From NCBI GenBank assembly GCA_964619365.1, contig CAZUDQ010000004.1, positions 3,963 to 67,962 of the forward strand: 64,000 nt of DNA. Reading direction: 5' to 3'. Positions 1 to 64,000 of the stretch are shown here, one piece after another. The notes under the pieces are model-generated. The model was not told where the DNA came from, ran no database searches, and saw only the letters and a list, made by a program, of their open reading frames with translations. Within the stretch, counting starts at the first letter, position 1. The number at the start of each line of letters is the position of its first letter. Source of the stretch: an uncultured archaeon (GTDB lineage: Archaea; Altiarchaeota; Altiarchaeia; JAFGQM01). The translations under genes were made by a program, and so were the position numbers.

Positions 1-99
1 TTTGGTGTGATAATCGTTTCGACCTCAAGTGGTCTTATGACTCACTACGATGCTAAAAAAGGAAACTTAGGCGGCAGACTAATAGCCTACATATATTAA
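1..99 (+). CDS. rps8: 30S ribosomal protein uS8, C-terminal part (5' end outside window)
   Basis: Frame 1 reads [32 protein letters not shown], the typical uS8 C-terminus, and lies directly upstream of uL6. Confidence 0.93.
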
Positions 100-110
100 A
101 TATTAAAAAG

Positions 111-647
111 ATGTACTCACTTGAATTCGAGCTTCCCGATGGCGTGCAGGCCGAGGTAAATGGAACCGAACTCTTTGTTCGTGGAAACGGCAAGGAGAAC
201 CAGCGTAAATTTAAAGCAAAGCATGTCACCATTTCTGTTGAAGGGAATAAGGTCTCTGTCGCAACGACCTCCACTAAAAAGGGGGACAAGGCGATTGTCG
301 GGACAATACTTGGCCATATCAGGAATATGGCAATAGGTGTAAACGAAGGCTTTGAATACAAACTTAAGATGGTATATGCCCATTTCCCAATGACGATAAA
401 AGTTCAGGGTGGCAAAATTTCAGTCGAGAACTTCTTAGGTGAAAAGACAGCGCGCAAAATAAACGTTGTGCCTAATGTTGATGTGAAAATTTCGGGTCAG
501 GATATTACTATTACAGGATTCAATAAAGAGTCAGTTGGACTCTGTGCAAGTCAAGTAGAGCAATTATGTAAAACTAAAAAGCTTGACCGCAGAGTATTCC
601 AGGATGGAATCTACATAGTCGAGAAAAACGGCAAAAAACTTGTATAG
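111..647 (+). CDS. rpl6: 50S ribosomal protein uL6
   Basis: YAHFPMTIKV and DRRVFQDGIYI motifs; spc operon position. Confidence 0.97.
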   Translation: MYSLEFELPDGVQAEVNGTELFVRGNGKENQRKFKAKHVTISVEGNKVSVATTSTKKGDKAIVGTILGHIRNMAIGVNEGFEYKLKMVYAHFPMTIKVQGGKISVENFLGEKTARKINVVPNVDVKISGQDITITGFNKESVGLCASQVEQLCKTKKLDRRVFQDGIYIVEKNGKKLV

Positions 648-649
648 AA

Positions 650-1159
650 ATGGTTGAAGAGGATATTAAGCGGACTGAGAAGAAAGAGGTTTCAAAGAAG
701 CCTGAGGTTTCAAAGAAGCCTGAGGTTTCAAAGAAGCCTGAGGCAAAAGTAGCTAAGACCGCATACAAGATGCCACGCTCAACAGAGTCTTCAAAGAATG
801 CGCGTGAAAAGTCTCGTCTCGAAAAGAAGAAAGGTAAGTTCAAGCGTCAAAACGAGGGCAAAAAACTCCGTGTACCGCGGCGTTGGAGGACTCCAAGAGG
901 AATTGACTCAGGACACAGAATTGACGAAAAGTCAAAGCCCGCACATCCGCGTTCAGGTTATATGACACCAAAGGCTGTCAAAGGTCTTGATGTTACAGGA
1001 TACGAAACGATTAGAGTCTTTAATGTAGCGGAGTTAGAACCGATTAACACAAAGACTCAAGCCATAATCATAGCATCCTGTGTAGGAAAGAAGAAGAGGC
1101 TTGAAATCCAGAAACTTGCATTGGAAAAGGCAATACCAGTACTTAACTATAAAGAATGA
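650..1159 (+). CDS. rpl32e: 50S ribosomal protein eL32 with N-terminal repeat extension
   Basis: FKRQ..WRTPRGIDS..P..GY motif; operon position. Confidence 0.93.
   Translation: MVEEDIKRTEKKEVSKKPEVSKKPEVSKKPEAKVAKTAYKMPRSTESSKNAREKSRLEKKKGKFKRQNEGKKLRVPRRWRTPRGIDSGHRIDEKSKPAHPRSGYMTPKAVKGLDVTGYETIRVFNVAELEPINTKTQAIIIASCVGKKKRLEIQKLALEKAIPVLNYKE
686..739 (+). repeat. Three perfect 18-bp tandem repeats (GAGGTTTCAAAGAAGCCT, EVSKKP) in rpl32e
   Basis: Read directly at 686-703, 704-721 and 722-739. Confidence 0.95.
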
Positions 1160-1602
1160 GCAACTTAAGGAGTCAAAAGAGGATAGCATCAGAAGTGCTT
1201 GGTATCGGCAAAACTCGTGTTTGGATTAACCCTGGGGCAGCCGAAGAAGTTTCACAAGCAATGACGCGTGATGATGTTCGAGAGGCTGTAAACCAAGGTC
1301 TTATTCAAGAGAAGCCAAAGAAGGTACAGACTCGTGAGGGCGCAAAACGTCGCCTTGCTCTGAAGAAAAAGAGAAAAGGTATTGGCCAAGGAAAAAGGAA
1401 GGGTGGAAGTGGAAGCCGCCAGTCCAAAAAAGAACGTTGGATGAATCGCGTTCGCGCACAAAGAAAGCTCCTAAAGTCGCTTCGCGAGGGAGCGAAAATA
1501 GATGCTCACACTTATCGTATTTACTATTTGAGGGCAAAAGGAGGCAACTATTCCTCTTTAAAAAACTTAAAAGAGTCGATGAAGACAGATGGGGCATTAT
1601 AA
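1156..1602 (+). CDS. rpl19e: 50S ribosomal protein eL19
   Basis: NLRSQKRIASEVLGIGKTRVWINP, G.G.RKG, WMNRVRAQRKLL, Y..AKGG. Confidence 0.97.
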   Translation: MSNLRSQKRIASEVLGIGKTRVWINPGAAEEVSQAMTRDDVREAVNQGLIQEKPKKVQTREGAKRRLALKKKRKGIGQGKRKGGSGSRQSKKERWMNRVRAQRKLLKSLREGAKIDAHTYRIYYLRAKGGNYSSLKNLKESMKTDGAL

Positions 1603-1609
1603 TTAAAAG

Positions 1610-2113
1610 ATGGCAACAGGACCAAAATATTCCGTGAAGTTTAGAAGGGCGCGAGACGGCAAGACAAACTATAAGACACGCCTTGCGCTTCTTAAGTCAA
1701 GGACCCCCAGGATGGTTGTTAGGATTTTCAACAAAAACATAACCTGCCAGATTATCGAGCACAAAAAGGATGGCGATGTCATTCTTGCAAGTGTATGCTC
1801 AAAGGATATCGCAAAGCTTGGATGGACTAGTGGCGGTTCGAATATACCTGCAGGTTATCTTATAGGCTACCTTTGTGCCAAAATAGCAAAGAAAGCAAAA
1901 ATCAAGGAATGTATTCTTGACATGGGTCGCTATAATGCAGTAAAAGGCACAAAGCCTTTTGCAGTCCTTGCAGGCGCGATAGAAGGTGGTCTTACTATAC
2001 CTTATGATGAGAACATACTCCCAATACAAGAGCGTTTAATAGGTACGCACATCAATGAGAAAATACCCACTCAAGTTTCAGAAGTCAAAAAGGCAATTGA
2101 TTCCAAATTTTAA
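1610..2113 (+). CDS. rpl18: 50S ribosomal protein uL18
   Basis: MATGPKYSVKFRRARDGKTNYKTRLALLKS, RMVVR, YLIG. Confidence 0.97.
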   Translation: MATGPKYSVKFRRARDGKTNYKTRLALLKSRTPRMVVRIFNKNITCQIIEHKKDGDVILASVCSKDIAKLGWTSGGSNIPAGYLIGYLCAKIAKKAKIKECILDMGRYNAVKGTKPFAVLAGAIEGGLTIPYDENILPIQERLIGTHINEKIPTQVSEVKKAIDSKF

Positions 2114-2115
2114 AA

Positions 2116-3015
2116 ATGACAGCAGATCAGACTAAGGAAAACGTGGCAAAAGAGCCAGTCGCAGCAGAAGCAAAGGCTGCTGTTAATACTACACCATCTA
2201 CAACACCATCTACTACACCTTCTAATAACAATAAGCCTGGCGGAGGATATAGACCCGGCGGCAATAATAGATCTGGAGGCAGTCAACAGCGCGGGGGTTA
2301 CCAACAACGTGGAGGTGGCAGCCAAAAAGGAGGCTTCCGAAAGAAAACCGGCAACAGGCCACGGCGCAAGTTTGACGATGATGTAGACGTGATTTGGGTT
2401 CCAAAAACAAAAATTGGAAAACAAGTACTGGCTGGTGAGATAACGGATATTGATACTATCCTTGAAGCTGGAATCCCGATAATGGAGGTTGGCATAGTAA
2501 ACAAGCTCCTCCCTGAATTAAATGAAGAAGTGCTTGACGTCAGGCGCGTTCAGAGAACTCTTGACTCTGGTAGAAGAATGAGATTCTCAGTACTTGCAAC
2601 AGCAGGTGACAAGAATGGACACGTTGGTGTCGGTATCGCAAAAGGTGTTGAAGCAGGCCCAACAATAAAAAAGGCGATAAACCGAGCAAAGCTCAATATT
2701 ATTAAAGTAAAGCGATCATGTGCCTCATGGGAGTGTGGTTGCGGTAAAGAACACACAGTACCCTATAATATAACAGGGAAGATGGGTTCAGTCAAAGTAA
2801 CGCTTAAGCCCGCACCAAAAGGCGTGGGTCTTGTTGCTGGAGATAACTCCAAAAAAGTATTAGAGTTTGCGGGAATAAGTGATGTATGGACTTCATCAAA
2901 AGGTCACACAAGGACTGTTATCAATCAGGTTCTTGCAGTATACGACGCACTGAAATCCGCGACAAGTTACAAGGAAGAAGCTTCAGGAAAACTTAAGAAT
3001 AAATCCAAAGCATGA
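2116..3015 (+). CDS. rps5: 30S ribosomal protein uS5 with long low-complexity N-terminal extension
   Basis: WVPKTKIGKQV, VQRTLDSGRRMRF, GCGKEHTVPY, PAPKGVGLVAG. Confidence 0.97.
   Translation: MTADQTKENVAKEPVAAEAKAAVNTTPSTTPSTTPSNNNKPGGGYRPGGNNRSGGSQQRGGYQQRGGGSQKGGFRKKTGNRPRRKFDDDVDVIWVPKTKIGKQVLAGEITDIDTILEAGIPIMEVGIVNKLLPELNEEVLDVRRVQRTLDSGRRMRFSVLATAGDKNGHVGVGIAKGVEAGPTIKKAINRAKLNIIKVKRSCASWECGCGKEHTVPYNITGKMGSVKVTLKPAPKGVGLVAGDNSKKVLEFAGISDVWTSSKGHTRTVINQVLAVYDALKSATSYKEEASGKLKNKSKA
2188..2223 (+). repeat. Three 12-bp tandem units (TTPS x3) in the rps5 N-terminus
   Basis: ACTACACCATCT ACAACACCATCT ACTACACCTTCT. Confidence 0.85.
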
Positions 3016-3473
3016 TGGCAGAAAAAATCGCAATAGTTCGCGTACGTGGCGAATGTGATGTCAAGAAGGACATAAAAGATACCCTTAAAATGCTTGGTCT
3101 ACAAAAGATCAACTGGGCAACTATAATTGACCCGACTCCATGTAACATGGGGATGATTAATAAGGCTAAAGATTTCATAACCTGGGGTGAAATTGACGAA
3201 AAGACTCTTGGAGCCCTCATCGCAAAATGGGGTCGTAAAGGAAGTGACAAGAGACTTGAGTCAAAAGAGGCCGAAGAACTTACAAAAGCAATCCTTGCCG
3301 GAAAAAGTACACTTAAGGATGCGGGCGTAAAAAAAGTCTTTAGGTTACACCCACCAACAAAAGGGCACCCTGCAGCTGGCATAAAAGTTCACGTTAACAT
3401 TGGCGGTGCGCTAGGATACCGTGGAGCCAAGATAAATTCCCTTATCCAGAAGATGGGCGGGATAAAAGAGTAA
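3012..3473 (+). CDS. rpl30: 50S ribosomal protein uL30
   Basis: IAIVRVRG, DTLKMLGL, FRLHPP.KG, LGYRG.KINSLI.KM. Confidence 0.96.
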   Translation: MMAEKIAIVRVRGECDVKKDIKDTLKMLGLQKINWATIIDPTPCNMGMINKAKDFITWGEIDEKTLGALIAKWGRKGSDKRLESKEAEELTKAILAGKSTLKDAGVKKVFRLHPPTKGHPAAGIKVHVNIGGALGYRGAKINSLIQKMGGIKE

Positions 3474-3494
3474 ATATTAATAATCATAATAAAG

Positions 3495-3947
3495 ATGGCA
3501 CAAAAAAACCGCAAGATTCACACGAAGCGTGGAACGAGAAGCTGCGGATATGGATGCGCGCAAAAGCACCGTGGTGCAGGTTCAAGGGGTGGTCGCGGAA
3601 ACGCAGGAACTAGCAAGCACCATCAAATAAAGGCACGCCTAGACGGCAAAGTCTTTGGAAAACACGGATTCAAACGTCATCTAAGCTTAATAAAAAAGGC
3701 TAATTACATAAACCTCTCAGAACTCAGTAAAAAGATTGAATCCTGGGTTGAAGCTGGATCCGCCAAAAAAATCGTCGGAGGCTTTAGTGTAGACCTTGGC
3801 GTCTTAGGATACGACAAGCTTCTGGGCGCAGGTAAAGTCACATTAAAACTTGAGGTAACAGTTGTCTCCTCTTCTGCAAAAGCAATAGAGAAGATAACTG
3901 CAGCCGGAGGAAAAGTAATTACCGGAGATGACGTCGATTCTGTATAA
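3495..3947 (+). CDS. rpl15: 50S ribosomal protein uL15
   Basis: RGTRSCGYG..KHRGAGSRGGRGNAG, KLLGAG, AIEKITAAGG. Confidence 0.96.
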   Translation: MAQKNRKIHTKRGTRSCGYGCAQKHRGAGSRGGRGNAGTSKHHQIKARLDGKVFGKHGFKRHLSLIKKANYINLSELSKKIESWVEAGSAKKIVGGFSVDLGVLGYDKLLGAGKVTLKLEVTVVSSSAKAIEKITAAGGKVITGDDVDSV

Positions 3948-5289
3948 GTTTGAGCCTCTCTACAGGCACTTTCCAGAGATAAAGCCTCCTTCGAGGCACA
4001 TTACACTTAAAGAGAAGTTTATCTGGGTTGGCATTGCTCTTGTGTTATTCTTACTTATGGGGCAGATAACGCCTGTTGGCGCCGTTCAGGCCTCTGAAAG
4101 CAGTCTTGGTGTCTTACAGGTTGTTTTCGCATCAAACTTAGGTACTTTAATGTCTGTTGGTATCGGACCAATAGTTACAGCCTCAATCATACTTCAGCTT
4201 CTTGTTGGAGCAAAATTAATTAATCTAGATCTTCAAAACCACGAAGATCGTGGCGTTTTCCAGGGAACCCAAAAACTTCTTGTTGTAATAATCGCTATTT
4301 TCGAAGCATACGCATTTACAAGTGTTGGTGCAATACCAATCAGCGAACCTGGCAATATGACCCTAATAGTCATGGTCACATTACAGATAGCATTCGCTTC
4401 AATAATACTAATGTTCCTAGACGAGGTTGTCTCAAAGTGGGGCATAGGAAGCGGTATCGGGCTTTTCATCGCAGCAGGAGTATCTGTTGTAATAATCAAC
4501 GGCGCGTTTTCACCTCTTGGTGATGGCACAGGCGGATTTATCGGAGACATACCAAACTTCTTTGCGCAACTGGCACAAGGCACTTTGGATCTTGTCCTCT
4601 TGTGGCCCATAGTTATGACTGCACTCGTATTCCTGGTAGTCGTATATTTTGAGTCCCTAAAAATCGAGATACCCCTTTCTTATGGCCGATTTGGGATAGG
4701 GGCGAGGTACCCCTTAAAATTCTTTTATACCTCCAATATACCAGTTATCCTAGCCTCAGCCGTACTCGCAAATGTTGTAATATTTGCAGGACTATTTGGG
4801 CTTACAGTCAATGGTCAGATAGAGCAAGGAACCATACCATATTATGTAACGGCAAATAATCTTCACGGAATACTGTCTCCTGCAAACATAGAGAGGCTAT
4901 TTACGGCTCAGGAAATAATGCACTTGATAATCTACACAATACTTTTCATAGGGTTGTGTGTACTGTTTGGCGTATTTTGGGTCGGAATGCAAGGTATGGA
5001 TCCAGATACTGTCTCGGAACAGATGGTGGGGTCTGGATTGCAAATACCCGGGTTTAGAGCGGATAAACGGGTCATAAAACGAGTACTTGAGCGGTATATC
5101 CCGCAATTGACTGTCGTTTCGGCAGTTTTTGTAGGGCTTCTTGCAGTTAGTGCAGATTTAACCGGAGCGCTTGGAAGCGGGACAGGAATCTTACTTACCG
5201 TGGGTATCTTATACAGGATGTATGAGGATGTCAAAAAGGAGCAGTTAAATGAGCTTTCGCCCGCATTAAGGAAGTTTATCGGCGGTTAA
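3928..5289 (+). CDS. secY: Preprotein translocase subunit SecY
   Basis: Multi-TM protein; GIGPIVTASII, KWGIGSGIGLFI, YPLKFFYTSNIP, GSGTGILLTV. Confidence 0.98.
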   Translation: MTSILYKFEPLYRHFPEIKPPSRHITLKEKFIWVGIALVLFLLMGQITPVGAVQASESSLGVLQVVFASNLGTLMSVGIGPIVTASIILQLLVGAKLINLDLQNHEDRGVFQGTQKLLVVIIAIFEAYAFTSVGAIPISEPGNMTLIVMVTLQIAFASIILMFLDEVVSKWGIGSGIGLFIAAGVSVVIINGAFSPLGDGTGGFIGDIPNFFAQLAQGTLDLVLLWPIVMTALVFLVVVYFESLKIEIPLSYGRFGIGARYPLKFFYTSNIPVILASAVLANVVIFAGLFGLTVNGQIEQGTIPYYVTANNLHGILSPANIERLFTAQEIMHLIIYTILFIGLCVLFGVFWVGMQGMDPDTVSEQMVGSGLQIPGFRADKRVIKRVLERYIPQLTVVSAVFVGLLAVSADLTGALGSGTGILLTVGILYRMYEDVKKEQLNELSPALRKFIGG

Positions 5290-5336
5290 GCTCTCCTTTT
5301 ATTCAATTGATTTTCACTAATAATAAAATATACAAA

Positions 5337-5891
5337 ATGCTTTGTGTAGTGTTGGGAATACCTGGTGTCGGAAAAACGACAGTGCTTAATGCCGCGGCCC
5401 AAAAAGCCGAGATGAAGAGGCTTAATTTTGGAAACTACATGTTTGAGGTTGCAAGCGAGAAGAATCTTGTTACAGACCGCGACGACATGAGAAAGCTTCC
5501 AAGGAAAGACCAGAGAATGCTTCAGGAGGCAGCAGCAGAGAAAATAAATGCAGACTCCCGCGAGGGTAACTGCATCCTTGATACTCATGCTTCAATCAAA
5601 ACACCAAAAGGCTACATGCCAGGGCTCCCAGAAGCCGTCTTAAGAAAGCTTGGACCTGACGCATTTGTCCTTGTTGAATGCGATGCAAGCGATATATTTA
5701 ATCGCAGAAACCGCGACGCGACGCGCGTTCGTGACGGGGACACTATGGAGGCAATCACGGAGCATCAGATGATAAACCGATGTTTTGCAGCAACATACGC
5801 AGAACTTACAAATTCAACGCTTCTTATTGTTAAAAACGAGGAAGGAAAAGTCGAGGCGTCAGGCGAGAAAATCTCAAAAGTCTTTGACTAA
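5337..5891 (+). CDS. adkA: Archaeal adenylate kinase (start moved to ATG 5337)
   Basis: GIPGVGKTT P-loop, DRDDMRKL, DTHASIKTPKGYMPGLP. Confidence 0.95.
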   Translation: MLCVVLGIPGVGKTTVLNAAAQKAEMKRLNFGNYMFEVASEKNLVTDRDDMRKLPRKDQRMLQEAAAEKINADSREGNCILDTHASIKTPKGYMPGLPEAVLRKLGPDAFVLVECDASDIFNRRNRDATRVRDGDTMEAITEHQMINRCFAATYAELTNSTLLIVKNEEGKVEASGEKISKVFD

Positions 5892-5937
5892 TTCCTGATT
5901 ATAAATTATTTTAATAGACTCTTAAGTAATCAAAACG

Positions 5938-6780
5938 ATGATTTGGGAAATTTTAATACCCTTGCTGGTTGTAGGCCTTCAATTTATAACAGTAGCTTTA
6001 GAGCTTCTAATGAAGGATCGCAATGTTGCAAAGGAACTTGAGTTTACAATCATCAGAAAGCAAAGGAAGATAAAAGAGCTTCAGAAGGCAAAAGATACAG
6101 ATGCCATGATGGCGGCAAACAAGGAGCTCATGTCCCTTATGGGCAAGAAGATGAAGCTTCAGCAAAAGACTATGCTTATATCTTTTCCGCTCTTTTTGTT
6201 CCTGTTCTTTTTTGTTTTATATCCTGTTCTCAACGTAGCGCCACTCACCGCAGGAGAATTTAATCCAGTTGGTGTCTATGTAAAGAATTTAGACGCAGGC
6301 GGCAGAACCTTGCTGGCCACACTTGACGGCGAATCCGAAGTCATGGTAAATGGCAGTTCAACACAGGATCTAGAGCTTTCACCAACAGGAGTATCTGGGG
6401 ATAATAAAGAGCTTTGGTGGGGAATAAGTTCTAGTGTCGGCGATAGGCAATACACTATTGTTTTTACAGATGGGGCAACTAATGATTCCCAGACATATAA
6501 CGTTCACTTCTCAGAAAAAGGTGCGCTTACCCCCGATTTTTCACCCGATAGTTCAGAAAAGAAGACACTTTCTGAAAGCCTCAATGTAAAGCCACTTTAC
6601 AAAGGTGTTGAGATAACGCTTTTTGGCATGACAATAGGATGGTTCATATACTATTTTGCATTTTACCTCGTTTTAAGCATAGCCATGTCCCCCATTAAAA
6701 ATCGCATAATATGGGGTCATCACAAGGGTGTAAAACACCTTGAGAAGATGGCATCAAAGAAAAAGAAGGAAGAAAAGTAG
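5938..6780 (+). CDS. DUF106 (EMC3/TMCO1-like) membrane protein with an internal soluble insertion
   Basis: Conserved position between adk and rpl34e; TM, coiled coil, TM layout with terminal GWFIYY helix. Confidence 0.75.
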   Translation: MIWEILIPLLVVGLQFITVALELLMKDRNVAKELEFTIIRKQRKIKELQKAKDTDAMMAANKELMSLMGKKMKLQQKTMLISFPLFLFLFFFVLYPVLNVAPLTAGEFNPVGVYVKNLDAGGRTLLATLDGESEVMVNGSSTQDLELSPTGVSGDNKELWWGISSSVGDRQYTIVFTDGATNDSQTYNVHFSEKGALTPDFSPDSSEKKTLSESLNVKPLYKGVEITLFGMTIGWFIYYFAFYLVLSIAMSPIKNRIIWGHHKGVKHLEKMASKKKKEEK

Positions 6781-6815
6781 CTTTTAAACTAAAAGAGTCA
6801 AATATCGCCGCAAAA

Positions 6816-7211
6816 ATGAAGCAGAACAAAAGCAAGAAAGGAACACGAACTGTCCAGAGGCGCACGCGCGCTGGCAACACAGTCTCACATTCCTCAAAAC
6901 AGAAGCCAAGCGCAGCCAAGTGCGGACGCTGCAGTGCTAAACTTTCAGGTATCGCAAGAGACGTCCCAAGCAAGCTAAAGAAACTCCCCTCTACAAAAAG
7001 AACTGTAAAGAGAGAATTTGGCGGTGTCCTTTGCCCCAAGTGTGTAAAGGAAATCGAAGTATACCGCACTCGCGTTGAGGACGGTTGCGAGATAAAGCGT
7101 GATCTTACGATTGAAAAATTCCTCCCGAAAGGCTGGTATGCATCAATCGATGTAAAAACGCCGGAAACAAAGGAAAAGAAATCCTCGGCTAAAAAAGAGG
7201 CCAAGGAATAA
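6816..7211 (+). CDS. rpl34e: 50S ribosomal protein eL34
   Basis: RRT..G, AKCGRCSAKLSG, KR...FGGVLCPKC. Confidence 0.92.
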   Translation: MKQNKSKKGTRTVQRRTRAGNTVSHSSKQKPSAAKCGRCSAKLSGIARDVPSKLKKLPSTKRTVKREFGGVLCPKCVKEIEVYRTRVEDGCEIKRDLTIEKFLPKGWYASIDVKTPETKEKKSSAKKEAKE

Positions 7212-7251
7212 GCATCCTCTCAAGTTCCTTTGTCCCCACTTACTGATAAAG

Positions 7252-7773
7252 ATGATTATCACAGTCGGCGGAGATATCGGAAGCGGTAAAAGCACTCTTG
7301 CACGCTCTTTAGCAGGAGAACTAAGGCTCGAATATAATTCTGTCGGAGAAATCCTAAGGAAGATGGCCGACTCAAGAGGCATATCTCTTCTTGAAATGAG
7401 CAATTTGGCAGAAAAAGACGAGAAAATAGACCGCGAGCTTGACTGCCGCCAAAAAGAAATAGCAAAAAAAGGAAATTGCGTTATTGATTCGCGTCTTGGA
7501 GCATATTTCATCCCCGCGGATTTTAAGATATGGCTTTCAGTATCTCCCGAAATCCGTCCAAAGCGTGTTGCAGAACGTGATGGCGTTTCAGAAGATGAGG
7601 CAAAAAACAAGATAATTGCCAGGCGCAAAAGTGAAAACGGCAGGTATGCAGACATATATGGCATAAAACTTGAGGATACCTCAGTATACGACCTTGTACT
7701 TGATACAGATAATCTCTCAAAAGAAGAAGTCTTAAAAGAGACTCTTATCGCATTAGGTAAAAAAGGTATGTAA
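7252..7773 (+). CDS. cmk: Cytidylate kinase
   Basis: IITVGGDIGSGKST, IDRELD, VIDSRL, YDLVLDT. Confidence 0.93.
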   Translation: MIITVGGDIGSGKSTLARSLAGELRLEYNSVGEILRKMADSRGISLLEMSNLAEKDEKIDRELDCRQKEIAKKGNCVIDSRLGAYFIPADFKIWLSVSPEIRPKRVAERDGVSEDEAKNKIIARRKSENGRYADIYGIKLEDTSVYDLVLDTDNLSKEEVLKETLIALGKKGM

Positions 7774-7834
7774 GGTCATCGGACGAGTTTTTATAACATC
7801 ACTCTCAAAATAAGCAAGAACGCCCAAAGAAAGA

Positions 7835-8302
7835 ATGGTTGCAATTGAAATAGGCAGAGTGTGCAGGAAGCTTCAGGGAAGGGAAGCAGGTAGGCACTGT
7901 GTGGTAATTGAAGAAGTAACAGAAGGTTACGTCGAGATAACTGGGCCAAGGGAGCTCACAAATGTTCGCAGGAGAAAGTGTAATATTCTCCACATTGAGC
8001 CGACATCAACAGTAATTGAGATTAAGAAAGGCGCATCAGACGCAGAAGTACTTAAAGCCCTTGAGGCAGTAGGCATTTCTGAGAAAATCGCCGTTAAAAA
8101 AGAGCGCCCAACTCCTAAAGTGGAGTCCAAGGGTAAAGAATCAGCTCCAAAGGCAAAGAAAAAAGAATCAGCTCCAAAGGTAAAGAAAAAAGAATCAGAG
8201 CCTAAGGTAAAGAAAAAAGAATCAGAGCCTAAGGTAAAGAAAAAAGAATCAGCTCCAAAGGCAAAGAAAAAAGAATCGAAGCCTAAGGTGAAAAAGGACT
8301 AA
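7835..8302 (+). CDS. rpl14e: 50S ribosomal protein eL14 with C-terminal repeat tail
   Basis: AIEIGRVCRKLQGREAGRHCVVI, VRRRKCNILHIEPT. Confidence 0.95.
   Translation: MVAIEIGRVCRKLQGREAGRHCVVIEEVTEGYVEITGPRELTNVRRRKCNILHIEPTSTVIEIKKGASDAEVLKALEAVGISEKIAVKKERPTPKVESKGKESAPKAKKKESAPKVKKKESEPKVKKKESEPKVKKKESAPKAKKKESKPKVKKD
8135..8296 (+). repeat. Six 27-bp tandem repeats (KES[A/E/K]PK[A/V]KK) in the rpl14e tail
   Basis: Units such as AAAGAATCAGCTCCAAAGGCAAAGAAA read directly; two variants each occur twice. Confidence 0.95.
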
Positions 8303-8403
8303 AGTCCTTTAGTTTTAAGTCAAAGACAAAAGTCATTGGCAACTCTTTTCTCTTATAGATTTCTAATATCTCTTAAATAGGTTTAACTTTTGTATTTTTT
8401 CCA

Positions 8404-9432
8404 ATGGCAAATAATGTCTCTTGTCCCCCAAAGAAAACTTCTAAGGAAGTCCTTATGCGAAGCGAAGGGGAAACAGATCCGGCTTACGGATGTTCACCCG
8501 ATAAACGCCCAGTAGAAGAACTTTTGTCAAAAGGAGTGATAAATCTCGATAAGCCAAGAGGTCCAAGTTCCCACCAGGTTTCTTCATGGGTAAAATCCAT
8601 GCTAGGGCAAAAAACCGGCCATGGCGGAACTCTTGATCCTGCAGTATCCGGCTCTCTTCCGGTCTTTTTAGGCTCTGCAACACGCCTTGCAGATATGATG
8701 CTTCTTTCAACAAAAGAATACGTCTGTTTGATGCGACTTCATAAACATGTCAATGAAAAAGAGATTCGCAATGTATTCTCACTGCTCCAGGGGAATTTAT
8801 GGCAAAAGCCGCCTTTAAAGTGCGCTGTTAAGCGTGAATTAAGGCAAAGAAACGTATATTCGGTTGAGATTCTTGAGATAATGAACAATGACGTCCTTTT
8901 TAAGATTTCATGCCAGGCAGGAACATACATAAGAAAATATTGTAATGATTTCGGCTTTATAACAGGAACTGGCGCACATATGCAGGAGCTAAGGAGAGTG
9001 AAAAGCGGGCCGTTTAAGGAAGACACAAATTTAGTAACCCTCCAAGACATAAAGGATGCCTACGTCTTTTGGAAAGACGGCGGGGAAGACAAGTTCATAA
9101 AGCGATGCATACTGCCAATGGAATATGCTGCTGCAGATATACCAAAGATTTGGATACGCGACTCTGCAGTTGATGCGCTTTGCCACGGCTCAGACTTGGC
9201 CGCACCAGGCGTTGTTAAACTCAATAAATTTGGCGTAGAAAAAACAGTTGCCATACTGTCCTTAAAAGACGAGCTTGTGGCAATCGGGCAATCACTTGAG
9301 GCAACAGAAGATATCGTGCGCCTAAAAAACGGACTTGTAGTTAAGACAAGTAAGGTGTTTATGGAACCAGGCACTTATCCTAAATTATGGAAAAAAGAAG
9401 AGAGCGAGACTGAAGCGCAAAATGGAGAATGA
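8404..9432 (+). CDS. cbf5: H/ACA RNA-guided pseudouridine synthase Cbf5 (TruB family)
   Basis: DKPRGPSSHQV, GHGGTLDP, TKEYV, AGTYIR, HMQELRR, C-terminal PUA domain. Confidence 0.96.
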   Translation: MANNVSCPPKKTSKEVLMRSEGETDPAYGCSPDKRPVEELLSKGVINLDKPRGPSSHQVSSWVKSMLGQKTGHGGTLDPAVSGSLPVFLGSATRLADMMLLSTKEYVCLMRLHKHVNEKEIRNVFSLLQGNLWQKPPLKCAVKRELRQRNVYSVEILEIMNNDVLFKISCQAGTYIRKYCNDFGFITGTGAHMQELRRVKSGPFKEDTNLVTLQDIKDAYVFWKDGGEDKFIKRCILPMEYAAADIPKIWIRDSAVDALCHGSDLAAPGVVKLNKFGVEKTVAILSLKDELVAIGQSLEATEDIVRLKNGLVVKTSKVFMEPGTYPKLWKKEESETEAQNGE

Positions 9433-10027
9433 TCATTATTTTACAAAAAATCCGACATCAGTCGAACATCCACGGACAATAAGCATTTTTGTCAACGGTA
9501 AAAATATTCTGTTTAAGACTTCATCGTCAATGTTTTCTCCAAAAAGAATAGACCCTGCAACACTTCTCCTAATCGAAAACATGCAGCTTCCGGAGGGAAC
9601 TCCACGAGTCCTTGATATGGGGGCAGGATACGGTCCAATAGGCATCTGTGCTGCAATAGGCCGCCCCTCAGCAGAGATTGTAATGGCTGAGATAAACGAG
9701 CGGGCAAGCAGGCTTGCAAAAGAAAATGTAATTGCCGCAAGAACGACTAATGTTACTGTTGTTGAATCGGATTTTTTCTCGAATATAACAGGCAGTTTCG
9801 ATGTCATACTTTCAAATCCGCCGATTGCAATAGGCATGAAGTGCATTGAAGAGTTTATAAGAGAATCCAAGACTAGGTTAAACCAGGATGGCAGTTTACA
9901 GCTCGTCGCACGCCACAATAAAGGTGGTTCGCGTATAGCGGGAATGATGGAAAATGTTTTTGGAAACTGCGATACAATAACAAAAGGCGGAGGGTTTAGG
10001 GTTTATATAGCATACAATTCAAAATAA
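9422..10027 (+). CDS. Class I SAM-dependent methyltransferase (RsmC/MTS-like)
   Basis: HYF N-terminus, FSPKRIDPAT, LDMGAGYG, NPP, GGFRV. Confidence 0.85.
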   Translation: MENDHYFTKNPTSVEHPRTISIFVNGKNILFKTSSSMFSPKRIDPATLLLIENMQLPEGTPRVLDMGAGYGPIGICAAIGRPSAEIVMAEINERASRLAKENVIAARTTNVTVVESDFFSNITGSFDVILSNPPIAIGMKCIEEFIRESKTRLNQDGSLQLVARHNKGGSRIAGMMENVFGNCDTITKGGGFRVYIAYNSK

Positions 10028-10056
10028 TCACTTTTATCTCTTAACTAACTTTATTT

Positions 10057-10140
10057 GCTGAGGTGGCGGAATTTGGCAACGCGCTAGACTGCTAATCTAG
10101 TTTCCTCCGGGAATTCTGGGTTCAAATCCCAGCCTCAGCG
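10057..10140 (+). tRNA. tRNA-Ser (anticodon GCT)
   Basis: Acceptor GCTGAGG/CCTCAGC, anticodon arm CTAGA-CT GCT AA-TCTAG, long variable arm, GGTTCAAATCC T-arm, G73; CCA not encoded. Confidence 0.96.
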
Positions 10141-10185
10141 CCTTATTTTTATTATAGTAGTCCTAACAGGAACTGACTTTTCCCC

Positions 10186-11055
10186 TTAGAAAAAAGTTGA
10201 AAGAGTCGCCTGCCGGCTTCCTCTTTGTGGGTGCACTCTGTTTTTCTGGTACATAGGCGGTTTTGTCTGAGTGAGAATCGCGATATCATGGCCCCCCTTA
10301 GGTGGCGAGTACTGCGCGCAGACATCCTTAAAGAGGCAGTAATTGCAAAGCGGCCCTTCACACTTGGGAAACTCAATACACCCTTCAATTTCTTTTATCT
10401 TTGAGACAACGGTTCTTACATGAGTTGCGAGTTCGTCCTCAGTTCTTTTCGATGTGACTGCGCTTGCAAACTTTAGCATCTCCCACCTTAACTCGATTTC
10501 TTTTGCTTCGGGAAATTTTTCATGTGCCCATTTTCCATACATTCCCAGCTGGCGGTCTTTGTCTGCGCTTGCCTGGTTAATCATGCGGCTTGAGGTCTTA
10601 TAATCGCAAACTATTAGTGTATCACCCCTCTTTGCAAGACGGTCAATTCGCACGTACCATTCGTTCCCGTCCGGAAGCTTTAACAAATCATTTGTTTCAA
10701 GGTCAAGGGTGACTTCAGAGTCAAATGGTGCATAATTCTTATAATATTCACTTAAGCATTTTTCGCCAGTCTTAAGGTAGTCTTCCATTCTCATCCCGGC
10801 TTTTGCGATTATAACCGAATCAGTCCATTTTTTGCCCCAAGCATCACTATAATCCGAGATAATATTTTCTAAAGTTGGAACGTCACCTTTCATGACATGG
10901 GCATAAACACCTTCAAGAGCATCGTGTACCCGGCTTCCCATGAATGTTTCAACGGTATCGGGATATTTTACCTTTACCCTGTCAATGTATTGAAACTTGT
11001 ACTTTAGGCGGCACTGCTCAAATGAACCTATCCTCGAATTGGAGTAACGCGTCAT
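10186..11055 (-). CDS. PD-(D/E)XK RecB-family (Cas4/AddB-like) nuclease
   Basis: YSNSRI..F.QC, GS.VH..LE, RIDRL, DYKT, QL.MY, C-terminal CNYC.....C. Confidence 0.88.
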   Translation of the reverse strand: MTRYSNSRIGSFEQCRLKYKFQYIDRVKVKYPDTVETFMGSRVHDALEGVYAHVMKGDVPTLENIISDYSDAWGKKWTDSVIIAKAGMRMEDYLKTGEKCLSEYYKNYAPFDSEVTLDLETNDLLKLPDGNEWYVRIDRLAKRGDTLIVCDYKTSSRMINQASADKDRQLGMYGKWAHEKFPEAKEIELRWEMLKFASAVTSKRTEDELATHVRTVVSKIKEIEGCIEFPKCEGPLCNYCLFKDVCAQYSPPKGGHDIAILTQTKPPMYQKNRVHPQRGSRQATLSTFF

Positions 11056-11086
11056 CGTCTTTAGTTTGAGCTTGACCTAACAAAAG

Positions 11087-12628
11087 CTATAAGTCCATCG
11101 TGCCGTTTTTAGACGGTATCCTAACATCGCTGTGAAAGTCGCAGAAGGCCTCAGGGTTAAGCGTATGGATAGGTATTAGGATATCAGGGCTTATGCGTCT
11201 TATCATCTCTTTAATGTCATTTGGTGCCGCGTGGCCCGAGCAATGAACCTTATGCATCTTAATATTATAATGTTCAAGCCAGTTTAGCATGACTGTCCTC
11301 ATCTTCTTGTTATCCTCACCTTCGAGAAAGTGCTCGGATGAAGAATATATGTAATCCCCACCCTTTGGATTGATGTGAGCCAGTTCTATGAATCTTGTAA
11401 AATTAACAAATAGCACGTAGTCTTCTGGATTTTCTTGAAGCTCTTTATATGTCAGCGTCCATTTCCCCATATCCTCCTCTGTGCGATACATGCCAGGTTT
11501 TCTCCTGCCGCTTTTTTGAAGCCAGTCTTCAGGGAGCTCCCCTCCATAGTACCCTTTCCATACTTTGTCATAGTGCTTTTCGCTCCAGTCACCCTTGGAA
11601 TTCAACCTGTAATAAAGACCAAACTCATCACGCGAATCCGGAAGCCAGTCTATCTTCTCATTTAACGAGTCGATAAGAAACGCATAGCGCGGATCTATCA
11701 CGAGTTTTCTTCCAGCCTCCTTTGCCGCTTCCCATATGCTTTTTAGGCGGTCAACATTACACATGGCAAAGTGAGCAAAGACAAGACCATTTGATTCAGA
11801 TATGATATCAAAACAGCGCTTTTTAACTTCCGCCTCACTTTCAGAACTCTTTTTTTCATCTTCTTCCACCTCTTCTATTTCTCCAGCACTAAGTCCTGTT
11901 TTTTTAAGTTCTTTTTCGGGAACTGGCATTCTGGTCCCTTCGCAAAGCATTATTTTTGGGCAGGATTTTTCTGCCTCTCTTATGAATTCCTCTGTCATAC
12001 TTGCCATATGCCCATGCATCCTTAAGTCGCCGCTAAATGCAATATTTCCTTCTTCTTCGTTTTTGATGACATAGCCGTAAGCACCGGGTGTTGAATGCTC
12101 AACGTGGATAGGATTGAATTCAAGTCCCTTGACCCGCACAGAGTCTCCGCTCTTAAAAGGATGCATGCGTTTTCCAATAAATTCCTCATCACGCGAAAGG
12201 CAAGAATCGTCATACCCGTATTTACAGAATCGTGGGTAAAGTTCAGCATACGTGCGCATAATGTCTAAGGTCCCATGACCTAAGTGCACAGGAATTTGGG
12301 GGTCTAAGAACTTGAGTTCTCCTGTATGGTCTGAATGGTGATGCGTGAGGAATACTGCGTCAATATCCCCCTTTTGGTACTTAAGGTCTGTATGGTTTAA
12401 CATCTCTTTTGAATAGAGTCCGGGAACTTTTGGAACAAGATTCCAGGCAAAATATGGAGCGAGGCCATCCCCGATTCTGGGACTTAAATTCTCTTCTTCA
12501 AGAAAGACACCTTCGCCAAAATCAAAAGGCATCCCGAAATCAAGATAACACTTGGCACCTCCACCCTCAAGAAGTATTTTATTGCCGCCGATTTCCCCAG
12601 CACCTCCGTAAAAAGTGAATTTTGTCAT
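11087..12628 (-). CDS. Metallo-beta-lactamase/beta-CASP hydrolase (RNase J-like)
   Basis: GAGEIGGNKIL, THHHSDH, VEHSTPGAYG, SGDLRMHG, HCSGHA, IPIHT. Confidence 0.88.
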   Translation of the reverse strand: MTKFTFYGGAGEIGGNKILLEGGGAKCYLDFGMPFDFGEGVFLEEENLSPRIGDGLAPYFAWNLVPKVPGLYSKEMLNHTDLKYQKGDIDAVFLTHHHSDHTGELKFLDPQIPVHLGHGTLDIMRTYAELYPRFCKYGYDDSCLSRDEEFIGKRMHPFKSGDSVRVKGLEFNPIHVEHSTPGAYGYVIKNEEEGNIAFSGDLRMHGHMASMTEEFIREAEKSCPKIMLCEGTRMPVPEKELKKTGLSAGEIEEVEEDEKKSSESEAEVKKRCFDIISESNGLVFAHFAMCNVDRLKSIWEAAKEAGRKLVIDPRYAFLIDSLNEKIDWLPDSRDEFGLYYRLNSKGDWSEKHYDKVWKGYYGGELPEDWLQKSGRRKPGMYRTEEDMGKWTLTYKELQENPEDYVLFVNFTRFIELAHINPKGGDYIYSSSEHFLEGEDNKKMRTVMLNWLEHYNIKMHKVHCSGHAAPNDIKEMIRRISPDILIPIHTLNPEAFCDFHSDVRIPSKNGTMDL

Positions 12629-12774
12629 AGCGCAGTTATTTTATACGGAGATTTAATAAGTCTATTTGCTATAAAAGCACTGGTCACTCGCCAAAACCCC
12701 CTTTTATATCCATTCCTTCTAATAAATCGCTTTTTAATCCTAATTAAAACACATACAACAAAGGAGATAATCAA

Positions 12775-13191
12775 ATGGCAGAATGGGGAGGGTGGTGGAC
12801 GAATAGAGGAAAAGACACCATCGTCAAATGCACTTTTTGTGGAAGAAACGTGCCTAAGCACAAAGCGGTAGAAGTTAAGGTCGGCGGGAGACTCTCGCGC
12901 GACGTATATGAAGTGGCAGAAGTGGTCTCAATGGCCTCAACCAAAGGTTATGCATGCATAAGCTGCGCTAAGCATCGTCACATAATAAAAGACGGTATCC
13001 ATACGACTGAAAAAGAAAAGCGTCTGAAAAAACACGCAAAAGCTAAGCGTGAAATGGACAAAGTTCTTATAAGAATCAAGGAAATCGAAAAGGCTGAAAA
13101 AAGCGCAAAGCCAAAACCTTTGGATAATAAAACATCTGAAAAGAAGGTTGTTGAGGCAAAGAAAGCTCCAGTCGAAGAAAAGAAGGAGTAA
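12775..13191 (+). CDS. rps26e: Probable divergent 30S ribosomal protein eS26
   Basis: RG...VKCTFCGRNVPKHKA and YACISCAKH match the eS26 zinc-binding pattern; GGAG SD-like motif upstream. Confidence 0.75.
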   Translation: MAEWGGWWTNRGKDTIVKCTFCGRNVPKHKAVEVKVGGRLSRDVYEVAEVVSMASTKGYACISCAKHRHIIKDGIHTTEKEKRLKKHAKAKREMDKVLIRIKEIEKAEKSAKPKPLDNKTSEKKVVEAKKAPVEEKKE

Positions 13192-13236
13192 TCCTTCTTA
13201 GTTTTTTATTTTCTATTAAACTCTAGTACTTTTTCT

Positions 13237-13319
13237 GCGAGGGTGCCGGAGTGGTCAAACGGGCCAGGCTTAGGACCTGGTGGCTTAGGTCTGCGCGGGT
13301 TCGAACCCCGTCCCTTGCA
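13237..13319 (+). tRNA. tRNA-Leu (anticodon TAG)
   Basis: Acceptor GCGAGGG/CCCTTGC, CCAGG-CT TAG GA-CCTGG, long variable arm, GGTTCGAACCCC, A73. Confidence 0.96.
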
Positions 13320-13335
13320 CTCGTTTTCTTTAATT

Positions 13336-14082
13336 ATGGATGGCAACAATACAAAGGATATAGTCCGTAAGAAATATTCTGCCATAGCTTCTGCTCCTTC
13401 ACCTTGTTCATGTTGTCAGCCCAGCGCTTGTAAATCTAAGGACGTAATGTCTGAAATCGGATATTCATCCGAAGAGCTTTCAAACGTCCCTGAGGCGGCT
13501 CTTGGCCTTGGATGTGGGAACCCAACTGCGTTTGCTCAGATACAGGAAGGTGACACAGTAATTGACTTTGGCTGTGGTGCGGGGATAGATTGTTTTCTTG
13601 CCTCTAAAAAGACAGGAGAAACAGGCAGGGTAATTGGAATTGATATGACTCCAGCCATGATTGATAAGTCTAAAGAGTTCGCAGAAAAATATGATTATTC
13701 CAATTGCGAGTTCATACTCGCAGATATCGAGGATATCCTACTTCCTGATGATTCTGCAGATGTGATAATAAGCAATTGTGTAATAAATCTTGCACCATCA
13801 AAAGAGAAGGTATTCTCTGAAACCTATCGTCTCCTTAAACCGCATGGGCGACTTGTAGCTTCAGACATGGTTCTTACAAGAGAACTTACAGAAAGCCAAA
13901 GAAATGACCCAGACCTTATTGCAGGATGCGTGGGTGCTGCGATACTGCGTGACGACTATCTAGACCTCATAAAAGCAGCTGGATTTAGTTCAGTAAAAAT
14001 AGTTTCAGAGAACAAGGACATATCAAAAAGCCAGTATCAGGCTATGCCTGTTTTAAGCCTGCGTTATATTGCTGAAAAGTAA
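13336..14082 (+). CDS. arsM: Arsenite methyltransferase ArsM-like (start moved to ATG 13336; the listed 13243 start lies inside the tRNA)
   Basis: Cys-rich N-terminus, [33 protein letters not shown]. Confidence 0.88.
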
Positions 14083-14084
14083 GA

Positions 14085-16046
14085 TTATTGTTCTGTAAAA
14101 TCAGAACTCATCCTTAGCTCTTCTTCAGCCTTAAGATCGTCTATATCCTTTAAGATTTCAGGGTCTATTATATACTCCAATTCCTGCTGCTTCTTTTTCT
14201 CAAGGAGTTTTATCTCATGGATTTTATTCCTAAGTATGCGTTTTTCTCCACCTTTCTTTAGTGCGCGGCCCAAATGCTCAGAAGCTTCTCTACCGCCAAG
14301 TAATTTTAAGTGAATAACATAATCGGCCCCCTCCCTGTAGAAGTCTATTGCATTCTCAAGAGTTTTTGCCGTGACAAATATTATTGCCTTGGGGTTGACG
14401 TCACTAGTCCTGTTAATGATGAACTTTGAGTCGTCTTCATCGGGTACCGTGGATATCACAATCTTTGCATCGTGAAGTTTTATCTTCTCAAGAATCTCAA
14501 CATCTTCTATGTCCCCGTAAAGGCAGTGGACTCCGCGTTTCATAAGTTTCTTTATTACTTCTGGATTATGGTCTACAACGACAAAATGAGTATCAGTCTG
14601 CTGCAGTTTATTAACAATCTCCATCCCCATTATATGCGCCCCGAAAAGAACGACGTGATTTTTCATCTCACGATCCGGGAAATGCTCAAGCCTGTGTTTT
14701 TCTCCGTGTTTTTGCATGCGTTCAAAGCGTGAGAGTATACCTGAAAATGGCATATACATGGCGTTGCCGTATTTTATTAGGTATGGAGTAAGCGAAATTG
14801 TCACAATCGCCATAATCAAAGTCATTGGAAGAACATAGGCTTCGTCCCCCCCCGCAAGACTTCCACCAGCAATAGCCATAGGTATTCCCAGTACAAGGAT
14901 AAGGGAGAATTCGCTTACTTGACCTAATGCAACACCTGAGAGAAAAGACGTTCGTTTCTCATAGCCGCTCAAAAGCGAAAGTATTGTTATTACAGCAGGC
15001 TTTATTACCAGCAAAAGTCCACAGAAGACAAGTGCGGGAATAAGGATTGCCCCATAATCTATGTTAAGGGTAAACTGCATTCCAAGAGACACAAAGAACA
15101 TTATTGCAAAAAAGTCGCGCAACGGTTTTATTTTTGAGGCGACCTCAATGTTATATGGGAAAACCGCAAGCGAGAGCCCACCTATAAAGCCACCTATCGC
15201 CATAGAAAATCCTAAGGAGTAAGCCATAAGTGCAAAGATAAATGCCATCGATAAAGCAAATAAAAAGACAAGTTCGCTAGACTTTGATATGGGTTTAAGG
15301 ATTTTTGGCGATACATACCTGCTTAAAACAATGGCAATAGCGAAAAGTCCAAGAACCGTGATAATCGCATTTGCAATTGGTTCGATTGAAATTGCACCCA
15401 TCTCTTCAGCCGAGGACAGTACTGACATCACAATTACAACGAGAATATCCTGCATAAGAAGGATACCTAAGATTATTCTACCGTGAAGTGTTTCAATTTC
15501 ATCACGATCAGAAAGTATCTTGATTACAACCATAGTGCTTGAGAATGCAAGGATTAAACCAAGATACATTGCAGACATGGCAGAAAAGCCCAGTACAGCC
15601 GCGGCAAAATAGCCTATAACAAAGGTTATCGCAACTTGTCCTGTGCCTATTATAACTGCTGCCTTGCCAACATCTTTTAAGCGCGATAAGTCTAGTTCGA
15701 TTCCTACTGTAAAAAGAAGGAAGGTTATGCCAAGTTCAGAAAGAGCTGTAACAAAAACCTGGTCTGCGATTATATTATGTTGGAATATGAGTGTGCTCCC
15801 TATCGGCCCTATTAGTATACCTGCGATAATATAAGCAGGTATGAGAGGTTGTTTTAGTCCCGTTGCAACAAACGCGAGAATTGTTGCCATGACAACAACG
15901 GCCCCCAGTTCGGCAATTATCAAGATTTCGCCATGGACGTCTTCACCCAAAAGCTCCTCTAGGCCATTTTGTTCACCATCCGAAAGGCCAAAAGCCATGG
16001 GGATTAGTATGAAAAGTGCAATAATCGCAAAAAATATCTTTTTCAT
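14085..16046 (-). CDS. Kef-type cation:proton antiporter (CPA2) with C-terminal KTN/TrkA-N domain
   Basis: ELGITFLLFTVGIE, AFSST, LLMQD, PLRDFF, GQVSEFS, G(A)HIMG, YGD. Confidence 0.9.
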   Translation of the reverse strand: MKKIFFAIIALFILIPMAFGLSDGEQNGLEELLGEDVHGEILIIAELGAVVVMATILAFVATGLKQPLIPAYIIAGILIGPIGSTLIFQHNIIADQVFVTALSELGITFLLFTVGIELDLSRLKDVGKAAVIIGTGQVAITFVIGYFAAAVLGFSAMSAMYLGLILAFSSTMVVIKILSDRDEIETLHGRIILGILLMQDILVVIVMSVLSSAEEMGAISIEPIANAIITVLGLFAIAIVLSRYVSPKILKPISKSSELVFLFALSMAFIFALMAYSLGFSMAIGGFIGGLSLAVFPYNIEVASKIKPLRDFFAIMFFVSLGMQFTLNIDYGAILIPALVFCGLLLVIKPAVITILSLLSGYEKRTSFLSGVALGQVSEFSLILVLGIPMAIAGGSLAGGDEAYVLPMTLIMAIVTISLTPYLIKYGNAMYMPFSGILSRFERMQKHGEKHRLEHFPDREMKNHVVLFGAHIMGMEIVNKLQQTDTHFVVVDHNPEVIKKLMKRGVHCLYGDIEDVEILEKIKLHDAKIVISTVPDEDDSKFIINRTSDVNPKAIIFVTAKTLENAIDFYREGADYVIHLKLLGGREASEHLGRALKKGGEKRILRNKIHEIKLLEKKKQQELEYIIDPEILKDIDDLKAEEELRMSSDFTEQ

Positions 16047-16097
16047 TCTTTTGGGCGCTTAATCACTCAGATATTAACGAGACAAGAAATTAAAGCA

Positions 16098-16784
16098 TTA
16101 GCCCTCAACCGTTCCGATTCTAGGTATTTTTCCAACTTTTCCAACATTCCTGCCTTTTACTATGAAAACACCGTCGATTTCTTTGCCCACGTATTCTTTA
16201 GCAAATAAGATGCCGTCCTCTATTTCTCCCACTTTATTTGCAATAGCTGTTGCAAAGGCATCGGCAATTGCCGCGTTTTTGGCAAAGACAATTGTTGCGT
16301 CACAATTTCCAAAACTTATTGAATGTCCGACTTTCCCTGACGATGTGCATATGGCATAACCGCTTTCTTTTGGGTTTATCTCAAATACGAGCCTCTCAGA
16401 TACTGGATTATTGCCAGCGTGTACAGATACTTTAAAAATTCTGTCCCCATAACAAAATATATCCCCACCGTTTTCAACTATTGCCCAGGAGCACCCAGAT
16501 TCTTTTAGCTTTTTGCAAATAAGTTCAGATACAGTCCCTGCAACAGCAGCCATCGGCCCAACATCCGCTTTTTTACTTGCATCCAGCATTTCACGGATGA
16601 TTTCAGGGAGATTTTCTTCACTTAAACTTATCGGCTCATGTGATGTTTGGAAATAGGGATCTTTTTTGATGACCCCCTCAAGAGTATGCCTTAGGTTTGC
16701 GATTTCCTCTCGTATGAGCTCTCCTGCGTCTGTTTGTGCTTCAACAGAGATAATAGAGTCCTTGTATCTGAATGTTTCGAGCAT
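16098..16784 (-). CDS. UPF0280 / COG2122 ApbE-like protein
   Basis: VGPMAAVAG, VENGGDI, ICTSSGKVGHSISFG..DA, ADAFATA. Confidence 0.88.
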   Translation of the reverse strand: MLETFRYKDSIISVEAQTDAGELIREEIANLRHTLEGVIKKDPYFQTSHEPISLSEENLPEIIREMLDASKKADVGPMAAVAGTVSELICKKLKESGCSWAIVENGGDIFCYGDRIFKVSVHAGNNPVSERLVFEINPKESGYAICTSSGKVGHSISFGNCDATIVFAKNAAIADAFATAIANKVGEIEDGILFAKEYVGKEIDGVFIVKGRNVGKVGKIPRIGTVEG

Positions 16785-17170
16785 TAGAATTCAGGTTTTT
16801 TAAGGGCGCCTCTGGGACAAGCATCAATACAGTTGCCACAAAGCGCGCACTTATCTTCATCATATTCAAGCTTACCTTCCTTGTTTATGCTAAATGCCCC
16901 AACTGGACAAATGGCGACGCACGCTCCACAATTGATACACTTTTCTTTATCATAAAGCACAGCGTCTTTTTGTTCGCTTGTCGGAACTCCCCTTTCCTTT
17001 AAGAATGAAAGAATAGTTTTTTCTTTTTCTTTTGGGAACCTTATCAGAATATTCCCATTGGCATCAGCCCTGAGCATGTTTATGGGGACGCCTGTCTTAA
17101 GGATACATTCGGCAAGAACCGGCTCGTTTACTTGTTTTTCCGTTAATTTTATCAGGTATTTTTTAGTCAT
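16784..17170 (-). CDS. NIL domain plus 2x[4Fe-4S] ferredoxin (MA1822-like)
   Basis: CINCGACVAICP and CALCGNCIDACP; INML(R)A NIL-like N-terminus. Confidence 0.85.
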   Translation of the reverse strand: MTKKYLIKLTEKQVNEPVLAECILKTGVPINMLRADANGNILIRFPKEKEKTILSFLKERGVPTSEQKDAVLYDKEKCINCGACVAICPVGAFSINKEGKLEYDEDKCALCGNCIDACPRGALKKPEF

Positions 17171-17180
17171 ACTTTCCCCC

Positions 17181-18701
17181 CTATTTCCTTAATGCGGATG
17201 CTAAGTCCCCGTTTGTAATAATACCTAAGATCTCACCCTTTGCCCCTATCACAGGAAGTGCTGAGATATTGTTTCGCCTCATTTTTTCTGCGGCAATAAT
17301 GGTTGTTTCCTTAGGACTTGTTGTGATGACCTTTCTTGTTGCAACTTCCTCTAGCTTTTCTTTTCCTTCAGCAAGAGCGCGCGCGAGATCCCAAGACGTG
17401 ACAATACCCCAAAGCTTGTCCCCCCTTTCGATAAGTATGTGGTTTATCCCTTTCCCTATCATAAGTTTCGAGACCTCCGTTATAGTCCCGGTTTCCTTAA
17501 TGGTAATTGCCCGTTTCATTATGGAGGATACTTCCGGTCCGTTTTGTCTCATTGGACGCACAATGGATTTTTTCGGAAAGTATGAAATGGGTTCGGCAAT
17601 ACTAAAAGCATCTTTTTCCACCCAGGTTTTAAGCTCGTCTGCAATTTCCCTTGCGAGGTCTAAAGAAGCTAGAGATGAAGTCCTTACCTCCTTATTTCCG
17701 AGTTCAATTTTCCCCGAGCGAAGCTCTTTATAGTTAACTTCCTTTAGTATGGGTTTTCCCGGTGCCGAATAGTCAAGTACATTTGTAAAAATCTCTTCGT
17801 CCTTTATCGCGCAGCGTTTTGCGATATCCTCATTGAGTATTGGTATTGGTATTCCCAGTCCAACATAAAGACTTACGCCGTATCCAGTAAAGCTTCCACC
17901 ACGAATGTATTTCGGACTGCATCCTTTGAGGTCGCCTTTTACTGCAATAGTTCCGGCAGGTCCCACAGGAACGCCGTTTTTGCGCGGAACCTCGGTGTTA
18001 AATTGGGTACCTTCTCCAATCACAAAGCCTTCACCACCACCTAAGAATATCCGAGTGCCAAACCCTATTGTCTCAAAGTAAGGGTCGTTTATCAAAGGCG
18101 AAAGTTGAGATGATGTAGTATAAGTGACATTACCATTATCTGGAAGAAGTTTCCCCATGTATGTGTATATGGGCGTTTCAGAGGAGTTTGTCGCGGCCGC
18201 ATAGTTCTGGTATGCATTTCTTGGATTAAGGAGCCAGGCCTGGTTGAGGTCGTTTAGAGTAAAATCAGTCTTTACTTTCTTTCTGGGATAGCAGTCTGTT
18301 CCATTAGATGTTGCCCTAAGCTCGATTTCCTCGCCCTTAAGCAAGTCTTCGATGACATGGCCGCCTCCGTATGATATTCCTTCAGTCTCTGAGAGCTGAG
18401 TTGCGCCTAAGTATGCATCAACGGCTGCAATCCCGGTATATGCCTCAACATCGTTAAGCCATACCTTCTGCATCTTGATAGGGGGGTCTGAATGTCCGAA
18501 ATTAAGAAGGGCACCAGATGAGCACATGGCCCCAAAAGTACCTGTTGTTACTACATCAACCTCCTTTGCAGCAACACTCACGCCGTTTTCCTCGACAAAA
18601 GAGATCATTTCTTCAGCAGTCAGGACTAGCGCGTCCCCGCTTTTAATCTTCTCATTAATCTCTGCATAGCTTTTAGTATGCGCTTTGTTGCTCTTTGTCA
18701 T
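17181..18701 (-). CDS. Homocysteine biosynthesis protein (COG1900/DUF39 plus CBS; MA1821-like)
   Basis: KSYAEINEKI, VDVVTTGTFGAMCSSGA, NPRNAYQNY, GEGTQ; two C-terminal CBS repeats. Confidence 0.9.
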   Translation of the reverse strand: MTKSNKAHTKSYAEINEKIKSGDALVLTAEEMISFVEENGVSVAAKEVDVVTTGTFGAMCSSGALLNFGHSDPPIKMQKVWLNDVEAYTGIAAVDAYLGATQLSETEGISYGGGHVIEDLLKGEEIELRATSNGTDCYPRKKVKTDFTLNDLNQAWLLNPRNAYQNYAAATNSSETPIYTYMGKLLPDNGNVTYTTSSQLSPLINDPYFETIGFGTRIFLGGGEGFVIGEGTQFNTEVPRKNGVPVGPAGTIAVKGDLKGCSPKYIRGGSFTGYGVSLYVGLGIPIPILNEDIAKRCAIKDEEIFTNVLDYSAPGKPILKEVNYKELRSGKIELGNKEVRTSSLASLDLAREIADELKTWVEKDAFSIAEPISYFPKKSIVRPMRQNGPEVSSIMKRAITIKETGTITEVSKLMIGKGINHILIERGDKLWGIVTSWDLARALAEGKEKLEEVATRKVITTSPKETTIIAAEKMRRNNISALPVIGAKGEILGIITNGDLASALRK

Positions 18702-18821
18702 TTCGAAACCTTATTGATAGTGGATATAAAAAAGATTCTAAGTAAGGATATTACTATAAGTAATATAAAAAGTAGGTATCCAAATGCTTTTTAGGCCTAT
18801 TTCTCAAATTAGGCACTTAGA

Positions 18822-19568
18822 ATGCAACTAATCGACACCCACGCACATCTGGATATGGCGGCTTTTGATGGAATCCGCAAAGACGTACTCAAACGAGCAG
18901 AAGACGCAGGGGTAAGCGTTGTTAATTGCTCACTTAGGGCGAGTGAGTGGGAAAAAGTCCATCCCTTGGCAAAGGATTTTGATAATCTGCACTTCACAAT
19001 AGGTTCTTGTCCATATCGCCCTGAGTTTTATAACGAGCAAAAAAAACTCATGGAAAAGCACGCAAAGGATATTGTCGGGATAGGTGAAATAGGGCTTGAT
19101 TACTATTGGGAAAAAACGACAGAGGGCCGAAATTCCCAGGAAAAAGATTTTAGGGGACTTTTAGAATTGGCCAGCGAACTAAAAAAGCCGGTTCTCATAC
19201 ATTCAAGGAACGCTGAAAAACAGAGCCTTGCGATTCTTGAGGAAATGGGTGTAAAAAAAGCGATTATGCATTGTTACTCAGGGGACATAATGTATGCAAA
19301 AAAGGCAATAGAACTGGGTTATTTGATATCAATTCCAACCAATATCGTAAGTTCAAAGCAAAAGCAAGGATTTGCAAAGGACTTGCCCTTAGAGTCAATT
19401 GTTCTGGAAACAGATGCACCTTATTTGTCCCCCGACCCGAAAAACACAATAAACGAGCCAAAAAATGTACTAGGGTCTGCTAAGGAAATAGCTAAAATCA
19501 GGGGTATTGATGTTGAAGAAGTGGCAAGGCAGACAACAAAGAACGCAAAAGCTTTCTTTGGAATCTAA
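18822..19568 (+). CDS. tatD: TatD-family deoxyribonuclease
   Basis: IDTHAHLD, GIGEIGLDY, LIHSR, MHCYSG, LETDAPY. Confidence 0.93.
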   Translation: MQLIDTHAHLDMAAFDGIRKDVLKRAEDAGVSVVNCSLRASEWEKVHPLAKDFDNLHFTIGSCPYRPEFYNEQKKLMEKHAKDIVGIGEIGLDYYWEKTTEGRNSQEKDFRGLLELASELKKPVLIHSRNAEKQSLAILEEMGVKKAIMHCYSGDIMYAKKAIELGYLISIPTNIVSSKQKQGFAKDLPLESIVLETDAPYLSPDPKNTINEPKNVLGSAKEIAKIRGIDVEEVARQTTKNAKAFFGI

Positions 19569-19862
19569 AAGTCTGAGGACATAAGGCCCCCACCCAAGTC
19601 GTATACTTCCTTAAAACCGAGATTGTCCATAAACTCTAAAGTTCTTGCGCTTCTTGCCCCCCTTAGGCAGTAGACAAGATATTGGATATCCCGATTCAAC
19701 TTATTTGATTCTTCCTTAAACAAGGGAGAATAGAAATCAAGAAGAATCGCCCCGGTGATATGATTTAGCCAAATTCCCACGGGGTTCGCAGATCAAGAAT
19801 TACAAGGCCTTTTTAGTAGAAATTAGTTCTTTTGCTTCAGAAGAGTTTAAGACATTAAACAT
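19565..19862 (-). pseudogene. Rhodanese-domain gene broken by two frameshifts
   Basis: ATG overlaps the ndk stop (TAATG). Three frames read MFNVLNSSEAKELISTK / GLVILDLRTPWEF / LNHITGAILLDFYS..VYCLRGARS..GFKEVYDLGGG. Confidence 0.78.
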
Positions 19863-20317
19863 TATTCTTCATAGACCCATATGCCTGTGGGTTTATTATA
19901 GATGAGTACCTCTTCATCAGAAAAAAAGATTGAAATCTCGCGCGCGGCAGACTCCTTGGAATCCGAAGCATGCACGAGGTTCTTTCTGATAAAAAGAGCA
20001 AAATCCCCCCTGATAGAACCTTTTTCGGCTGAAATCGGATCTGTTGCGCCAACCATCATTCGTACTCCTTCAATTGCACGGTAACCATCGATTACCATGA
20101 CAACAACAGGACCAGAAGTGACATATTTTAGGAGGGCATCATAGAATTCTTTGTCCTTATGGATGCCATAAAGCTTGGATGCTGTTTCAAGGTCTAGCTG
20201 GATGAGTTTCATCGCAGCAATATTAAGTCCTTTTTTCTCAAAGCGCCCGATAATATCCCCCACAAGATCGCGGGCAACAGAATCCGGCTTCAACATTACA
20301 AAAGCCTTTTGAATCAT
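19862..20317 (-). CDS. ndk: Nucleoside diphosphate kinase
   Basis: FVMLKPDSV, TSGPVV, VGATDP..A..GSIRGDF, NLVHASDS. Confidence 0.97.
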   Translation of the reverse strand: MIQKAFVMLKPDSVARDLVGDIIGRFEKKGLNIAAMKLIQLDLETASKLYGIHKDKEFYDALLKYVTSGPVVVMVIDGYRAIEGVRMMVGATDPISAEKGSIRGDFALFIRKNLVHASDSKESAAREISIFFSDEEVLIYNKPTGIWVYEE

Positions 20318-20338
20318 AAGAAAATTGAATTCTAGTTC

Positions 20339-20596
20339 TTATTCTTCCTTCTTTTTGACGACTTCCTTCTTTGAGGCCGTTGCCTCAGTGTCCTTTAAGT
20401 GCTGAATACGGATGTTTTTCTCCTTTCTGTATTCAGTCGTCCACTTGACTTTTCGCGCGCGCCTCTTTAGACCAGCGTTCTTTTCGCATTTTGAAGAGCA
20501 ATAAAGGGAAATAGCCCCTGAAGCTTCGACAACCATCTTGCCGGTTCCTGGGTCAATTTCCTTGCCGCAAAAAGTACAGATCTTTCTTGTTATCAT
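20339..20596 (-). CDS. rpl24e: 50S ribosomal protein eL24
   Basis: CTFCGKEIDPGTGKM..YCSSKCEKN..KVKWT. Confidence 0.96.
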   Translation of the reverse strand: MITRKICTFCGKEIDPGTGKMVVEASGAISLYCSSKCEKNAGLKRRARKVKWTTEYRKEKNIRIQHLKDTEATASKKEVVKKKEE

Positions 20597-20598
20597 TC

Positions 20599-20970
20599 TT
20601 AGATAGCTCTTGCATCACGCTCAGTTTCTTTGAGCATAAGTATATCGTTCTCTTTTACAGGACCACGAACATTGCGTCTAAGGAGGTTACCTTTATCGCG
20701 TCCCTCAACTATCCTTGCAAGGACCTGGTAACATTCACCATAAAGTCCAGCTTTTTTAAAGACTTTGACAATCTGTGCGGGTGTTGCTCCTGCAACACTT
20801 GCATTACTCGTAGATTTTTTGACTTCCTCAGTGGCCTTTGCAGATTCTTTTACCTCAGGTTTAATTTCTTTTACCTTGGGTGTAGCTTCCTTTACTTTGG
20901 GTGCCACATCCTTTACTTTTGGTGCGACATCTTTTTTGGAAGTTTCTTCCACAATTTTCTCTTCTGTCAT
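20599..20970 (-). CDS. rps28e: 30S ribosomal protein eS28 with N-terminal repeat extension
   Basis: PAQIVKV..G..GE..QV..R....LRRNVRGPVKENDILML.ETERDAR. Confidence 0.93.
   Translation of the reverse strand: MTEEKIVEETSKKDVAPKVKDVAPKVKEATPKVKEIKPEVKESAKATEEVKKSTSNASVAGATPAQIVKVFKKAGLYGECYQVLARIVEGRDKGNLLRRNVRGPVKENDILMLKETERDARAI
20849..20932 (-). repeat. Four imperfect 21-bp tandem units (KDVAPKV / KEATPKV / KEIKPEV type) in rps28e
   Basis: TTTAC-starting units on the + strand at 20849, 20870, 20891 and 20912. Confidence 0.85.
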
Positions 20971-21025
20971 TTTTACTAAATTTAACTATTTTACTAAGCT
21001 CTTTTTCCAAAAAGGTAAAACCTTT

Positions 21026-21391
21026 CTAAGCTTGGAGCTTTGCCACTTCTGCTACTATTGTCTCAATGTTCTTTTTCGCTTTGCCTTCATCAAGAACTGC
21101 AAGGGATGTCGTTCCAACCTTTAGTCCGGCAGACTTCCCAAGTTCGTCTTTTGTCTTGCAATATGCAAATGGAATCTTTTTCTCTGCGCAAAGTATCGGG
21201 ATGTGAATCATGAGTTCCTGTGGGTCAACGTCTTCTGCCATTATGACAAATTTTGCGCGTCCGCGCTCAATTGCCTTTGTAACTTCGTTGACACCAACCT
21301 TTACTTTTCCTGATGCTTTTGCAATCTCTACTGCCTCAAGGGCATTGTCCACTAGTTCTTGTGGAGTTTCGAATTTGACGTATGTTGCCAT
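21026..21391 (-). CDS. rpl7ae: 50S ribosomal protein eL8/L7Ae (likely start ATG 21391)
   Basis: GKVKVGVNEVTKAIERG.AKFVIMAEDVDP..L..H...LC.EKKIP. Confidence 0.97.
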   Translation of the reverse strand: MATYVKFETPQELVDNALEAVEIAKASGKVKVGVNEVTKAIERGRAKFVIMAEDVDPQELMIHIPILCAEKKIPFAYCKTKDELGKSAGLKVGTTSLAVLDEGKAKKNIETIVAEVAKLQA

Positions 21392-21445
21392 TTTATTCCT
21401 CATTTGTTCATTTCAGGCAGTTAAGCCTGATTCCAAATTCATAGG

Positions 21446-21473
21446 CCGCATCAGACACTTGATATGTCAGCGG
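21446..21473 (-). promoter_or_regulatory. Kink-turn element in the rpl7ae 5' leader (putative L7Ae autoregulatory site)
   Basis: Minus strand CCGC-U-GA-CA(UAUCAAG)UG-UCU-GA-U-GCGG gives tandem G.A pairs, a U.U pair, a 3-nt bulge and a 4-bp GC stem; TATA-like TTTTATA at 21518-21512 upstream. Confidence 0.72.
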
Positions 21474-21661
21474 AGTGCTTTAAGAATTTGTGCGAGTTTA
21501 GAAGCTGATGGTATAAAAGGCTTTAAGTTCCCACGGAGCTTATTTATTTTGGTTATTTATTCCTAAAAGAAAACACTATTTTGATATCTCGCGCGTCTCT
21601 TGACTGATTTATCGTCTTTTTATTGGAGCTTACATTATATTAAACACCTAACGGAGTAAAA

Positions 21662-21847
21662 ATGAGTCATACACTTGTATTCGTAGCACAGCTCCTCATG
21701 GGTATCGTAAGCATACTACTTGGTGTCCTTGTACTTGTAATACCAGGAATGCTACAAGTACTTGTTGCAGCATACTTCTTTGCAATAGGACTACTTGCAA
21801 TAGTAATGTCTTTTGGTACCCTCGCTGTAAAAAAGGCTGCTGCATAA
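21662..21847 (+). CDS. Small two-TM membrane protein (DUF3096-like)
   Basis: GIVSILLGVLVLVIP..L..LVAAYF..IGLL pattern. Confidence 0.7.
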   Translation: MSHTLVFVAQLLMGIVSILLGVLVLVIPGMLQVLVAAYFFAIGLLAIVMSFGTLAVKKAAA

Positions 21848-21939
21848 GTCCAAAATATCTGGATGTAAAAGCCTTACCCTTTCTTTTTTTATTTTAATAT
21901 TCTCAGGAGTCCTTATGATAATTCCTGCGATATAACAAG

Positions 21940-23613
21940 CTATTCGTGGGCAAAATAGCAGACGACATTGCCGTCTTCAGCGCTTTTTACACGGCAAAAG
22001 CCAAAGCGCACAAACTGTATCATATCGCCATGTTCTAAGTGTCGACAGTCTTTTTCACAGAAGCCTGCGACTTTTCCGTCAGGCCCAAGCACCTCACATC
22101 CAAGCGAGTCCTCGGGAAGCCACTGGAGTATCGGGACTTTTGTGTTTTTCTCTTCAAGGTAGCGTGCCATAAGCGGACGCACTTCATCTATTTGAATGTT
22201 ACAGAAGTTCTTTAGACGCAAGACATCCCCCTTTTTAAGGTTTTTGGTATCGTCTTTTGCCACTAGTAACCTGGTCATGCCTTCAGAATCACGTTTGATT
22301 TCAATATCACGGAAGCCCCGCTGCGGGTAGTTTGGATGAAGCGGTATTTTTATGACATCAGCATCCGAGGGCACACCCTTTATCCAAACCTCAACAGGCT
22401 TAGGCACAAAGAAATAGCGGTTTGCCCTATCCTCGATTAATTTTCTGTTTTCAGCATAGAGATTCTGCCACTCAAATTTTGAGTCGGTGTCCCCAATACC
22501 GATTGCCTTCATGACACTCCGTATTGCTTCAGGTTCAATTCCCCTTCTTTTAAGCGCTCTAAGCGTTCCGAGATGAGGGTCCGCCCAGCTGGAGTATTCA
22601 CCGCTGTCAATACCCTTTTTCATGGCAGAAGTCGAAAGATTGACTCCTTCAATTGAAAGAAGTCCATTGTGTATGAATTCAGGAGGCTTCCAAGCAAAAT
22701 AATCATAGATGTAAAGTTGTCTTTGGGTGTTTATTATGTGGTCCTTTCCACGCAGGACATGAGTCAGCCCTGAGAGATAATCATCAATTGCAACAGAAAA
22801 ACTCATTAAAGGGTAAACGTCCCAGTCGCTTCCTGTTAATGGGTGCCTGTCTGTTGAGACCCTCATTATTGGAAAATCACGCATAGCCGGGTTCTTGTGC
22901 GCCATATCAGTTTTAAGATTAAGGACAAGGTTTGTGTCTCCCTCAATCATTTTATTCCAGCGCGAAATGTTCTCTTCAATACTATTGCCCCTACACGGAC
23001 AGTTCTTTTTTGCGTCCTTAAAAGCTCTGAACTTTTCTTGCCCGCAGGAACAGGAATAAGCATGACCTTCCTTTATCAATCTAAGGGCGAAGTCGCGGTA
23101 GACAGCAAGCCTCCTGCTTTGAGTGATGATTTCATCAATCTCAACGCCAAGCCATTTTAAATCCTCCTCAATCATACGATATGCGTCCTTTTCAACGCGC
23201 TTTGGGTCGGTATCCTCAATTCTTAAAATAAGCTTTCCACCATACTTTTTCTTGTATTCATCATTAAGGACTGCGGTTCTTGCGTGGCCTATGTGAAGCG
23301 GTCCTGATGGATTTGGGGCAAAGCGCAAGACTACTTCACCGTTTACATTAGGGAGCTCCGTAATCCTACCTCTTTTCTTTTCTTTTTCTTCCGGCGTTCC
23401 GTAATGAGCGAGTTCTTTTTCGACTTCCTCTTTTGATAATGAATTTACTTCGGCAATCACGTCCTTAACAGCCTTTATAGCCTTACTTGTATCCTTCCTA
23501 TACTCTGGAAACTCCCCCAAAAGTTTTCCAAGGACGTTTTTTTCTTGCGCCGAGCCGTAGCTTGCCGCATTCTCGACTGCGTATTTTTTTGCTATCTTGT
23601 AGAGGTCGTCCAT
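21940..23613 (-). CDS. gltX: Glutamyl-tRNA synthetase (archaeal type)
   Basis: RFAPNPSGPLHIGH, LRIEDTDP, THVLRGKDH, QFVRFGF. Confidence 0.97.
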   Translation of the reverse strand: MDDLYKIAKKYAVENAASYGSAQEKNVLGKLLGEFPEYRKDTSKAIKAVKDVIAEVNSLSKEEVEKELAHYGTPEEKEKKRGRITELPNVNGEVVLRFAPNPSGPLHIGHARTAVLNDEYKKKYGGKLILRIEDTDPKRVEKDAYRMIEEDLKWLGVEIDEIITQSRRLAVYRDFALRLIKEGHAYSCSCGQEKFRAFKDAKKNCPCRGNSIEENISRWNKMIEGDTNLVLNLKTDMAHKNPAMRDFPIMRVSTDRHPLTGSDWDVYPLMSFSVAIDDYLSGLTHVLRGKDHIINTQRQLYIYDYFAWKPPEFIHNGLLSIEGVNLSTSAMKKGIDSGEYSSWADPHLGTLRALKRRGIEPEAIRSVMKAIGIGDTDSKFEWQNLYAENRKLIEDRANRYFFVPKPVEVWIKGVPSDADVIKIPLHPNYPQRGFRDIEIKRDSEGMTRLLVAKDDTKNLKKGDVLRLKNFCNIQIDEVRPLMARYLEEKNTKVPILQWLPEDSLGCEVLGPDGKVAGFCEKDCRHLEHGDMIQFVRFGFCRVKSAEDGNVVCYFAHE

Positions 23614-23614
23614 T

Positions 23615-26527
23615 TTATTTTGAGTAAGATATGAAAATCTGTGCTCCTTCTATTTCAGTTTTGCTCTTTAAATCCTTTGGGTCGATTTTATCAAGTTCTA
23701 TTGCACTCGCGCCTGTTGCCTGTGCTATCTCAGTTTCTCTTTTCTTTATTAGTTTAAGCAGTTTCTCATCTCCGTCAAACCTAAGAACGATTTTTTCTGA
23801 AACATCAAGCCCCTCCTTTTTGCGCATGACTTGTATCTGCCTTAACAAGTCGCGGAGCATACCCTCTTGTATCGCCTCAGGACTCCTGATTTTTGATATC
23901 ATGATGCGCCCGCTTGAGAACTCCTTTATCACCGGGGCGTTTGGTTCCTTGTTTGAGAATGCGACCTCATTTACATTTGCCATATTTTCAATTACTTCCC
24001 TTACCGTCTCTAGCTTCTCTTTCGTGTCAACTGTAAGTGCATCAAGCGGCCAGCGCAGTTTGATTCCAGCTTCATCGCGCGCGGCATTACTTGCCTCGAC
24101 GATTTCTTTTGCAAATTGCATCTCGCGCTCAAGTGAAGCATCAATCTCAAAGTTGATTTCCGGCCAGCCTGATAAGAAAACAGAGTCGCCCCCCTCTAAG
24201 TCGCGGTGTATGTATTCAGCAATAAACGGCGCAAAAGGTGCAATCATGCGCGCAGTCTTTGCTATAGCATACCACAATGTCGCAATTGCTGCGTCTTTGT
24301 CTTCTCCAGTGGCTGAGACCCAGGTCCTGTCCCTTATTATCTTGATATACCAGCGGGACAAGTCGTTTAATATGAAGTCTTCAATAGCTTTTGAGGCGCC
24401 GAATGGAAGGCAGGCATCAAACCCATCTTTTACCAATTTCTCAACAGAAGCCAGTCTTGATAAAATCCACTTGTCCTCTGGTTTAAGGAAGTCCCGTAAT
24501 CCTTCTATATCGACTACGCCCGCTTCAGAATAAGTCTTTGCAAATTGGTAGCAGTTCCAAAGGGTGTTCATAAGCCGGAAAGTTATCTTGACATCGTCTG
24601 CGTTGAATTTTAATTTTTCCCAAACTTCTGATTCTGAAACAAGGTAGAATCTTGTGATATCCGCGCCATACTTTTCCATGACCTCGTAAGGCGAAGTGAC
24701 GTTGTTTAAGGACTTACTCATCTTGTCCCCTTTCTTATCAAGCACCCATTCGTTCATGAGGATTGTCTTAAACGGAGTTTTCCCAAACATGATTATGCCT
24801 TCAAGCATAAGGGTGTAAAACCATCCCCTAGTTTGGTCAAGACCTTCTGTTATAAAGTCCATTGGGAAGAACTTGGTAAAAGGTTCTTTTTCCTTAGGAT
24901 AATTCATCCCGGCCCAAGTTGCAGCACCAGATTCAAACCAGATATCTGTTATATCAGGTACCCGAGTCATTTCTTTTTGGCAATCAGGACAGCTAAGTTT
25001 TATCTTATTGGTATAAGGAACATGTAAATCTGGCTCACCCTCAGGCATCTCTATTGCCTTTTCCTTTAACTCTTCAAAGGAACCGATTACTTCACGCGCG
25101 CCGCAGGAACATTCCCAAATTGGGAGAGGTATCCCCCAAAACCTCTGGCGGGATATGCACCAGTCGCGTGCTTCTTTTATCCAATTGGAAAAGCGCTTTT
25201 CACCTGCCCAGTCCGGATTCCATGTAACTTTCTTGTTCTCAGAAATCATCAAATCTTTGACTTTTCCGACATTGATGAACCACTGGGGCGAGGCTCGTGT
25301 AATAATTGGGGTCTTGCAGCGCCAGCAATGCGCGCAGCGGTGCGTTATCTTTTGCTTTCCGGCAATGGCACCGCGATTTTCTAATTCTTCGATTACAATA
25401 GGATTTGCTTTCTTGACATAAACGCCCTCAAGCTTCCCGCCTTCCTTTGTGTAACATCCGTTCTCTCCAACTGGCGAAAATGGCGGAAGACCGTATTTCA
25501 TACCAACAGAATAATCGTCAAGCCCGTGGCCGGGTGCCGTGTGTACACAACCCGTCCCGTCTTCAAGAGTTACAAAATCCCCCAGAAGGATACTGTGTGT
25601 GGCAGGAGCCTCTTTTTCAATCTCCTTATTTTCAGGAATCCAGTCAGGAAGTATAAACTCGTATCCTACCCCCTCAAGCTCTTTTCCTTGCTTTATACTG
25701 TCTTCAAGAATCTCATAATCCCCATCTTCTATCTCACAAGCTTCCATTACCTGCGGGACTAACTCCTTTGCCATAAGCCACTTTTCATCGCGCGGAACTG
25801 AGACCAGACAATATTCATATTTTGGATTAAGTGTAACACCAAGGTTTGAAGGAAGCGTCCAAGGTGTTGTTGTCCAGATTAGGACAAATTCACCAGGCCT
25901 CTCCTTAAGCGGGAACTTGACATAAACAGAGTCATCAGTCACGTCACGGTATTCGTCTGTTGCCTCGTAGCCGGCAAGCGCCGTCTGGCAGCGCGGACAC
26001 CAGGCTGTTGATGCCTTGCCCTTGTAAAGAAGACCATCCTCCTCACATTTCTTGAAAAACGCCCAGGACGAACTTATATAACTGTTATCAAGAGTCTTAT
26101 AAGGATGCTCAAAATCCCAGTGCATGCCAAAACGTTTGTAGAACTCAGTAAATACGTCAACTGTTTCAAGTGCGCGGGTACGGCAGATGTCAATAAATTT
26201 TTCTGCGCCATAATCCCAGATATCTTCTTTTCGCTTAAGACCAAGCTCCTCTTCTACCTTGATTTCAATTGGAAGTCCATGGCAGTCATAACCCGGCTGA
26301 AGATTTACGTCTTTTCCTAGCATCACCTGATACTTTAAAATCGGGTCGCGAATAGCGCGCGTCCTTGCGTGGCCCATATGGGGGTTCCCATTCATATATG
26401 GAGGTCCGTCTAAGAAGAAGAACTTCTCACCTGCTTCATTTGCTTTTTTTATCTTCTCAAAAAGCCCTAATTTATCCCAGTACTCCGAAATCTCCTTTTC
26501 GATTTCAAGGGGTCTAAACGGTTCCAC
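23615..26527 (-). CDS. ileS: Isoleucyl-tRNA synthetase (GTG start)
   Basis: DGPPYMNGNPHMGH, GYDCHGLPIE, WTTTPWTLPSN, GTGCVHTAPGHG, DWCISRQRFWG, EGLDQTRGWF, KMSKS. Confidence 0.97.
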   Translation of the reverse strand: MEPFRPLEIEKEISEYWDKLGLFEKIKKANEAGEKFFFLDGPPYMNGNPHMGHARTRAIRDPILKYQVMLGKDVNLQPGYDCHGLPIEIKVEEELGLKRKEDIWDYGAEKFIDICRTRALETVDVFTEFYKRFGMHWDFEHPYKTLDNSYISSSWAFFKKCEEDGLLYKGKASTAWCPRCQTALAGYEATDEYRDVTDDSVYVKFPLKERPGEFVLIWTTTPWTLPSNLGVTLNPKYEYCLVSVPRDEKWLMAKELVPQVMEACEIEDGDYEILEDSIKQGKELEGVGYEFILPDWIPENKEIEKEAPATHSILLGDFVTLEDGTGCVHTAPGHGLDDYSVGMKYGLPPFSPVGENGCYTKEGGKLEGVYVKKANPIVIEELENRGAIAGKQKITHRCAHCWRCKTPIITRASPQWFINVGKVKDLMISENKKVTWNPDWAGEKRFSNWIKEARDWCISRQRFWGIPLPIWECSCGAREVIGSFEELKEKAIEMPEGEPDLHVPYTNKIKLSCPDCQKEMTRVPDITDIWFESGAATWAGMNYPKEKEPFTKFFPMDFITEGLDQTRGWFYTLMLEGIIMFGKTPFKTILMNEWVLDKKGDKMSKSLNNVTSPYEVMEKYGADITRFYLVSESEVWEKLKFNADDVKITFRLMNTLWNCYQFAKTYSEAGVVDIEGLRDFLKPEDKWILSRLASVEKLVKDGFDACLPFGASKAIEDFILNDLSRWYIKIIRDRTWVSATGEDKDAAIATLWYAIAKTARMIAPFAPFIAEYIHRDLEGGDSVFLSGWPEINFEIDASLEREMQFAKEIVEASNAARDEAGIKLRWPLDALTVDTKEKLETVREVIENMANVNEVAFSNKEPNAPVIKEFSSGRIMISKIRSPEAIQEGMLRDLLRQIQVMRKKEGLDVSEKIVLRFDGDEKLLKLIKKRETEIAQATGASAIELDKIDPKDLKSKTEIEGAQIFISYSK

Positions 26528-26652
26528 GATTCGTTCCTTAGATATTCTTTAGATAATAGAGAATCTTAAGGGTTATTTTTGGCGATTATTGGATAAAAGT
26601 TAAAATAGCAAGGTAGGGGTGCTCTTATCTAGTGCAATAGCTACCCCCTTTT

Positions 26653-26864
26653 AAAAATAAGATGGGCCTAATGGGATGTTAAGGTGGATGCAACGCTATG
26701 GCATATGACCTTAACAGAGATTAGGACCATCGGGCATAAGCTAAGAAAAAAGAAGATGAGCCTAATGGGACCTTGAGGTGGATGCATTGCCAATACCCAT
26801 GACCTTAACAGATATTAGGGCCATTGCTACTAAGGGTGTAAAAAATAAGATGGGCCTAATGGGA
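26653..26864 (-). repeat. Tandem 94-bp-period repeats sharing the tRNA-Ile 3' end and T-tract; two 69-nt hairpin units (26662-26730, 26756-26824)
   Basis: AAAAATAAGATGGGCCTAATGGGA-like segment at 26653, 26746 and 26840; the ATG core recurs at 26662, 26756 and 26850. Confidence 0.92.
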
Positions 26865-26995
26865 TTTGAACCCATGACATCTGGCTAGCTCAGAGCTTTC
26901 GACTCCATTCTTGGGAATCTCAAAACAGACGCGTGGATTTACCACACGCATGCTCGTATAAGACCAGCGCTCTAACCAAGCTGAGCTATAGGCCC
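26851..26995 (-). tRNA. tRNA-Ile (anticodon TAT) with a 70-nt intron at 37/38 (intron 26887-26956)
   Basis: GGGCCTA/TAGGCCC acceptor, GCTC/GAGC D-stem, CTGGT-CT TAT A^..^A-GCCAG, ATGGG TTCAAAT CCCAT, A73; BHB motif with GAGC/GCTC stem, CTTA/TGAG central helix and two 3-nt bulges. Confidence 0.93.
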
Positions 26996-27013
26996 ACAAA
27001 AATGCCTAATATC

Positions 27014-27160
27014 AAAAAGTAAGATTTTCTTATTTTCCAACGTTTGCTTATCTTGGGTTGCATAGCAACCCGACCATACTCCTCCGGTATCTCGGAGAAA
27101 GTAAGATTTTCTTACTTTTTGTTTTGCTCATCCCTCGGATATCCGAGGCTTCTTATTTTG
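27014..27160. repeat. Cluster of five palindromes/inverted repeats between tRNA-Ile and the COG1361/ABC operon
   Basis: AAAGTAAGA-TTT-TCTTA(T/C)TTT twice (27016, 27098), GGGTTGC-ATA-GCAACCC (27055), CTCCG-GTATCT-CGGAG (27082), CCTCGGATATCCGAGG (27133). Confidence 0.85.
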
Positions 27161-27321
27161 AGCCAAACTATTAAAAAACAAAACAAAATACCAACAAAGT
27201 ACAAAAAACTCTCCAGGGCAGCTAAAAGTTACAGCTTTAGGCGACTCGTTTCACTCTTTCTTATAGGCTGTTTCATCACAAAGAATATAGAATCAGTTAA
27301 AAGAATTCAAATTTTAAGCAA

Positions 27322-28998
27322 ATGAACACAAACAAATCTAAAGCGACACTTGCGGTTTTTTTGTTGTCGGCCTTTTTAGTCGCATCACAATCCGCAATTG
27401 GATCAACAAGCGGAGCGCAGACGCCAACGAGTCTGATTATCGACTTTTCGATAACTCCTTCAGACACAGAACTTGAACCAGGTGAAAGCAACATAATAAA
27501 TGTTGCAATAAAAAACACAGGTGGTCAGCCCGCCGAAGCTGTAAAGCTTACTGTAAGCGGTACTGGGAGTGTGATTGCAGGAGGGGGCTATTATATCGGA
27601 GACATTCCTGCGGGAGACACAAAGACAGTCCCAATAACCGTCCGCGCATCAACTTCACCCCAAACAAGATTAAGCAGAGTCAATGTAATGATATACTACA
27701 CAGGCTTTGATTCAAATGGAAATTCTGACAGGACTTATGACAACTGGCAGATACCTGTTTTTGTAGATATCCCCTCCATGTTCTCAGTCGAGACAAGTAC
27801 AAACACGCTTTTTGAAGGGGCACCAATCCCAGTAACATTTTCATTATCCCCTTCAGATAACGCATTTAGTGTTTATGCAGAATTCGAATCGGATTGTGCA
27901 ACGGTAATTGGTTCATCAAAAGTGTTTTTAGGCGATATTGTGGCCTTAACAAACGCCAATGACGAGCTTATCCCAGCTAAAGACGTCACCTTTGCATTGA
28001 GTCCAACAGGTTCAGATTCTTGTACTGGCAACTTAAAGCTTGACTACATAACAAAAGCAGGGTCAAACGCCAATGACGAGATTCCAATAGGCTTTAGTAT
28101 CGGGGACTCTCCAGTCGATTTTAAGATTACGGGTGTCAACTACTCGACAATCGTTCCTGGCGGAACAACAGACCTTGAAATAACCCTCAAAAACGGGGGG
28201 AGTTTTACTGCAGAGGACACTACAATCTCCTTTGAATTAAAAGACCCGTTTGTCCCTATAGAAAGCTCTGAAGTCTATATTGGGGACGTCGCACCTGATG
28301 AAACTGTCACAGCAGACTTTAAGATGGGTGTAACTTGGGACGCAGAAACAACCATATACTCAATGACCTTTAACATCTGTTACAAGCTTACAGGCACTGA
28401 GGTCTGTCAGGAAAAAATGATAGGTGTTGACGTGGTGGGTGACATAATCCTTGAGATTATCGGCACAAGTTCCACGTCATCAGGACTTAGTGTTGAAGTT
28501 GCAAATCTTGGGACAAGAAGTGCAGATGCCATCGTTGCAACATATTACTCTGGAAATCAGGGAGCGACAACAGGAGAGTTCCCAACGACACAAAGGTCTG
28601 ATTTTTCAGGAAAACAGAACTCAAACACTACAAGACCCAGTTCCGCACCCGAATCTGATATGCCCAGTGGAAATGGTATTGTGGACTACAAGTCAGACAT
28701 AAAGGCGGGAAATCAAGGAACCTTTACGTTTACTGGCGCATCATCAACCGAAGGTGGAACGGTAGTTTTTGAGTATACTGGAGCAGGAAACCAAAGAATC
28801 ACCCAAGTCGAGACCTTACCTTCCTCAAGTGGCGGCTCTTCAGCCACGACAGGTGACATGAATGCAAAACGCTCTTCTAGTGGCGGATTTGGACTTGTAG
28901 AAATAGCTATAATAATAGTTGTCGTAATAACCCTCTACTATGCGTACAGGAAAAAATATTTCGATAGGTTCTTAAAGAGGGAAAAAGGTTCTGAGTAA
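27322..28998 (+). CDS. COG1361-like S-layer/Ig-domain membrane-anchored protein
   Basis: Signal peptide, repeated (I/L)KN.G..AE....YIGD(I/V).PG(D/E) modules, C-terminal TM followed by basic residues. Confidence 0.8.
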   Translation: MNTNKSKATLAVFLLSAFLVASQSAIGSTSGAQTPTSLIIDFSITPSDTELEPGESNIINVAIKNTGGQPAEAVKLTVSGTGSVIAGGGYYIGDIPAGDTKTVPITVRASTSPQTRLSRVNVMIYYTGFDSNGNSDRTYDNWQIPVFVDIPSMFSVETSTNTLFEGAPIPVTFSLSPSDNAFSVYAEFESDCATVIGSSKVFLGDIVALTNANDELIPAKDVTFALSPTGSDSCTGNLKLDYITKAGSNANDEIPIGFSIGDSPVDFKITGVNYSTIVPGGTTDLEITLKNGGSFTAEDTTISFELKDPFVPIESSEVYIGDVAPDETVTADFKMGVTWDAETTIYSMTFNICYKLTGTEVCQEKMIGVDVVGDIILEIIGTSSTSSGLSVEVANLGTRSADAIVATYYSGNQGATTGEFPTTQRSDFSGKQNSNTTRPSSAPESDMPSGNGIVDYKSDIKAGNQGTFTFTGASSTEGGTVVFEYTGAGNQRITQVETLPSSSGGSSATTGDMNAKRSSSGGFGLVEIAIIIVVVITLYYAYRKKYFDRFLKREKGSE

Positions 28999-29029
28999 TT
29001 AGTCGGGCCTTTTCCAAAAAATAACTGCC

Positions 29030-30265
29030 ATGTCAACAACGCTAAACATCGCCGTCAGAAATATAACGCGCCATAAGGCAAGAAGTGCACTTACAATATT
29101 TGGAATACTTGTGGGTATCGGTCTTGTTATGGTACTTGGTGGCATAACTGAAGGGCTTAATCAGCAACTTCAGGACCAGTTCCAAAACATGGCTGCGACA
29201 ATTACAGTTTCAGACTCAGGTGGTGACGGTATTGATGACGATGTGGTTGAGGAGATTCGTGGCATACCTGGTGTCGAGAGTGTTGTTGAAACAGGGACTT
29301 ATAATATAGAGCGAAATGTTCGGGGCAATGAGATGGGCTTTGGCACCAAAAGCGGAGGCATAATGATGGATGCCGGACGCATGCCTGGCGAAGGCTCCTT
29401 TGGTGTTTCAATAACTTTTACAGCAATACCAACAGAAGAGTTCTCAAGTATTGTAAGTGACGAGATAGGAGTACTAAGCGGTCGCAAATTAGAAGGGTCT
29501 GACGAAGGTACAAATTATGTGGTTTTGGGTTATAGCTTAGCAGAGGCCCAGGGATTAAATGTTGGCGATGAAATTGAGTACATCCGCGAGATTAAAAAAT
29601 CCCAGATTGATGAAGATGAAACAAGAGAGGAAACTCATTATTTTGAAGTAGTAGGCATTCTTGAAGAAGCGGATTCAGATGATATTGATAAGGCAGCATA
29701 CGTTCCCCTTGACACCATGCAAAATATTGAGGAGGATGACAAAATATCAAAGCTAGTAGTAACAGTAACTGATGTGGATGTGGTTGAGGAGATATCTGAA
29801 GAAATTGAGAACAGGGTTGATGATGTTTCTGTGCGCTCTGCAATAACAATGGTTCGCCAACTCGAATCGATGCTTGGCGGTGTTCAATTAGCACTTCTTG
29901 GAATTGGCGCAGTTGCAGTCTTTGTCGGCGGCCTTGGAATAATAAACACTATGCTTACTTCAGTCATGGAAAGAAGGCGAGATATGGGTGTTATGAAAGC
30001 GGTTGGCGCAACTGAAAAGATGATTCTTTCCCAAGTGATAACTGAAGCCGTCATAATGAGTCTTATCGGAGGTATTGGCGGAATATTAATAGGGTACATT
30101 GCAGAGCGGACAATGCCCGGGATTATAGGTATGGATGTTGTTATGTCACCCTTCTTGGTAATACTGGGACTTGGGTTTGCAGTACTCTTAGGTGTTTTCT
30201 CTGGAATTTATCCTGCCCATCAAGCATCAAAATTAGATCCAGTGGAGGTGTTGGCATATGAATAA
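29030..30265 (+). CDS. ABC transporter permease (MacB/FtsX family)
   Basis: RSALTIFGILVGI, GIINTMLTSVMERRRDMGVMKAVGA, YPA..ASKLDPVEVL.YE. Confidence 0.93.
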   Translation: MSTTLNIAVRNITRHKARSALTIFGILVGIGLVMVLGGITEGLNQQLQDQFQNMAATITVSDSGGDGIDDDVVEEIRGIPGVESVVETGTYNIERNVRGNEMGFGTKSGGIMMDAGRMPGEGSFGVSITFTAIPTEEFSSIVSDEIGVLSGRKLEGSDEGTNYVVLGYSLAEAQGLNVGDEIEYIREIKKSQIDEDETREETHYFEVVGILEEADSDDIDKAAYVPLDTMQNIEEDDKISKLVVTVTDVDVVEEISEEIENRVDDVSVRSAITMVRQLESMLGGVQLALLGIGAVAVFVGGLGIINTMLTSVMERRRDMGVMKAVGATEKMILSQVITEAVIMSLIGGIGGILIGYIAERTMPGIIGMDVVMSPFLVILGLGFAVLLGVFSGIYPAHQASKLDPVEVLAYE

Positions 30266-31046
30266 AAGTCGCGAGAGGGAACTGGCAGAAGAAGATCAGA
30301 TTTCGATAAAATGCGAAGACCTTGTTAAGGTGTACAATAAAGGCAAACCAAATGAATGCAAGGCACTTGATGGAGTCTCTTTTGAAGTCAAAGAAGGCGA
30401 GTTTGTAGCAATTGTTGGCCACTCTGGGTCTGGAAAGTCAACGCTTCTCCATCAGATAAGTTGTCTTGATACTCCAACAAGTGGAATTGTTAAGATTGGA
30501 GGGAAATTAACAAAAGGTCTTAGCGGCGATGGAAAGGCGCAGCTTAGACGGGACAAACTGGGTTTTGTCTTCCAGCAATTTAATTTAATTAAAAGTCTCT
30601 CGGCACTTGAAAACATCACACTTCCTATGGAATTTGCTGGAAAAAGCAAGAAAGTGTCTGAAAAGCGTGGCCGTGAACTATTCGCTCTTGTCGGACTTAC
30701 TGGCAAAGAAGAAAACCTGCCGACTCAACTTTCAGGAGGCCAGCAGCAAAGGGTGGCAATAGCGCGCGCCCTTGCAAACAACCCGCAGATAATAATGGCA
30801 GATGAACCCACTGGAAATCTTGATTCGGTCACAGAAAAAGAGATATTAAGAATACTAATAGAACTTAATAGAAAAGAGAAAAAGACCCTAATCATTGTCA
30901 CGCATGAACCGTCTCTGGCTGAAACGGCCGATAGAGTAATAAAGTTAAAAGACGGCCATGTTGAATTCGATCGCAAAGGAAAAGGTAATGCAGAAAAGCT
31001 TCTTGGTGTCGGTTCTTTAAAGAGAATAACCTTGCATGAGGATTAA
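30258..31046 (+). CDS. ABC transporter ATP-binding protein (LolD/SalX type)
   Basis: GHSGSGKST, LSGGQQQRVAIARAL, ADEPTGNLD, VTH. Confidence 0.95.
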   Translation: MNKSRERELAEEDQISIKCEDLVKVYNKGKPNECKALDGVSFEVKEGEFVAIVGHSGSGKSTLLHQISCLDTPTSGIVKIGGKLTKGLSGDGKAQLRRDKLGFVFQQFNLIKSLSALENITLPMEFAGKSKKVSEKRGRELFALVGLTGKEENLPTQLSGGQQQRVAIARALANNPQIIMADEPTGNLDSVTEKEILRILIELNRKEKKTLIIVTHEPSLAETADRVIKLKDGHVEFDRKGKGNAEKLLGVGSLKRITLHED

Positions 31047-31606
31047 ATCTCAATCAGATTCGCAGACTCTTCTTCGACCTCAAGAAATATGGCCTCAGAA
31101 TTCTTGTGGCCCCCAGTGTTTAATTTTTCTCTATAATCTTCATCCAAAAGATGCGAAAGCATTACTAGAAGAGCGCCGTTGTGACTTACAACAATTATTG
31201 TATCCTCACTATGCTCTTTTTTGATATCTGTTATGAACTCTTTGACTCGCATTAAAACTTCGTCCCAAGTTTCCCCACCCGGAGCTCCCCAATCAGATCT
31301 CATAAGACTTTCTGGAAAACAATCAGAGCGTTTCTTTCCTGTATGAATCCCCAAATCCCTTTCTCTTAGTCTTTTGTCTGTCTTAAAAATCGTCTTTGGA
31401 TGTTTGGATAGGATTTCTTCAGCCGTTTCTTTGGCTCGCCTAAGGTCGCTTGAATAAATGTAATCTGCGTTTTGGTTCTTTAACTCTTCTGAAAGTTCTT
31501 TGTTGCGCAACTTCCCTTCTTGACTTAAAGTTCCTTGCAAATGGCCCTGTAAAATGTCATTGATATTCTCTTCAGTCTTACCGTGTCTAACAAGAATTAG
31601 CCTCAT
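31043..31606 (-). CDS. Histidine phosphatase (phosphoglycerate mutase family), start moved to ATG 31606
   Basis: LVRHGKT, SSDLRRA.ETA, RLRE, GGET, VVSHNG. Confidence 0.9.
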   Translation of the reverse strand: MRLILVRHGKTEENINDILQGHLQGTLSQEGKLRNKELSEELKNQNADYIYSSDLRRAKETAEEILSKHPKTIFKTDKRLRERDLGIHTGKKRSDCFPESLMRSDWGAPGGETWDEVLMRVKEFITDIKKEHSEDTIIVVSHNGALLVMLSHLLDEDYREKLNTGGHKNSEAIFLEVEEESANLIEI

Positions 31607-31610
31607 GCTC

Positions 31611-32885
31611 TTAAATCTTTTCCCACTTACCCAGTTCAAGGATTTGCCCAAGACTCTTGCCACCCTCAATTTCAGCCTTTACACGTTCCTCTTTTTCCTT
31701 TACATAAAGCGCTCTTTTTGAGATTTCAAGAGCACGCTTCTTTGGGATTATGACAACGCCGTTTTTATCGGCAAGTATGTAGTCGCCCGGACACACTTCC
31801 TGCCCCCCGCATCTTATTGGAATATTAAGTTCTCCCATTCCTTTTGGCTCGCCGGCAGCAGGGCTTATGCAGCGCGCATAAACTGAGAACCCCATGTTTT
31901 TTATTTCATCAATATCGCGCACGCCTCCGTCGATTACAAGTCCTGCAATCTTCTTTTTAACGGCACTTAGCGTCGCAAGTTCGCCCCAGAGGGCAACCTG
32001 GCTTTCATGTGCGTCAATAACTATGACATCGCCTTCTTCAGCACGGTCTATTGACTGGACTGTTTTTGACCAGTCGCCGGGATACGCGCGCACTGTAAAT
32101 GCCTTGCCAAAGAATTTATTGTTAAACGAAACTGGTCGCAGTCCATGCATTTCACCTCGTCTGTGCATGGCATCACTAACATGACATGTGCTGACCATTC
32201 CAAGAAGCTCTTCAACGCTTTGAGTCGCAATCTCGCCTTTTGTTTTGTGGGTCATGCGTGCATCGGCTATTGCTTTTTTGTATTCAGCAGCCTTTTCCTT
32301 TGCGTTAGCGGCTTTTGTTATGCCCCCGCCAACAACAATGACTTCAGCACCTGAAAGTATTGCATTTTTTGCACCCTCAACACTAAGTCCACCCCCAACG
32401 GCAATCGGAACGCTAGTAGTTCCTGATATTGCCTTTAAATCGCTAAATACGTTTTTTCCAATCATCTGCTGGTCGATTCCAGTGTGGACCATTACATAAT
32501 CTGCTCCAAGCTCAACTGCGCGTCCTGCGGCCTCTTCAAGGCGCTTGACATTAAGCAAGTCAACGACAACTTCGCAGCCAAAGTTCTTTGCAGCTTCAAC
32601 TGCCTGAATAAGTGTTTGTTCATCGGCCGTACCCATCACAGTTACGATATCAGCCCCGGCTTTTGCAGCCATCTCGGTTTCAATGTCGCCGGTATCGGCA
32701 ATCTTTAAGTCAGCAACAATCTTATGTTTGGGAAATGCTCGCCTAAGCTCGCGCACAACATCCATGCCACAGGCTTTTATCAGAGGAGTTCCTGCCTCAA
32801 TCCAGTCTACAGAGTCCTTTACTTCTTCAGCCACCTTAAGCGCGCGGTCAAGGTCCACAAAGTCAAGAGCTACTTGGAGAGTCAT
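31611..32885 (-). CDS. 3-hexulose-6-phosphate synthase fused to an RraA/HMG-aldolase-like domain (start moved to ATG 32885)
   Basis: LQVALD, IEAGTPLIK, DLKIADTG, VHTGID, VGGG; then HVSDAM, GDW, WGELA, IDGGVRD, GD.ILAD..GVV. Confidence 0.88.
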   Translation of the reverse strand: MTLQVALDFVDLDRALKVAEEVKDSVDWIEAGTPLIKACGMDVVRELRRAFPKHKIVADLKIADTGDIETEMAAKAGADIVTVMGTADEQTLIQAVEAAKNFGCEVVVDLLNVKRLEEAAGRAVELGADYVMVHTGIDQQMIGKNVFSDLKAISGTTSVPIAVGGGLSVEGAKNAILSGAEVIVVGGGITKAANAKEKAAEYKKAIADARMTHKTKGEIATQSVEELLGMVSTCHVSDAMHRRGEMHGLRPVSFNNKFFGKAFTVRAYPGDWSKTVQSIDRAEEGDVIVIDAHESQVALWGELATLSAVKKKIAGLVIDGGVRDIDEIKNMGFSVYARCISPAAGEPKGMGELNIPIRCGGQEVCPGDYILADKNGVVIIPKKRALEISKRALYVKEKEERVKAEIEGGKSLGQILELGKWEKI

Positions 32886-32977
32886 TTGAATTCCTTTTTC
32901 TGTGTTTGGGCGAATTGAAACTATAAGCTTAAAAAAGCATAGCATTTAAATCTGTAAATCTTATATCTAAGTAGATT

Positions 32978-33844
32978 ATGCCATTTAAAGAATCATTAAT
33001 GAGACCTTGGCTGAAGTATGTGCAAAAAAGAAACGAACGCCTTGGTCTGGACTATAAAAAAGCGATAAATTCTGTCGGCGGATATAAACTCGTTATAACT
33101 ACAGATTCTCATCAGTTTACAGCCAAGGATCATGACTTATACTATAAACATTCAAACCCCAAACTCCATGTTGCAATAAATAGTTACAGCGAGATGCCCG
33201 CGCTTGTAAGGTCGCTGGGTCCGTTTTTAAAAGAAAGAGATATAAGCCATAAATTCATTGATTCGCCCCTAGGTATGCGTATTATCAATTCTGATGTGAG
33301 TGCCGGAAAATTTCTTACAGTTTATCCAAAAAGTCCTGAGCATCTTGTGGACTTAGTTCCTGAGATTGAAAAAGAATTAAAAAAGACGGGAGTAAAAACT
33401 CGAAAGCGAGAGGCAATACTTCCTCTTACAAGCAGAGCCATTGGGAAAACAGGCCTTGTTTTTTACAGGCATCCAATGCCTGAGGAAACTGGTCACAGAG
33501 TATATGACACCGAGAAAGGCGAATTATCTCATTCACCAATAGAGGATTCACGCGCAGCTAATTTACACAATCCAATATTTGGTCCAGACAAAGTTGCAGA
33601 TATTGCCGCACAGAAAAAGATCCCCATAGAAGAATTGGACGGGATGCATGCAAGAAACCAAGAACAAATATCAAGAATTTTAAAGGAGAACAAAAAGAAG
33701 TTCCCTAGTTCTAAGGAAGTTGCTCGCCTAGCCCAAAACCAGAAAACTCTTAAGGATGTCCATAAGTTCAATAAACGAAACGAGAAGATGTATGGACCCA
33801 AAGGATCAATGCGAAATCGCCCAAAACAACACAGAAGAAAGTAA
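32978..33844 (+). CDS. Stand-alone LanKC/RamC N-terminal (OspF-like phosphothreonine lyase) domain protein with basic tail
   Basis: KLHV, HKF, AGKFLTVYP and FYR occur in the same order as the class III lanthipeptide synthetase lyase motifs (WKIHVS, FK, SGKFITIYP, YRYG); no kinase or cyclase domain. Confidence 0.6.
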   Translation: MPFKESLMRPWLKYVQKRNERLGLDYKKAINSVGGYKLVITTDSHQFTAKDHDLYYKHSNPKLHVAINSYSEMPALVRSLGPFLKERDISHKFIDSPLGMRIINSDVSAGKFLTVYPKSPEHLVDLVPEIEKELKKTGVKTRKREAILPLTSRAIGKTGLVFYRHPMPEETGHRVYDTEKGELSHSPIEDSRAANLHNPIFGPDKVADIAAQKKIPIEELDGMHARNQEQISRILKENKKKFPSSKEVARLAQNQKTLKDVHKFNKRNEKMYGPKGSMRNRPKQHRRK

Positions 33845-33950
33845 CTCTCCCTTTTTATACCTTAGCTTAGAAATTTAGGGGGGAGGAAACGGCTTAGAAT
33901 GCAAGAGATGCATTAGTACCCTTCTCACATGAGTCTAATTTTATTAGAAA

Positions 33951-34538
33951 ATGACAATGCCTTACTTTTCACGGATTTTAAAGGAGAGTATCCCTATTCT
34001 TTTTTTGCTCCTTTTAGGCGAGCTTATGGCAGGAGTAATCCTCCAAGAAGGTGAAGCATCATTTGCTTTAATTCCAGGTCTTCTAATTCTTCTTCCGGCA
34101 ATACTTTCACTTAGGGGAAACGTATCTTCAGCCCTTGCAAGCAGATTTGGTTCTTACCTCCACATGGGTCTTGTCAAGCCGGAGATGGGTATGGGTATCT
34201 TTAAGAAAAAGGTCGTAAAAGAGAACTTCTATGCCTCAATGGTGCTTAATATCATAATGTCTGCGGCACTTGGCGTCTTTGCCTATTTTGCAGCGGTCCT
34301 AACTGGTGCAACAGACGCAAACATCATAGTTTTAACATTCATTGCTCTTGTCGCAGGCATCCTTTCAGGATTTTTCCTGGTTTTCTTGACAATATTCCTT
34401 GCACTTTTCACTTCATCAAAAGGGATGGACCCGGACAATGTATTGTCCCCTACAGTCGCAACAATAGGCGACATATTCACAGTACTTTTCTTATTCCTTG
34501 TAGCTGATATTGCAATAATGATTTGGCCAATGGTATAA
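33951..34538 (+). CDS. MgtE-family integral membrane domain protein (single repeat)
   Basis: LPAILSLRGNV...LASR....LH.G, G.DPDNV..P.V.TIGD. Confidence 0.85.
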   Translation: MTMPYFSRILKESIPILFLLLLGELMAGVILQEGEASFALIPGLLILLPAILSLRGNVSSALASRFGSYLHMGLVKPEMGMGIFKKKVVKENFYASMVLNIIMSAALGVFAYFAAVLTGATDANIIVLTFIALVAGILSGFFLVFLTIFLALFTSSKGMDPDNVLSPTVATIGDIFTVLFLFLVADIAIMIWPMV

Positions 34539-34587
34539 AGAAAGATTTTCACACTTAAAACACAATAAATATGTGATTTAACAAACA

Positions 34588-35214
34588 ATGGACGAAGTTG
34601 AATCGATTGAAGAGATCTCTGATGAGGTTTTCGAAGAGAAGAAGTCGTTAAAAGACATTCTAGTCGAGATGAAAGACTTATCGGAAGCTACAACAGACTT
34701 GGCATATTCTGCAGTGCTCCTAAACAGCACTGAACTTGCCGAAGAAGTAGTTGAGATGGAAGTGCAGATGGATAAGCTTAGGATTGAAGCTGAGCTTAAG
34801 GCAATGCTTGCCTCACGTAATCAAGAAGACGCCGAGGATCTTGTTGCGATGCTTCATATTGCTGCAGCTGCCGAGAACATGAGTGATGCCGCAAAAAACA
34901 TAGTCGAAGTCGTATTGCGTGGCGAAGGCGACCACCCTATTCTAAGGGGAATGGTGTCTGAAGCCGAAGAGACGACTATAAAGGCAAAAGTTTCAGAAGA
35001 CTCAGTTCTTGCAGGAAAGACTCTTGGTGCATTATGCCTCTCTACACACACAGGTATGCTTGTTATTGCAATAAAGCGCGGAAAACGCTGGCTTTATCGC
35101 CCAAAGAAGCGTAGTGTGATACAGGCAGGAGACCTCCTCATTGCCGTCGGTTCTCAGGAAGGCGCTGAACTTCTCCAAGAAATCGCAGAAGGCAAGATAA
35201 CTGAGATTTGTTAA
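34588..35214 (+). CDS. PhoU-like plus TrkA-C domain protein
   Basis: EMKDLSE...DLAYSA.L, A.AAE.MSDAA..I, G..VIAIKRG..W.Y.P......AGD.LIA.G. Confidence 0.85.
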   Translation: MDEVESIEEISDEVFEEKKSLKDILVEMKDLSEATTDLAYSAVLLNSTELAEEVVEMEVQMDKLRIEAELKAMLASRNQEDAEDLVAMLHIAAAAENMSDAAKNIVEVVLRGEGDHPILRGMVSEAEETTIKAKVSEDSVLAGKTLGALCLSTHTGMLVIAIKRGKRWLYRPKKRSVIQAGDLLIAVGSQEGAELLQEIAEGKITEIC

Positions 35215-35281
35215 AAAACAGGCATTATTTTTGCCTGTTTATACTTTTTCTATTTTTAAGATTTATTCGCATAAACTAGTT

Positions 35282-36223
35282 ATGTACGCGCCACCAGACC
35301 CGGTTTCAAATCACCAGACCCAGATGATTATGAACATGGTAGTTTCAATATTTCTCTTAATAGGGGTACTAATTGTTCTCCAATACTTCAATTTTATCTA
35401 CCTCAATGATATACCAGTCTTTGGGGGGTGGGCAATGGACATATATGAACAAGTATTTGGCACCCCAAAAGTCCTGATACTTCATGGCAATGATTCGGTT
35501 GGAGATTGGAAGGAATTGCGGGACCAGCTTAGCTCTGAGATGTCCATTAATGCGGGCATGTACTTTAACTATGAAGATATTGATATCCGGGAGTATGATG
35601 CGGGCATGGAAAGCAAACTTGAAAATTACGGTCTTGTTATTGTTGAAGATGCACTTGAAATAGACAAGGGCAAGCTCATAAACCTAGATAATTTCGTGAA
35701 AAATGGAGGTAATCTTGTTTGGGTCGGTGATGCAGGTACGATTGGTGTTGTTGAATATGAGGATACGCCCATTGCGATACAATATGGCTGGGAACGCTCT
35801 GTTGTTTGCGTAAATCCGGAAACAAAAACTGAGTGTGATTGCTCAACAGTTGCAAAAAACTCGACTTGCAAATACCTAAACGAACAAGCAGAGCGCACAA
35901 AAGTAGATTTCGAAGCAAGACTTGGCGCGGCATTTGTAGAAGATGTCAATCTCACAAATCCACAAATAAAGATTGTTGATACAGACCACTGGGCAATGAG
36001 TGGGATAAACCAGTTATTTGGCATAAATTCGACAAAAGCGGCCAAAGTCAAAAACGGATATGAGACAGAGCTTGTCGCAAATGTACTGCAGGGAGATGAT
36101 ACTTATCCTGGGGTATTTGTTCAGGAAGGGCCTGGAAGGACCGGAACTGTGCTTTACTTCGCATACCCTCCCGAGGATACATTAGAAGTGCTTTTACCGC
36201 TTATAGGGCGCATGAGATATTAA
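35282..36223 (+). CDS. Hypothetical membrane-anchored protein (possible GATase/ThuA-like fold)
   Basis: Long ORF; N-terminal TM; FVKNGGNLVWVG motif; likely ATG at 35282. Confidence 0.6.
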   Translation: MYAPPDPVSNHQTQMIMNMVVSIFLLIGVLIVLQYFNFIYLNDIPVFGGWAMDIYEQVFGTPKVLILHGNDSVGDWKELRDQLSSEMSINAGMYFNYEDIDIREYDAGMESKLENYGLVIVEDALEIDKGKLINLDNFVKNGGNLVWVGDAGTIGVVEYEDTPIAIQYGWERSVVCVNPETKTECDCSTVAKNSTCKYLNEQAERTKVDFEARLGAAFVEDVNLTNPQIKIVDTDHWAMSGINQLFGINSTKAAKVKNGYETELVANVLQGDDTYPGVFVQEGPGRTGTVLYFAYPPEDTLEVLLPLIGRMRY

Positions 36224-36290
36224 CTTTAAACCCATTTGAATATTTATAGACTCAACCCTCTAAATTAGTCGGATAAAAACCACCCGTATA

Positions 36291-36701
36291 ATGGCAAAGG
36301 ACCTAAGTTATCTTATTGGACGCTTGCAGGGACTAAATGAGCTTGTAAAGATTCTAAAAGGCGTCGTTGACAAAGATAAGAATGCAGACTCAGAGATGGT
36401 CAAAGTTATGACCGACCATGTAGCAGAGCAACTCACTTCAATACTTTCCGATCTTGATGAAATTGGCATGGACAACAATCAGCAAGTCGCTCTTGCTGAT
36501 ATAAAGGCAAAACATGTCATGCCAAACGAACCAGAATCAAAAGATGAGGAAGAAATTTCTGATTTAAAAGACGATGCAGAAGGGGCCGAATCTAAAACAG
36601 ACGAACCAGCGCCTGACGAAGAGCAAAAGCCTGCCGATATTGATCAGCATCAAAAGACAGTTGACGATCTCCTGCATGACCTTGAAGCAATGCAGACTTA
36701 G
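36291..36701 (+). CDS. Hypothetical acidic protein
   Basis: 136-aa ORF filling the intergenic space, TATA-like sequence upstream. Confidence 0.65.
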   Translation: MAKDLSYLIGRLQGLNELVKILKGVVDKDKNADSEMVKVMTDHVAEQLTSILSDLDEIGMDNNQQVALADIKAKHVMPNEPESKDEEEISDLKDDAEGAESKTDEPAPDEEQKPADIDQHQKTVDDLLHDLEAMQT

Positions 36702-36750
36702 GCAATATAATCCCCAGTAAGGTTTTTCTTGGCAGTCCCATTTTATTCAC

Positions 36751-37284
36751 ATGGAAACTGCGTGCATGGGGGGCGCGGGATGTTTTGACCCATTATCATT
36801 AATAGTCCTTGTCCCACTCGTTATACTTGCCATTATCTTTGTATGGGCAATACAAAAGAAATCGCGCGCAACAATTGCGATAAAGGCTTCATACATATTC
36901 ATAGCTTTAGACCTTGTTCTTTTTTTAATAGTTCCTGTATGCTCCGTACCCTTCCCATGCTACGTTTGGACTCTCGTACCGCTTGTGATGTTTGGTATGC
37001 TGATATTTTTCCTCCTTAGGCGTTTTAAGCACGACTACGAGCATGAAAAGAGGCTTGTTCACGCGATGGTAGACGGTCACATAGACCCAAGAAACGTTTC
37101 AGAAGTGCTTGCCGTAAGTTCAAGCAAAAAACAAGATAAGAAAGCCAGCACGCAGGAAGAAAAAAAGGAGAAAGAGGAAAAACCCACCGAAGTTAAGCTC
37201 AATGAAGTTGAAAAGATAATTTCAGAGGCAAAAGCCGCAAACAAAAAACGCAAGGTTGCGGCCAGTAAAAAGAAGAAGGATTAA
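36751..37284 (+). CDS. Hypothetical 3-TM membrane protein with Lys-rich tail
   Basis: Three hydrophobic segments followed by a charged tail. Confidence 0.65.
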   Translation: METACMGGAGCFDPLSLIVLVPLVILAIIFVWAIQKKSRATIAIKASYIFIALDLVLFLIVPVCSVPFPCYVWTLVPLVMFGMLIFFLLRRFKHDYEHEKRLVHAMVDGHIDPRNVSEVLAVSSSKKQDKKASTQEEKKEKEEKPTEVKLNEVEKIISEAKAANKKRKVAASKKKKD

Positions 37285-38330
37285 TCAATTATTTTTGTCT
37301 CTAGTTTTTTAAGCTCACAAAAATCAGTCGAAAAATTATATGCCCCGGCGTTAAGAAAAACAAGCTTGTCGCCAAGCTCTGGCGAGTCAAGGTATACCCT
37401 ATATCTGAATAAGTCAACTGAACACGGCGTGCAACCCTTTATGACATACGGTTTTGCACAAGAGTCGCCTTTTTTTAATTCTCCAGCCACAATCAGTTTT
37501 ACAGGAACAATTACTGCGTCCATGTCGCTATTGTAAACAGAAGCATCAATTATGATATTGTTGTCATAAATCTGCATTATATGTGTTATAAGTTTTCCTG
37601 AAGGTGCAGCAATAAAGCGCCCGGGTTCAACCATAAGCTTAATCTCCTTCTCATCAAGGAAACTACGCAGCTCAGCGATTTTCTTAAATATTGAGCTGAC
37701 CACTTCAACATTGGTGTTTGCATACTCACTTGGAAGTCCCCCACCAATATTTATTATAGATATTGCATCAAGTGATTCCTCGCTAAGCATATTTTTTATG
37801 TCGTAGATAAGATTCCATTCCGAAAGATTCTGGGTCTTTCTATGGAAGTGAACACCCAATACTGCAATCTTGGGCTTATCTTTTAGTTCAGCGATTTTCT
37901 TGTTGACAAGCTCGCTTTTCATCCCAAATACAAAGTGGCGCTCAGTACGCAAGGTATTTTCTTTAAGTTTTATCCTAAGGAAAAGCTCTATTGCACAGCG
38001 GGGCGTGTTATTTTCAAGCCAAGAGCTTAGAATATCAAGGTCTGCTTCGTTATCGACTACAAAACGGAATACGCCAGAACCCACCAGCTCTGAAATGAAC
38101 GCGTTGTCCCACGCCTGAGCCAAAAAAAGCACGCGGGATTTGTCCTTTACATGAATAAGCTCGCCTTCCATATGAAGCGAAAAAAGCGAGTCTGTTTCTT
38201 CTTCGAGAATTGGCACGATATTGGGATTTGTCTTTGAGCTGTATGAGACTATATCTGCTGCGTCTCTTGCCTTAGAGTATTGCGCAAGGACAGTTTTTTT
38301 TGATATCTCAAAATACGGCTTGCTTATCAT
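37281..38330 (-). CDS. Group IV PLP-dependent decarboxylase (ornithine/lysine/arginine/DAP family)
   Basis: YSSKTNP (PLP Lys), HFH, NIGGGLP, EPGRF, NAGAY. Confidence 0.85.
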   Translation of the reverse strand: MISKPYFEISKKTVLAQYSKARDAADIVSYSSKTNPNIVPILEEETDSLFSLHMEGELIHVKDKSRVLFLAQAWDNAFISELVGSGVFRFVVDNEADLDILSSWLENNTPRCAIELFLRIKLKENTLRTERHFVFGMKSELVNKKIAELKDKPKIAVLGVHFHRKTQNLSEWNLIYDIKNMLSEESLDAISIINIGGGLPSEYANTNVEVVSSIFKKIAELRSFLDEKEIKLMVEPGRFIAAPSGKLITHIMQIYDNNIIIDASVYNSDMDAVIVPVKLIVAGELKKGDSCAKPYVIKGCTPCSVDLFRYRVYLDSPELGDKLVFLNAGAYNFSTDFCELKKLETKIID

Positions 38331-39289
38331 TCTTTGATTAAGTCTTCCTTAGAGAGCTCGTCAAGCGAACGGCACATGGCAAGGGGGAACATTATTGTTA
38401 CGTCGCCCACAACCGTTGCAATATCGCTTTCGTCCTTTATCTTGCCCCAGCTTTTAGCTTCAGAAGTCGTTGCTCCTGACATGGAGCCAGAAGTCTTGTG
38501 TGCAGTTGTCATATAGACTGCAAGCTCCGCCCCGCCGTTAAGAAGCGTTGAAAGGATAGCATGATGTTTTGAGACGCTCCCGCCAAGTGCGATTACTGCC
38601 TTTTTTTCGTCGTGGTTTGTCGCAAATATTATGTTTCCAAAATCTGATACCACATCCACAATAAAGTCCTTATGGTCTTGCTGGAAAAGATAAAGTTGGA
38701 AACCAAACGAGCCGTCTGTTATTGCAGGACAAAATATCGGGACGCCCTTTTTTGCCGCCTGGTATAGTATAGAATTCTCATCAGTTAGGCGCAGACCAAT
38801 CTCGTAAAGAAGCTCTGAGACGCTCCACCGCGTTTTCTTTTTGTATAATTCTCCAAGTAGGGGTTGAAGCATCGCCTCAAGGTTTGCATAACTCTCGTTT
38901 TTTATCTCAAGGTTACCCACGCGGTTTATTCCCTGCTCGTGAAGCTCAACGTCATCAGAGTTAAAGCTTCCGATTGCAAATTTCTCACCTGACGCTTTCA
39001 TGATATCTTCTTCAATAGCGCCAGCCGTTGTAACAATGATATGAGCCATATCAAGTCTTATTAACTGGGCAAAAAAGCCCCGAAGGCCTGATGTCACCAT
39101 GTTTGAAGTGAACGTAAGAAAGATTTTAGCGTTCTCGCGCTTCATCTTGCAAAATACCTCTGATGCACGGTAGAGCTCAACACTCTGAAAGCCGACCTCG
39201 CCAAGACCGTCAACAAGCTCGGAGACCTTTATCCCGTCTTTCCATTCAAAATCAGATACGTATTCCATTTCCCTTCTAAAGATTTTCAA
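38327..39289 (-). CDS. dys: Deoxyhypusine synthase (DHS-like)
   Basis: FTSNMVTSGLR, VTTAGAIEED, NRVGN, DGSFG, SGATTSEAKSWGK. Confidence 0.92.
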   Translation of the reverse strand: MKIFRREMEYVSDFEWKDGIKVSELVDGLGEVGFQSVELYRASEVFCKMKRENAKIFLTFTSNMVTSGLRGFFAQLIRLDMAHIIVTTAGAIEEDIMKASGEKFAIGSFNSDDVELHEQGINRVGNLEIKNESYANLEAMLQPLLGELYKKKTRWSVSELLYEIGLRLTDENSILYQAAKKGVPIFCPAITDGSFGFQLYLFQQDHKDFIVDVVSDFGNIIFATNHDEKKAVIALGGSVSKHHAILSTLLNGGAELAVYMTTAHKTSGSMSGATTSEAKSWGKIKDESDIATVVGDVTIMFPLAMCRSLDELSKEDLIKE

Positions 39290-39358
39290 GCAAGAAGAAG
39301 TGCTATTTTTGAGTATTAAGCCTTTAAAATTAGTGTTTAGTCCGGATGCGATATTAAA

Positions 39359-39568
39359 ATGCTAAAAAGTCCAAGCTACCAAAAAAGAATTAAGGGATTT
39401 GAGGTAGCTGGCCACCTAAATAAAAAAAGAAAGAATAAAACTTTAGACTCTAGGGGAAAACTAAAGAAATTTTACATTATCCGCGGAAAGTCAGAAGGCT
39501 GGATTGAGAAACAAGTGGGGCGGGATTTGCGTTCCAGACCACAAGGCGCAAATAGAAAGAACTCTTAA
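39359..39568 (+). CDS. Possible small basic protein
   Basis: 69-aa Lys/Arg-rich ORF whose TAA abuts the next ATG; no recognisable motif. Confidence 0.3.
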   Translation: MLKSPSYQKRIKGFEVAGHLNKKRKNKTLDSRGKLKKFYIIRGKSEGWIEKQVGRDLRSRPQGANRKNS

Positions 39569-39925
39569 ATGAAAATATTTAACAAAACCAGTGGGAAGTA
39601 CATTTCAAAAGACGCAAAGGAGTGCAAGTCTATTCTTTCTCGCATGCGTGGCCTTATGCTTGCAAAAAAACCAAAGACCGTAGTTCTCATGAACCCGAAG
39701 ATAAATATTGAAGGCGCGTCAATTCACATGTTTTTCATGCGCTTTCCAATCGATGTGATATGGGTCAATGAAAAAGGAACGGTAGTTGACGTCTTTAGGG
39801 CTGCAAAGCCGTGGGCTCTTAAAATATACCGCCCAAAACTCTCGGCAAAATATGTGGTAGAGAGTCCTATTGGTATGATTGATGCAAGCGAGACAAAAGA
39901 GGGCGACATAATAAAATTTAATTAA
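39569..39925 (+). CDS. DUF192 family protein
   Basis: RMRGLM, SIHMFFMRFPIDVIW, KYVVE...G. Confidence 0.88.
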   Translation: MKIFNKTSGKYISKDAKECKSILSRMRGLMLAKKPKTVVLMNPKINIEGASIHMFFMRFPIDVIWVNEKGTVVDVFRAAKPWALKIYRPKLSAKYVVESPIGMIDASETKEGDIIKFN

Positions 39926-39966
39926 GAAAACGAGGTTTTATTCAAATAGCCTCAAAATACTTTGCA

Positions 39967-40827
39967 ATGATTATATTCTCAAACCAAAAGTCAGCAGGAA
40001 TCGCCCGGAGCGTCGCAAAAGAAACGGGAGCCGCGCTAGGGCAAATAGAAAAGAAAGTCTTTCCTGACGGCGAGATTTACATTCGCTTAATGACTCCAGT
40101 AAAAGGAAGCGATTGCGTCCTGATTTCCAGCACGCAAACTAACGATGATGTCATAGAACTTTTGCTCACACTTTCAGCCATTAAGGAAAACGGCGCAAAA
40201 AAGATAATCTGCGTCATGCCGCACATGGCTTACCAGCGCCAGGATCATGCCTTTAAGGAAGGCGAGGCAGTCTCTGCACGCATATTCCTTGATATGATTA
40301 AGACTTACGCCGACAAGATAATTGTAATCGACGCGCATTTCCTTGAGGATATTGGCGACATGGATTTTATGGGAATACCAGTTATGAATCTTGATGCATT
40401 TCCATTACTAGGCAAATACTTTGCCGAAAAGAAAGGCGCAGAAAACCTAATCATATTTTCACCTGATGCAGGCTCAAAAGCTTACGCCGATGCCGCAGGA
40501 AAAGCAGTCGGCTGCCCTTCAGACCACTTAATCAAAAAGCGCATTGACGGCGAAACTGTACAGATGCAGCCAAAAGAGCTTTGTGTTGATGGAAAAGACG
40601 CAGTAATCCTTGATGATATAATCGCAACGGGAGGCACCATGAAAAAGGCCGCAGAGATGCTTATTTCCCAAGGTGCAAAGTCTGTTTCGATGGGATGCGT
40701 TCACGGTGTCTTTGCAAAAGGAACTGACATTTTTGGCGACTTTGAAGTCGTTTCGACAGATTCGATTTTAGGGGAGCTCTCAAAAGTTCATGTTGCGCCG
40801 CTAATAGCAAAAGAGCTCTTATCTTAA
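39967..40827 (+). CDS. prs: Ribose-phosphate pyrophosphokinase
   Basis: FPDGEIYIR, PHMAYQRQD, SPDAG, ILDDIIATGGT, CVHG. Confidence 0.96.
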   Translation: MIIFSNQKSAGIARSVAKETGAALGQIEKKVFPDGEIYIRLMTPVKGSDCVLISSTQTNDDVIELLLTLSAIKENGAKKIICVMPHMAYQRQDHAFKEGEAVSARIFLDMIKTYADKIIVIDAHFLEDIGDMDFMGIPVMNLDAFPLLGKYFAEKKGAENLIIFSPDAGSKAYADAAGKAVGCPSDHLIKKRIDGETVQMQPKELCVDGKDAVILDDIIATGGTMKKAAEMLISQGAKSVSMGCVHGVFAKGTDIFGDFEVVSTDSILGELSKVHVAPLIAKELLS

Positions 40828-40844
40828 AATAAAATTATCCAATA

Positions 40845-41948
40845 ATGGAAAATAAAACTCTTGAGGATATTTTCCAGCTCAAAGAATATTCTCTTAGTTC
40901 TAAGGAAAAGGAAGAAGTTCTCTTGCCAATCATAAAAGAGGGCGTCAAAAGAGCCAGGAGAAACCCCCAAATAGACTCTTTTTTAGAAAAGGAATCATTT
41001 GATTCTGAAAAAATATCTTCCTTAAGTCAGATTCCTGGGGTACCTATACAGATGTTTAAGGATATTGACCTTTCGACTTGTGACAAAAAGGATATAATCC
41101 AGATACTAAAATCCAGTGGGACAACATCATCAGAACAAAGCAAAGTGCCGCTAAACCAAGAAACCTTAATCAATCAGGGGCGAGCTTTCCAGAGCAGTAT
41201 CGTGAATTATTTTGGTTCTGAAAAACGCGTATTTCTTGTAATAGACCACAAAGGCATAATTGACCCAAAGCGTGAGATAACTTCACGGACAGCAATAGTC
41301 CGTGCGCCCTTAAGATATGCCAAAGAGACATATTTTCTCTTAAAAGAAACGGAGGATGGGAGATTAGTCTTGGACATGGACGTAATCAACGAGGTAATCA
41401 GAAAACACTCAAATGATGATATAATAGCATTCGGGTTTACTTACATTGTATGGAGCGTTTTTTATAAACAGGCAAAAGATGCAGGCATTTCCTTTAAATT
41501 TCCAAATCTCAAGCTTTTCCATGCGGGCGGTTGGAAAAAGCTCTCAGAAGAAAAAGTATCAAAAGAGGCGTTCTCAAAAGAGCTTGCGAGACTTTTTGGA
41601 ATATCCTATAAGGAAGTTTGTGACTTTTACGGAATGGCAGAGCAAAACGGGGTAATCTTTATTGATTGTAAAGAAGGCAATAAACACGTGCCAAATTTTG
41701 CCAAGGTTATAATCCGGGACACACAGACATTAGAACCTGTACAAAAAGGCCAGACTGGGATAATTGAGATAATGAGTGCCCTTGGGACAAGTTATTATTC
41801 TCAGGCCATCCTGACAGAGGATTTGGGTGAATACCTTGGCGATGATGATTGTCCATGCGGTCGGCATGGCGAATACTTTAGATTCAAAGGAAGGCTCAAA
41901 AAAGCTCCTCTTCGTGGATGTGGAGATACCTTCAAGGAGAAAAAATAA
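40845..41948 (+). CDS. luxE: LuxE-like acyl-protein synthetase
   Basis: SSGTTS, FGFTY, HAGGWKK, DFYGMAEQ, ILTEDLG, GR....LRGC. Confidence 0.88.
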   Translation: MENKTLEDIFQLKEYSLSSKEKEEVLLPIIKEGVKRARRNPQIDSFLEKESFDSEKISSLSQIPGVPIQMFKDIDLSTCDKKDIIQILKSSGTTSSEQSKVPLNQETLINQGRAFQSSIVNYFGSEKRVFLVIDHKGIIDPKREITSRTAIVRAPLRYAKETYFLLKETEDGRLVLDMDVINEVIRKHSNDDIIAFGFTYIVWSVFYKQAKDAGISFKFPNLKLFHAGGWKKLSEEKVSKEAFSKELARLFGISYKEVCDFYGMAEQNGVIFIDCKEGNKHVPNFAKVIIRDTQTLEPVQKGQTGIIEIMSALGTSYYSQAILTEDLGEYLGDDDCPCGRHGEYFRFKGRLKKAPLRGCGDTFKEKK

Positions 41949-43222
41949 TAAACTGTTATTTTCTTTCAGGGAAAAAAGTAGAGAAACAAATTACAGATTT
42001 TAGCGAAATAGAAATTGTCTTAGAAAAGAATCGAAAAGACCTTTATAATATGGGTCTTGAAGGTGTCATAAAAATTCTCTCAGAACTATCAAAACATATT
42101 CTTTCCAACCAAGAACTTCTTCAGATAGGATACATGGAATATCTTTCAGATTGGTTAAGCGAAAAAAACCTTAGAGAAATTTGTAACAATAATTATGGCG
42201 TTAAAAATCCTTTTGAGCAAAGCCAAGATTTAAATGGTCTAAAAATTATTGCCGCACCAAGAGGTATTGCTAGTCATTGGGTCGCCGAGAACATACCGAC
42301 TATTGCAATTTTCTCACTTGTCCAGGGACTTCTTTCACTTAATGCCAATGTTATGAAAGTTCCAAAAAATTCAGTACACCCAATCTGTTTAATTCTGGAA
42401 ATACTCTCCGGAATTGAACTTGAGTTTAATGGAAAGAAACTTTTAGGTTCAGACCTGTCAAAAAATGTGGTTATCACAACATTTCCCAGTTCAGAGACTT
42501 TCGCAGGGAACTCACTTTCACAAATAGCTGATGTAAAGCTAATTTGGGGTGGCAAAGAAGCAGTGAGCTCAATTACCCAAATGCCACAAAAAGAGCATTG
42601 CGAGATTCTAACATTCGGACCAAAATACTCATTTGGCGTTTATGCTAAGGATGCAATAGAATCAAATCTTGAAGAGAATCTAAAAGGTTCTGCCTTAGAC
42701 ATCGTACTTTTTAATCAGATGGCATGCTCATCCCCACATGTCTTATTTTTTGAAAAGAGCAAGTATCCTTTGGATGAAATAGCCAACAAGCTAGCTGAGG
42801 CATTTGACTCCACACCTAAAAAATATTTTATGCCCCTAAATGATGAACTTGTATCAAAAATTATGAATAAACGGGGCGAATATCTTCTTGACAAAAAGAA
42901 GGTTATAAAAAAATCAAAGACTTTGGAATGGACAATTCTACTAGATAACAAGCTCTCCTTAGAAGAGCCGATAGCAGGTCGTTGCATTTTTCTAAAGGAA
43001 ATAAACTCCATTTTGGATGTAATCCCACTAATCACGCATAAAGTTCAAACAATAAGTCTGGCGTGCCTAGATGACAAATTAACCAACAAATTCTTTAAGT
43101 GCGCAGCTTATGTGGGAGTAAGTCGTATAACTCCTCCCGGAAAGATGCTAGATTTCTATTCGCCATGGGATGGCATGATGCAAGTTTCAAGACTCGTCAG
43201 ATGGGTAAGTCTAAAAAATTAG
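41918..43222 (+). CDS. luxC: LuxC-like acyl-CoA reductase
   Basis: APRG...HW.AEN.P, QGLLSLNANVMK, WGG.EAV, FGPKYS, NQMACSSPH, RI..PG.M, PWDG. Confidence 0.88.
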   Translation: MWRYLQGEKIINCYFLSGKKVEKQITDFSEIEIVLEKNRKDLYNMGLEGVIKILSELSKHILSNQELLQIGYMEYLSDWLSEKNLREICNNNYGVKNPFEQSQDLNGLKIIAAPRGIASHWVAENIPTIAIFSLVQGLLSLNANVMKVPKNSVHPICLILEILSGIELEFNGKKLLGSDLSKNVVITTFPSSETFAGNSLSQIADVKLIWGGKEAVSSITQMPQKEHCEILTFGPKYSFGVYAKDAIESNLEENLKGSALDIVLFNQMACSSPHVLFFEKSKYPLDEIANKLAEAFDSTPKKYFMPLNDELVSKIMNKRGEYLLDKKKVIKKSKTLEWTILLDNKLSLEEPIAGRCIFLKEINSILDVIPLITHKVQTISLACLDDKLTNKFFKCAAYVGVSRITPPGKMLDFYSPWDGMMQVSRLVRWVSLKN

Positions 43223-43271
43223 AATAATAGAGCATTATTTACTTTTTATTAATTTTAATATAGAATACACA

Positions 43272-46200
43272 ATGTCAATTAATGATAAATTATTACCTTT
43301 ATTAGAGAAAATCCATCTTGCAGGGTTTTTTGAGGAAAAGAATATCCCGCCCATTGCGTTTCCAATAGGAATGATTGTTCTTATCGGAATTATCGCATTT
43401 TTGTTATTTTCTGGCGGGTCATCTAATGTCATTTGTGGTGACGCTTTATGCGACTCTACAGAAAACTGTACAACTTGCCCTGAGGACTGTGGCAATTGCG
43501 CTGACAGTAAAAAAGAGTTTGAGGGCTTGCCTGCAACAAAAGAAGTAAGTGTAATTTTGACGGGCGCCCCCATACAATCCACACTTAGTGTTTCACTTCA
43601 GGATGATTCTGGAACGACTTTACAAGGCAAGACGGGTAAATCCTCTGAATTCACCTTCCAGATTCCAACTACCGCAAACGTTGTAAGGGCCATAGTAAAA
43701 AACCTAGATACTGGCAATGCAATCAATTCAGATTTTTTCTCTATCGAAGTTGGTGACCCCACAATTCCCGTAATGATTCCATCTGATTTTTTTGACCAGG
43801 GTCATGAAGAAACGGCAACGCTTATTGTGTCACTAAAAAACGCAAAAACGATGACGCCCATATCTGGCAAGATTTCAATTGTGCTACCCAGCGGCTCTTC
43901 TTATAGTGTGGTGGAGACTAAGCAGTCTACAGGCGGGGTTGCAAGTTTTTCTTTAGAACCAGGCACATATGCAGTCATTACAGAAGCAAGTGCTTACTCA
44001 AGTTATGACAACAGGAATAGCCCAGTTACCTTAAGCTCGGGTAGGACGCTTTCAATAACTGCCCCTATGGAACCTGTGACAAAGACAAGAACTATAAACT
44101 TTTGTGCAGGTCAAAACGCCCCGATTATCGCGGTGTATACTAGTTCAGGAACCTTACTCTCAGAACTTACAACAGATTCTTTTGGATGTGCCGAGTTTGA
44201 AATGGACGAGGGAACAACGGGTTATGCCAGAGCAATGGCCTTAGACCCCTCCTGCAGCTCATCTGATGCTATGTTTTCAGAAGATTCCTCAAACTCATTA
44301 GTAATCAGTGTAGTATGTGGAGACATGGTTTCGCAAATACGTGCAGAAGTCATAGGGCTTAACAATGAAGTGCTCACGGAAAACGCTACAGTAAACCTTT
44401 TTTATGAAGACGGAACACGCATAAGCGGAAGCGGGACGGCAGGCGCACTGATGCCCAACGGAACTGCTACAGAATATGTCCATGTCGACTCCACAGACAC
44501 AGTATATTTTGTCGTTACAGGAGTTAATGGATACCTTGATTTTACCTCGAGAAAATACGAAGTGCTTCAGGGAGAAGCTAAGACTGTAAAACTTAATCTC
44601 ATTGTCGCGCCAGAACCCAAACCCGAGATGGAATTCAGGGAGCTATATTTTCCAACAACGGCAATCGCAGGAAAAGAGTTTAAGGTCAGTTTCCAAAAAG
44701 CGCTTTGCAATGGAGAAGATGTCACGGCAACAGAAAACTTCAAGGTTTCTTTTACAGGAGGTAATTGCAGCATACTTGGGACAACGATAACTTATCTACC
44801 CTCAGTCTCTCATTTAGGAGAACAGACAATAGAGATATATAATAATGATAATGCAGACTGCATTGCACTAATAAAAAAGAACATAAGTGTTTTTGAAAGT
44901 GGTGAGAACCCCTTTGAAGTAATACCTTATGCCATCACGGGGTTAGACGCCCCAGTGACAGTGCCCTTTGCAATAACCTTTAACGGAACTCCAATACTAA
45001 ATGATTTTGATTACATATTAAAAGCAAAGTACAGTGAGGGTGGGATTGCCCTTCCCGAAGAACCTTTATTGTCTGAAGCAGATGAATATTTATATACAAA
45101 AATTGATTCACCCTTTACTGGAGATCATGCTTTGGAGATAAATCTTAGCAAAGTAGTAGGCGATGTCTATTACGCAGGCTCTTTTGAGATAAGTAACATC
45201 AGAAGCTATCCCAGAAACCAAAAGATAAAAATAGAGAGTACAGTTAGCCCCAGGTTCCCTTATCCAACGGAAGGATTTTATGTTGCAATCAAATTACAAG
45301 CGGGATCATGGATAATAAAAGGCTTGGAAAACGTTTATGCAGAATTTTACAGTACGACTCAAAAAATGTACTGGAACCCGGCATCACAGATTTATTCTAC
45401 CTCGTTTGAAGCACCCCTTAGCGAGGGCATATTTCCAGTGACCTTTAAGGTGGGTGGGGCGACTCTTGCTGAAGAGAACGTTTATGTCGCAAATACCGCC
45501 CTTGAACGCTCTTCTACGTGTGAAATAGCAAACTGTGCGGATATAAATGATGTCAGAGCATGCGTATACTCACACAACAAGCAGTCCATGCACACAACGC
45601 GTGAAGTGATAGGTTGTTTTGAAAATGGGTGGGGCACAGTACTTTCATCTGAAGAGTTTTCACTACTTCATTGTACGGAGGACAGTGCCTCAAAAGGTGA
45701 TTGGAACAACAACTGCTATCTAGACACGACAGGGGAACTTAGCGACCGTGCGATATTGTCTGAAGCCTTGTCACGACTGTCTGAAGATGAGCTTTACAGT
45801 TATCTGGGCTGTGGGGATATGGACAATGACCTTGATGTGGATAAAGACGATTTAGTATGCCTTACAAACGTTGCTTCAGGCAAATGGTTTGGTGACACAG
45901 GTACTAGTTCAAATTCTGATATATGTTCCTCACAATTAATGGGTGGGTTTTGTTTTGATATCAAAACAAGCTCTGCAATCCCCGGTGATTTTAATAATGA
46001 CAAGGATATCGATTCAGATGATATAGAACTAATGCAGGACATAATAAGGGCTGTTAGAAGTGGAGTCACACCACCTTCAAAATTACTTGCTTTTGCAGAT
46101 TTTAATCAAGATAGGACAATAGGGCAAATCGATCTCGAGTGTCTTGAGAAATTTAAAAACGTCAATTTTGATTCCTATGAGGCATACGGACAACAGGTGT

Positions 46201-48062
46201 CGTTTATACCTTCAGAGTGTTTGGCTGTCTTTAACTTGGAATGTGGGAACAAAGGTGATATTAATGATGATGGTAAGATAGATGAAATAGACTTCACTAT
46301 AATAAAACTAGCAGCAAATGGCCTTATATCAGAAGATGTAGTCGGAATTGAGTGTCTGGATGTGGATATAGATTCAAAAATAACTAAAGATGATGTTACG
46401 TGTCTAAGTGAATATTTCAACGGAGATATGGATGAGTGGATGCTTTGCCTTAATTGTGAAGAAAACTTACCTCCTGAGGCCTGGAGCACTCTTGAGATTT
46501 GCAATGACGGATATGACAACAACTGTGATAACCTAAAAGATTTAGAGGACCCGATGTGTTCCTGCATAAATTCGACTTCATGTGATATGGTTTACGACAC
46601 AGATCGCGGAGTTAATGTTGGTGTTGAAGATGATAAGTACGAAGTATGTCGCAGCGTCTCATGGGATGATCATAAGGGGTACACATGGTATGAATTTCCG
46701 TTCCCTCCAGAATGTGAAAAGGATAATGAGTGTGAAACTTATTCTTGTGATGGGAATACCTGGCAATGCTCTACAGGCGAATGGTACAAGATAGCTCCAA
46801 CCGATACTCTGCCCGGTGAGACATGTGGAGATGGCTGGGACAATGATTGTTCTGGCGGCGATGCAGCCTGTCCAAGCAGAGGCGGCGATGAGGTGCCGGA
46901 TGGATGTCCCTTTATATACGCATATGACGGCAAGAATTATGTCCTAGAGGCTGCAGGGTTTTCACTCGCATTAGCCAAGCCATTAGAAGGTTATAGCTAT
47001 TCTGCCTTGCCGGATATGGCCCCAACAGAAAAAGGAACGTTAAACGTTTCGATAGCCCAGCAGCTTCCAGAGAAAACTCGTGTAAACACCATGCGCCTTT
47101 TTGCCATAAATCATTTGACTGGACTTGAGATAGTCCCTGGGACACAAGGCGAGTTTTATACAATTTTAAATCCCGCCTCACCAGTCTCATGTCACGCAGT
47201 CCTTGCAGACGAGAATTGTCTATCCGGAGTTTTGGAGCCCGAAGGCAAAACATATCTTTATAACTTGAGTACGCGTCCGTACCCATATGATTTTGATAAG
47301 AGTTTTGAATACATGGAACTTACTTTTGACTTGCCCGAAGGCGCCAGTGAAGATGCAGTCATTATTTTAAAAGGAAAAGTTCAACACATGATGGTTTTTG
47401 CAACTTGGGCCATGTTTGAGAATATGGGTAATGGAAACCTTGGCACCTTTGCAGTATCCTTTTTTACGGCCCTGCCCAGCTTCATTGACCGTAATGGTAA
47501 AGTCAAAGTAGACGTAGAACGCAACGGCAACTGGGAATTTGTAGGACATCAAATACTTGCACATTCAATAGCTGGCGACGCCGGGAAGATAGCAATACCC
47601 GTAAAGATTAACAAAGATTCAGACGAGCTTAAAATCAGGCTAGGGTTTAGACAAGGTGGGTTTGAAATAGATTATGTCGCTCTTGACGCGTCAGGAAAAA
47701 GTCCAATAGAAGTCGAGGAACTTCCAATGCTAAGTGCAAAGAAAAATGATGGGAATGATGTCTTGGATGAGCTTCTAACAGACGATGACAAGTATGAGAT
47801 CATAACACAAGGCGAGTGGATAGAAACTGAATTTGCACTCCCCGCACGTAATTCTGATTTACCAGAAACTTCATATGTTGTTTGGCCAAAAGGATATTTT
47901 ACCTTTGAAATAGATTCGCAGTTTACTGTAGCACCCATGGACGTGTTTAGAACAGTTTTTGACGACAGTCTGATGCATGAATACGTGGCTAAGAACTATT
48001 TGCCAAATATTGAAGCTTTCAGGGACGTTTACTACTCAGTAGACATTGGAATAAACGACTAA
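43272..48062 (+). CDS. Giant (1596 aa) membrane-anchored surface protein with Cys-rich repeats and dockerin-like EF-hand loops
   Basis: N-terminal TM; CGD.LCD..ENC.TCPEDC; GD.N.D..ID..D loops; EICNDG.DNNC motifs; GCPFIY.YDG domain. Confidence 0.8.
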   Translation: MSINDKLLPLLEKIHLAGFFEEKNIPPIAFPIGMIVLIGIIAFLLFSGGSSNVICGDALCDSTENCTTCPEDCGNCADSKKEFEGLPATKEVSVILTGAPIQSTLSVSLQDDSGTTLQGKTGKSSEFTFQIPTTANVVRAIVKNLDTGNAINSDFFSIEVGDPTIPVMIPSDFFDQGHEETATLIVSLKNAKTMTPISGKISIVLPSGSSYSVVETKQSTGGVASFSLEPGTYAVITEASAYSSYDNRNSPVTLSSGRTLSITAPMEPVTKTRTINFCAGQNAPIIAVYTSSGTLLSELTTDSFGCAEFEMDEGTTGYARAMALDPSCSSSDAMFSEDSSNSLVISVVCGDMVSQIRAEVIGLNNEVLTENATVNLFYEDGTRISGSGTAGALMPNGTATEYVHVDSTDTVYFVVTGVNGYLDFTSRKYEVLQGEAKTVKLNLIVAPEPKPEMEFRELYFPTTAIAGKEFKVSFQKALCNGEDVTATENFKVSFTGGNCSILGTTITYLPSVSHLGEQTIEIYNNDNADCIALIKKNISVFESGENPFEVIPYAITGLDAPVTVPFAITFNGTPILNDFDYILKAKYSEGGIALPEEPLLSEADEYLYTKIDSPFTGDHALEINLSKVVGDVYYAGSFEISNIRSYPRNQKIKIESTVSPRFPYPTEGFYVAIKLQAGSWIIKGLENVYAEFYSTTQKMYWNPASQIYSTSFEAPLSEGIFPVTFKVGGATLAEENVYVANTALERSSTCEIANCADINDVRACVYSHNKQSMHTTREVIGCFENGWGTVLSSEEFSLLHCTEDSASKGDWNNNCYLDTTGELSDRAILSEALSRLSEDELYSYLGCGDMDNDLDVDKDDLVCLTNVASGKWFGDTGTSSNSDICSSQLMGGFCFDIKTSSAIPGDFNNDKDIDSDDIELMQDIIRAVRSGVTPPSKLLAFADFNQDRTIGQIDLECLEKFKNVNFDSYEAYGQQVSFIPSECLAVFNLECGNKGDINDDGKIDEIDFTIIKLAANGLISEDVVGIECLDVDIDSKITKDDVTCLSEYFNGDMDEWMLCLNCEENLPPEAWSTLEICNDGYDNNCDNLKDLEDPMCSCINSTSCDMVYDTDRGVNVGVEDDKYEVCRSVSWDDHKGYTWYEFPFPPECEKDNECETYSCDGNTWQCSTGEWYKIAPTDTLPGETCGDGWDNDCSGGDAACPSRGGDEVPDGCPFIYAYDGKNYVLEAAGFSLALAKPLEGYSYSALPDMAPTEKGTLNVSIAQQLPEKTRVNTMRLFAINHLTGLEIVPGTQGEFYTILNPASPVSCHAVLADENCLSGVLEPEGKTYLYNLSTRPYPYDFDKSFEYMELTFDLPEGASEDAVIILKGKVQHMMVFATWAMFENMGNGNLGTFAVSFFTALPSFIDRNGKVKVDVERNGNWEFVGHQILAHSIAGDAGKIAIPVKINKDSDELKIRLGFRQGGFEIDYVALDASGKSPIEVEELPMLSAKKNDGNDVLDELLTDDDKYEIITQGEWIETEFALPARNSDLPETSYVVWPKGYFTFEIDSQFTVAPMDVFRTVFDDSLMHEYVAKNYLPNIEAFRDVYYSVDIGIND

Positions 48063-50413
48063 ATCTTTTTTATCTTAAGATTCTTGATTCTCCCGGTACC
48101 CTTGATATCCTCGATAAGTGGGGTAAGGAGCTCTGGTTCCTTTACTTCTATTTCAAGTTCGTCTAGCTCTGCCCCAAGACTTAGGTTGTTATCGCTCTTG
48201 TACTTCCGGATATAGTCAATCGCATCAATCATAGCTTCACAAGCTGCTTTTGCAGAGTCATCAATATTTGACTCATCAACTTCAGGGTATTTCTCCTGAT
48301 GGATTGAATACTTACCGAAAAGTTCAGCGTATAATTCTTCAGTTATGTGTGGCGCGATAGGAGCAAGGAGCCTGAGAGATTTTTCAAGTGCGACATAAAG
48401 CGTATACTGCGCCGCACGCCGCGACTCTTCACCATATTCCTCAGGTTTATAAAGCCTGTATTTTACCATCTCGAGGTAGTAGTCGGCAAGGTCGTGCCAG
48501 ATAAATGTTCGAATCCCTTGGAGAGGGACATTAAACGTTTTATTGTCAAAACCACGCCTTGCTTCGCGCGCTACTTCTTCAATCCGCGAAAGTATCCATT
48601 TATCGGTCATGCGAAGCTCTGGGACATCTGCCGTCGGGTCGAAATCCTCAAGATGCCCGGAGATGAATCTTGATACATTCCAGAGTTTGGTAAGGAACCT
48701 TCCTGAGTGTTCGCATTCATCCCATGAGAACTGGAAGTCTTCGCCTAAGGAACCTGATGCTGCCCACTGACGGATTGCATCCGCAGAGTATTTCTCAAGG
48801 ACGGTTTCAGGCTCGATGACATTGCCTAAGGACTTACTCATCTTCTTGCCATCAGGCCCTCCGACCATGCCGTTAATCATAAGCTCCTTAAAGCAGGGCT
48901 TGCCAGTTAAAATAAGATTGCGAAATATCGTGTAAAATGTCCAGGTCCTGATTATTTCATAGCCTTGTGAGCGCAATGATGCAGGATAAGTCTTACTAAA
49001 GAACTCTTCATCCTCATGCCATTTTGTTATTGTAAGTGGTGACATTGACGAATCAACCCAGCAGTCACAGACGTCAATCTCTCCGTGGGCAACACCGCCG
49101 CACTCGCAGTCTTTTGTCGTCCCCCGCGGGTCTACCGGAAGTTCGTCTATTGTAGCAGGAATCGCTTTTTTGCACCTGTCACAAACCCAAAATGGGATGG
49201 GTGTTCCAAAGACTCTTTGACGTGAGATTATCCAGTCCCAGTCCATAGCCTCAGTCCAGTCTTTCAAGCGACCTAACATGTACTCCGGGCGCCAGTCCAT
49301 AGTGTCTGCCGCGTCTTCAATATCTTTAAGAGAATCCTTGATTTTTATGAACCACTGTTCGGTCGGAAGGAGTTCAATCGGGTTGTTACACGAGCTCCTT
49401 TCAGTATGGCATAAGACGTTGTGTTGGTATTCCTCAACTTTCCTTAGACAGCCAAGCTTTTCAAGTTCTTCAGCGACATGTTCGCGCGCGTCTTTTAGCT
49501 TCATTCCAGCAAGCATACCGCACGCTTCAGTCATCTTGCCATATGGGGTTATAGCGATTATAACGGGGAGCTTGTATTTCTTCTGCCAGCGGATGTCTTG
49601 CTCATCACCAAAAGTACAAAGATAGACAACACCCGTTCCAAACTCCATATCGACGTCTTCATCAGCAATGATGGGTACGCGGTTGCCAAATATTGGCATT
49701 GTCGCTTCCTTTCCGACAAAGCTTTTGTAGCGAGAGTCTTTGGGGTTAACAAGAACTGCAACGCATGCAGGCATCATCTCTGGACGACTTGTTCCGATTG
49801 TGAATTTGTGCCCACCTTCAACTGCGATATCAATATGATAAAGTTTGCCGGTGCCTTCAATATGACCTACTTCAGCCTTTGCTAGAGCAGTCCCACATTT
49901 TGTGCACCAGAGCACCGGATGCTTCTCACGGAAAAGGAGATCTTTTTCATAGAAATCAAGCAGGCTCTTTTGAACGCGGAGTTTGTAGGAATCATCCATG
50001 GTTCTATACGAATGTTCCCAGTCCGTGCTGTAACCAAGGCTCTTAAACTGAGATTTCATGCGAGTGATAGCTTTTTCAGTCCAGTCGCGGCAGGCAAGAA
50101 GGAACTCGTCCCTGTTTTGCTTCTTTACCTTCATTTTCTTTTCAACGGCAAGCTCTGTTGGAAGGCCGTGACAGTCAAAGCCCTGTGGGAGAAGGACAGA
50201 GTGCCCTGTCATGCGCTTATACCTTGCGACAAAGTCAATCCATGCGTGATTATAAACGTGACCTAAGTGAAGGCTTCCTGAGGTAAACGGCGGAGGCGTA
50301 TCGATAGAATACACAGGAAGCTCGCTTTTGACATCAAACTTATAGATGCCGTCAGCTTCCCACTTATCCTGCCACTTCTTCTCAATCTCCGTCCCGAACC
50401 TTTTTGGAAGCAT
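48059..50413 (-). CDS. valS: Valyl-tRNA synthetase (start moved to ATG 50413)
   Basis: IDTPPPFTSGSLHLGH, GFDCHGLPTE, SRPEM, WDWIISRQR.FGTPIP, QGYEIIRTW, KMSKS. Confidence 0.97.
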   Translation of the reverse strand: MLPKRFGTEIEKKWQDKWEADGIYKFDVKSELPVYSIDTPPPFTSGSLHLGHVYNHAWIDFVARYKRMTGHSVLLPQGFDCHGLPTELAVEKKMKVKKQNRDEFLLACRDWTEKAITRMKSQFKSLGYSTDWEHSYRTMDDSYKLRVQKSLLDFYEKDLLFREKHPVLWCTKCGTALAKAEVGHIEGTGKLYHIDIAVEGGHKFTIGTSRPEMMPACVAVLVNPKDSRYKSFVGKEATMPIFGNRVPIIADEDVDMEFGTGVVYLCTFGDEQDIRWQKKYKLPVIIAITPYGKMTEACGMLAGMKLKDAREHVAEELEKLGCLRKVEEYQHNVLCHTERSSCNNPIELLPTEQWFIKIKDSLKDIEDAADTMDWRPEYMLGRLKDWTEAMDWDWIISRQRVFGTPIPFWVCDRCKKAIPATIDELPVDPRGTTKDCECGGVAHGEIDVCDCWVDSSMSPLTITKWHEDEEFFSKTYPASLRSQGYEIIRTWTFYTIFRNLILTGKPCFKELMINGMVGGPDGKKMSKSLGNVIEPETVLEKYSADAIRQWAASGSLGEDFQFSWDECEHSGRFLTKLWNVSRFISGHLEDFDPTADVPELRMTDKWILSRIEEVAREARRGFDNKTFNVPLQGIRTFIWHDLADYYLEMVKYRLYKPEEYGEESRRAAQYTLYVALEKSLRLLAPIAPHITEELYAELFGKYSIHQEKYPEVDESNIDDSAKAACEAMIDAIDYIRKYKSDNNLSLGAELDELEIEVKEPELLTPLIEDIKGTGRIKNLKIKKI

Positions 50414-50540
50414 TTTAATAGTTAGAATCAATCCTTGCATGTACAAGAAAAGAAATCGTAAATTTTGAACCTTTGAATTAAAATACTGTTTTCCCGCTAA
50501 GCAGGTTTTATATAACAAAACATAATCTAAACCGCTAAAA

Positions 50541-51140
50541 ATGGAAAAGAACATTATGATTGTAATGGGAGCCGTTGTGATTGTGGCAGTAGTAATTGCT
50601 GCAGTTTTACTAATGGGTTCTGGAACGACACCAACACAGGATAAGCCGATACTAATAGAGAAAACGACACCAGCTGAGAAGCTGACTCCAACAACTACAC
50701 CAGAAAAAAACGAGTCGGACGACAATATCCCAGAAGAGCCTCAGACAGTTGAAGGATGCAAAAAATTAGGTGAAGTCAACCTAACAAATGCGTGCCTTAG
50801 TGTTGTTGCAATGAAAGAAAAAAACGCGACAATATGTGAGATGGTAAGCACTGATTGGCAGTCTGAGTGTTATCAGAACGTGGCCCACATGTTTAAGGAT
50901 AACATTACAAAGTGTAAAGGAATGACTGACAATACAACAGAGTCCTGTCTTGAACTTCTTGCAATGAAGACAAAAAACCCATATATCTGCACTGAAATCT
51001 CAGAGAAATGGCAAAACGAGTGTTACAATAATGTTGCAGTCGCATCAAAAGACGCTATAATCTGCGGGGAAGTCAAAGGTGACAACTGGCTTATGAATTA
51101 TTGCAAGGCATACATTGCAAACGAAACTAAGTCTAGTTAA
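50541..51140 (+). CDS. Membrane-anchored protein with about four Cys-rich (C...C..VA....IC) repeats
   Basis: N-terminal TM, Thr/Pro linker, about 25-aa Cys repeats. Confidence 0.75.
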   Translation: MEKNIMIVMGAVVIVAVVIAAVLLMGSGTTPTQDKPILIEKTTPAEKLTPTTTPEKNESDDNIPEEPQTVEGCKKLGEVNLTNACLSVVAMKEKNATICEMVSTDWQSECYQNVAHMFKDNITKCKGMTDNTTESCLELLAMKTKNPYICTEISEKWQNECYNNVAVASKDAIICGEVKGDNWLMNYCKAYIANETKSS

Positions 51141-51152
51141 TAATTTAGTTTA

Positions 51153-51171
51153 GGCAGGTTTTTTACCTGCC
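51153..51171. terminator. Hairpin, possible terminator
   Basis: GGCAGGT-TTTTT-ACCTGCC just after the stop codon at 51140. Confidence 0.5.
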
Positions 51172-51255
51172 AACTCCCATTTTATTTCTAAATTTTCAAC
51201 TTAGAACCTAGCTAAAAACACTTTTATTCTTAGAGCGCCAAAGAGGGGGACACAA

Positions 51256-52659
51256 ATGGATTTTGAAGGTTTCTGGAACAAGTGCAAGAGTCTCGCGGGG
51301 CAACTCAAAAAAGAAAAGAAGATAACTGTCATCGGGCACTATGACGCTGACGGTATTGCCTCAACAGCGATAATGGTAAAAGCCCTGCGCCGTGCAAATA
51401 TTGAGACAGATTTCATAAACACACGCCAAATAGATGCGGCTCATATTAGTGAAGTCAATTCTACTGATTCTCCAACCGTCCTTTTTGTTGACATGGGTTC
51501 GGGACAGCTTGACTTTCTTCAGGCAGAACTCAAAAAAGAGCGTTTTTATATAATTGACCACCACCCCCCAGTCCGGGAAACTGACAACCAGGTAAACCCA
51601 TTCTTTTATGGAATCAACGGGACAACTGAACTTTCTGCAACAGGCGCCTGCTACTTTGTGGCAAAAGCAATGGACGAGAAAAACATGGACTTATCGCCTA
51701 TCGGCATTGTCGGCGCCGTCGGCGATATGCAAGACCTTCATGGAGGCCTTAAGGGGGCGAACAGAAAGATACTAGCTGACGCTGAGTCAATAGGATATTG
51801 TGACTCCGAGCGCGGCCTTAAGCTTTTTGGAAAGCAATGCAGGAGCCTTCCAAAGATGTTAGAATATTGTTCTGAACCACTCCTTCCAGGACTCACAGGA
51901 AATTATATGGCATGTGTTAATTTTATCAAATCCAAAGGAATTCTGCTAAACGACCCTGCAAGTGGCGAACCGAGGCGGTATTGCAACCTTTCCCACGAAG
52001 AAAAAAAAGCTCTGACAAGCGCTCTTTACATGCTTCTTTTAGACCATAACGCGACTCATCTTGTAACTGATATGCTAATTGGCGAAGTCTATGAATTCCC
52101 AAAGGAAAAAAATGGTTCAGAGCTGCGCGATGCAAAGGAGTTTGCAACAGTTCTTAACGCTTGCGGGCGTCATGACAAAGGAGAAGTCGGGGTTACTGTA
52201 TGCATGGGTGATCGCTCGCGCGCCTGGTCTGATGCGGCAACACTTCTTGAGCGACATAGAAAAGAGCTTAGGGAAGGCATCGAATGGATTAAGGAAAATG
52301 GACTTGAGGAGTTCCCCCACATGTATTTCTTTGATGGGTCAGGTGCCATAAAAGAGACCTTAGTGGGTATCATTGCCGGAATGAGTTATGGTGCGATGCC
52401 AATATCCCAAAACAAGCCGATAATCGCGATGGGTGAAACTGATGAAGGCGAGATAAAGATATCAGGACGTGGCAATAAAGACCTTGTCAAGCGCGGCTTA
52501 AAATTAGGGCAAGCCTTAAGGAACGCAACCCAGCCACTTGGTGGAGATGGTGGTGGACACGATGTTGCCGCAGGAGCAAAAATCCCGTCCGGGAAAAAAG
52601 AAGAGTTTAAAGTGGCAATTGATGCTGAAATAGCAAAACAGATAGGTGAGAGCAAATAA
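51256..52659 (+). CDS. DHH/DHHA1 phosphoesterase (archaeal RecJ/GAN-like)
   Basis: HYDADG, DMGSG, IDHH, GAVGD, LNACGR, ISGR, GGGHDVAAGA. Confidence 0.92.
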   Translation: MDFEGFWNKCKSLAGQLKKEKKITVIGHYDADGIASTAIMVKALRRANIETDFINTRQIDAAHISEVNSTDSPTVLFVDMGSGQLDFLQAELKKERFYIIDHHPPVRETDNQVNPFFYGINGTTELSATGACYFVAKAMDEKNMDLSPIGIVGAVGDMQDLHGGLKGANRKILADAESIGYCDSERGLKLFGKQCRSLPKMLEYCSEPLLPGLTGNYMACVNFIKSKGILLNDPASGEPRRYCNLSHEEKKALTSALYMLLLDHNATHLVTDMLIGEVYEFPKEKNGSELRDAKEFATVLNACGRHDKGEVGVTVCMGDRSRAWSDAATLLERHRKELREGIEWIKENGLEEFPHMYFFDGSGAIKETLVGIIAGMSYGAMPISQNKPIIAMGETDEGEIKISGRGNKDLVKRGLKLGQALRNATQPLGGDGGGHDVAAGAKIPSGKKEEFKVAIDAEIAKQIGESK

Positions 52660-52709
52660 CGCTTTTATTGTGCGCCAAGTTAAGAAACAAAGATTTAATA
52701 GAATAAAAA

Positions 52710-53087
52710 ATGGCAGGAAAGAATCCTCAGGGTCAAAATGCATCAGGAGTTATAATGATGTTTCTCATATTCTTTTCGACATTCATGTTGATTTCTCTTT
52801 TTATCGGCTTACTTTTCCCCATTGAAGACGAAGCTCTGATTGAAGAGGGGCTTAACAAGACTGGAGAACATAATCTATCAACGATAGGTCAGATTGAGGC
52901 TGAATTTGGTGTGGAGAACCTTTCTTCAGAAAGCGGTCTTGAGAACACAACCCAGGTAATTGTGATAAATAAGACAGTTGAAGTCACCCCGGAGCGCGCC
53001 GAGACAAGTATATTAGCAATAATTCTGATAGCAGCCTTCATGTTACTTGTGGCCGTATATATCTCAAAAGACAGCAAGAAGAAATAA
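52710..53087 (+). CDS. Hypothetical two-TM membrane protein
   Basis: Two hydrophobic segments flanking an acidic loop. Confidence 0.65.
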   Translation: MAGKNPQGQNASGVIMMFLIFFSTFMLISLFIGLLFPIEDEALIEEGLNKTGEHNLSTIGQIEAEFGVENLSSESGLENTTQVIVINKTVEVTPERAETSILAIILIAAFMLLVAVYISKDSKKK

Positions 53088-53162
53088 ATGTTGCTTATCC
53101 TGTACCGATTCCTTAAGCAACCATTAGTTCGAATTTATTAAAGTTGCCAGCTTTAATTTAAC

Positions 53163-54050
53163 ATGTTAGAGTCTGTTATATCTCCCTGTTGTGCAGAAAA
53201 AAATCCCTGGGACATGATTATTCTTGCAATAATCCTCTCAACAATAGGCATATTCTGTGGGCATTACCTTTCGCCCCTACTTGGCGTTCCTGCAAGCATG
53301 CTTTCCCTTGCAATAACTGTCATGGCTCTTGCTCCTTTGATACACAGACTTATTGTGATGGATGAGCGAGTTGAGGAGGATGCCGACCATTCTTCAGTCT
53401 TTGGTTTTGTCACAAGGCATATAGACATAATAATGGTTTATTCCTTTATATTTATTGGTCTTCTTTGCTCATTTTGTTTCTGGTATGTCTTCTTACCGCC
53501 ATCAACCACAGATTTTCCAAGTGCAGAAGGGATTTTTGGCGAACAGGAACTCTCGGTGGGGGCAGTGCGCCAAAAGATTGCAACAAGCGTTCCAACCGCA
53601 AAGGCAATATCCACAAATGCCATACTTGAAAATAAGATGAGTAATTATGTCGCAAACAATCTGTGGGTAATGGCGCTATGTTTTGCATCTTCGCTTCTTT
53701 TTGGTGCAGGAGCCCTCTGGATAACAACATGGAACGCCTCAACAATAGGTGTAGCAGTCGGCGCAAGCATCAATTCGGCAACAGCTGCAGGGGCAGACAA
53801 GGTGGCGGCTTTTGCAACAGGCTTTCCGACACTTACTTTAGGTATGGCGGCATGGGCGATACCTGAGATACTTGCATACCTTCTTGCAGGAATCGGAGGG
53901 GGTATTTTAGCTGCTGCCGTAATCCGCCACAACTTCAAGGACGAAAAATTCATAATTGCCGCATTTGACGGCTTAGTCTTCCTTCTTTTAGGCTTTGTGT
54001 TGGTGATTGTTGCGGCACTCGTCGAAACATACTTACCTACAATGGTTTAG
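53163..54050 (+). CDS. SpoIIM-family membrane protein
   Basis: NNL.V...C...S..FG.GA......WNAS..G, PE..AY..AGIGGG, AA.VET. Confidence 0.82.
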   Translation: MLESVISPCCAEKNPWDMIILAIILSTIGIFCGHYLSPLLGVPASMLSLAITVMALAPLIHRLIVMDERVEEDADHSSVFGFVTRHIDIIMVYSFIFIGLLCSFCFWYVFLPPSTTDFPSAEGIFGEQELSVGAVRQKIATSVPTAKAISTNAILENKMSNYVANNLWVMALCFASSLLFGAGALWITTWNASTIGVAVGASINSATAAGADKVAAFATGFPTLTLGMAAWAIPEILAYLLAGIGGGILAAAVIRHNFKDEKFIIAAFDGLVFLLLGFVLVIVAALVETYLPTMV

Positions 54051-54098
54051 GGTGCAGTTTTTCAGTATATATTAATTAAGCGTAAAATATAGCGAAAA

Positions 54099-54668
54099 AT
54101 GGGAAAAATCATCATTCTTGATAACGGCGGCCAGTATGTACACAGGATATGGCGCAGCCTTCGGGAAATCGGCCAGGAGTCTGAGATAGTACCCCGGGAC
54201 AAAATAATGGATAAGCTTCACAGCGAAAAGCCAATAGGCCTAATCCTTTCTGGCGGTCCGACATCAGTTTATAACGATGACCTTGGACTCTCAAAAGAGC
54301 TGCTCTCACTTAATATACCAATTCTTGGTATCTGCTGGGGCCACCAGTTCATCGCGCATTCCCTTGGTGGAAAAGTAGAATATGGCGACAAAGGTGAATA
54401 TGGCCACTCAGAGATATTTGTCGATACTGAAGACACTATACTTAAAGGCATGCCCGAAAAATTCCAGGCGTGGGTATCCCACAGAGACGAAGTTGTAAGC
54501 CTCCCCAAAGATTTTCTCCCTCTTGCCCATTCAGAGCGCTGTAATATAGAGGCTATGTCGTGTGAAGAAAAGCGCATGTACGGCGTTCAGTTCCACCCAG
54601 AGGTTTTTCACACCGAAAACGGTAAACTCATACTTAGTAATTTCACAGATGTCTGCAAGAATGGCTGA
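54099..54668 (+). CDS. guaAA: GMP synthase glutamine amidotransferase subunit A
   Basis: DNGGQYVHRI, LSGGP, PILGICWGHQ, SHRDEV, GVQFHPEV. Confidence 0.92.
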   Translation: MGKIIILDNGGQYVHRIWRSLREIGQESEIVPRDKIMDKLHSEKPIGLILSGGPTSVYNDDLGLSKELLSLNIPILGICWGHQFIAHSLGGKVEYGDKGEYGHSEIFVDTEDTILKGMPEKFQAWVSHRDEVVSLPKDFLPLAHSERCNIEAMSCEEKRMYGVQFHPEVFHTENGKLILSNFTDVCKNG

Positions 54669-55236
54669 AGATAACAAAGACTTAATTGATCTTCTTGACA
54701 AGCTTAAGAAGATGGGTCCTGAGGACGAAAAGCAAGAAGACTCGGTCGCGCCAAAGGAAATTGTCCCTAAAAACGATAAGGACGATGATTTAGATATAGC
54801 CACAATAGAAAGCCTCCTTCCCCCTCCAATGAAAAAAGAGGAGTCAATAGAACCTGACATAAAAAAAGTAGTAAAAGAAGCGCAAAAAGCCGAAAAGAAA
54901 ATGGAGGCGGCTCAAGAAGTCCTTGAAAATGTCGAAAAAACCGAGAAAAACGCCCAAAAAACAATAGGCAAAGATGTAACAAAGCCAAAAGGTGGCGACA
55001 TACTCACAGATGACATAAAAAAGAAGATTGAGGCAATAGAATCCGACATCAGGACAAAAGAGGATAAGATAAACATTGACCTTGAAAAACTTGATGCCCT
55101 TCTTGAGGCTCTAGCCGAGCGCGAGGGCGAGATGCTTGAACATGAAAAGATGCTAAAAGAAAAGGACGAACTTCTCTCAAAACAGCTTTCTGACATGCGC
55201 AAGATTCGCGAGGAATTATCAACAGTCCTAAAATAG
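54661..55236 (+). CDS. Hypothetical charged coiled-coil protein (start moved to ATG 54661)
   Basis: E/K/D-rich heptads; ATG overlaps the guaAA stop region. Confidence 0.7.
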   Translation: MAEDNKDLIDLLDKLKKMGPEDEKQEDSVAPKEIVPKNDKDDDLDIATIESLLPPPMKKEESIEPDIKKVVKEAQKAEKKMEAAQEVLENVEKTEKNAQKTIGKDVTKPKGGDILTDDIKKKIEAIESDIRTKEDKINIDLEKLDALLEALAEREGEMLEHEKMLKEKDELLSKQLSDMRKIREELSTVLK

Positions 55237-55571
55237 TTAAATACAGCGGCGATTGTTGCTCTAAAAAACATGGGTTCGATAGGGGTTTTTATAGGCTCTT
55301 TATCTAATATAAACACCCCAACTGGAGAATTGGTTAATCAAAAACACCTAAAAAAAGCCACAAAAACACTAAGCTTTTTATAGGATGAACGATTAACTTA
55401 CACGTTCAAATTGATGGCCCGAACATCATGTAACCGAGCTGCAAAGGCAGTAGCCACGACTCACGGCGTTTTCGTTGCAGTAGTTCAGACGTCAAAAAGA
55501 GCATCAGATATCATGTTTTATGGGCATTTTGCCTCGTTATCTATATAAGAACCAAAATTTTGGTAAAAAAA

Positions 55572-58500
55572 ATGAAAACCACAACAATTGGAAGGATTGG
55601 AGCCGTAGTGGCCGGTGCTGCAATGTTGGGTACCGCTGTCGCGAGCGCCTTTGCGGGCGCAGCCGTTGATGCAAACCTTACTAAGGGCTTCTTCTTCGAT
55701 GCCAACATGAACCCACAGGTTCAGATGGTCGTCGGTGAGAAAGCAATGGCATCAGATGGTGCAGCAGCAGGCCAAATTGCAGCCATGATCGGAAACATGG
55801 CATATACCACCGAAACAAAAACAATCGGAGGTACAGAAAAAACAGTATCCGGAGGCACAGCAACATGCACACCCTCAGCAGCAGAGTGTGCAAAAGGCGG
55901 TGTAGCTAAAGGAACCGTTATCCTCAGTTATGAGGCAGCGGGAATGATTGGAGAACTCCAGCAGAAAGCGATGGATTGCGAAATCTACACATCCTCAGGG
56001 ATGGAGATGAACAACCTCACAGACGGCGGAGATTCAGGATCTTGGTGCTCGGACAATGAAGTGTTCACATACAAGACGAATGTCGGAACAACACTTGTTG
56101 GCGCATGTGCAACAGTATCTGGAGCAGACGTTGGCCTTCTTAAGGACGGCGAATTCGCAAACGAGATTTGCACAATCTGTTACAACTACTGTGATATCGC
56201 ACTAGGATGTGAGCCACACAGGATGTATGAGTGGATAAACCTCTCATGCGACAAAGTCGGTGTGACATACGACTGTGATGACGAGAAGCTAGAGTTTGAC
56301 ATCAAAGATGGAGCAATAGTATACAATGTCTTTACTGACGATATACTTTCAGGCGACGTCGAAAACGATGAGACAAACCCAAAGCTTGTTGGTCAGTCTT
56401 ACCTTGGTAAGATAATCCTCGGTCAGCAGGAGTACTATGTAGAAGATTTAAAAGATGACAAGATCACAATAGTTTGTGGTGCTACAGGAACCGCGACAAC
56501 TTCAGCATCAATGGAGTATACAACTCCAGCCGAAGGTGGTGTCAATGGTGTTGCTTGTGCTCCAGCTGTCGGTGCAGATGCACAGACATACAGCATAAAG
56601 CTTGTCGGCGCACAAACAATTGAAGAAAAAGGTGTTGTTGATGTAACTCTTGAAGTAACAAAGCCAGACGGAACAGTCGAGCAGGTAACATCCGGAATGT
56701 CCGGAACGCCCGTTGTCGGTGACGTCAAGGTAAAACTCCAGAGAGGAACCGCAGCATCAAACGTCATCACAGGTGAGCAGTCTTTCTCAGCTGAGATTCT
56801 TGTTTGGTACGTACCATCAGAATACGTATTCGAAGATGATGAACAGTACGATGAGATGGGCCGTGACACAGAAGACATGGACGACGACGACGTACGCGCA
56901 GAGTACTCAATTGCCTTCAACGGTGGAGAGCCTTTAGATATAACAGATCTTTGTTTCCCATCAGGGGATAACCTAGAAGACAAAGAGATACTCTATAATG
57001 GCAGCACATCACTTGGCGACCTTGACATCAAGGAAAACAAGCAGTGTACAGATTGTTACGACGAAGCCAATACAAATGACTTGGACACAGCAGTCCTACG
57101 TTTCTTGGAGTTCACACTCCAGAATGTTGACGAGGATCTAGCAGAAGGAGACTACCTCAGCCTACCGTTTAACGATGGCAAGTACCTCCTTTCCGACATC
57201 AAGTTCGGTTACGCAGGCCTATTCGACGACAACTTCGTAAGCTATGCAAATCAGGACAAAGTAGAGATGACCTTTGAGATTTCAGATATTGATATCTGGA
57301 ATGCAACAGAGAGTGAATCCTACTCTTGGAGAAGCAAGCTTACTGTGAAGTACAAGGACAAGTACGACGAAACCATAACGGCACGTATGGATCAGGGACC
57401 ATTCCTCACGACAAACGAAATCGTGATGATTGAAAACATACCTGTAAAGATCCGCAAGCTGCAGTGGGACAGTGACCTAGGAAACTGGGTACTTAAGTAC
57501 CGTGCAAAGGATGGCTCAAGCTGGGATGACAGTGACACACTTGTGAACATTGCAGGTACATCCACAGCAGCCTTAGTTGTTGACGCACAGGTCATTAACG
57601 CAAATGCGACTGCAAATTACGCAAACACATCAACGACAATCGCAGGAAAGGCAGTTGACTTGTATGTTGTGAACACCACAGATTCGGATGACAAGGAGCT
57701 TTATATCATGTCAGATGGATCAACTGAGGCGCTTCTTGCAACAACAGCTAACCAGGACGTACAAACGCAGTTTAAGGACAAGGTAGTCTTTAGTGCAACA
57801 GGAAATATCATAACAGTAGACGGTGCATCAACAGCTGGTGCAGCAAACGCAGTTACGATAAACTTCTATGAGCACTATGGCAACGCCAGTGCTTGTATAC
57901 CAGGTGCAGTTCAGACAGAGTGCTCGCTTGAGAACAACTCAAACGTAAGCGTGTCTTGCTCGCTCTCTGGCGACTGTGCAAAGATTTCAACCGGTAAGGA
58001 CGACGGAAAGCTAATTTCGCTCTCTGGCGCCATGATCGATGTTGAAGGTGACGAAGACGTTGAAGTAAACAGTGAGCAGGAGTACCCACAGGCATCAGAC
58101 GCAATCACAAAGGTTGTTATGACTGTCCCTGAAAAGAAGGTACGCCCAACATTGTTCCTCGGACTTGACAGTTCAGTCAACTCGAGCACCGTAATCATCA
58201 CTGAAGAGCTTGTTGAAACAATAGTTTCAATTGGCGGCGTTGAAGTCTTAGTCGAAGAGTTTGGTATTGAAGCCATTATAGCAGGCGTTGAAGTAATCGG
58301 CGGTGAACCTGTAACAGTAGCATGTGACCCAGTCACAGTAGCCTGTGATACAGAAACCCTCGAGGTCGGAACACCTGTAAACATTGGTTACAAGCTCGTA
58401 GTCGTAGAAGGCCAGCAGAACTCTGCAAAGAACCTCGTACTTGTCGGTGGTCCGGCTGTAAACAGCCTCACAAAAGACCTCGTCACAGTCGACGACCTTT

Positions 58501-58619
58501 GTAAGGGTGCTTCGCAGGTCAAACTCTATGGCAACAAGCTACTTGTTGCAGGTTGCAGTGCATCAGACACAGCAGCTGCCGCGACAGAGCTTGAGGCTTG
58601 GATATCAGCAAATCTCTAA
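55572..58619 (+). CDS. Major S-layer protein (S_layer_N/S_layer_C type), Cys-rich
   Basis: IGAVVAGAAMLGTAVA signal, VVGEKA.ASDG..A..IAA N-domain, NLVLVGGPAVNSL..LLVAG C-domain; ATG at 55572. Confidence 0.88.
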   Translation: MKTTTIGRIGAVVAGAAMLGTAVASAFAGAAVDANLTKGFFFDANMNPQVQMVVGEKAMASDGAAAGQIAAMIGNMAYTTETKTIGGTEKTVSGGTATCTPSAAECAKGGVAKGTVILSYEAAGMIGELQQKAMDCEIYTSSGMEMNNLTDGGDSGSWCSDNEVFTYKTNVGTTLVGACATVSGADVGLLKDGEFANEICTICYNYCDIALGCEPHRMYEWINLSCDKVGVTYDCDDEKLEFDIKDGAIVYNVFTDDILSGDVENDETNPKLVGQSYLGKIILGQQEYYVEDLKDDKITIVCGATGTATTSASMEYTTPAEGGVNGVACAPAVGADAQTYSIKLVGAQTIEEKGVVDVTLEVTKPDGTVEQVTSGMSGTPVVGDVKVKLQRGTAASNVITGEQSFSAEILVWYVPSEYVFEDDEQYDEMGRDTEDMDDDDVRAEYSIAFNGGEPLDITDLCFPSGDNLEDKEILYNGSTSLGDLDIKENKQCTDCYDEANTNDLDTAVLRFLEFTLQNVDEDLAEGDYLSLPFNDGKYLLSDIKFGYAGLFDDNFVSYANQDKVEMTFEISDIDIWNATESESYSWRSKLTVKYKDKYDETITARMDQGPFLTTNEIVMIENIPVKIRKLQWDSDLGNWVLKYRAKDGSSWDDSDTLVNIAGTSTAALVVDAQVINANATANYANTSTTIAGKAVDLYVVNTTDSDDKELYIMSDGSTEALLATTANQDVQTQFKDKVVFSATGNIITVDGASTAGAANAVTINFYEHYGNASACIPGAVQTECSLENNSNVSVSCSLSGDCAKISTGKDDGKLISLSGAMIDVEGDEDVEVNSEQEYPQASDAITKVVMTVPEKKVRPTLFLGLDSSVNSSTVIITEELVETIVSIGGVEVLVEEFGIEAIIAGVEVIGGEPVTVACDPVTVACDTETLEVGTPVNIGYKLVVVEGQQNSAKNLVLVGGPAVNSLTKDLVTVDDLCKGASQVKLYGNKLLVAGCSASDTAAAATELEAWISANL

Positions 58620-58643
58620 AGAGACTAGCTACTACCTGAACAA

Positions 58644-58680
58644 TAGCCCCCGTAAAAAGGGGCTAGCTTTTTTATTTTTT
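58644..58680 (+). terminator. Hairpin plus T-tract terminator after the S-layer gene
   Basis: TAGCCCC-CGTAAAAA-GGGGCTA followed by GCTTTTTTATTTTTT. Confidence 0.8.
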
Positions 58681-58810
58681 AGTATGTACGACCGGGTGAC
58701 CTCCAAGCGGGGCGCCTAGTCTGTCTACTCTTTTTCTATTAAATTAACTCTTTTTTATATCCAACTTCTAATTTCACGCATCTATTTACTCTATTTACTC
58801 TGGGGTATCC

Positions 58811-59824
58811 ATGGCAAAAACACCTGTAAAAAAGGCCCCAAAGGGGGATTTTTCAGCATATGAGGATAAAGACCTCAAAGTTTCGCACATAGAAGACATA
58901 ATTCCGGAAAAAGCAAAGAAAGGATTTAGGATAGGAAACAATGTCCTTTGGGCGGCATTTGCACTAGTTCTTATTATATTTATAGCATACCCATTTTTTG
59001 GGAATATTGTCACAAAGGAACCCTCACAGACAACAACGATAAATGGTATTAAAGTATCGGCTGACGGAGACCCAATCTCTGCGATAAAATCAATGCCGCA
59101 AATGCATCTTAGCGCAAAGCGCCTTGATGATTATGACGACTCACACGATGCGATAAACGAGATATATGTTACACTCGCTCAGACAAGCGGACAGGCAATA
59201 GCCGGGTCAAAAACGCTTCTTGTTGGAATCGACAAAAACGAGCCTGCGGGCATCACTTTCGGAAAGGATACGATAAAAGTAGTTGGCGCCGATGGCTCAT
59301 CTCTCTGGAACGCCGTCTGGGCACTTACCTCAACTTTACAGGATTTAACGATAGATTCGGGCGGAATGGATCTTTATGAGGTTAAGGACTCTTTTGCAGG
59401 AAAGAAAAATATCTATTTTATTCAAAATCTAAGCGACACGTGCGTTAATTATGGCAGTATAGTTTCAGCTGAAGGCGACATCTTCACATCCATTGGACTA
59501 AAACAGGCTGAGTATGGCGCCCTTGTAACCCACATATACTCTGACGGAAATTTATGTTGGAACGCAACAGATTTAAACGAGAGCAAGTTTGATTGCCCAA
59601 AAGCCAGCCCTGATGATTATGTTATATGGATGACACGCGGAGATTCAGCCCGCCTTGACATAAGTCCGGATGACATGACATTTACATACGTATCCTGTTC
59701 TCAAGTACCTCTACAATCAACAATAGTCGCTGACATAATAGAACCGACACGCGTGAGTGCGATTGCAGGCATAGTATTCCCTGAAAACTCAGGTTCTCTA
59801 AGTTACGGACTTGAAGAATTCTAA
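58811..59824 (+). CDS. Hypothetical single-TM surface protein
   Basis: 337-aa ORF with an N-proximal TM; no recognised motif. Confidence 0.7.
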   Translation: MAKTPVKKAPKGDFSAYEDKDLKVSHIEDIIPEKAKKGFRIGNNVLWAAFALVLIIFIAYPFFGNIVTKEPSQTTTINGIKVSADGDPISAIKSMPQMHLSAKRLDDYDDSHDAINEIYVTLAQTSGQAIAGSKTLLVGIDKNEPAGITFGKDTIKVVGADGSSLWNAVWALTSTLQDLTIDSGGMDLYEVKDSFAGKKNIYFIQNLSDTCVNYGSIVSAEGDIFTSIGLKQAEYGALVTHIYSDGNLCWNATDLNESKFDCPKASPDDYVIWMTRGDSARLDISPDDMTFTYVSCSQVPLQSTIVADIIEPTRVSAIAGIVFPENSGSLSYGLEEF

Positions 59825-59845
59825 ATTTAACAAACCTTTTTTGAA

Positions 59846-60922
59846 ATGGCAGACAACGGATCACTTGTGGACGGAAAAGTAGTAAAAGAGATGTATGAAG
59901 ACGGTGCAGTTTATACTTCTTTTGGAGACTATTGGCGGCGCAGGTACGGCTACAAAGTCTTTAAGATACCTCTTAACGGGAATTTCACATGCCCTAATTG
60001 GGACGGACGACTTTCAGACTCTGGGTGCACATTTTGCCCTTCTTTTGCACGCCAGTTCACATACGAAAGCTTCCGCGACGTTCTTGACAAAGAAGTAAAA
60101 GAGCAGGTAAAACACCAGATAAATCACTATAAGTCAATGGGCGCCGGAGAAAAAGCGCAGGTGTATGTTGCATTTGGAACAAACACATATAAGCCACTTC
60201 CCGAACTAAAAAAACTCTTTGATGCGTGTCTTGACCACCCTGATGTAATAGGGTTATCTGTCGGAACGCGCCCTGATTGCCTTCCTGATGAGGTTCTTGA
60301 CCTTCTTGGAAGCTATGTTAAACAGGGAAAAGACGTATGGATAGAGCTTGGAACGCAGTCAGTTCACATGCACACTCTTGAGCGCGTACAGCGAAGGCAT
60401 GGCTTTGCCGAAAACATCCGCGTTGTAAATGAAGCACACAAACGTGGCATCTCAGTAATTGCATTTATCATAATGGGAATGCCCTATGAGACTCCTACTG
60501 AAATGAACGAAACTGCAAGAATTGTTTCTGTAATGGGTTTTGACGCAGTAAAGTTCTATCCCCTTGTAGTAATGGAAAATACAATCCTTGCAAACCAGTT
60601 TCGCGAGGGCGACTACAGGCCTCTTGGGAGGGATGAATATGTTAATATAACCGCAGATTTCCTTGAACACCTTGATAAGGATGTCATTATACAAAGATTA
60701 TCAAAGGATTGCGGCATGGAGGGAAAGCTTGCTCCGGAATGGGACACATACCGCCTTAAGATAGCGCCACGTGTTGAAAAGGAACTTAAACGCAGGGGAA
60801 CCCACCAAGGAGACAAGTTAAAGCTCACACTAAGCGTTGAAGAGCTTGTCCCGCTAAAAGATGCAGAAACAAACATCATTCGCCGCGAAAAAGCTGATGA
60901 TGCAAAGCGAGTAAAGCTTTAA
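59846..60922 (+). CDS. TIGR01212 (YhcC-like) radical SAM protein
   Basis: KIPLNGNFTCPNWDG...GCTFC, GTNTY, VGTRPDCL, ELGTQS, KFYPL, IQRL. Confidence 0.9.
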   Translation: MADNGSLVDGKVVKEMYEDGAVYTSFGDYWRRRYGYKVFKIPLNGNFTCPNWDGRLSDSGCTFCPSFARQFTYESFRDVLDKEVKEQVKHQINHYKSMGAGEKAQVYVAFGTNTYKPLPELKKLFDACLDHPDVIGLSVGTRPDCLPDEVLDLLGSYVKQGKDVWIELGTQSVHMHTLERVQRRHGFAENIRVVNEAHKRGISVIAFIIMGMPYETPTEMNETARIVSVMGFDAVKFYPLVVMENTILANQFREGDYRPLGRDEYVNITADFLEHLDKDVIIQRLSKDCGMEGKLAPEWDTYRLKIAPRVEKELKRRGTHQGDKLKLTLSVEELVPLKDAETNIIRREKADDAKRVKL

Positions 60923-61062
60923 TTCCGCCAATCGGATTGTTAAGGGCGTAAAAATAGGACTTCTTTGAAAGCAAAATGAGTAATAGCTCTTGCTAAGTTT
61001 ACAGCAAAAGCTAAGGTGCAAATAGAACAAAAGAAAAGGAACTAATAGATAAGTCCCTTAGT

Positions 61063-61974
61063 TTAGTCTAAATCCTGTAAGAACAAGAGATCCTCAGTCT
61101 TAATGACTCCACCGCCCTTAAGTGCGGACATAAGATCGTCGGTCTTTTCTTCTTGGTCCTTCTTGAGCTTTTCAATCTGCTCGCGCCTCTCTCGTGTTCT
61201 CTTGATGCCTTGTGCATCTTCTTCAGCACGGAGTTCATTTAAGGCGACAACAAATTTTTCATGGGCAAGGTCGACTTCCCTTTTTGTCTCAAGGAATATT
61301 TCCTCAGCCTTTTTTGCTTTCTCACGCTTGCCGTCTACTTTTTTGTAGATTTCATGCATGGCCGCATGGGCTTCTTCACCCCTGTCGGATTGTCCAAGAA
61401 GTTCCTTGTGAAATTGATCTGCCCGTGTTCTAAGAGTTTTTAGTTCTTTGTCAAGGTTTTTTGCCTCAGAAGTTACGGGAACCGATTCTTCGTAGTCTGC
61501 AAGCTTTATTGCAAGTGTTTCAATCTGGCGCACCATGACCTTTTCACGGGCTTTTGAGACTGGTGAGGTCTGAAGTTTCCATTCAAGGCGCTCAGCTTCT
61601 TCCTTGGTTTTTTCGTACTCTCTGCGGTTCATGCCGCCGGTACTTACACCACGCATGCTTGAGAGGGCTTTGTTCATCTCAGCAATCTTAGCGTTTGCTT
61701 CGTCGCGTTTAATCTTGAATTCCGAGACTTTCTTATTTGCGTCGTCTCGAGTCTCCTTGTGTACTCTAGCCTCTTTTAGGAGCTTATCAATCTCATTGTA
61801 AAAACCCATGATACTGTCGCGTTTTGAGCGCAACTTGGCGTTAAGGTCGTCGCGCTCCTTTTTTGCAGCGTTGACTTTAACCCTCAAAGTATCTAGTCTC
61901 TTTTTACCGTCTTTCTTACCTTCTTTTGGCACATTTGCCTCTACCGTCTTGTTGTTCGTCGTTTCGGAAGCCAT
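61063..61974 (-). CDS. Archaeal coiled-coil protein (COG1340-like)
   Basis: Long heptads; R..LN, RD..N..V, LEW.LQT...S...E, H..........AD..H. Confidence 0.8.
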   Translation of the reverse strand: MASETTNNKTVEANVPKEGKKDGKKRLDTLRVKVNAAKKERDDLNAKLRSKRDSIMGFYNEIDKLLKEARVHKETRDDANKKVSEFKIKRDEANAKIAEMNKALSSMRGVSTGGMNRREYEKTKEEAERLEWKLQTSPVSKAREKVMVRQIETLAIKLADYEESVPVTSEAKNLDKELKTLRTRADQFHKELLGQSDRGEEAHAAMHEIYKKVDGKREKAKKAEEIFLETKREVDLAHEKFVVALNELRAEEDAQGIKRTRERREQIEKLKKDQEEKTDDLMSALKGGGVIKTEDLLFLQDLD

Positions 61975-62037
61975 TTACATCGAGCCTCGTTTATAAAATT
62001 AATACAAATCTAAGGATTATCGAGTAGTTAGAGGATT

Positions 62038-62055
62038 AGGGTATTTAAATACCCT
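62038..62055. promoter_or_regulatory. Perfect 18-bp palindrome containing a TATA-like core
   Basis: AGGGTATTTAAATACCCT equals its own reverse complement. Confidence 0.5.
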
Positions 62056-62101
62056 GGTTCCACCCAATCCATTTAAAGAGAGATTATTAAATAAAAAAAT
62101 T

Positions 62102-62121
62102 AAAAAAGAGGCTTTTGCCTC
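62102..62121 (-). terminator. Hairpin plus T-tract terminator (minus strand)
   Basis: Minus strand GAGGC-AAAA-GCCTC-TTTTTT, downstream of the ORF ending at 62142. Confidence 0.7.
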
Positions 62122-62141
62122 CCTTCTTTTTCCTTAATTAA

Positions 62142-62408
62142 TTATATGTCAAAGGAAATGTTTTCTTCTAAGAATTGTTCCACTTCATCTAATTCGGCAA
62201 TCATGCCATCTATTTTTTGCAGTTCTTCTTCAAGGGCGCTTAAATCTAAAGTTTCACTTTTGTCCTCAAGACCGGTGATACCCGTTACTATGGGTTCTTT
62301 TTCCTTTGGCGTGTTTGTGCCACCCATAAGCAGTACAGAGACGATTACCAATATAGCAACAAGGGCGATTGCACCAATAATTATTCTTTTGTCCATTTTG
62401 ATAGTCAT
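62142..62408 (-). CDS. Small single-TM protein with acidic helix
   Basis: N-terminal TM, acidic C-terminus, terminator downstream. Confidence 0.7.
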   Translation of the reverse strand: MTIKMDKRIIIGAIALVAILVIVSVLLMGGTNTPKEKEPIVTGITGLEDKSETLDLSALEEELQKIDGMIAELDEVEQFLEENISFDI

Positions 62409-63277
62409 AGTGTATTATCTGTCTTAAGTTCTGTAATCAAATCAGACAGAAGACCTCTTGCCGTTTCTAGTTTTTCTCGGGTCTGCGTTATGTAACGATT
62501 GACCAGCCCTTCTCCCAAGTCCGATAAGTTGCCAAGACTAAGACCCGCTTCATCCATAGCAGAATCAAACTTGTCAATAACTGAACTTATCTTATCTGAG
62601 CTGTTTCCCGCAGTCAAGCGAGTCTTTATTTGCTCACGCAGGGCTCTAGTCAGATTTTTTGTGACATCTGTCGCATTTTTTATCCGTTCCCTAATCCTAA
62701 CGCTTTCTTGCAACGCGATTTCTTCTCTTAACCTGGCAAACTCTTCTTTGACCTTTGGTGCAACTTCCCTTAGTTGCCCCATAGTCTCAGAGTTCATGAC
62801 CTTTTCCCTATAACTATCAAAGGTTGTAACTATTCCGGAAAGCGTTCTATTTTTGATTTCCCCCGCGCTTGCGTTTCCTGCGACCTTGCGCATTTGAGCC
62901 TCAGCCATCTTAAGCGAGTCGTTTACGGCGCTGAACAAATACCCCTTCGCATTCCTGAAATAGTCCTGTGAATTGTTATCGGCCTTTAGCGTCTGGTACT
63001 GTTTCTCAAGTTCGCCAAGACGTTTAGTCTCCGTCTTCATGTTTGTGGCACTAACAGCCTTCAGGGGGGCAGAATCTGTATTTCTTACCGCAACAATGTT
63101 TGCATTTTGCACATTTTTTACACTGTCGTTTACCTGTATTGCAACGGCCGTGATGCTTTTTGCATTAGTTGTTTTGGCAGTCTTTGCATCAAGTATTGGC
63201 GCGCCGAGTGCGCATGGCATGGCAAAAGATAAAAGAACTAAAGCCAAAACCATTCCCATTAAATAGTTTTTTTTCAT
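62405..63277 (-). CDS. Hypothetical secreted helical protein (start moved to ATG 63277)
   Basis: MKKNYLMGMVLALVLLSFA signal peptide; coiled-coil body. Confidence 0.7.
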   Translation of the reverse strand: MKKNYLMGMVLALVLLSFAMPCALGAPILDAKTAKTTNAKSITAVAIQVNDSVKNVQNANIVAVRNTDSAPLKAVSATNMKTETKRLGELEKQYQTLKADNNSQDYFRNAKGYLFSAVNDSLKMAEAQMRKVAGNASAGEIKNRTLSGIVTTFDSYREKVMNSETMGQLREVAPKVKEEFARLREEIALQESVRIRERIKNATDVTKNLTRALREQIKTRLTAGNSSDKISSVIDKFDSAMDEAGLSLGNLSDLGEGLVNRYITQTREKLETARGLLSDLITELKTDNTL

Positions 63278-63278
63278 T

Positions 63279-63623
63279 TTATTTTTTAGATTTATGTTTA
63301 ACCTTGACTGCGGTTCCATATGCGACAAATTCGAGAAGGTCGCCTCCCGGTGAAAGGGCTTCTAACCTGACTGAGACAACACCATTTGCACCCATATTCT
63401 GGGCTGAAGCAATCATTCGCTCACTTGCCGCCTGACGCGCTTCAGAAGCCTGCGCCTGCGCCACTTCTAAGAACTTTTTCTTGTTTCTTTCACGAACAGG
63501 ACCAATCCAGCTCTGTTTTTTCTTGAGGCGCACCTCAGTTCCCCAGCAAATGCCAAGAGTCTTTTCTAAAACATAACCCTCCGGAACGTCGCTTGTCGCG
63601 AGCAATATGAATTTATCAGCCAT
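63279..63623 (-). CDS. YbjQ/UPF0145 family protein
   Basis: [10 protein letters not shown]...LG...G, R..A.ERM...A..MGANGVV.VR, E..AYGTAV. Confidence 0.85.
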
Positions 63624-63671
63624 TTTTCTATACTTTTATTAGCTCTTTATGTAAATAAAGTCGTTTTAGAA

Positions 63672-64000
63672 ATGGAACTTGAGACTCCGTGGGTGGAGAA
63701 GTATCGTCCTCAGACAATTTCAGACGTCTCGGGGCACGATGAAATAAAACAGAGGCTTGAAGCTTATTCGCGCGAAAGTTCAATGCCGCACCTTCTTTTT
63801 GCAGGTCCTGCAGGCACTGGGAAGACAAGTAGCGCCCTTGCTCTTGCCAAGCAGGTTTTTGACGGTAGGATGGAAGGAAACTTCCTAGAACTCAATGCAA
63901 GTGATGAGCGTGGGATTGATGTCGTGCGAAACAATATAAAGGATTTTGCAAGGACAATGAGCCTTGGCGAGGCTCCATTTAAGATAATCTTTTTAGATGA
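63672..64000 (+). CDS. rfcS: Replication factor C small subunit, N-terminal part (runs off the window)
   Basis: Own translation from ATG 63672: [43 protein letters not shown]. Confidence 0.95.

What the first reader, a model, noticed from the sequence alone, without database searches (positions are those of the whole stretch)
26653..26864. Array of tRNA-Ile-derived hairpin units (acceptor-stem mimics) between the tRNA-Ile gene and ileS
Seen: downstream of tRNA-Ile on the minus strand are two units with an exact 94-bp period. Each ends with the tRNA's own 3' sequence and T-tract (TCCCATTAGGC(C/T)CATCTT(A/C)TTTTT). Each 69-nt unit starts with ATGG(C/T)CCTAAT, which resembles the tRNA 5' end GGGCCTA, so the unit folds back to rebuild an Ile-like acceptor stem with discriminator A. 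Both copies carry a mismatch at the same position, equivalent to 3:70. The distal unit also has a perfect 9-bp inner stem (TGTTAAGGT/ACCTTAACA). The flanks are conserved while the central 13 nt differ. The proximal unit keeps GTCATGGGT from the tRNA variable/T arm. ileS starts about 130 bp further on, on the same strand. A 12-nt inverted fragment of the unit (ATGCCTAATATC, 27002-27013) also lies just upstream of the tRNA. Inference: these could be (a) co-transcribed tRNA-like minihelix RNAs released by RNase P/Z, (b) tRNA-mimic leader elements through which IleRS regulates its own mRNA, by analogy with E. coli thrS, or (c) scars of repeated integration at the tRNA 3' end. I know of no described element with this layout in archaea.
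Basis: partly seen in the sequence, partly recalled or inferred. Interest (0 to 1): 0.8.

Follow-up and report, generated by a model that had tools for sequence, protein, structure and literature searches.

The report
Archaeal tRNA-Ile-linked hairpin repeats
Just downstream of an intron-containing tRNA-Ile(UAU) gene, an uncultivated archaeon carries two tandem copies of a tRNA-derived hairpin that re-uses the tRNA's own 3' end; related archaea keep the same hairpin through compensatory mutations, so it is probably a real structured RNA attached to the tRNA transcript, not a leader of the neighbouring isoleucyl-tRNA synthetase gene.

Summary
On the minus strand, tRNA-Ile(UAU) (26995-26851, 70-nt intron) is followed by two 94-nt-period units. 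Each ends in a copy of the tRNA's last 14 nt plus its T-rich trailer, and each starts with the complement of that end. An ENA contig carries the identical array.

Relatives with only 66-69% IleRS identity (L006, L007, L009, L015; truncated in L014) carry the same element 24-26 nt after their tRNA-Ile(UAU). Across six copies, 94.7% of cells pair and 9 of 19 pairs show double compensatory changes. Where the tRNA's T-stem changed (L015), both arms of the unit changed with it.

The distal window copy folds well (z -5.05). The proximal copy is decaying (z +1.15).

The conserved ileS promoter lies downstream of the unit and stays with ileS when toxin-antitoxin cargo is inserted, so the IleRS-leader idea is not supported. 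Simple integration scars do not explain the covariation.

The closest known analogues are the E. coli tRNA-linked repeats, which I show also fold back on their tRNA-derived 3' end, and tRNA-like "t-elements" cut by RNase P and tRNase Z.

Most likely this is a structured 3' spacer RNA read through from the tRNA and delimited by tRNA end-processing and termination signals. Its function is inferred, not shown. Several relatives have lost it.

The parts
26851..26995 (-). tRNA-Ile(UAU) gene. 5' exon 26995-26957, 70-nt intron 26956-26887 at position 37/38, 3' exon 26886-26851. No encoded CCA.
   Evidence: Rfam tRNA 58.5 bits. The spliced sequence is called tRNA-Ile(tat), 75 nt. Orthologues are called Ile(tat) with 39-65-nt introns.
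26825..26850 (-). tRNA trailer with a T6 tract (TCTTATTTTTT) plus spacer 1 (ACACCCTTAGTAGCA); 26 nt in total.
   Evidence: Read from the sequence. The tRNA-to-unit spacing is 24-26 nt in all lineages.
26756..26824 (-). Proximal unit U1 (69 nt). The outer acceptor-like stem is kept, with a G2.U71 wobble and a C3.C70 mismatch. The inner stem is degraded (TGTTAAGGT / ACCTCAAGG). This looks like a decaying copy.
   Evidence: Covariance-model (CM) hit of 74.7 bits. RNAfold z-score +1.15. It does not form the hairpin when folded in context.
26731..26755 (-). U1 trailer (T6 tract) plus spacer 2, CTTAGCTTATGCCCG. This is the conserved spacer type, found directly behind the tRNA in L007, L009 and L014.
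26662..26730 (-). Distal unit U2 (69 nt). It has an 11-bp outer stem (-2..9 with 64..74) carrying a U3.C70 mismatch, a 3x4 internal loop, a perfect 9-bp inner stem TGTTAAGGT/ACCTTAACA, and a small apical stem. This is the intact copy.
   Evidence: CM hit of 82.8 bits. RNAfold -22.1 kcal/mol, z-score -5.05. It forms the same hairpin in the 206-nt context fold.
26653..26661 (-). U2 trailer, CTTATTTTT (T5 tract). Counting the T at position 74 (26662, the last base of U2), the 10-nt trailer TCTTATTTTT is identical to the first 10 nt of the tRNA's own trailer.
26591..26599 (-). CTTTTATCC, the putative TATA box of the conserved ileS core promoter. It lies downstream of the array.
   Evidence: Alignment by eye of the ileS upstream regions of 13 loci. 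This is inferred, not experimentally mapped.
23615..26527 (-). ileS (IleRS, 970 aa, GTG start). It is not part of the element but is its conserved neighbour.
   Evidence: The N-terminus aligns with the homologues' MEPF....

Best explanation
The units are an archaeal counterpart of bacterial tRNA-linked repeats. They form a tRNA-Ile(UAU)-derived, structurally constrained stem-loop in the 3' external spacer of the tRNA gene.

Anatomy. Each unit starts with a strand complementary to the tRNA's 3' acceptor strand. It ends with an exact copy of the tRNA's last 14 nt, discriminator A73 and T-rich trailer. It therefore folds into an acceptor-like helix stacked on a 9-10-bp inner helix.

Expression (inferred). 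The unit has no room for a promoter of its own, since only 24-26 nt separate it from the tRNA. The most likely route is read-through from the tRNA promoter, which makes the unit part of the pre-tRNA.

Processing (inferred). By copying the tRNA's 3' processing and termination context, the unit provides a second tRNase Z-type and oligo-T end. It may also provide an RNase P-type 5' end. These would close the tRNA transcription unit upstream of the separately promoted ileS gene and release a roughly 65-70-nt hairpin RNA.

The window's two-unit array. It is a tandem expansion by slippage or unequal crossing-over on the repeated 24-nt tRNA end. The distal copy is intact and the proximal copy is decaying.

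Status of each step. Shown: reality of the array, homology across lineages, selection for pairing, concerted evolution with the tRNA end, linkage to the tRNA rather than to ileS. Inferred: transcription, processing and any role of the released RNA.
For: 1. The array is real and appears in a second assembly.

2. The same element sits 24-26 nt behind tRNA-Ile(UAU) in L006, L007, L009 and L015, and truncated in L014. Their IleRS is 66-69% identical to the window's.

3. Covariation across six copies:
- 94.7% of cells paired, against 83.9% in shuffles and 22-41% in slid controls.
- 9 of 19 pairs changed on both sides (0 of 500 shuffles reach this).
- The inner stem reads TGTTAAGGT/ACCTTAACA (window), TGTCAAAGT/ACTTTGACA (L007), CGACAAGGT/ACCTTGTCG (L009) and CTTCAAGGA/TCCTCGAAG (L006).

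4. In L015 the tRNA T-stem base 64 is G instead of A. The unit's 3' copy carries the same G, and the unit's 5' arm carries the compensating C.

5. Trailers differ between lineages but match within each genome. Examples are window TCTTATTTTT, L006 CCTTACTGTTTCT and L015 CTTC(T/C)TTTTTC. This points to concerted evolution or a shared signal.

6. Folding z-scores are -5.05, -6.14, -5.52 and -6.57 for window U2, L006, L007 and L009.

7. In L007, L009 and L014 the tRNA trailer has no T-tract (L006 has only TTT), while a T6 follows the unit in L009. Transcription there should run from the tRNA into the unit.

8. The ileS core promoter is conserved downstream of the unit or cargo.

9. Precedents:
- E. 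coli TLRs share the layout: the tRNA 3' end repeated at each unit's end, 1-5 units per locus, transcribed by terminator read-through.
- The tyrV-linked RttR also folds back on its tRNA-derived 3' end.
- Haloferax and plant-mitochondrial t-elements and acceptor-like stem-loops are RNase P / tRNase Z signals.
Against: - No expression data exist, so transcription and cleavage are untested.
- In the window and in L015 a T6 tract directly follows the tRNA. It should terminate most archaeal transcription before the unit.
- The unit lacks a T-loop/T-arm. U(-1) pairs with A73 and there is a 3:70 mismatch. It is therefore not an obvious RNase P or tRNase Z substrate.
- The element is dispensable. It is absent in L017 and L025 inside the same clade, truncated in L014, and one window copy is decaying.
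- Only six copies from five lineages support the covariation.
- G.U versus A.C counts do not tell which strand is functional.
- The two unit sub-types do not follow the IleRS tree. L007 resembles the window and L009, while L006 resembles L015.
Confidence: 0.5

Rival explanations
1. Trans-acting tRNA-mimic RNA. The released acceptor-arm mimic, possibly with CCA added, acts as a decoy or ligand. Its partner would be a protein that recognises the tRNA-Ile acceptor end, such as IleRS, the CCA-adding enzyme, a modification enzyme or a tRNA-directed toxin. This would couple tRNA-Ile(UAU) output to another process.
For: - The unpaired TCCC and the whole 14-nt tRNA end are strictly kept in every copy, beyond what pairing requires.
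- The Y3.C70 mismatch is conserved in five of six copies.
- tRNA-Ile(UAU) and ileS are persistent neighbours.
- PIN and ParE toxin cassettes recur next to the element.
Against: - The sequence identity is equally explained by gene conversion with the tRNA.
- From general knowledge, IleRS recognition depends heavily on the anticodon, which the unit lacks.
- The element has been lost repeatedly.
- There is no binding or expression evidence.
Confidence: 0.15
2. Neutral scars of mobile-element integration at the tRNA 3' end. The repeated tRNA ends would be att-site duplicates left after elements were deleted, later amplified by slippage, with no function.
For: - The tRNA-ileS spacer is an insertion hot spot. 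MazE-PIN, ParE and orphan ORFs sit there in L007, L009, L014, L018, L019 and L025.
- L012 retains only a tRNA 3'-exon remnant beside ileS, a typical att remnant.
- Distribution is patchy and copies are decaying.
Against: - Nine pairs carry double compensatory changes, and the fold is maintained over 66-69% IleRS divergence.
- The 5' arm compensates the T-stem change in L015.
- The cargo lies after the unit, not between the tRNA and the repeated end.
- No integrase was found in any cargo.
- The duplicated segment includes non-tRNA trailer sequence.
- No matching virus or plasmid sequence was found.
Confidence: 0.12
3. A DNA-level hairpin element. This would be a small palindromic, non-autonomous mobile or recombinogenic element, in the manner of MITEs, PATEs or attC sites. 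It would target the tRNA-Ile 3' end, and its stem would be maintained because a recombinase or transposase reads folded single-stranded DNA.
For: - The flanks are conserved, the centre is variable, and a mismatch is conserved in an imperfect palindrome.
- Tandem arrays occur in the window, and L009 carries a second copy of the spacer after its unit, with a possible remnant of a second unit.
- Unit sub-types do not follow the host tree.
- Small cargo cassettes sit adjacent.
Against: - There is only one locus per contig. The covariance model finds no other copy in the 64-kb window or in about 110 kb of related loci.
- No transposase or integrase lies nearby.
- The position and spacing behind the tRNA are constant.
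- The inner-stem sequences do not fit the integron attC R-box consensus as I recall it (judged by eye from the sequences).
Confidence: 0.1
4. A cis-regulatory tRNA-mimic leader through which IleRS controls its own mRNA, analogous to the E. coli thrS operator or to T-box logic.
For: - The unit lies between tRNA-Ile and ileS.
- It is directly upstream of ileS in the window, L006 and L015.
- In L017 the tRNA ends 15 nt before the ileS ATG, so co-transcription of the tRNA and ileS is possible in this clade.
Against: - The conserved ileS core promoter (TTTTTATC about 30 nt before the ATG) lies downstream of the unit. This predicts a short-leader mRNA that excludes it.
- After cargo insertion the unit stays with the tRNA, 0.8-2.6 kb from ileS, and still folds (L007, L009).
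- T5-T6 tracts separate the units from ileS in the window.
- The mimic is of the acceptor arm, not the anticodon arm.
- Lineages without the unit keep the same ileS promoter.
Confidence: 0.08

Closest known systems
E. coli tRNA-linked repeats (TLRs; e.g. the 178-bp tyrT/tyrV repeats with RttR, and rrA/rrB/rrF)
   Same: - They lie immediately downstream of a tRNA or rRNA gene on the same strand.
- Each unit ends with a copy of the last nucleotides of that gene plus its trailer.
- There are 1-5 tandem units per locus.
- They are located between successive terminators and transcribed by read-through.
- I verified that the tyrV-linked repeats (period 178, 3 copies) contain an internal segment, GGGGAAGGAT, complementary to their tRNA-derived 3' end. 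I also verified that RttR's MFE fold closes on that helix. This is the same fold-back principle as here.
   Different: - There is no sequence homology and the domain of life differs.
- The units are 94 nt, not 150-178 nt.
- The copied tRNA segment is 14 nt (no encoded CCA), against 18-19 nt.
- The fold-back here rebuilds the full 7-bp acceptor helix.
- Here the structure is backed by cross-lineage compensatory changes, which I did not test for TLRs.
- Per the paper read, TLRs as a class had no known function, and the three rrn-linked ones bound Hfq and CsrA. From general knowledge, those bacterial regulators are not expected in archaea.
t-elements (tRNA-like elements) of Haloferax volcanii and plant mitochondria
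   Same: - They are tRNA-derived or tRNA-like structures embedded in longer transcripts.
- They serve as cis-signals for RNase P and tRNase Z and so define RNA ends.
- Plant mitochondria also have simple 'acceptor-stem-like stem-loops' proposed to do the same.
   Different: - t-elements typically keep a T-arm (GGTTCRANYCC) and a cloverleaf-like fold. The units here lack the T-loop and the 5' T-stem strand (only U1 keeps GTCATGGGT).
- The units here are long interrupted hairpins with U(-1) paired to A73.
- Cleavage of these units has not been tested.
tRNA 3' external transcribed spacer RNAs (e.g. 3'ETS-leuZ of E. coli)
   Same: A functional RNA carried in the trailer of a tRNA transcript and released by processing.
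   Different: - 3'ETS-leuZ acts by base-pairing as an sRNA sponge.
- According to the account read, it is released by RNase E.
- No target complementarity was found or tested here.
Partial tRNA copies (att sites) left by integrative elements at archaeal tRNA genes
   Same: - A direct repeat of the tRNA 3' part lies downstream of the intact gene.
- The same tRNA gene is clearly used for insertions in this clade (L012 remnant).
   Different: - Only 70 nt lie between the repeats.
- There is no integrase.
- The copy extends into the trailer.
- The fold-back arm and inner stem evolve by compensatory change.

Membership tests
tRNA-linked repeats (TLR class, defined in E. coli) | The unit lies immediately downstream of a tRNA/rRNA gene, in the same orientation and within the same transcription unit. 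| tested here: met
   The units start 26 nt after A73 of tRNA-Ile on the same strand. The position is the same in five other lineages.
tRNA-linked repeats (TLR class, defined in E. coli) | The 3' end of each unit is identical to the 3' end of the upstream gene (18-19 bp in E. coli). | tested here: met
   14 nt of the tRNA plus about 10 nt of trailer are repeated three times with 0-1 mismatch in the 18-mer tested. The copied segment is shorter than in E. coli because CCA is not encoded.
tRNA-linked repeats (TLR class, defined in E. coli) | One to five tandem units per locus. | tested here: met
   There are two units in the window, one in L006, L007 and L015, and one plus a second spacer copy or remnant in L009.
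tRNA-linked repeats (TLR class, defined in E. coli) | [quoted passage not shown] | not testable with these tools
   Only indirect evidence exists. There is no T-tract after the tRNA in L007, L009 or L014, and a T6 follows the unit in L009.
tRNA-linked repeats (TLR class, defined in E. coli) | Sequence homology to the E. coli TLRs. | tested here: not met
   - The tyrV TLR sequence shares no similarity with the units beyond the architectural principle.
- Rfam gives no hit for the units.
- Membership is therefore of a descriptive class, not of a homologous family.
t-elements (RNase P / tRNase Z-processed tRNA-like structures) | An acceptor-stem-like helix ending in a discriminator position. | tested here: met
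   There is a 7-bp acceptor-equivalent helix extended to 11 bp, and A73 is kept in all copies. Five of six copies have a 3:70 mismatch.
t-elements (RNase P / tRNase Z-processed tRNA-like structures) | A T-arm / pseudouridine arm (GGTTCRANYCC) or a cloverleaf-like fold. | tested here: not met
   - There is no T-loop.
- Only the 3' T-stem strand (TCCCAT) is present, and its TCCC lies in an internal loop.
- Rfam's tRNA model does not hit the units.
- L009 alone has a three-armed, cloverleaf-like fold.
t-elements (RNase P / tRNase Z-processed tRNA-like structures) | Cleavage at its ends by RNase P and tRNase Z. | not testable with these tools
   This needs in vitro assays or RNA end mapping.
aaRS autoregulatory tRNA mimics (thrS-operator type) / T-box leaders | The element lies within the 5' UTR of the regulated synthetase mRNA. 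| tested here: not met
   The conserved ileS core promoter lies downstream of the unit. The unit separates from ileS when cargo is inserted. The promoter assignment rests on sequence conservation, not on TSS data.
aaRS autoregulatory tRNA mimics (thrS-operator type) / T-box leaders | Mimicry of the anticodon arm (thrS type), or a specifier/T-box that binds tRNA. | tested here: not met
   The unit copies acceptor-strand and T-stem 3' sequence only. There is no Rfam T-box hit.
att-site remnants of integrative elements at tRNA genes | A direct repeat of the tRNA 3' part that brackets an element carrying an integrase or its remnants. | tested here: not met
   Only 70 nt lie between the repeats. 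No integrase domain was found in any neighbouring cargo ORF. There are no phage, plasmid or IMG/VR matches.

The most novel reading that the evidence does not exclude
The hairpin is a dedicated acceptor-arm mimic of tRNA-Ile(UAU). It would be excised from the pre-tRNA and bind a tRNA-Ile-specific partner: IleRS, a wobble-U34/AUA-decoding modification enzyme, or a tRNA-directed toxin. It would thereby tune or protect the unusual UAU isoacceptor. This would be an archaeal tRNA-mimic regulatory RNA with no described counterpart. The conserved 3:70 mismatch would then act as an anti-determinant that prevents the mimic from being charged.
Probability: 0.1. Interest if true: 0.8.

Novelty: new variant of a known kind. 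Interest (0 to 1): 0.55.

Why it matters
tRNA-linked repeats have been known in E. coli since 1978, with little evidence that they are more than by-products. Here a TLR-like element occurs in an uncultivated archaeal clade whose nearest named relatives are Altiarchaeota MAGs. It is maintained by compensatory substitutions and evolves in concert with the tRNA's own 3' end. If confirmed, this would be the clearest comparative evidence that such elements are selected structured RNAs. It would also add a candidate new archaeal RNA family that has no Rfam match. Finally, it would give a concrete substrate for studying how archaeal RNase P, tRNase Z and oligo-T termination delimit a tRNA transcription unit placed next to its cognate synthetase gene.

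Tried and rejected
- An exact-pattern scan of the JGI metagenome contigs for the unit's 5' flank (CCTAATNTCTGTTAAGGTCAT) found nothing.
- A scan of IMG/VR for the repeated tRNA end gave three hits inside phage coding DNA. These are chance matches.
- A scan of IMG/VR for the tRNA T-arm/acceptor end gave only unrelated phage tRNA genes.
- blastn of the tRNA-plus-array region against the plasmid and phage collections gave no match.
- The GTDB genome scan with IleRS returned a single relative (L001), which has no tRNA upstream of ileS.
- The two other members of the window's 90%-identity IleRS cluster (P0121, P0122) could not be located on contigs. No very close relative other than the identical L005 could therefore be compared.
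- Rfam at permissive thresholds gave no family for the units.
- The other tRNA genes in the window (Ser, Leu) have no such repeats.
- The covariance model found no further copies in the window or in 13 related loci.
- Pfam on ten cargo ORFs found only MazE and PIN, and no integrase.
- By inspection I found no bulge-helix-bulge motif, no kink-turn, no integron attC-type boxes, and no primer-binding-site-like complementarity to a CCA-extended tRNA end.
- The 12-nt 'inverted fragment' upstream of the tRNA is not statistically distinguishable from chance.
Full report
**1. What is there**

Read on the minus strand, the region contains a tRNA gene at 26995-26851 (Rfam tRNA, 58.5 bits). Its exons, joined by removing a 70-nt intron at position 37/38, give a canonical 75-nt tRNA-Ile with anticodon UAU. 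ARAGORN's call of 'Gln(ctg)' on the unspliced gene is a mis-placed intron. The orthologous genes in relatives are called tRNA-Ile(tat).

The tRNA ends ...TCCCATTAGGCCCA (A73, no CCA) and is followed by TCTTATTTTTT. Downstream come two units with an exact 94-nt period:
- TRF reports period 94, 2.3 copies, 26653-26864.
- The 18-mer TCCCATTAGGCCCATCTT occurs three times at 94-nt spacing, against 0.01 expected.
- The 94-nt copies are 73% identical, and the tRNA-end segments 83-93%.

Each 69-nt unit (U1 26824-26756, U2 26730-26662) has four parts:
- It begins AUGG(C/U)CCUAAU. This is complementary to AUUAGGC(C/U)CAU at its own 3' end, except for a pyrimidine-C mismatch at the equivalent of pair 3:70.
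- It contains a 3x4 internal loop.
- It contains a 9-bp inner stem.
- It contains a small apical stem.

ileS starts at GTG 26527, aligned with the MEPF... start of its homologues. An ENA contig (L005) carries exactly the same sequence. The two units differ at 27% of positions, so an assembly artefact is unlikely.

Two details of the finding do not hold up:
- The proximal unit does not fold better than shuffled sequence (z +1.15, against -5.05 for the distal unit; context fold).
- The 12-nt 'inverted fragment' at 27002-27013 is within chance expectation.

**2. Relatives**

The window's IleRS has no close relatives apart from its own 90% cluster. The next proteins are 60-67% identical, and the only named one is from a Candidatus Altiarchaeota MAG. 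I recovered DNA around 13 orthologous ileS genes. In most of them, tRNA-Ile(UAU) with a long intron lies upstream of ileS, followed by a GluRS-type gene and L7Ae-S28e-L24e-NDK. The tRNA-ileS neighbourhood is therefore old.

Lineages that carry the unit behind the tRNA:
- L006: one unit, then ileS.
- L007: one unit, then a MazE-PIN cassette, then ileS.
- L009-L011: one enlarged unit with two extra arms that folds like a cloverleaf. It is followed by a second copy of the spacer and then 2.6 kb of cargo.
- L015/L016: one unit, then ileS.
- L014: a truncated unit.

Lineages without the unit:
- L017, where the tRNA ends 15 nt before the ileS ATG.
- L025, where the tRNA is followed by MazE-PIN.
- The more basal L018, L019 and L008.

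L012 keeps only a tRNA 3'-exon remnant beside ileS. L001 has no tRNA there.

In an IleRS neighbour-joining tree, all unit-bearing lineages fall in one inner clade. The spacing between A73 and the unit is 24-26 nt everywhere. The spacer motif CTTAGCTTAnGCnCG is shared by window spacer 2, L007, L009 and L014.

**3. Evidence for selection on the structure**

An alignment of the six complete copies (A1) was scored against the two-helix structure:
- 94.7% of cells are paired, against 83.9 +/- 2.1% in shuffles (0 of 500 reach the observed value).
- Slid controls give 22-41%.
- 9 of 19 pairs have changes on both sides.

The inner stem occurs as four different but complementary sequences: TGTTAAGGT/ACCTTAACA, TGTCAAAGT/ACTTTGACA, CGACAAGGT/ACCTTGTCG and CTTCAAGGA/TCCTCGAAG.

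L015 is the most informative case. The tRNA's own T-stem pair 50:64 changed to C:G. The unit's 3' copy carries the same G64, and the unit's 5' arm carries the compensating C.

Trailers differ between lineages but are the same behind the tRNA and behind the unit within a genome. The unit's 3' end therefore either is homogenised with the tRNA's or must present the same signal.

Folding z-scores are -5.05 (window U2), -6.14 (L006), -5.52 (L007), -6.57 (L009) and -2.08 (L015).

Caveats:
- There are only six copies from five lineages.
- G.U against A.C counts do not identify the functional strand.
- Two unit sub-types (window/L007/L009/L014 against L006/L015) do not follow the IleRS tree. This fits ancestral multi-unit arrays with differential loss, but it could also mean transfer.

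**4. What it is not**

*Not an ileS leader.* A TATA-like box (TTTTTATC) about 30 nt before the ATG, followed by a conserved CCCAAAATTA stretch, is shared by L006, L007, L009, L012, L013 and L014. More loosely it is also seen in L001, L015, L018, L019 and the window. It lies downstream of the unit and of any cargo. When cargo is inserted, the unit stays with the tRNA and the promoter stays with ileS.

*Not a dispersed repeat.* Covariance model R1 finds only these copies in the window and the related loci. The other tRNAs of the window have nothing similar.

*Not a known RNA family*.

*Not matched in phage, plasmid or IMG/VR data*.

*Simple att-site scars are unlikely.* The interior is 70 nt, no integrase is nearby, cargo sits after the unit rather than between the repeats, and scars would not evolve by compensatory change. 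Even so, the locus is clearly an insertion hot spot (TA cassettes, orphan ORFs, the L012 remnant).

**5. Most likely mechanism**

The unit is too close to the tRNA to have its own archaeal promoter. In L007, L009 and L014 the tRNA trailer has no T-tract (L006 has only TTT), and in L009 a T6 follows the unit. The unit is therefore best read as part of the tRNA primary transcript, a structured 3' external spacer.

Because it reproduces the acceptor 3' strand, the discriminator and the trailer of the tRNA, it offers a second tRNA-type 3' end (tRNase Z site and oligo-T). It may also offer an RNase P-type 5' end. These would close the tRNA transcription unit before the ileS promoter and release a 65-70-nt hairpin.

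These steps are inferred. Points against:
- A T6 lies directly after the tRNA in the window and in L015.
- There is no T-loop.
- U(-1) pairs with A73.
- There is a 3:70 mismatch.
- The element has been lost repeatedly.

The window's two-unit array is a tandem expansion on the repeated 24-nt end. U2, preceded by the conserved spacer type, is intact. U1 has lost inner-stem pairing.

**6. Comparison with known systems**

*E. coli tRNA-linked repeats.* The layout matches them. Their units end with 18-19 nt identical to the 3' end of the upstream tRNA or rRNA gene, and there are 1-5 units per locus. Some are transcribed by terminator read-through and processed. Function is largely unknown (PMC8144298). 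I fetched the tyrV locus. Its three 178-nt repeats contain GGGGAAGGAT, which is complementary to their tRNA-derived AUCCUUCCCC end. RttR's MFE fold closes on that helix, so the fold-back principle is shared. There is no sequence homology.

*t-elements and acceptor-like stem-loops.* The processing idea has precedents in tRNA-like t-elements cut by RNase P and tRNase Z in Haloferax (PMC4326828). It also has precedents in t-elements and acceptor-stem-like stem-loops at plant mitochondrial mRNA ends (PMC1920247). The units lack the T-arm that typifies t-elements.

**7. Verdict**

This is a real, conserved, tRNA-Ile(UAU)-derived hairpin element. It is an archaeal variant of the tRNA-linked-repeat theme with unusually good comparative support for its structure. 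It is linked to the tRNA, not to ileS. It is dispensable in some lineages, and its molecular role is unproven.

Noticed in passing
window 27013-27037 and 27097-27121 (also L007 3545-3600, L025 2600-2650): Two copies of the palindrome AAGTAAGA-AAA-TCTTACTT flank a 59-nt segment containing two hairpins (CTCCG..CGGAG and GGGTTGC-TAT-GCAACCC), just upstream of the tRNA-Ile promoter. The same GTAAGA/TCTTAC half-sites form the promoter/operator region of the MazE-PIN cassettes inserted behind the tRNA in L007 and L025. This may be an operator remnant or a small RNA.
   Followed up: partly
window 26851-26995 (-): This clade decodes AUA with a tRNA-Ile carrying a genomic UAU anticodon. From general knowledge, most archaea instead use a CAU anticodon modified to agmatidine. 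The gene has a 60-70-nt intron (39 nt in L018) at 37/38 with GC-rich hairpins recurring in several lineages (GCGCGC, CCCCGACGGGG). ARAGORN mis-calls several of these genes (Gln or Ala).
   Followed up: partly
L017 3846-4003: In one relative the tRNA-Ile 3' end lies only 15 nt before the ileS ATG, and the usual ileS promoter box is missing. There, ileS is probably co-transcribed with the tRNA and its 5' end made by tRNA 3' processing.
   Followed up: no
L012 2880-2940: A remnant consisting of the intron end plus the 3' exon of tRNA-Ile, with a different T-stem (CAAGGG/CCCTTC), lies next to the ileS promoter. An 88-aa ORF overlaps it and unannotated ORFs lie upstream. It looks like the distal att remnant of an integrated element.
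   Followed up: partly
L007 3599-4239; L009 1193-2953; L018 3494-3950; L025 2726-3375: The tRNA-Ile-ileS spacer repeatedly hosts small toxin-antitoxin cassettes (MazE/AbrB-PIN, ParE) and orphan ORFs without Pfam matches. It is a recurrent insertion hot spot.
   Followed up: partly
window 26534-26555: An 11-nt tandem duplication (TATCTAAAGAA / TATCTAAGGAA on the minus strand) lies between the putative ileS promoter and the GTG start. It lengthens the leader relative to the orthologues.
   Followed up: no
L009 255-379: The unit of this lineage has gained two extra hairpin arms between the inner stem and the TCCC. The result is a three-armed, cloverleaf-like fold (-61 kcal/mol, z -6.57). L014 carries a degenerate version of the same extension.
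   Followed up: partly
window 21940-26527 (-) and the related loci: The gene order ileS - GluRS-type synthetase (tRNA-synt_1c), then (in the relatives) L7Ae - S28e - L24e - NDK, is conserved across lineages with 56-85% IleRS identity.
   Followed up: no

Follow-up and report, generated by a model that had tools for sequence, protein, structure and literature searches.

The gene for a precursor tRNA-Ile with the anticodon UAU occupies 145 nt on the minus strand (26851..26995) of the window, by which we mean the whole 64-kb stretch of DNA analyzed here. The Rfam tRNA model RF00005 matches this interval end to end on the minus strand (58.5 bits, E 4.5e-10, threshold 29, model positions 1-71 of 71), and seven orthologues of the gene were found within its clade. 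Direct reading of the sequence gives a 39-nt 5′ exon (tRNA positions 1-37; 26957..26995, minus strand), a 70-nt intron at position 37/38 (26887..26956, minus strand), and a 36-nt 3′ exon (positions 38-73; 26851..26886, minus strand), the last of which is also covered by the Rfam match; joining of the exons yields a mature tRNA of 75 nt. The anticodon TAT lies at 26960..26958 on the minus strand, the plus-strand base at 26960 being A. Position 34 is therefore T (U34 in the RNA), so the C34 that characterizes the tRNA-Ile2(CAU) system is absent from this gene. The tRNA body contains G1-C72, C4-G69, U12-A23, A37, A38, and A73, and is common to at least 120 UAU tRNAs among the matches listed in a pattern scan of GTDB. 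The pair at positions 29 and 41 is G29-C41 here and C29-G41 in the E. coli isoleucine identity set. ARAGORN with default settings did not report the tRNA-Ile(UAU) gene in the window because of its intron; when run with its intron search, the program mislabelled many UAU homologues as Glu, Ser, or other tRNAs.

Independent assemblies carry the same sequence. Logan contigs from two salt-lake metagenome runs are identical to the window over 26802-27114 and 26400-26906, this support consisting of contigs at about 4-5x depth rather than of raw reads. Because these metagenome contigs show the same sequence, T34 is not specific to a single assembly. A search for RNA-seq runs found none containing the tRNA-Ile(UAU) region. 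Across six orthologues the exons are near-invariant, and their sole paired change is compensatory (A7-U66 to G7-C66). The locus is a genuine intron-containing tRNA gene with the anticodon UAU and a putative isoleucine identity.

The exon-intron junctions form a strict hBHBh′ motif, in which a 4-bp helix between two 3-nt bulges is flanked by helices on both sides, as in canonical archaeal introns. On one side lies the anticodon stem CUGGU/GCCAG, which includes a U31·G39 wobble, and on the other the outer helix GAGC/GCUC. In the central helix, C32-G, U33-A, U34·G, and A35-U are formed with the intron sequence UGAG at 26892..26889, and the bulges are U36 A37|C and C U|A38. From 5′ to 3′, the intron thus consists of the GAGC strand, two internal hairpins, the GCUC strand, UGAG (26889-26892), and CU. 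In six clade orthologues, all cells of the three hBHBh′ helices are paired (100%). For the combined cloverleaf, bulge-helix-bulge (BHB), and two intron hairpins, 96.7% of the cells are paired, versus 21-46% in slid controls, and none of 500 shuffles matched this value. Nine pairs change on both sides across the six orthologues, and compensatory changes affect 5 and 3 pairs of the two intron hairpins. The RNAalifold consensus prefers a pairing of the D-arm with the 3′ part of the intron over the BHB; because the thermodynamic consensus favors that pairing, the modelled BHB is taken as the enzyme-relevant fold and not as the minimum free energy (MFE) fold. A sequence-only reading of the window had described the TAT anticodon, the Ile-type body (C4-G69, U12-A23, A73), the 70-nt intron at 37/38 with its clean BHB, and the U34·G pair where CUUA faces the intron UGAG. 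Our own reading of the sequence shows this description to be right in every detail.

Downstream of the tRNA gene, after a gap of 323 nt, the minus strand carries the isoleucyl-tRNA synthetase gene ileS (23615..26527). This gene encodes a 970-aa protein from a GTG start (TIGR00392, 871.5 bits; Pfam tRNA-synt_1, Anticodon_1, and DUF5915), and the N-terminus read from this start, VEPFRPLEIE, matches the MEPFKPLELE of homologues. The gene gltX, for an archaeal glutamyl-tRNA synthetase, follows directly (21940..23613, minus strand; NF003169, 685.9 bits). The order ileS-gltX-DUF3096-L7Ae-S28e-L24e-NDK is conserved among relatives, with tRNA-Ile(UAU) ahead of ileS. Linkage of the tRNA to ileS was found in 6 of 8 species-level contexts, including loci L117, L242/L243, L244, L247/L248, and L249, and the two genes are unlinked in L121/L057 and L246. 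The spacing varies widely: only 16 nt separate the tRNA end from the ileS ATG in L243/L242, and the gap is 86 nt in L244, about 0.9 kb in L117, and 2.7 kb in L247/L248, where it holds toxin-antitoxin genes. In L249 a 5.3-kb integrated element lies between the two genes. The conserved adjacency of tRNA and ileS offers a compact pair for cloning and biochemical tests.

The window, with a G+C content of 42%, is archaeal chromosome, and its other products include SecY, S5, Cbf5, ValRS, deoxyhypusine synthase, and an S-layer protein. The closest IleRS sequences, 60-67% identical, come from metagenome contigs, one of which (62%) is labelled Candidatus Altiarchaeota, and the next groups are Undinarchaeota (52%) and Micrarchaeota (44%). 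A GTDB scan with IleRS peptides returned one relative only, a species representative with 66% identity, and a search for contigs encoding the IleRS of the window itself returned none. By IleRS, a single marker, the lineage would be a small clade with sparse sampling, close to Altiarchaeota/DPANN (cluster 1). The C-terminal domain of the enzyme aligns with IleRS of the eukaryotic/archaeal type, and its stretch EAIQEGMLRDLLRQIQVMRKK aligns with the human and yeast enzymes, covering yeast residues 981-1015, including Arg999. In yeast IleRS, Arg999 hydrogen-bonds a carbonyl of N34 (PMC11685878). From the ungapped match we infer that R902 of the window IleRS would be the counterpart of this residue.

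Upstream of the tRNA gene, two copies of the palindrome AAAGTAAGATTTTCTTACTTT are found at 27013-27037 and 27097-27121 (4 matches, versus 0.03 expected), the nearer of which ends 17 nt ahead of the tRNA start. The interval 27013..27121 may act as a promoter or in regulation. Within it, 27067-27120 occurs in multiple copies in the metagenome and elsewhere adjoins a different tRNA gene, and a contig has a loose end at 27119.

Two tandem 94-nt units directly follow the tRNA gene, together termed element E, and each ends with a copy of the last 18-24 nt of the tRNA and a T-run. The tRNA's 18-nt end is repeated at 26753-26770 and 26659-26676, giving direct repeats as in an att duplication. Unit 1 (26747..26840, minus strand; repeat family D1/D2) is degenerate: its copy of the 18-nt tRNA end has one mismatch, and it folds no better than shuffles (z +1.3). 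Unit 2 (26653..26746, minus strand) is a stable hairpin (MFE -27.3 kcal/mol, z -5.2) in which the 3′ arm repeats the tRNA 3′ end and trailer exactly. In its outer helix, the strand copied from the tRNA 3′ side pairs with a 5′ arm complementary to it, apart from one mismatch that is conserved. Homologous hairpins with compensatory changes follow the tRNA in L117 and L014/L247. The outer helix tracks each host tRNA (A-U versus G-C at 7:66), the 9-bp inner helix differs between L014 and the window by three changes, all fully compensatory, and the L014 element is cloverleaf-like through two extra hairpins.

Several identities were considered for element E and set aside. As a C/D or H/ACA guide, it has no boxes by eye and an internal loop too small for a pseudouridylation pocket. 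As a small ORF it offers a 20-codon frame, but there are three fully compensatory stem changes, one of which replaces V by D, and because of these changes we favor a structure at the nucleic-acid level. As an ileS leader, it would lie at distances of 125 nt to 2.7 kb from ileS, and loci in which the tRNA abuts ileS do not have it. Comparison with Rfam gave no credible match (E up to 10), and the element was not found in IMG/VR viral contigs, where the 15 matches were chance ones without the flanking arms.

A sister lineage shows what can happen at this site. In L249, the contig of IleRS P0006 (65% identical to that of the window), the orthologous tRNA holds a 5.3-kb insertion that starts with a tyrosine-integrase gene (Phage_integrase) and is flanked by an exact 52-nt repeat reaching from the last 9 nt of the intron to 8 nt past the tRNA; U34 has A as its partner in this gene. 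Between the tRNA-end copies of the window, integrase and cargo genes are absent, and there are just the 94-nt units without an ORF. Given L249, the simplest reading of the downstream tRNA-end copies is that they are integration scars. This reading leaves the conservation and covariation of the element E hairpin unaccounted for, and the element could be a functional RNA of a tRNA-ileS module. The final 18 nt of the tRNA also recur 66-140 nt downstream at 16 of 119 DPANN tRNA-Ile(UAU) loci, sometimes along with a repeat of the downstream flank, and at 2-5 of 75 other tRNAs. Taken together, the traits specific to the clade are an intron of 60-70 nt with two conserved hairpins, the linkage to ileS, and the conserved downstream hairpin.

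In order to assess how common such tRNAs are, we scanned GTDB species genomes with the pattern TAGCTCAGNNNGGTNAGAGCGCTGGTCTYATA, in which Y is position 34, and obtained at least 120 matches. Position 34 was T in 120 of the 120 matches listed, almost all of which come from DPANN metagenome-assembled genomes (MAGs) with Woese-, Pace-, Micr-, Nano-, Aenigmat-, and Iainarchaeota labels. Among 117 homologues, 106 contain an intron and 11 do not. In the salt-lake runs, other contigs share the 5′ exon through the anticodon and then continue into different introns, with summed depths of 150-480. The gene type is named "Ile3" by tRNAscan-SE. Published carriers include ARMAN-2, -4, and -5, which have neither TiaS nor tRNA-Ile(CAU) (PMC3239211), as well as N. 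equitans and K. cryptofilum (PMC6000648, PMC8450103), and the ARMAN-2 intron was cleaved in vitro by the organism's own endonuclease (Fujishima et al. 2011, PMC3239211). The sequence-only reading had called UAU anticodons rare and exceptional among archaea, which does not survive these numbers or the published ARMAN genes; by the scan, "exceptional" would be true of cultured archaea and untrue of the archaeal diversity now sampled. Since the same tRNA occurs in well over 100 DPANN species, it represents a major archaeal decoding mode and not an exception, which bears on tRNA annotation and codon-based inference in MAGs.

Across 36 of the window's ORFs, ATA accounts for 534 of 1192 isoleucine codons (44.8%), ahead of ATT (389) and ATC (269), and occurs 33.9 times per 1000 codons versus 24.6 for ATG, in agreement with the earlier remark that ATA codons are common here. 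Because ATA is the commonest isoleucine codon, the AUA decoder is expected to be a major tRNA, and the dominance of AUA in this lineage means that the tRNA must be efficient and accurate. It is likely that the locus is a functional gene of an AUA-reading tRNA-Ile(UAU) in an uncultured salt-lake archaeon, as judged from sequence comparisons. The precursor would be transcribed off the minus strand, nucleotides 32-35 would pair with the 3′ end of the intron to form the splice motif, and the splicing endonuclease would cut in both 3-nt bulges; after exon ligation, the 75-nt tRNA would be charged by the IleRS encoded directly downstream and would read AUA, the genome's most used isoleucine codon. 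By analogy with ARMAN, Nanoarchaeum, and Korarchaeum, the agmatidine system of TiaS and tRNA-Ile2(CAU) is probably missing from this organism, and U34 modification or its context probably limits the reading of AUG.

The sequence-only reading had gone further and proposed that the gene may descend from a tRNA-Ile2(CAU) by a switch from C34 to U34, here taken as a recent event, with the U34·G pair as the remnant of a C34-G pair. Such a change needs just one transition, U34 stands opposite G in the window gene as in every clade orthologue, and a C at 34 would turn this U34·G into a Watson-Crick pair. Comparative evidence nevertheless makes this history very unlikely. Not one C34 was present among the 120 matches listed with the Y34 pattern, and a clade-specific scan that allowed C or T at 34 and required the clade's intron ends returned T34 in every locus (4 in GTDB and 2 in JGI metagenomes). 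The comparison of position 34 across orthologues that had been proposed together with this history gave U34, and no C34, in all seven clade orthologues (GTDB and JGI metagenomes, Y34 pattern). All seven (7/7) carry the clade's intron and the U34·G pair, which is invariant in the six distinct orthologues. Since the pair is fixed between species whose IleRS are just 60-67% identical, it must be old and stable. A search of GTDB with the C34 version of the anticodon arm, GGTNAGAGCGCTGGTCTCATA, gave at least 120 matches, those listed being bacterial Campylobacterota tRNAs that are uninformative for archaea.

The nature of the pair itself also argues against a former C34. Across the 106 homologues with an intron, U34 most often faces an intron A (89 cases), with G in 14 (7 of them from the window's own clade) and U in 3. 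G also stands opposite U33 in 22 of the 106, and U33 is, to our knowledge, universally invariant and never C in any tRNA. Because G is found opposite this invariant U33 as well, a G·U in the BHB central helix is ordinary drift. The exchange of A and G opposite position 34 fits a long-standing U, since U pairs with both, whereas a C at 34 would tolerate G alone as partner. In the sister lineage L249 the pair is U34-A, and the 3′ end of the intron lies inside the 52-nt att repeat; because an integrating element can replace the nucleotide that faces U34, the history of that nucleotide is separable from the history of the anticodon. The single archaeal case whose origin has been traced, that of Korarchaeum, is a duplicate of the organism's own tRNA-Ile(GAU) and not of a CAU gene (PMC6000648). 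On these comparisons, the U34·G pair carries no information on a former C34. We infer that the UAU anticodon did not arise by a recent C34-to-U34 mutation but is a long-standing trait common to DPANN archaea; the gene may still descend from a CAU gene in the distant past. As the claim of a recent C-to-U change fails, the locus opens no new evolutionary case. What stands from the earlier interpretation is an intron-containing tRNA-Ile(UAU), a type that in some archaea takes the place of the agmatidine system; its rarity and its origin by a C34-to-U switch do not.

A trivial origin of T34, by an assembly or sequencing error or through decay of the gene into a pseudogene, would gain something from the low coverage in the salt-lake runs (about 4-5x). 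This can practically be dismissed, given that the contigs of the two runs are identical, that seven orthologues and at least 120 homologues carry the same anticodon, that all helices are intact with compensatory changes, and that ATA is the top isoleucine codon. A weightier alternative is that the gene, or its 3′ part, was imported or rebuilt by a mobile element, so that it would reflect the past of the integrating element instead of the host's. The 5.3-kb tyrosine-integrase element with its exact 52-nt repeat in the orthologous tRNA of L249 and the two stretches downstream in the window that copy part of the tRNA 3′ end speak for such an event, but no integrase lies beside the tRNA in the window, the order tRNA-ileS-gltX is ancestral in the clade, and the anticodon-bearing 5′ exon lies outside the att repeat. 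Integration therefore explains variation of the 3′ exon and intron end, not the UAU anticodon, and we consider a mobile-element origin of the gene quite unlikely. It is somewhat less improbable, though still doubtful, that the UAU tRNA is supplementary and coexists with a working TiaS/tRNA-Ile2(CAU) system encoded elsewhere in the genome. Against coexistence, the published archaeal UAU cases all coincide with loss of TiaS and the CAU tRNA-Ile2 (PMC3239211, PMC8450103). The 40 largest ORFs of the 64-kb window gave no TiaS family match, weak evidence for a sample of this size, and ARAGORN found no CAU or GAU tRNA in roughly 1 Mb made up of short loci around UAU genes, which is likewise weak. The clade sequence examined comprises the window and about 90 kb from relatives, and a literature search on TiaS in named DPANN phyla found nothing relevant. 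A functional AUA-reading tRNA-Ile(UAU) with a long-standing U34 remains our preferred reading of the locus.

The wider question on which the locus bears is how an archaeal U34 tRNA reads AUA without also reading AUG, with few published cases (Nanoarchaeum, Korarchaeum, and ARMAN). Two genes of the window encode candidate U34-modification enzymes, Cbf5 (8404-9432) and a tRNA-modification radical SAM protein of the MnmL/YtqA type (59846-60922, 314 bits). As a speculative proposal, which we regard as a minority possibility when all of its parts are taken jointly, an intron-bearing, ileS-coupled tRNA-Ile(UAU) may have taken over entirely from the agmatidine system in this clade, and perhaps in most DPANN archaea. 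Its accuracy would come from U34 chemistry new to Archaea, for example a eukaryote-like Ψ34 set during intron-anticodon pairing or an xm5U-type modification, with Cbf5 and the MnmL/YtqA-type protein as candidates, and element E would be a functional RNA of the module and no integration scar.

By all features examined, the locus joins a known kind, the archaeal tRNA-Ile(UAU) of ARMAN, Nanoarchaeum, and Korarchaeum, to judge from its sequence. The closest likeness is to ARMAN-2, -4, and -5, where a DPANN tRNA-Ile(UAU) also contains a canonical 37/38 intron with a strict hBHBh′ motif (PMC3239211), and the anticodon arm AGAGCGCUGGUCUUAUA is identical in the window gene and in Micrarchaeota MAGs. 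The ARMAN-2 intron, however, has 25 nt, versus 70 nt with two conserved hairpins here, and the window gene differs from the ARMAN genes in being linked to ileS. For ARMAN, published work showed that TiaS and the CAU tRNA have been lost (PMC3239211); the window sequence, which gave no TiaS family match among its 40 largest ORFs, covers 64 kb. In N. equitans and K. cryptofilum, UAU likewise replaces tRNA-Ile2(CAU), and the Korarchaeum gene is also intron-bearing (PMC8450103, PMC6000648), but these organisms belong to lineages other than that of the window.

Outside the Archaea, the eukaryotic cytoplasmic tRNA-Ile(UAU) resembles the window gene in its UAU anticodon, in an anticodon-adjacent intron that pairs with the anticodon, and in an IleRS with a C-terminal domain of the eukaryotic/archaeal type; its anticodon is ΨAΨ, and in yeast the intron is required to pseudouridylate U34 and U36 (PMC11685878, PMC6582322). 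An intron-dependent modification cannot be universal among the archaeal genes, because 11 of 117 homologues have no intron. The bacteria Mycoplasma mobile, Bifidobacterium, and Neorickettsia solved AUA decoding in the same way, with a tRNA-Ile(UAU), once the C34-modifying enzyme had been lost, but there the tRNA has no intron, the IleRS is of the bacterial type, and the enzyme lost is TilS rather than TiaS (PMC3575796, PMC8450103). The archaeal tRNA-Ile2(CAU)/agmatidine/TiaS system performs the same task, the reading of AUA without AUG, as far as the account of Ikeuchi 2010 and Mandal 2010 given in PMC6000648 extends. By that account, it needs C34 and TiaS (PMC6000648), whereas the window gene and every copy found have U34.

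A conserved hairpin, element E, lies directly 3' of tRNA-Ile(UAU), between this gene and ileS. In the window it occupies positions 26653-26840 on the minus strand as two tandem 94-nt units, and in relatives it was located at 533-612 of L117, at 918-1052 of L014 and at about 250-400 of L247 (L-numbers denote homologous tRNA-Ile(UAU) loci from other genomes or metagenome contigs). The 3' arm copies the end of the tRNA together with its trailer, and the 5' arm complements it apart from a single mismatch, itself conserved. Covariation with the host tRNA is seen in the outer helix, and three compensatory changes in the 9-bp inner helix. No Rfam family matched the element, and a search of IMG/VR did not find it. 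Element E could be an integration scar or else a functional mimic of the tRNA end.

In a sister lineage (L249:4476-9941, contig ERZ27247703 k141_365310), the orthologous tRNA-Ile(UAU) is interrupted by a 5.3-kb inserted element that begins with a Phage_integrase gene. An exact direct repeat of 52 nt borders the element on both sides (4572-4623 and 9890-9941), and the insertion leaves the 3' half of a tRNA on its own, 70 nt upstream of ileS; tRNA-Ile(UAU) is therefore an integration target in the clade. The species of L014 and L247 likewise point to a site that gathers mobile DNA: there, a 2.7-kb block containing ParE-like and MazE/PIN toxin-antitoxin genes (L247/L248:1193-2953) separates the tRNA and element E from ileS. 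More broadly, the tRNA 3' end recurs 66-140 nt downstream of tRNA-Ile(UAU) in many DPANN genomes (loci L001, L012, L015, L016, L029, L040, L049, L063, L070, L073, L084, L107 and L110), with two further copies in L016. A second copy was found at 16 of 119 tRNA-Ile(UAU) loci, versus 2-5 of 75 other tRNAs. Because the flank was duplicated along with the tRNA 3' end in several of the DPANN loci, these represent tandem duplications and not unique inserts.

Upstream of the tRNA, the palindrome AAAGTAAGATTTTCTTACTTT occurs twice (window 27013-27037 and 27097-27121), with more hairpins between and beyond the two copies. The stretch at 27067-27120 is multi-copy, with high depth in the salt-lake metagenomes whose contigs cover the tRNA region, and elsewhere in these metagenomes it directly abuts a different tRNA gene (GGGCCTGTGGTCTAGCTCGG...), suggesting a putative promoter or regulatory element shared among tRNAs.

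Within the intron (window 26887-26956), two internal hairpins are kept across the clade (columns 47-69 and 77-95 of the alignment of orthologous tRNA genes). Their preservation by compensatory changes at 5 and 3 pairs, despite differing sequences, hints at a role beyond presentation of the bulge-helix-bulge splice motif. In the minimum free energy fold of the precursor, the D-arm UUAGAGC pairs with GCUCUGA of the 3' part of the intron, and the cloverleaf is not formed.

The 64-kb window holds three class I aminoacyl-tRNA synthetase genes: ileS and gltX (21940-26527), contiguous with a 1-nt gap and conserved as a pair across the clade, and a ValRS-like gene (48059-50725). A LuxE/LuxC-like acyl-protein synthetase/acyl-CoA reductase pair adjoins a 1596-aa dockerin-repeat protein (40845-43222 and 43272-48062), which is unusual content for a small-genome archaeon. 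An ORF at 59846-60922 on the plus strand encodes an MnmL/YtqA-type tRNA-modification radical SAM protein (TIGR01212, 314 bits, cutoff 180); it is a candidate for U34 chemistry in this archaeon, from a family tied to U34 modification in bacteria.

Follow-up and report, generated by a model that had tools for sequence, protein, structure and literature searches.

A stand-alone RamC_N-type lyase-like protein in salt-lake archaea that shares its predicted active-site residues with lanthipeptide synthetases

We analyzed a stretch of 64,000 nucleotides from an uncultured archaeon (hereafter the window), whose archaeal host is apparent from an intron-containing tRNA and from archaeal ribosomal proteins encoded within it. 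At 32978..33844 (+), stop codon included, lies a complete ORF with an ATG start that encodes a stand-alone RamC_N-type lyase-like protein of 288 aa with a computed pI of 9.9. The original prediction, which described a solo phosphothreonine lyase domain of the OspF/LanKC type, was correct in the position of this ORF, and the motifs on which it was built were found exactly where it had placed them: K62-L-H64 (KLHV), H91-K92 (HKF), G110-K111-F-L-T114-V-Y116-P117 (GKFLTVYP) and Y163-R164, together with a very basic tail (RPKQHRRK) at residues 281-288. The same protein, with no residue changed, is also present on independent JGI and ENA salt-lake contigs, and contigs assembled from four salt-lake runs showed zero differences with respect to the window. 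Because the identical sequence was recovered on independent contigs and from four runs, the gene is not an assembly artefact; the runs that carry it are salt-lake metagenomes.

A TATA-box-like sequence, TTTAAAT, is found at 32945..32951 (+), between -33 and -27 from the ATG, and similar A/T boxes occur at similar distances upstream of the orthologues in two other loci (L003 and L010). As far as sequence alone can tell, this agrees with the earlier suggestion that the gene has its own promoter, and such a box would give a leaderless or near-leaderless mRNA. The shared intergenic region contains in addition a conserved A/T-rich element at 32921..32937 (-), reading CTATAAGCTTAAAAAAG on the + strand and common to the window, L003 and L010, which probably serves the divergent HPS-RraA gene as its promoter. 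Eight nucleotides past the stop codon there is an oligo-T run, CCCTTTTTAT (33852..33856, +), terminator-like for an archaeon, and a similar run lies past the L003 orthologue. With a putative promoter and terminator of its own, the gene fits a monocistronic unit.

The gene is flanked by a divergent HPS-RraA fusion, a His_Phos_1 phosphatase and a MacB-type ABC transporter and, downstream, by an MgtE-like gene followed by PhoU/TrkA_C. The expected location between unrelated housekeeping genes, HPS-RraA on one side and MgtE-like/PhoU on the other, was confirmed and recurs in orthologous loci. Elsewhere in the window are genes for ribosomal proteins, SecY, aminoacyl-tRNA synthetases, HcyBio, deoxyhypusine synthase and PRPP synthetase, as well as a LuxE/LuxC pair and S-layer and dockerin proteins. 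A Pfam scan that took in about 50 of the 63 ORF candidates of the window, including all the larger ones, detected no protein kinase, RIO kinase or LanC, and a six-frame tblastn search of the whole 64-kb window with LanKC-type kinase regions as queries gave no match; the predicted absence of a kinase or cyclase gene thus held both beside the gene and among the genes scanned. The 288-aa protein itself lacks the fused kinase and LanC cyclase domains of a lanthipeptide synthetase, and next to it stand the HPS-RraA, His phosphatase, MgtE-like and PhoU/TrkA_C genes rather than an adjacent precursor/protease/transporter cluster (small precursor ORFs were searched non-exhaustively).

The domain family concerned is best known from LanKC/LanL enzymes, and arrangements of a free-standing kinase with a free-standing lyase have been predicted by bioinformatics (Khater & Mohanty 2014), so that the protein could be imagined as a trans-acting lyase of a split RiPP system, in which a separate kinase would phosphorylate a precursor encoded elsewhere and the lyase would yield Dha/Dhb for cyclisation. 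This possibility, raised by the original prediction, is at odds with the absence of any linked kinase, LanC, protease or RiPP-type transporter within the 64 kb, and also with the restriction of class III/IV clusters to bacteria in published reports (Walker et al. 2020, in bacteria only).

The protein has a single significant Pfam family, RamC_N (PF25816), the N-terminal lyase domain of RamC/LanKC/LanL, which matches residues 62-136 with an E-value of 3.4e-6; the score of the 288-aa protein by itself is marginal, at the curated cutoff (27.1 bits vs a cutoff of 27). The NCBIfam LanL and LanKC equivalogs gave weak matches over the same stretch, and apart from RamC_N the Pfam scan of the protein gave nothing significant, with no match to the OspF family at E<=10. 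A word-indexed protein search returned nothing besides the query, and profile versions of it added little. An exhaustive phmmer search of 1.8 billion representative proteins matched 24 proteins, four of which are orthologues of 352-371 aa (P0002-P0005; E 9e-20 to 3e-12 over residues ~58-274) that score 44-67 bits against RamC_N. This domain was also present in nearly all of the remoter phmmer relatives that were scanned; one match (P0007), which has no RamC_N and was matched through short repeats alone, looks spurious. A family profile made from the query and 19 relatives (a 20-sequence alignment) reached, among the PDB chains, ThurKC first (8SAM/8SAO/8SAP, E 1.5e-23) and then PneKC, SalKC and CuvL, with E-values ranging from 1.5e-23 to 1e-9, and did not reach the SpvC/OspF chains at E<=10. 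Two other matches were discarded: that to a uL4 extension in a query-only phmmer search of the PDB (E 0.006), as compositional and meaningless, and that to the Pfam family ORF6N (E 0.009), as weak and insignificant. The protein is genuinely homologous to the lyase domain found at the N-terminus of class III/IV lanthipeptide synthetases, and this homology is secure despite the marginal Pfam score of the window protein because of the scores of its orthologues, the family profile and the structural comparison described below. The PF25816 label had already been precomputed on the 288-aa protein, and the domain call itself is not new.

A single-sequence AF2 model was unusable (pLDDT 43), and a model based on the 20-sequence alignment was used instead (pLDDT 74.8, pTM 0.73). 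In this model the lyase core (residues ~58-204; 33149..33589, +), also delimited by Pfam, by the comparison of the profile with the PDB, by Foldseek and by residue invariance, is predicted with a pLDDT of about 80-97 over residues 60-140 and of 62-93 beyond, and has a compact alpha/beta lyase fold as in the ThurKC lyase domain. The top 14 Foldseek matches in the PDB were all LanKC-type synthetases, over 182-213 aligned columns, with ThurKC as the best (E 1.3e-6) and PneKC, CuvL and SalKC after it, followed by HopA1 (4RSW, E 4e-3) and SpvC (2Z8O, E 1.4e-2; TM 0.45 on the target). The comparison by AlphaFold and Foldseek had been set beforehand as one that could refute the original prediction; LanKC lyase domains ranked first in it, and the presence of SpvC in the list supports, at the level of fold, the proposed kinship with OspF/SpvC. 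The class V lyase complex LxmKY (9DK2_B) was found as a weak match (E 0.78), and class V systems, in which a separate kinase acts with a lyase of another fold, lend the split RiPP arrangement some plausibility. The motifs cannot be attributed to chance in view of the RamC_N match, the orthologues recovered by phmmer and the agreement of the family profile with LanKC structures, and the claim of a LanKC/LanL-type lyase domain is sustained by the RamC_N profile, the fold and the full catalytic residue set.

Outside the core, the protein differs from its relatives at both ends. The N-terminal region (residues 1-57; 32978..33148, +), delimited by alignment and AF2, shows little conservation, contains a predicted helix (residues 5-21), is modelled with low confidence and is unalignable with the N-termini of the orthologues. 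Following the core, the alignment and AF2 define a subfamily-specific helical module (residues 205-272; 33590..33793, +), predicted as helices 205-212, 220-241 and 246-272 with a pLDDT of about 83-94 up to residue 260 and of 74 beyond; in the alignment this module is common to the orthologues P0002-P0005 only, and is not found in LanKC/LanL. The protein ends in a very basic tail, predicted to be disordered (33794..33841, +; ending ...GSMRNRPKQHRRK), which stands in the position of another conserved C-terminal module, of ~70 aa, found in the orthologues. A search of all frames of the window detected no remnants of the orthologues' C-terminal or N-terminal modules, and the next gene lies only 107 bp away from the lyase-like gene; a frameshift or split gene was discarded on both counts as the cause of the short C-terminus, and because no remnant exists in any frame the ~70-aa module represents a clean loss. 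Having lost this module, and with an N-terminus that cannot be aligned, the window copy could be decaying or functionally shifted.

Seven residues of the protein appear to correspond to a single LanKC/SpvC-type pocket through alignment to solved LanKC structures. The equivalences were obtained from the alignment of the family profile with ThurKC, read together with the ThurKC structure paper and the VenL paper: K62 (ThurKC K65, SpvC K104), H64 (H67, H106), K92 (K94, K136), K111 (K117, R148), Y116 (Y122, Y158), R164 (R163, R213) and R192 (R191, R220), the last of which completes the phosphate-binding set. SpvC uses K136 as its base and H106 as its acid, with K104 and Y158 polarising the carbonyl of the substrate (VenL paper; Goto et al. 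2010), and binds the phosphate through K104, R148, R213 and R220 (ThurKC structure paper). In ThurKC, the K65A and R163A mutants are inactive and R191A accumulates phosphorylated intermediates (ThurKC structure paper). By homology, K92 would abstract the alpha-proton of a pSer/pThr residue and H64 would protonate the leaving phosphate, with K62 and Y116 polarising the substrate carbonyl and K62, K111, R164 and R192 holding the phosphate; the product would be dehydroalanine or dehydrobutyrine, which would make re-phosphorylation of the site impossible.

All seven residues are invariant in the five-orthologue alignment, in which 33 of 269 columns are invariant (hypergeometric P 2e-7), and in the 20-sequence alignment, which retains just 8 invariant columns, six of these columns hold residues of the set (P 5e-8). 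The catalytic set is maintained despite an overall identity of 27-46% among orthologues, and its invariance looks like the pattern of purifying selection on a working catalytic pocket. This conservation has to be set against the view that the protein is an inactive or re-purposed binder or scaffold (for a phosphorylated ligand, nucleic acid or the ribosome), or a lyase for a small phospho-ester metabolite. The very high pI, the K/R-rich helical C-terminus, the insignificant similarities to the uL4 extension and ORF6N and the shortness of the window copy relative to its orthologues could be read in that direction; however, K92 and H64, the putative base and acid, do not vary among the 20 aligned relatives and the phosphate-binding set is retained, a pattern expected of an enzyme and not of a pseudoenzyme, and all characterised members of the family act on peptide-bound pSer/pThr. 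We regard a role of this kind, as binder or as small-molecule lyase, as unlikely.

The orthologues in L003 (P0005), L008 (P0002) and L010 (P0003-like) are encoded at the same site of the chromosome as the window gene, divergent from HPS-RraA and upstream of either [SAICAR synthase]-MgtE-PhoU or a trio of genes for a 330-aa, an acidic 136-aa and a membrane 177-aa protein, a trio also found in the window. The gene for P0004 is in a different context, also non-RiPP, with thiamine genes, NUDIX and an aminotransferase. We rejected this synteny as a sign that the gene is functionally linked to HPS-RraA, MgtE or PhoU, the genomes being close relatives (neighbouring proteins 71-87% identical) and P0004 lying elsewhere. 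Conservation of the position beside housekeeping genes in four loci, and the equally non-RiPP character of the fifth context (L005), argue further against a split RiPP system. Peptide-pattern scans of GTDB genomes and JGI metagenomes added a single new locus (L010), besides recovering one that was known before, and the orthologue group is rare. Inheritance of the gene is vertical, within a small group of salt-lake archaea.

The flanking proteins share 71-77% identity between the window and the orthologous loci and 62-87% among these loci, and the corresponding values for the lyase-like proteins are 27-33% for the window protein vs its orthologues and 29-46% among the orthologous loci. The lyase-like gene is the fastest-evolving in its neighbourhood, with the catalytic set unchanged. 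The five orthologues are all very basic (pI 9.6-10.2) and their neighbours acidic (pI 4.3-5.7). Rapid divergence of the helical C-terminal module and of the strongly basic surface suggests either co-evolution with a fast-changing partner or looser constraint away from the active site, and the fast evolution could reflect weak constraint rather than an arms race. The existence of orthologues, the fast evolution, the basicity of the whole group, R192 and the missing ~70-aa C-terminal module had all been overlooked in the original prediction.

Fast evolution around an invariant active site, and a strongly basic protein in an acidic proteome, are features that an inter-organism effector or antagonist might show, one that would erase Ser/Thr phosphorylation of a host, a partner cell or a virus as OspF/SpvC do on MAPKs; a further point in this direction is the presence of one FHA-fused relative in a defence-island-like context, adjoining genes for WYL/WCX, PDDEXK and an SMC-like ATPase. 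Against this, neither a signal peptide nor a secretion system or a mobile-element context was seen in the protein or the window, PADLOC matched neither the query nor four of its relatives to a defence system, Foldseek against BFVD found no significant viral structural relative, and inheritance is vertical at a fixed chromosomal site. The description of the host as a likely symbiotic archaeon lacks support because the window and related contigs encode considerable biosynthesis (HcyBio, PRPP synthetase, HPS, GATase, SAICAR synthase, thiamine genes and GlnA/Amt/P-II), a gene content that looks metabolically competent. An effector role seems to us improbable.

The nearest relatives outside the orthologue group are solo and FHA-fused proteins and not lanthipeptide synthetases. 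Two solo RamC_N proteins (P0016 and P0021) are encoded on clearly archaeal contigs, with RadA-like, Cdc48, ribosomal, eIF2-alpha, Nop10 and Hjc genes as neighbours. RamC_N is fused to FHA, a pThr-binding module, in several further relatives (P0006, P0013, P0017, P0018, P0024 and P0031-P0035). No kinase domain was found in the closest 24 relatives, kinase-fused proteins appearing only at much weaker scores. Every relative that bears a name in its record is annotated as a hypothetical protein, and our literature search found no publication on solo or FHA-fused RamC_N proteins. New here are a stand-alone, archaeal, non-RiPP, fast-evolving and basic variant of RamC_N and a wider FHA-linked clade. 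With the nearest relatives being solo or FHA-fused, and in view of the missing kinase/LanC genes in 64 kb and the housekeeping synteny at four loci, we consider the trans-acting split RiPP role very unlikely.

The explanation that we favour, and hold to be probable on the grounds of homology and residue conservation, is that the gene encodes an active stand-alone pSer/pThr beta-eliminating lyase that would act on phosphoproteins or peptides, with the kinase encoded elsewhere. Its substrates would most likely be phosphoproteins or phosphopeptides produced by such kinases and not a lanthipeptide precursor, because the gene is vertically inherited, appears to form a monocistronic unit and has no kinase, cyclase or precursor fused to it or beside it; the FHA fusions among its near relatives were also counted in favour of a link to phosphoproteins. 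We propose that the substrate would be docked by the conserved helical C-terminal module together with the strongly basic surface.

Two settings are known for phospho-Ser/Thr lyases: they form domains of the lanthipeptide synthetases of bacteria, and they act as secreted virulence effectors by which MAP kinases of the host are permanently disabled. Here, a free-standing lyase-like protein with its active site intact is found in ordinary chromosomal contexts of several archaeal lineages, and elsewhere fused to FHA. If these proteins are active, irreversible removal of phosphosites would be a native archaeal post-translational mechanism, and the enzymes, small, monofunctional and dehydroamino-acid-forming, could be of use in protein chemistry. 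Under the same condition they would qualify as candidates for the stand-alone ancestor lyase that has been postulated in the evolution of lanthipeptide synthetases, given the proposal that LanL enzymes derive from stand-alone kinases and stand-alone lyases (Goto et al. 2010). Judged from its sequence, the archaeal gene is a candidate, and one easy to test, for eliminylation of proteins as a native process in archaea, the window copy being truncated with respect to its orthologues. Tentatively, and with rather low confidence, we suggest more broadly that archaea and the wider solo and FHA-fused RamC_N set may use eliminylation of protein pSer/pThr as a native regulatory or antagonistic modification, that the free-standing enzymes may represent the stand-alone lyase lineage behind the lanthipeptide synthetases, and that the fast-evolving basic surface may reflect co-evolution with a target such as phosphoproteins of partner cells or viruses.

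Among known systems, SpvC-like and LanL-like lyases have been described as exclusively bacterial, and the sole proteins of phospho-lyase fold proposed earlier for archaea are BLES03/C11orf68-like, predicted as lyases in eukaryotes as well (Khater & Mohanty 2014). The BLES03 family is unrelated in sequence to the archaeal LanL/RamC-type protein described here, and its prediction rests on a kinase/peptidase-rich neighbourhood. The HopA1-like LanY/LxmY proteins of class V lanthipeptide and thioamitide systems are likewise stand-alone lyases with a separate kinase, with a distant likeness in fold to the archaeal protein (4RSW, E 4e-3); they belong to a different sequence family (PF17914) and always lie beside a kinase in a cluster, whereas the archaeal gene has no kinase nearby. 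With OspF/SpvC/HopAI1 the archaeal protein shares the fold class, the condition of a stand-alone enzyme, an equivalent K/H/K/Y tetrad and a basic phosphate pocket, and proteins rather than RiPPs are presumed as its substrates. It differs from them in having no membership at the level of sequence (Pfam; profile at E<=10), no T3SS and no known MAPK docking motif, in carrying K111, as LanKC enzymes do, in place of SpvC R148, and in being encoded on the chromosome of an archaeon, with vertical inheritance. The closest likeness is to LanKC/LanL (ThurKC, PneKC, SalKC, CuvL, VenL and RamC), to which the protein is homologous by profile (E 1.5e-23) and which provide its best structural match. Unlike these bacterial enzymes, the archaeal protein has no fused kinase or LanC cyclase, lies in no biosynthetic cluster and possesses a helical, basic C-terminal module of its own; common to both are the motifs KxH, (H/F/W)K, GKxxTxYP, YR and DxR, in this order, and the same seven residues.

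The gene for the stand-alone RamC_N-type phospho-Ser/Thr lyase-like protein (32978-33844, plus strand) is divergent from a gene encoding a fusion of HPS (OMPdecase fold) and RraA-like domains, whose listed open reading frame occupies 31611-32945 on the minus strand. Because the initial 20 codons of this listed frame are missing in 75%-identical orthologues, the true start of the HPS-RraA gene is probably the ATG at 32885, judging from sequence comparison, and the divergent intergenic region would therefore measure 92 bp. A conserved A/T-rich element is contained within it.

On the far side of the fusion gene, gene order was compared between positions 26851-31669 of the window and 3113-7497 of L003, a related salt-lake archaeal locus with a lyase orthologue at the same chromosomal position. 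Whereas in L003 the IleRS gene immediately adjoins HPS-RraA, the window carries additional genes between the two, namely an intron-containing tRNA gene, a gene for a 558-aa CARDB protein, a MacB/FtsX-type ABC transporter pair and a His_Phos_1 phosphatase gene, which constitute an insertion or lineage-specific island. The tRNA gene (26851-26995, minus strand) was detected by Rfam with 58.5 bits, although ARAGORN made no call for it; its length of 145 nt indicates a long intron, and this intron-bearing tRNA is one among the signs of the archaeal origin of the window.

Downstream of the lyase gene, three consecutive plus-strand genes without clear function (35231-37284) encode a 330-aa protein with a weak ABC_transp_aux match, a very acidic 136-aa product and a membrane protein of 177 aa that ends in a K-rich stretch. 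Their order is kept in L010, another related salt-lake locus, and in part also in L003; identities are 33-55%. Farther along the plus strand, genes for an acyl-protein synthetase resembling LuxE and an acyl-CoA reductase resembling LuxC lie next to each other (40845-43222), a pair occurring here in an archaeon. Two further plus-strand genes encode what are probably large surface proteins: one of 1596 aa (43272-48062), matched solely by a dockerin type I domain, and another of 1019 aa (55560-58619) matching an S-layer outer domain.

At L005, the locus of the P0004 orthologue, a conserved 58-aa open reading frame (9182-9358) lies immediately downstream of the orthologue and is followed by an Aminotran_5/SepSecS-family gene; L006 and L007 show the same arrangement.

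Among more distant RamC_N relatives, P0018 (JGI 3300056388 contig; genes at 151-7211) is a bacterial-looking FHA and RamC_N fusion protein. Immediately before it come genes for a WYL/WCX regulator, a product resembling PDDEXK_4 nucleases and an ATPase of the SMC/AAA_15/AAA_23 type, surroundings typical of defence islands; no PADLOC model matched P0018. P0006 (2266 aa), P0009 (2048 aa) and P0035 (708 aa) are giant or multidomain proteins in which RamC_N, at times in two copies, is joined to EDR1/CTR1/ARMC3 peptidase-like, FHA, EF-hand or LysM domains, architectures that no lanthipeptide synthetase resembles.
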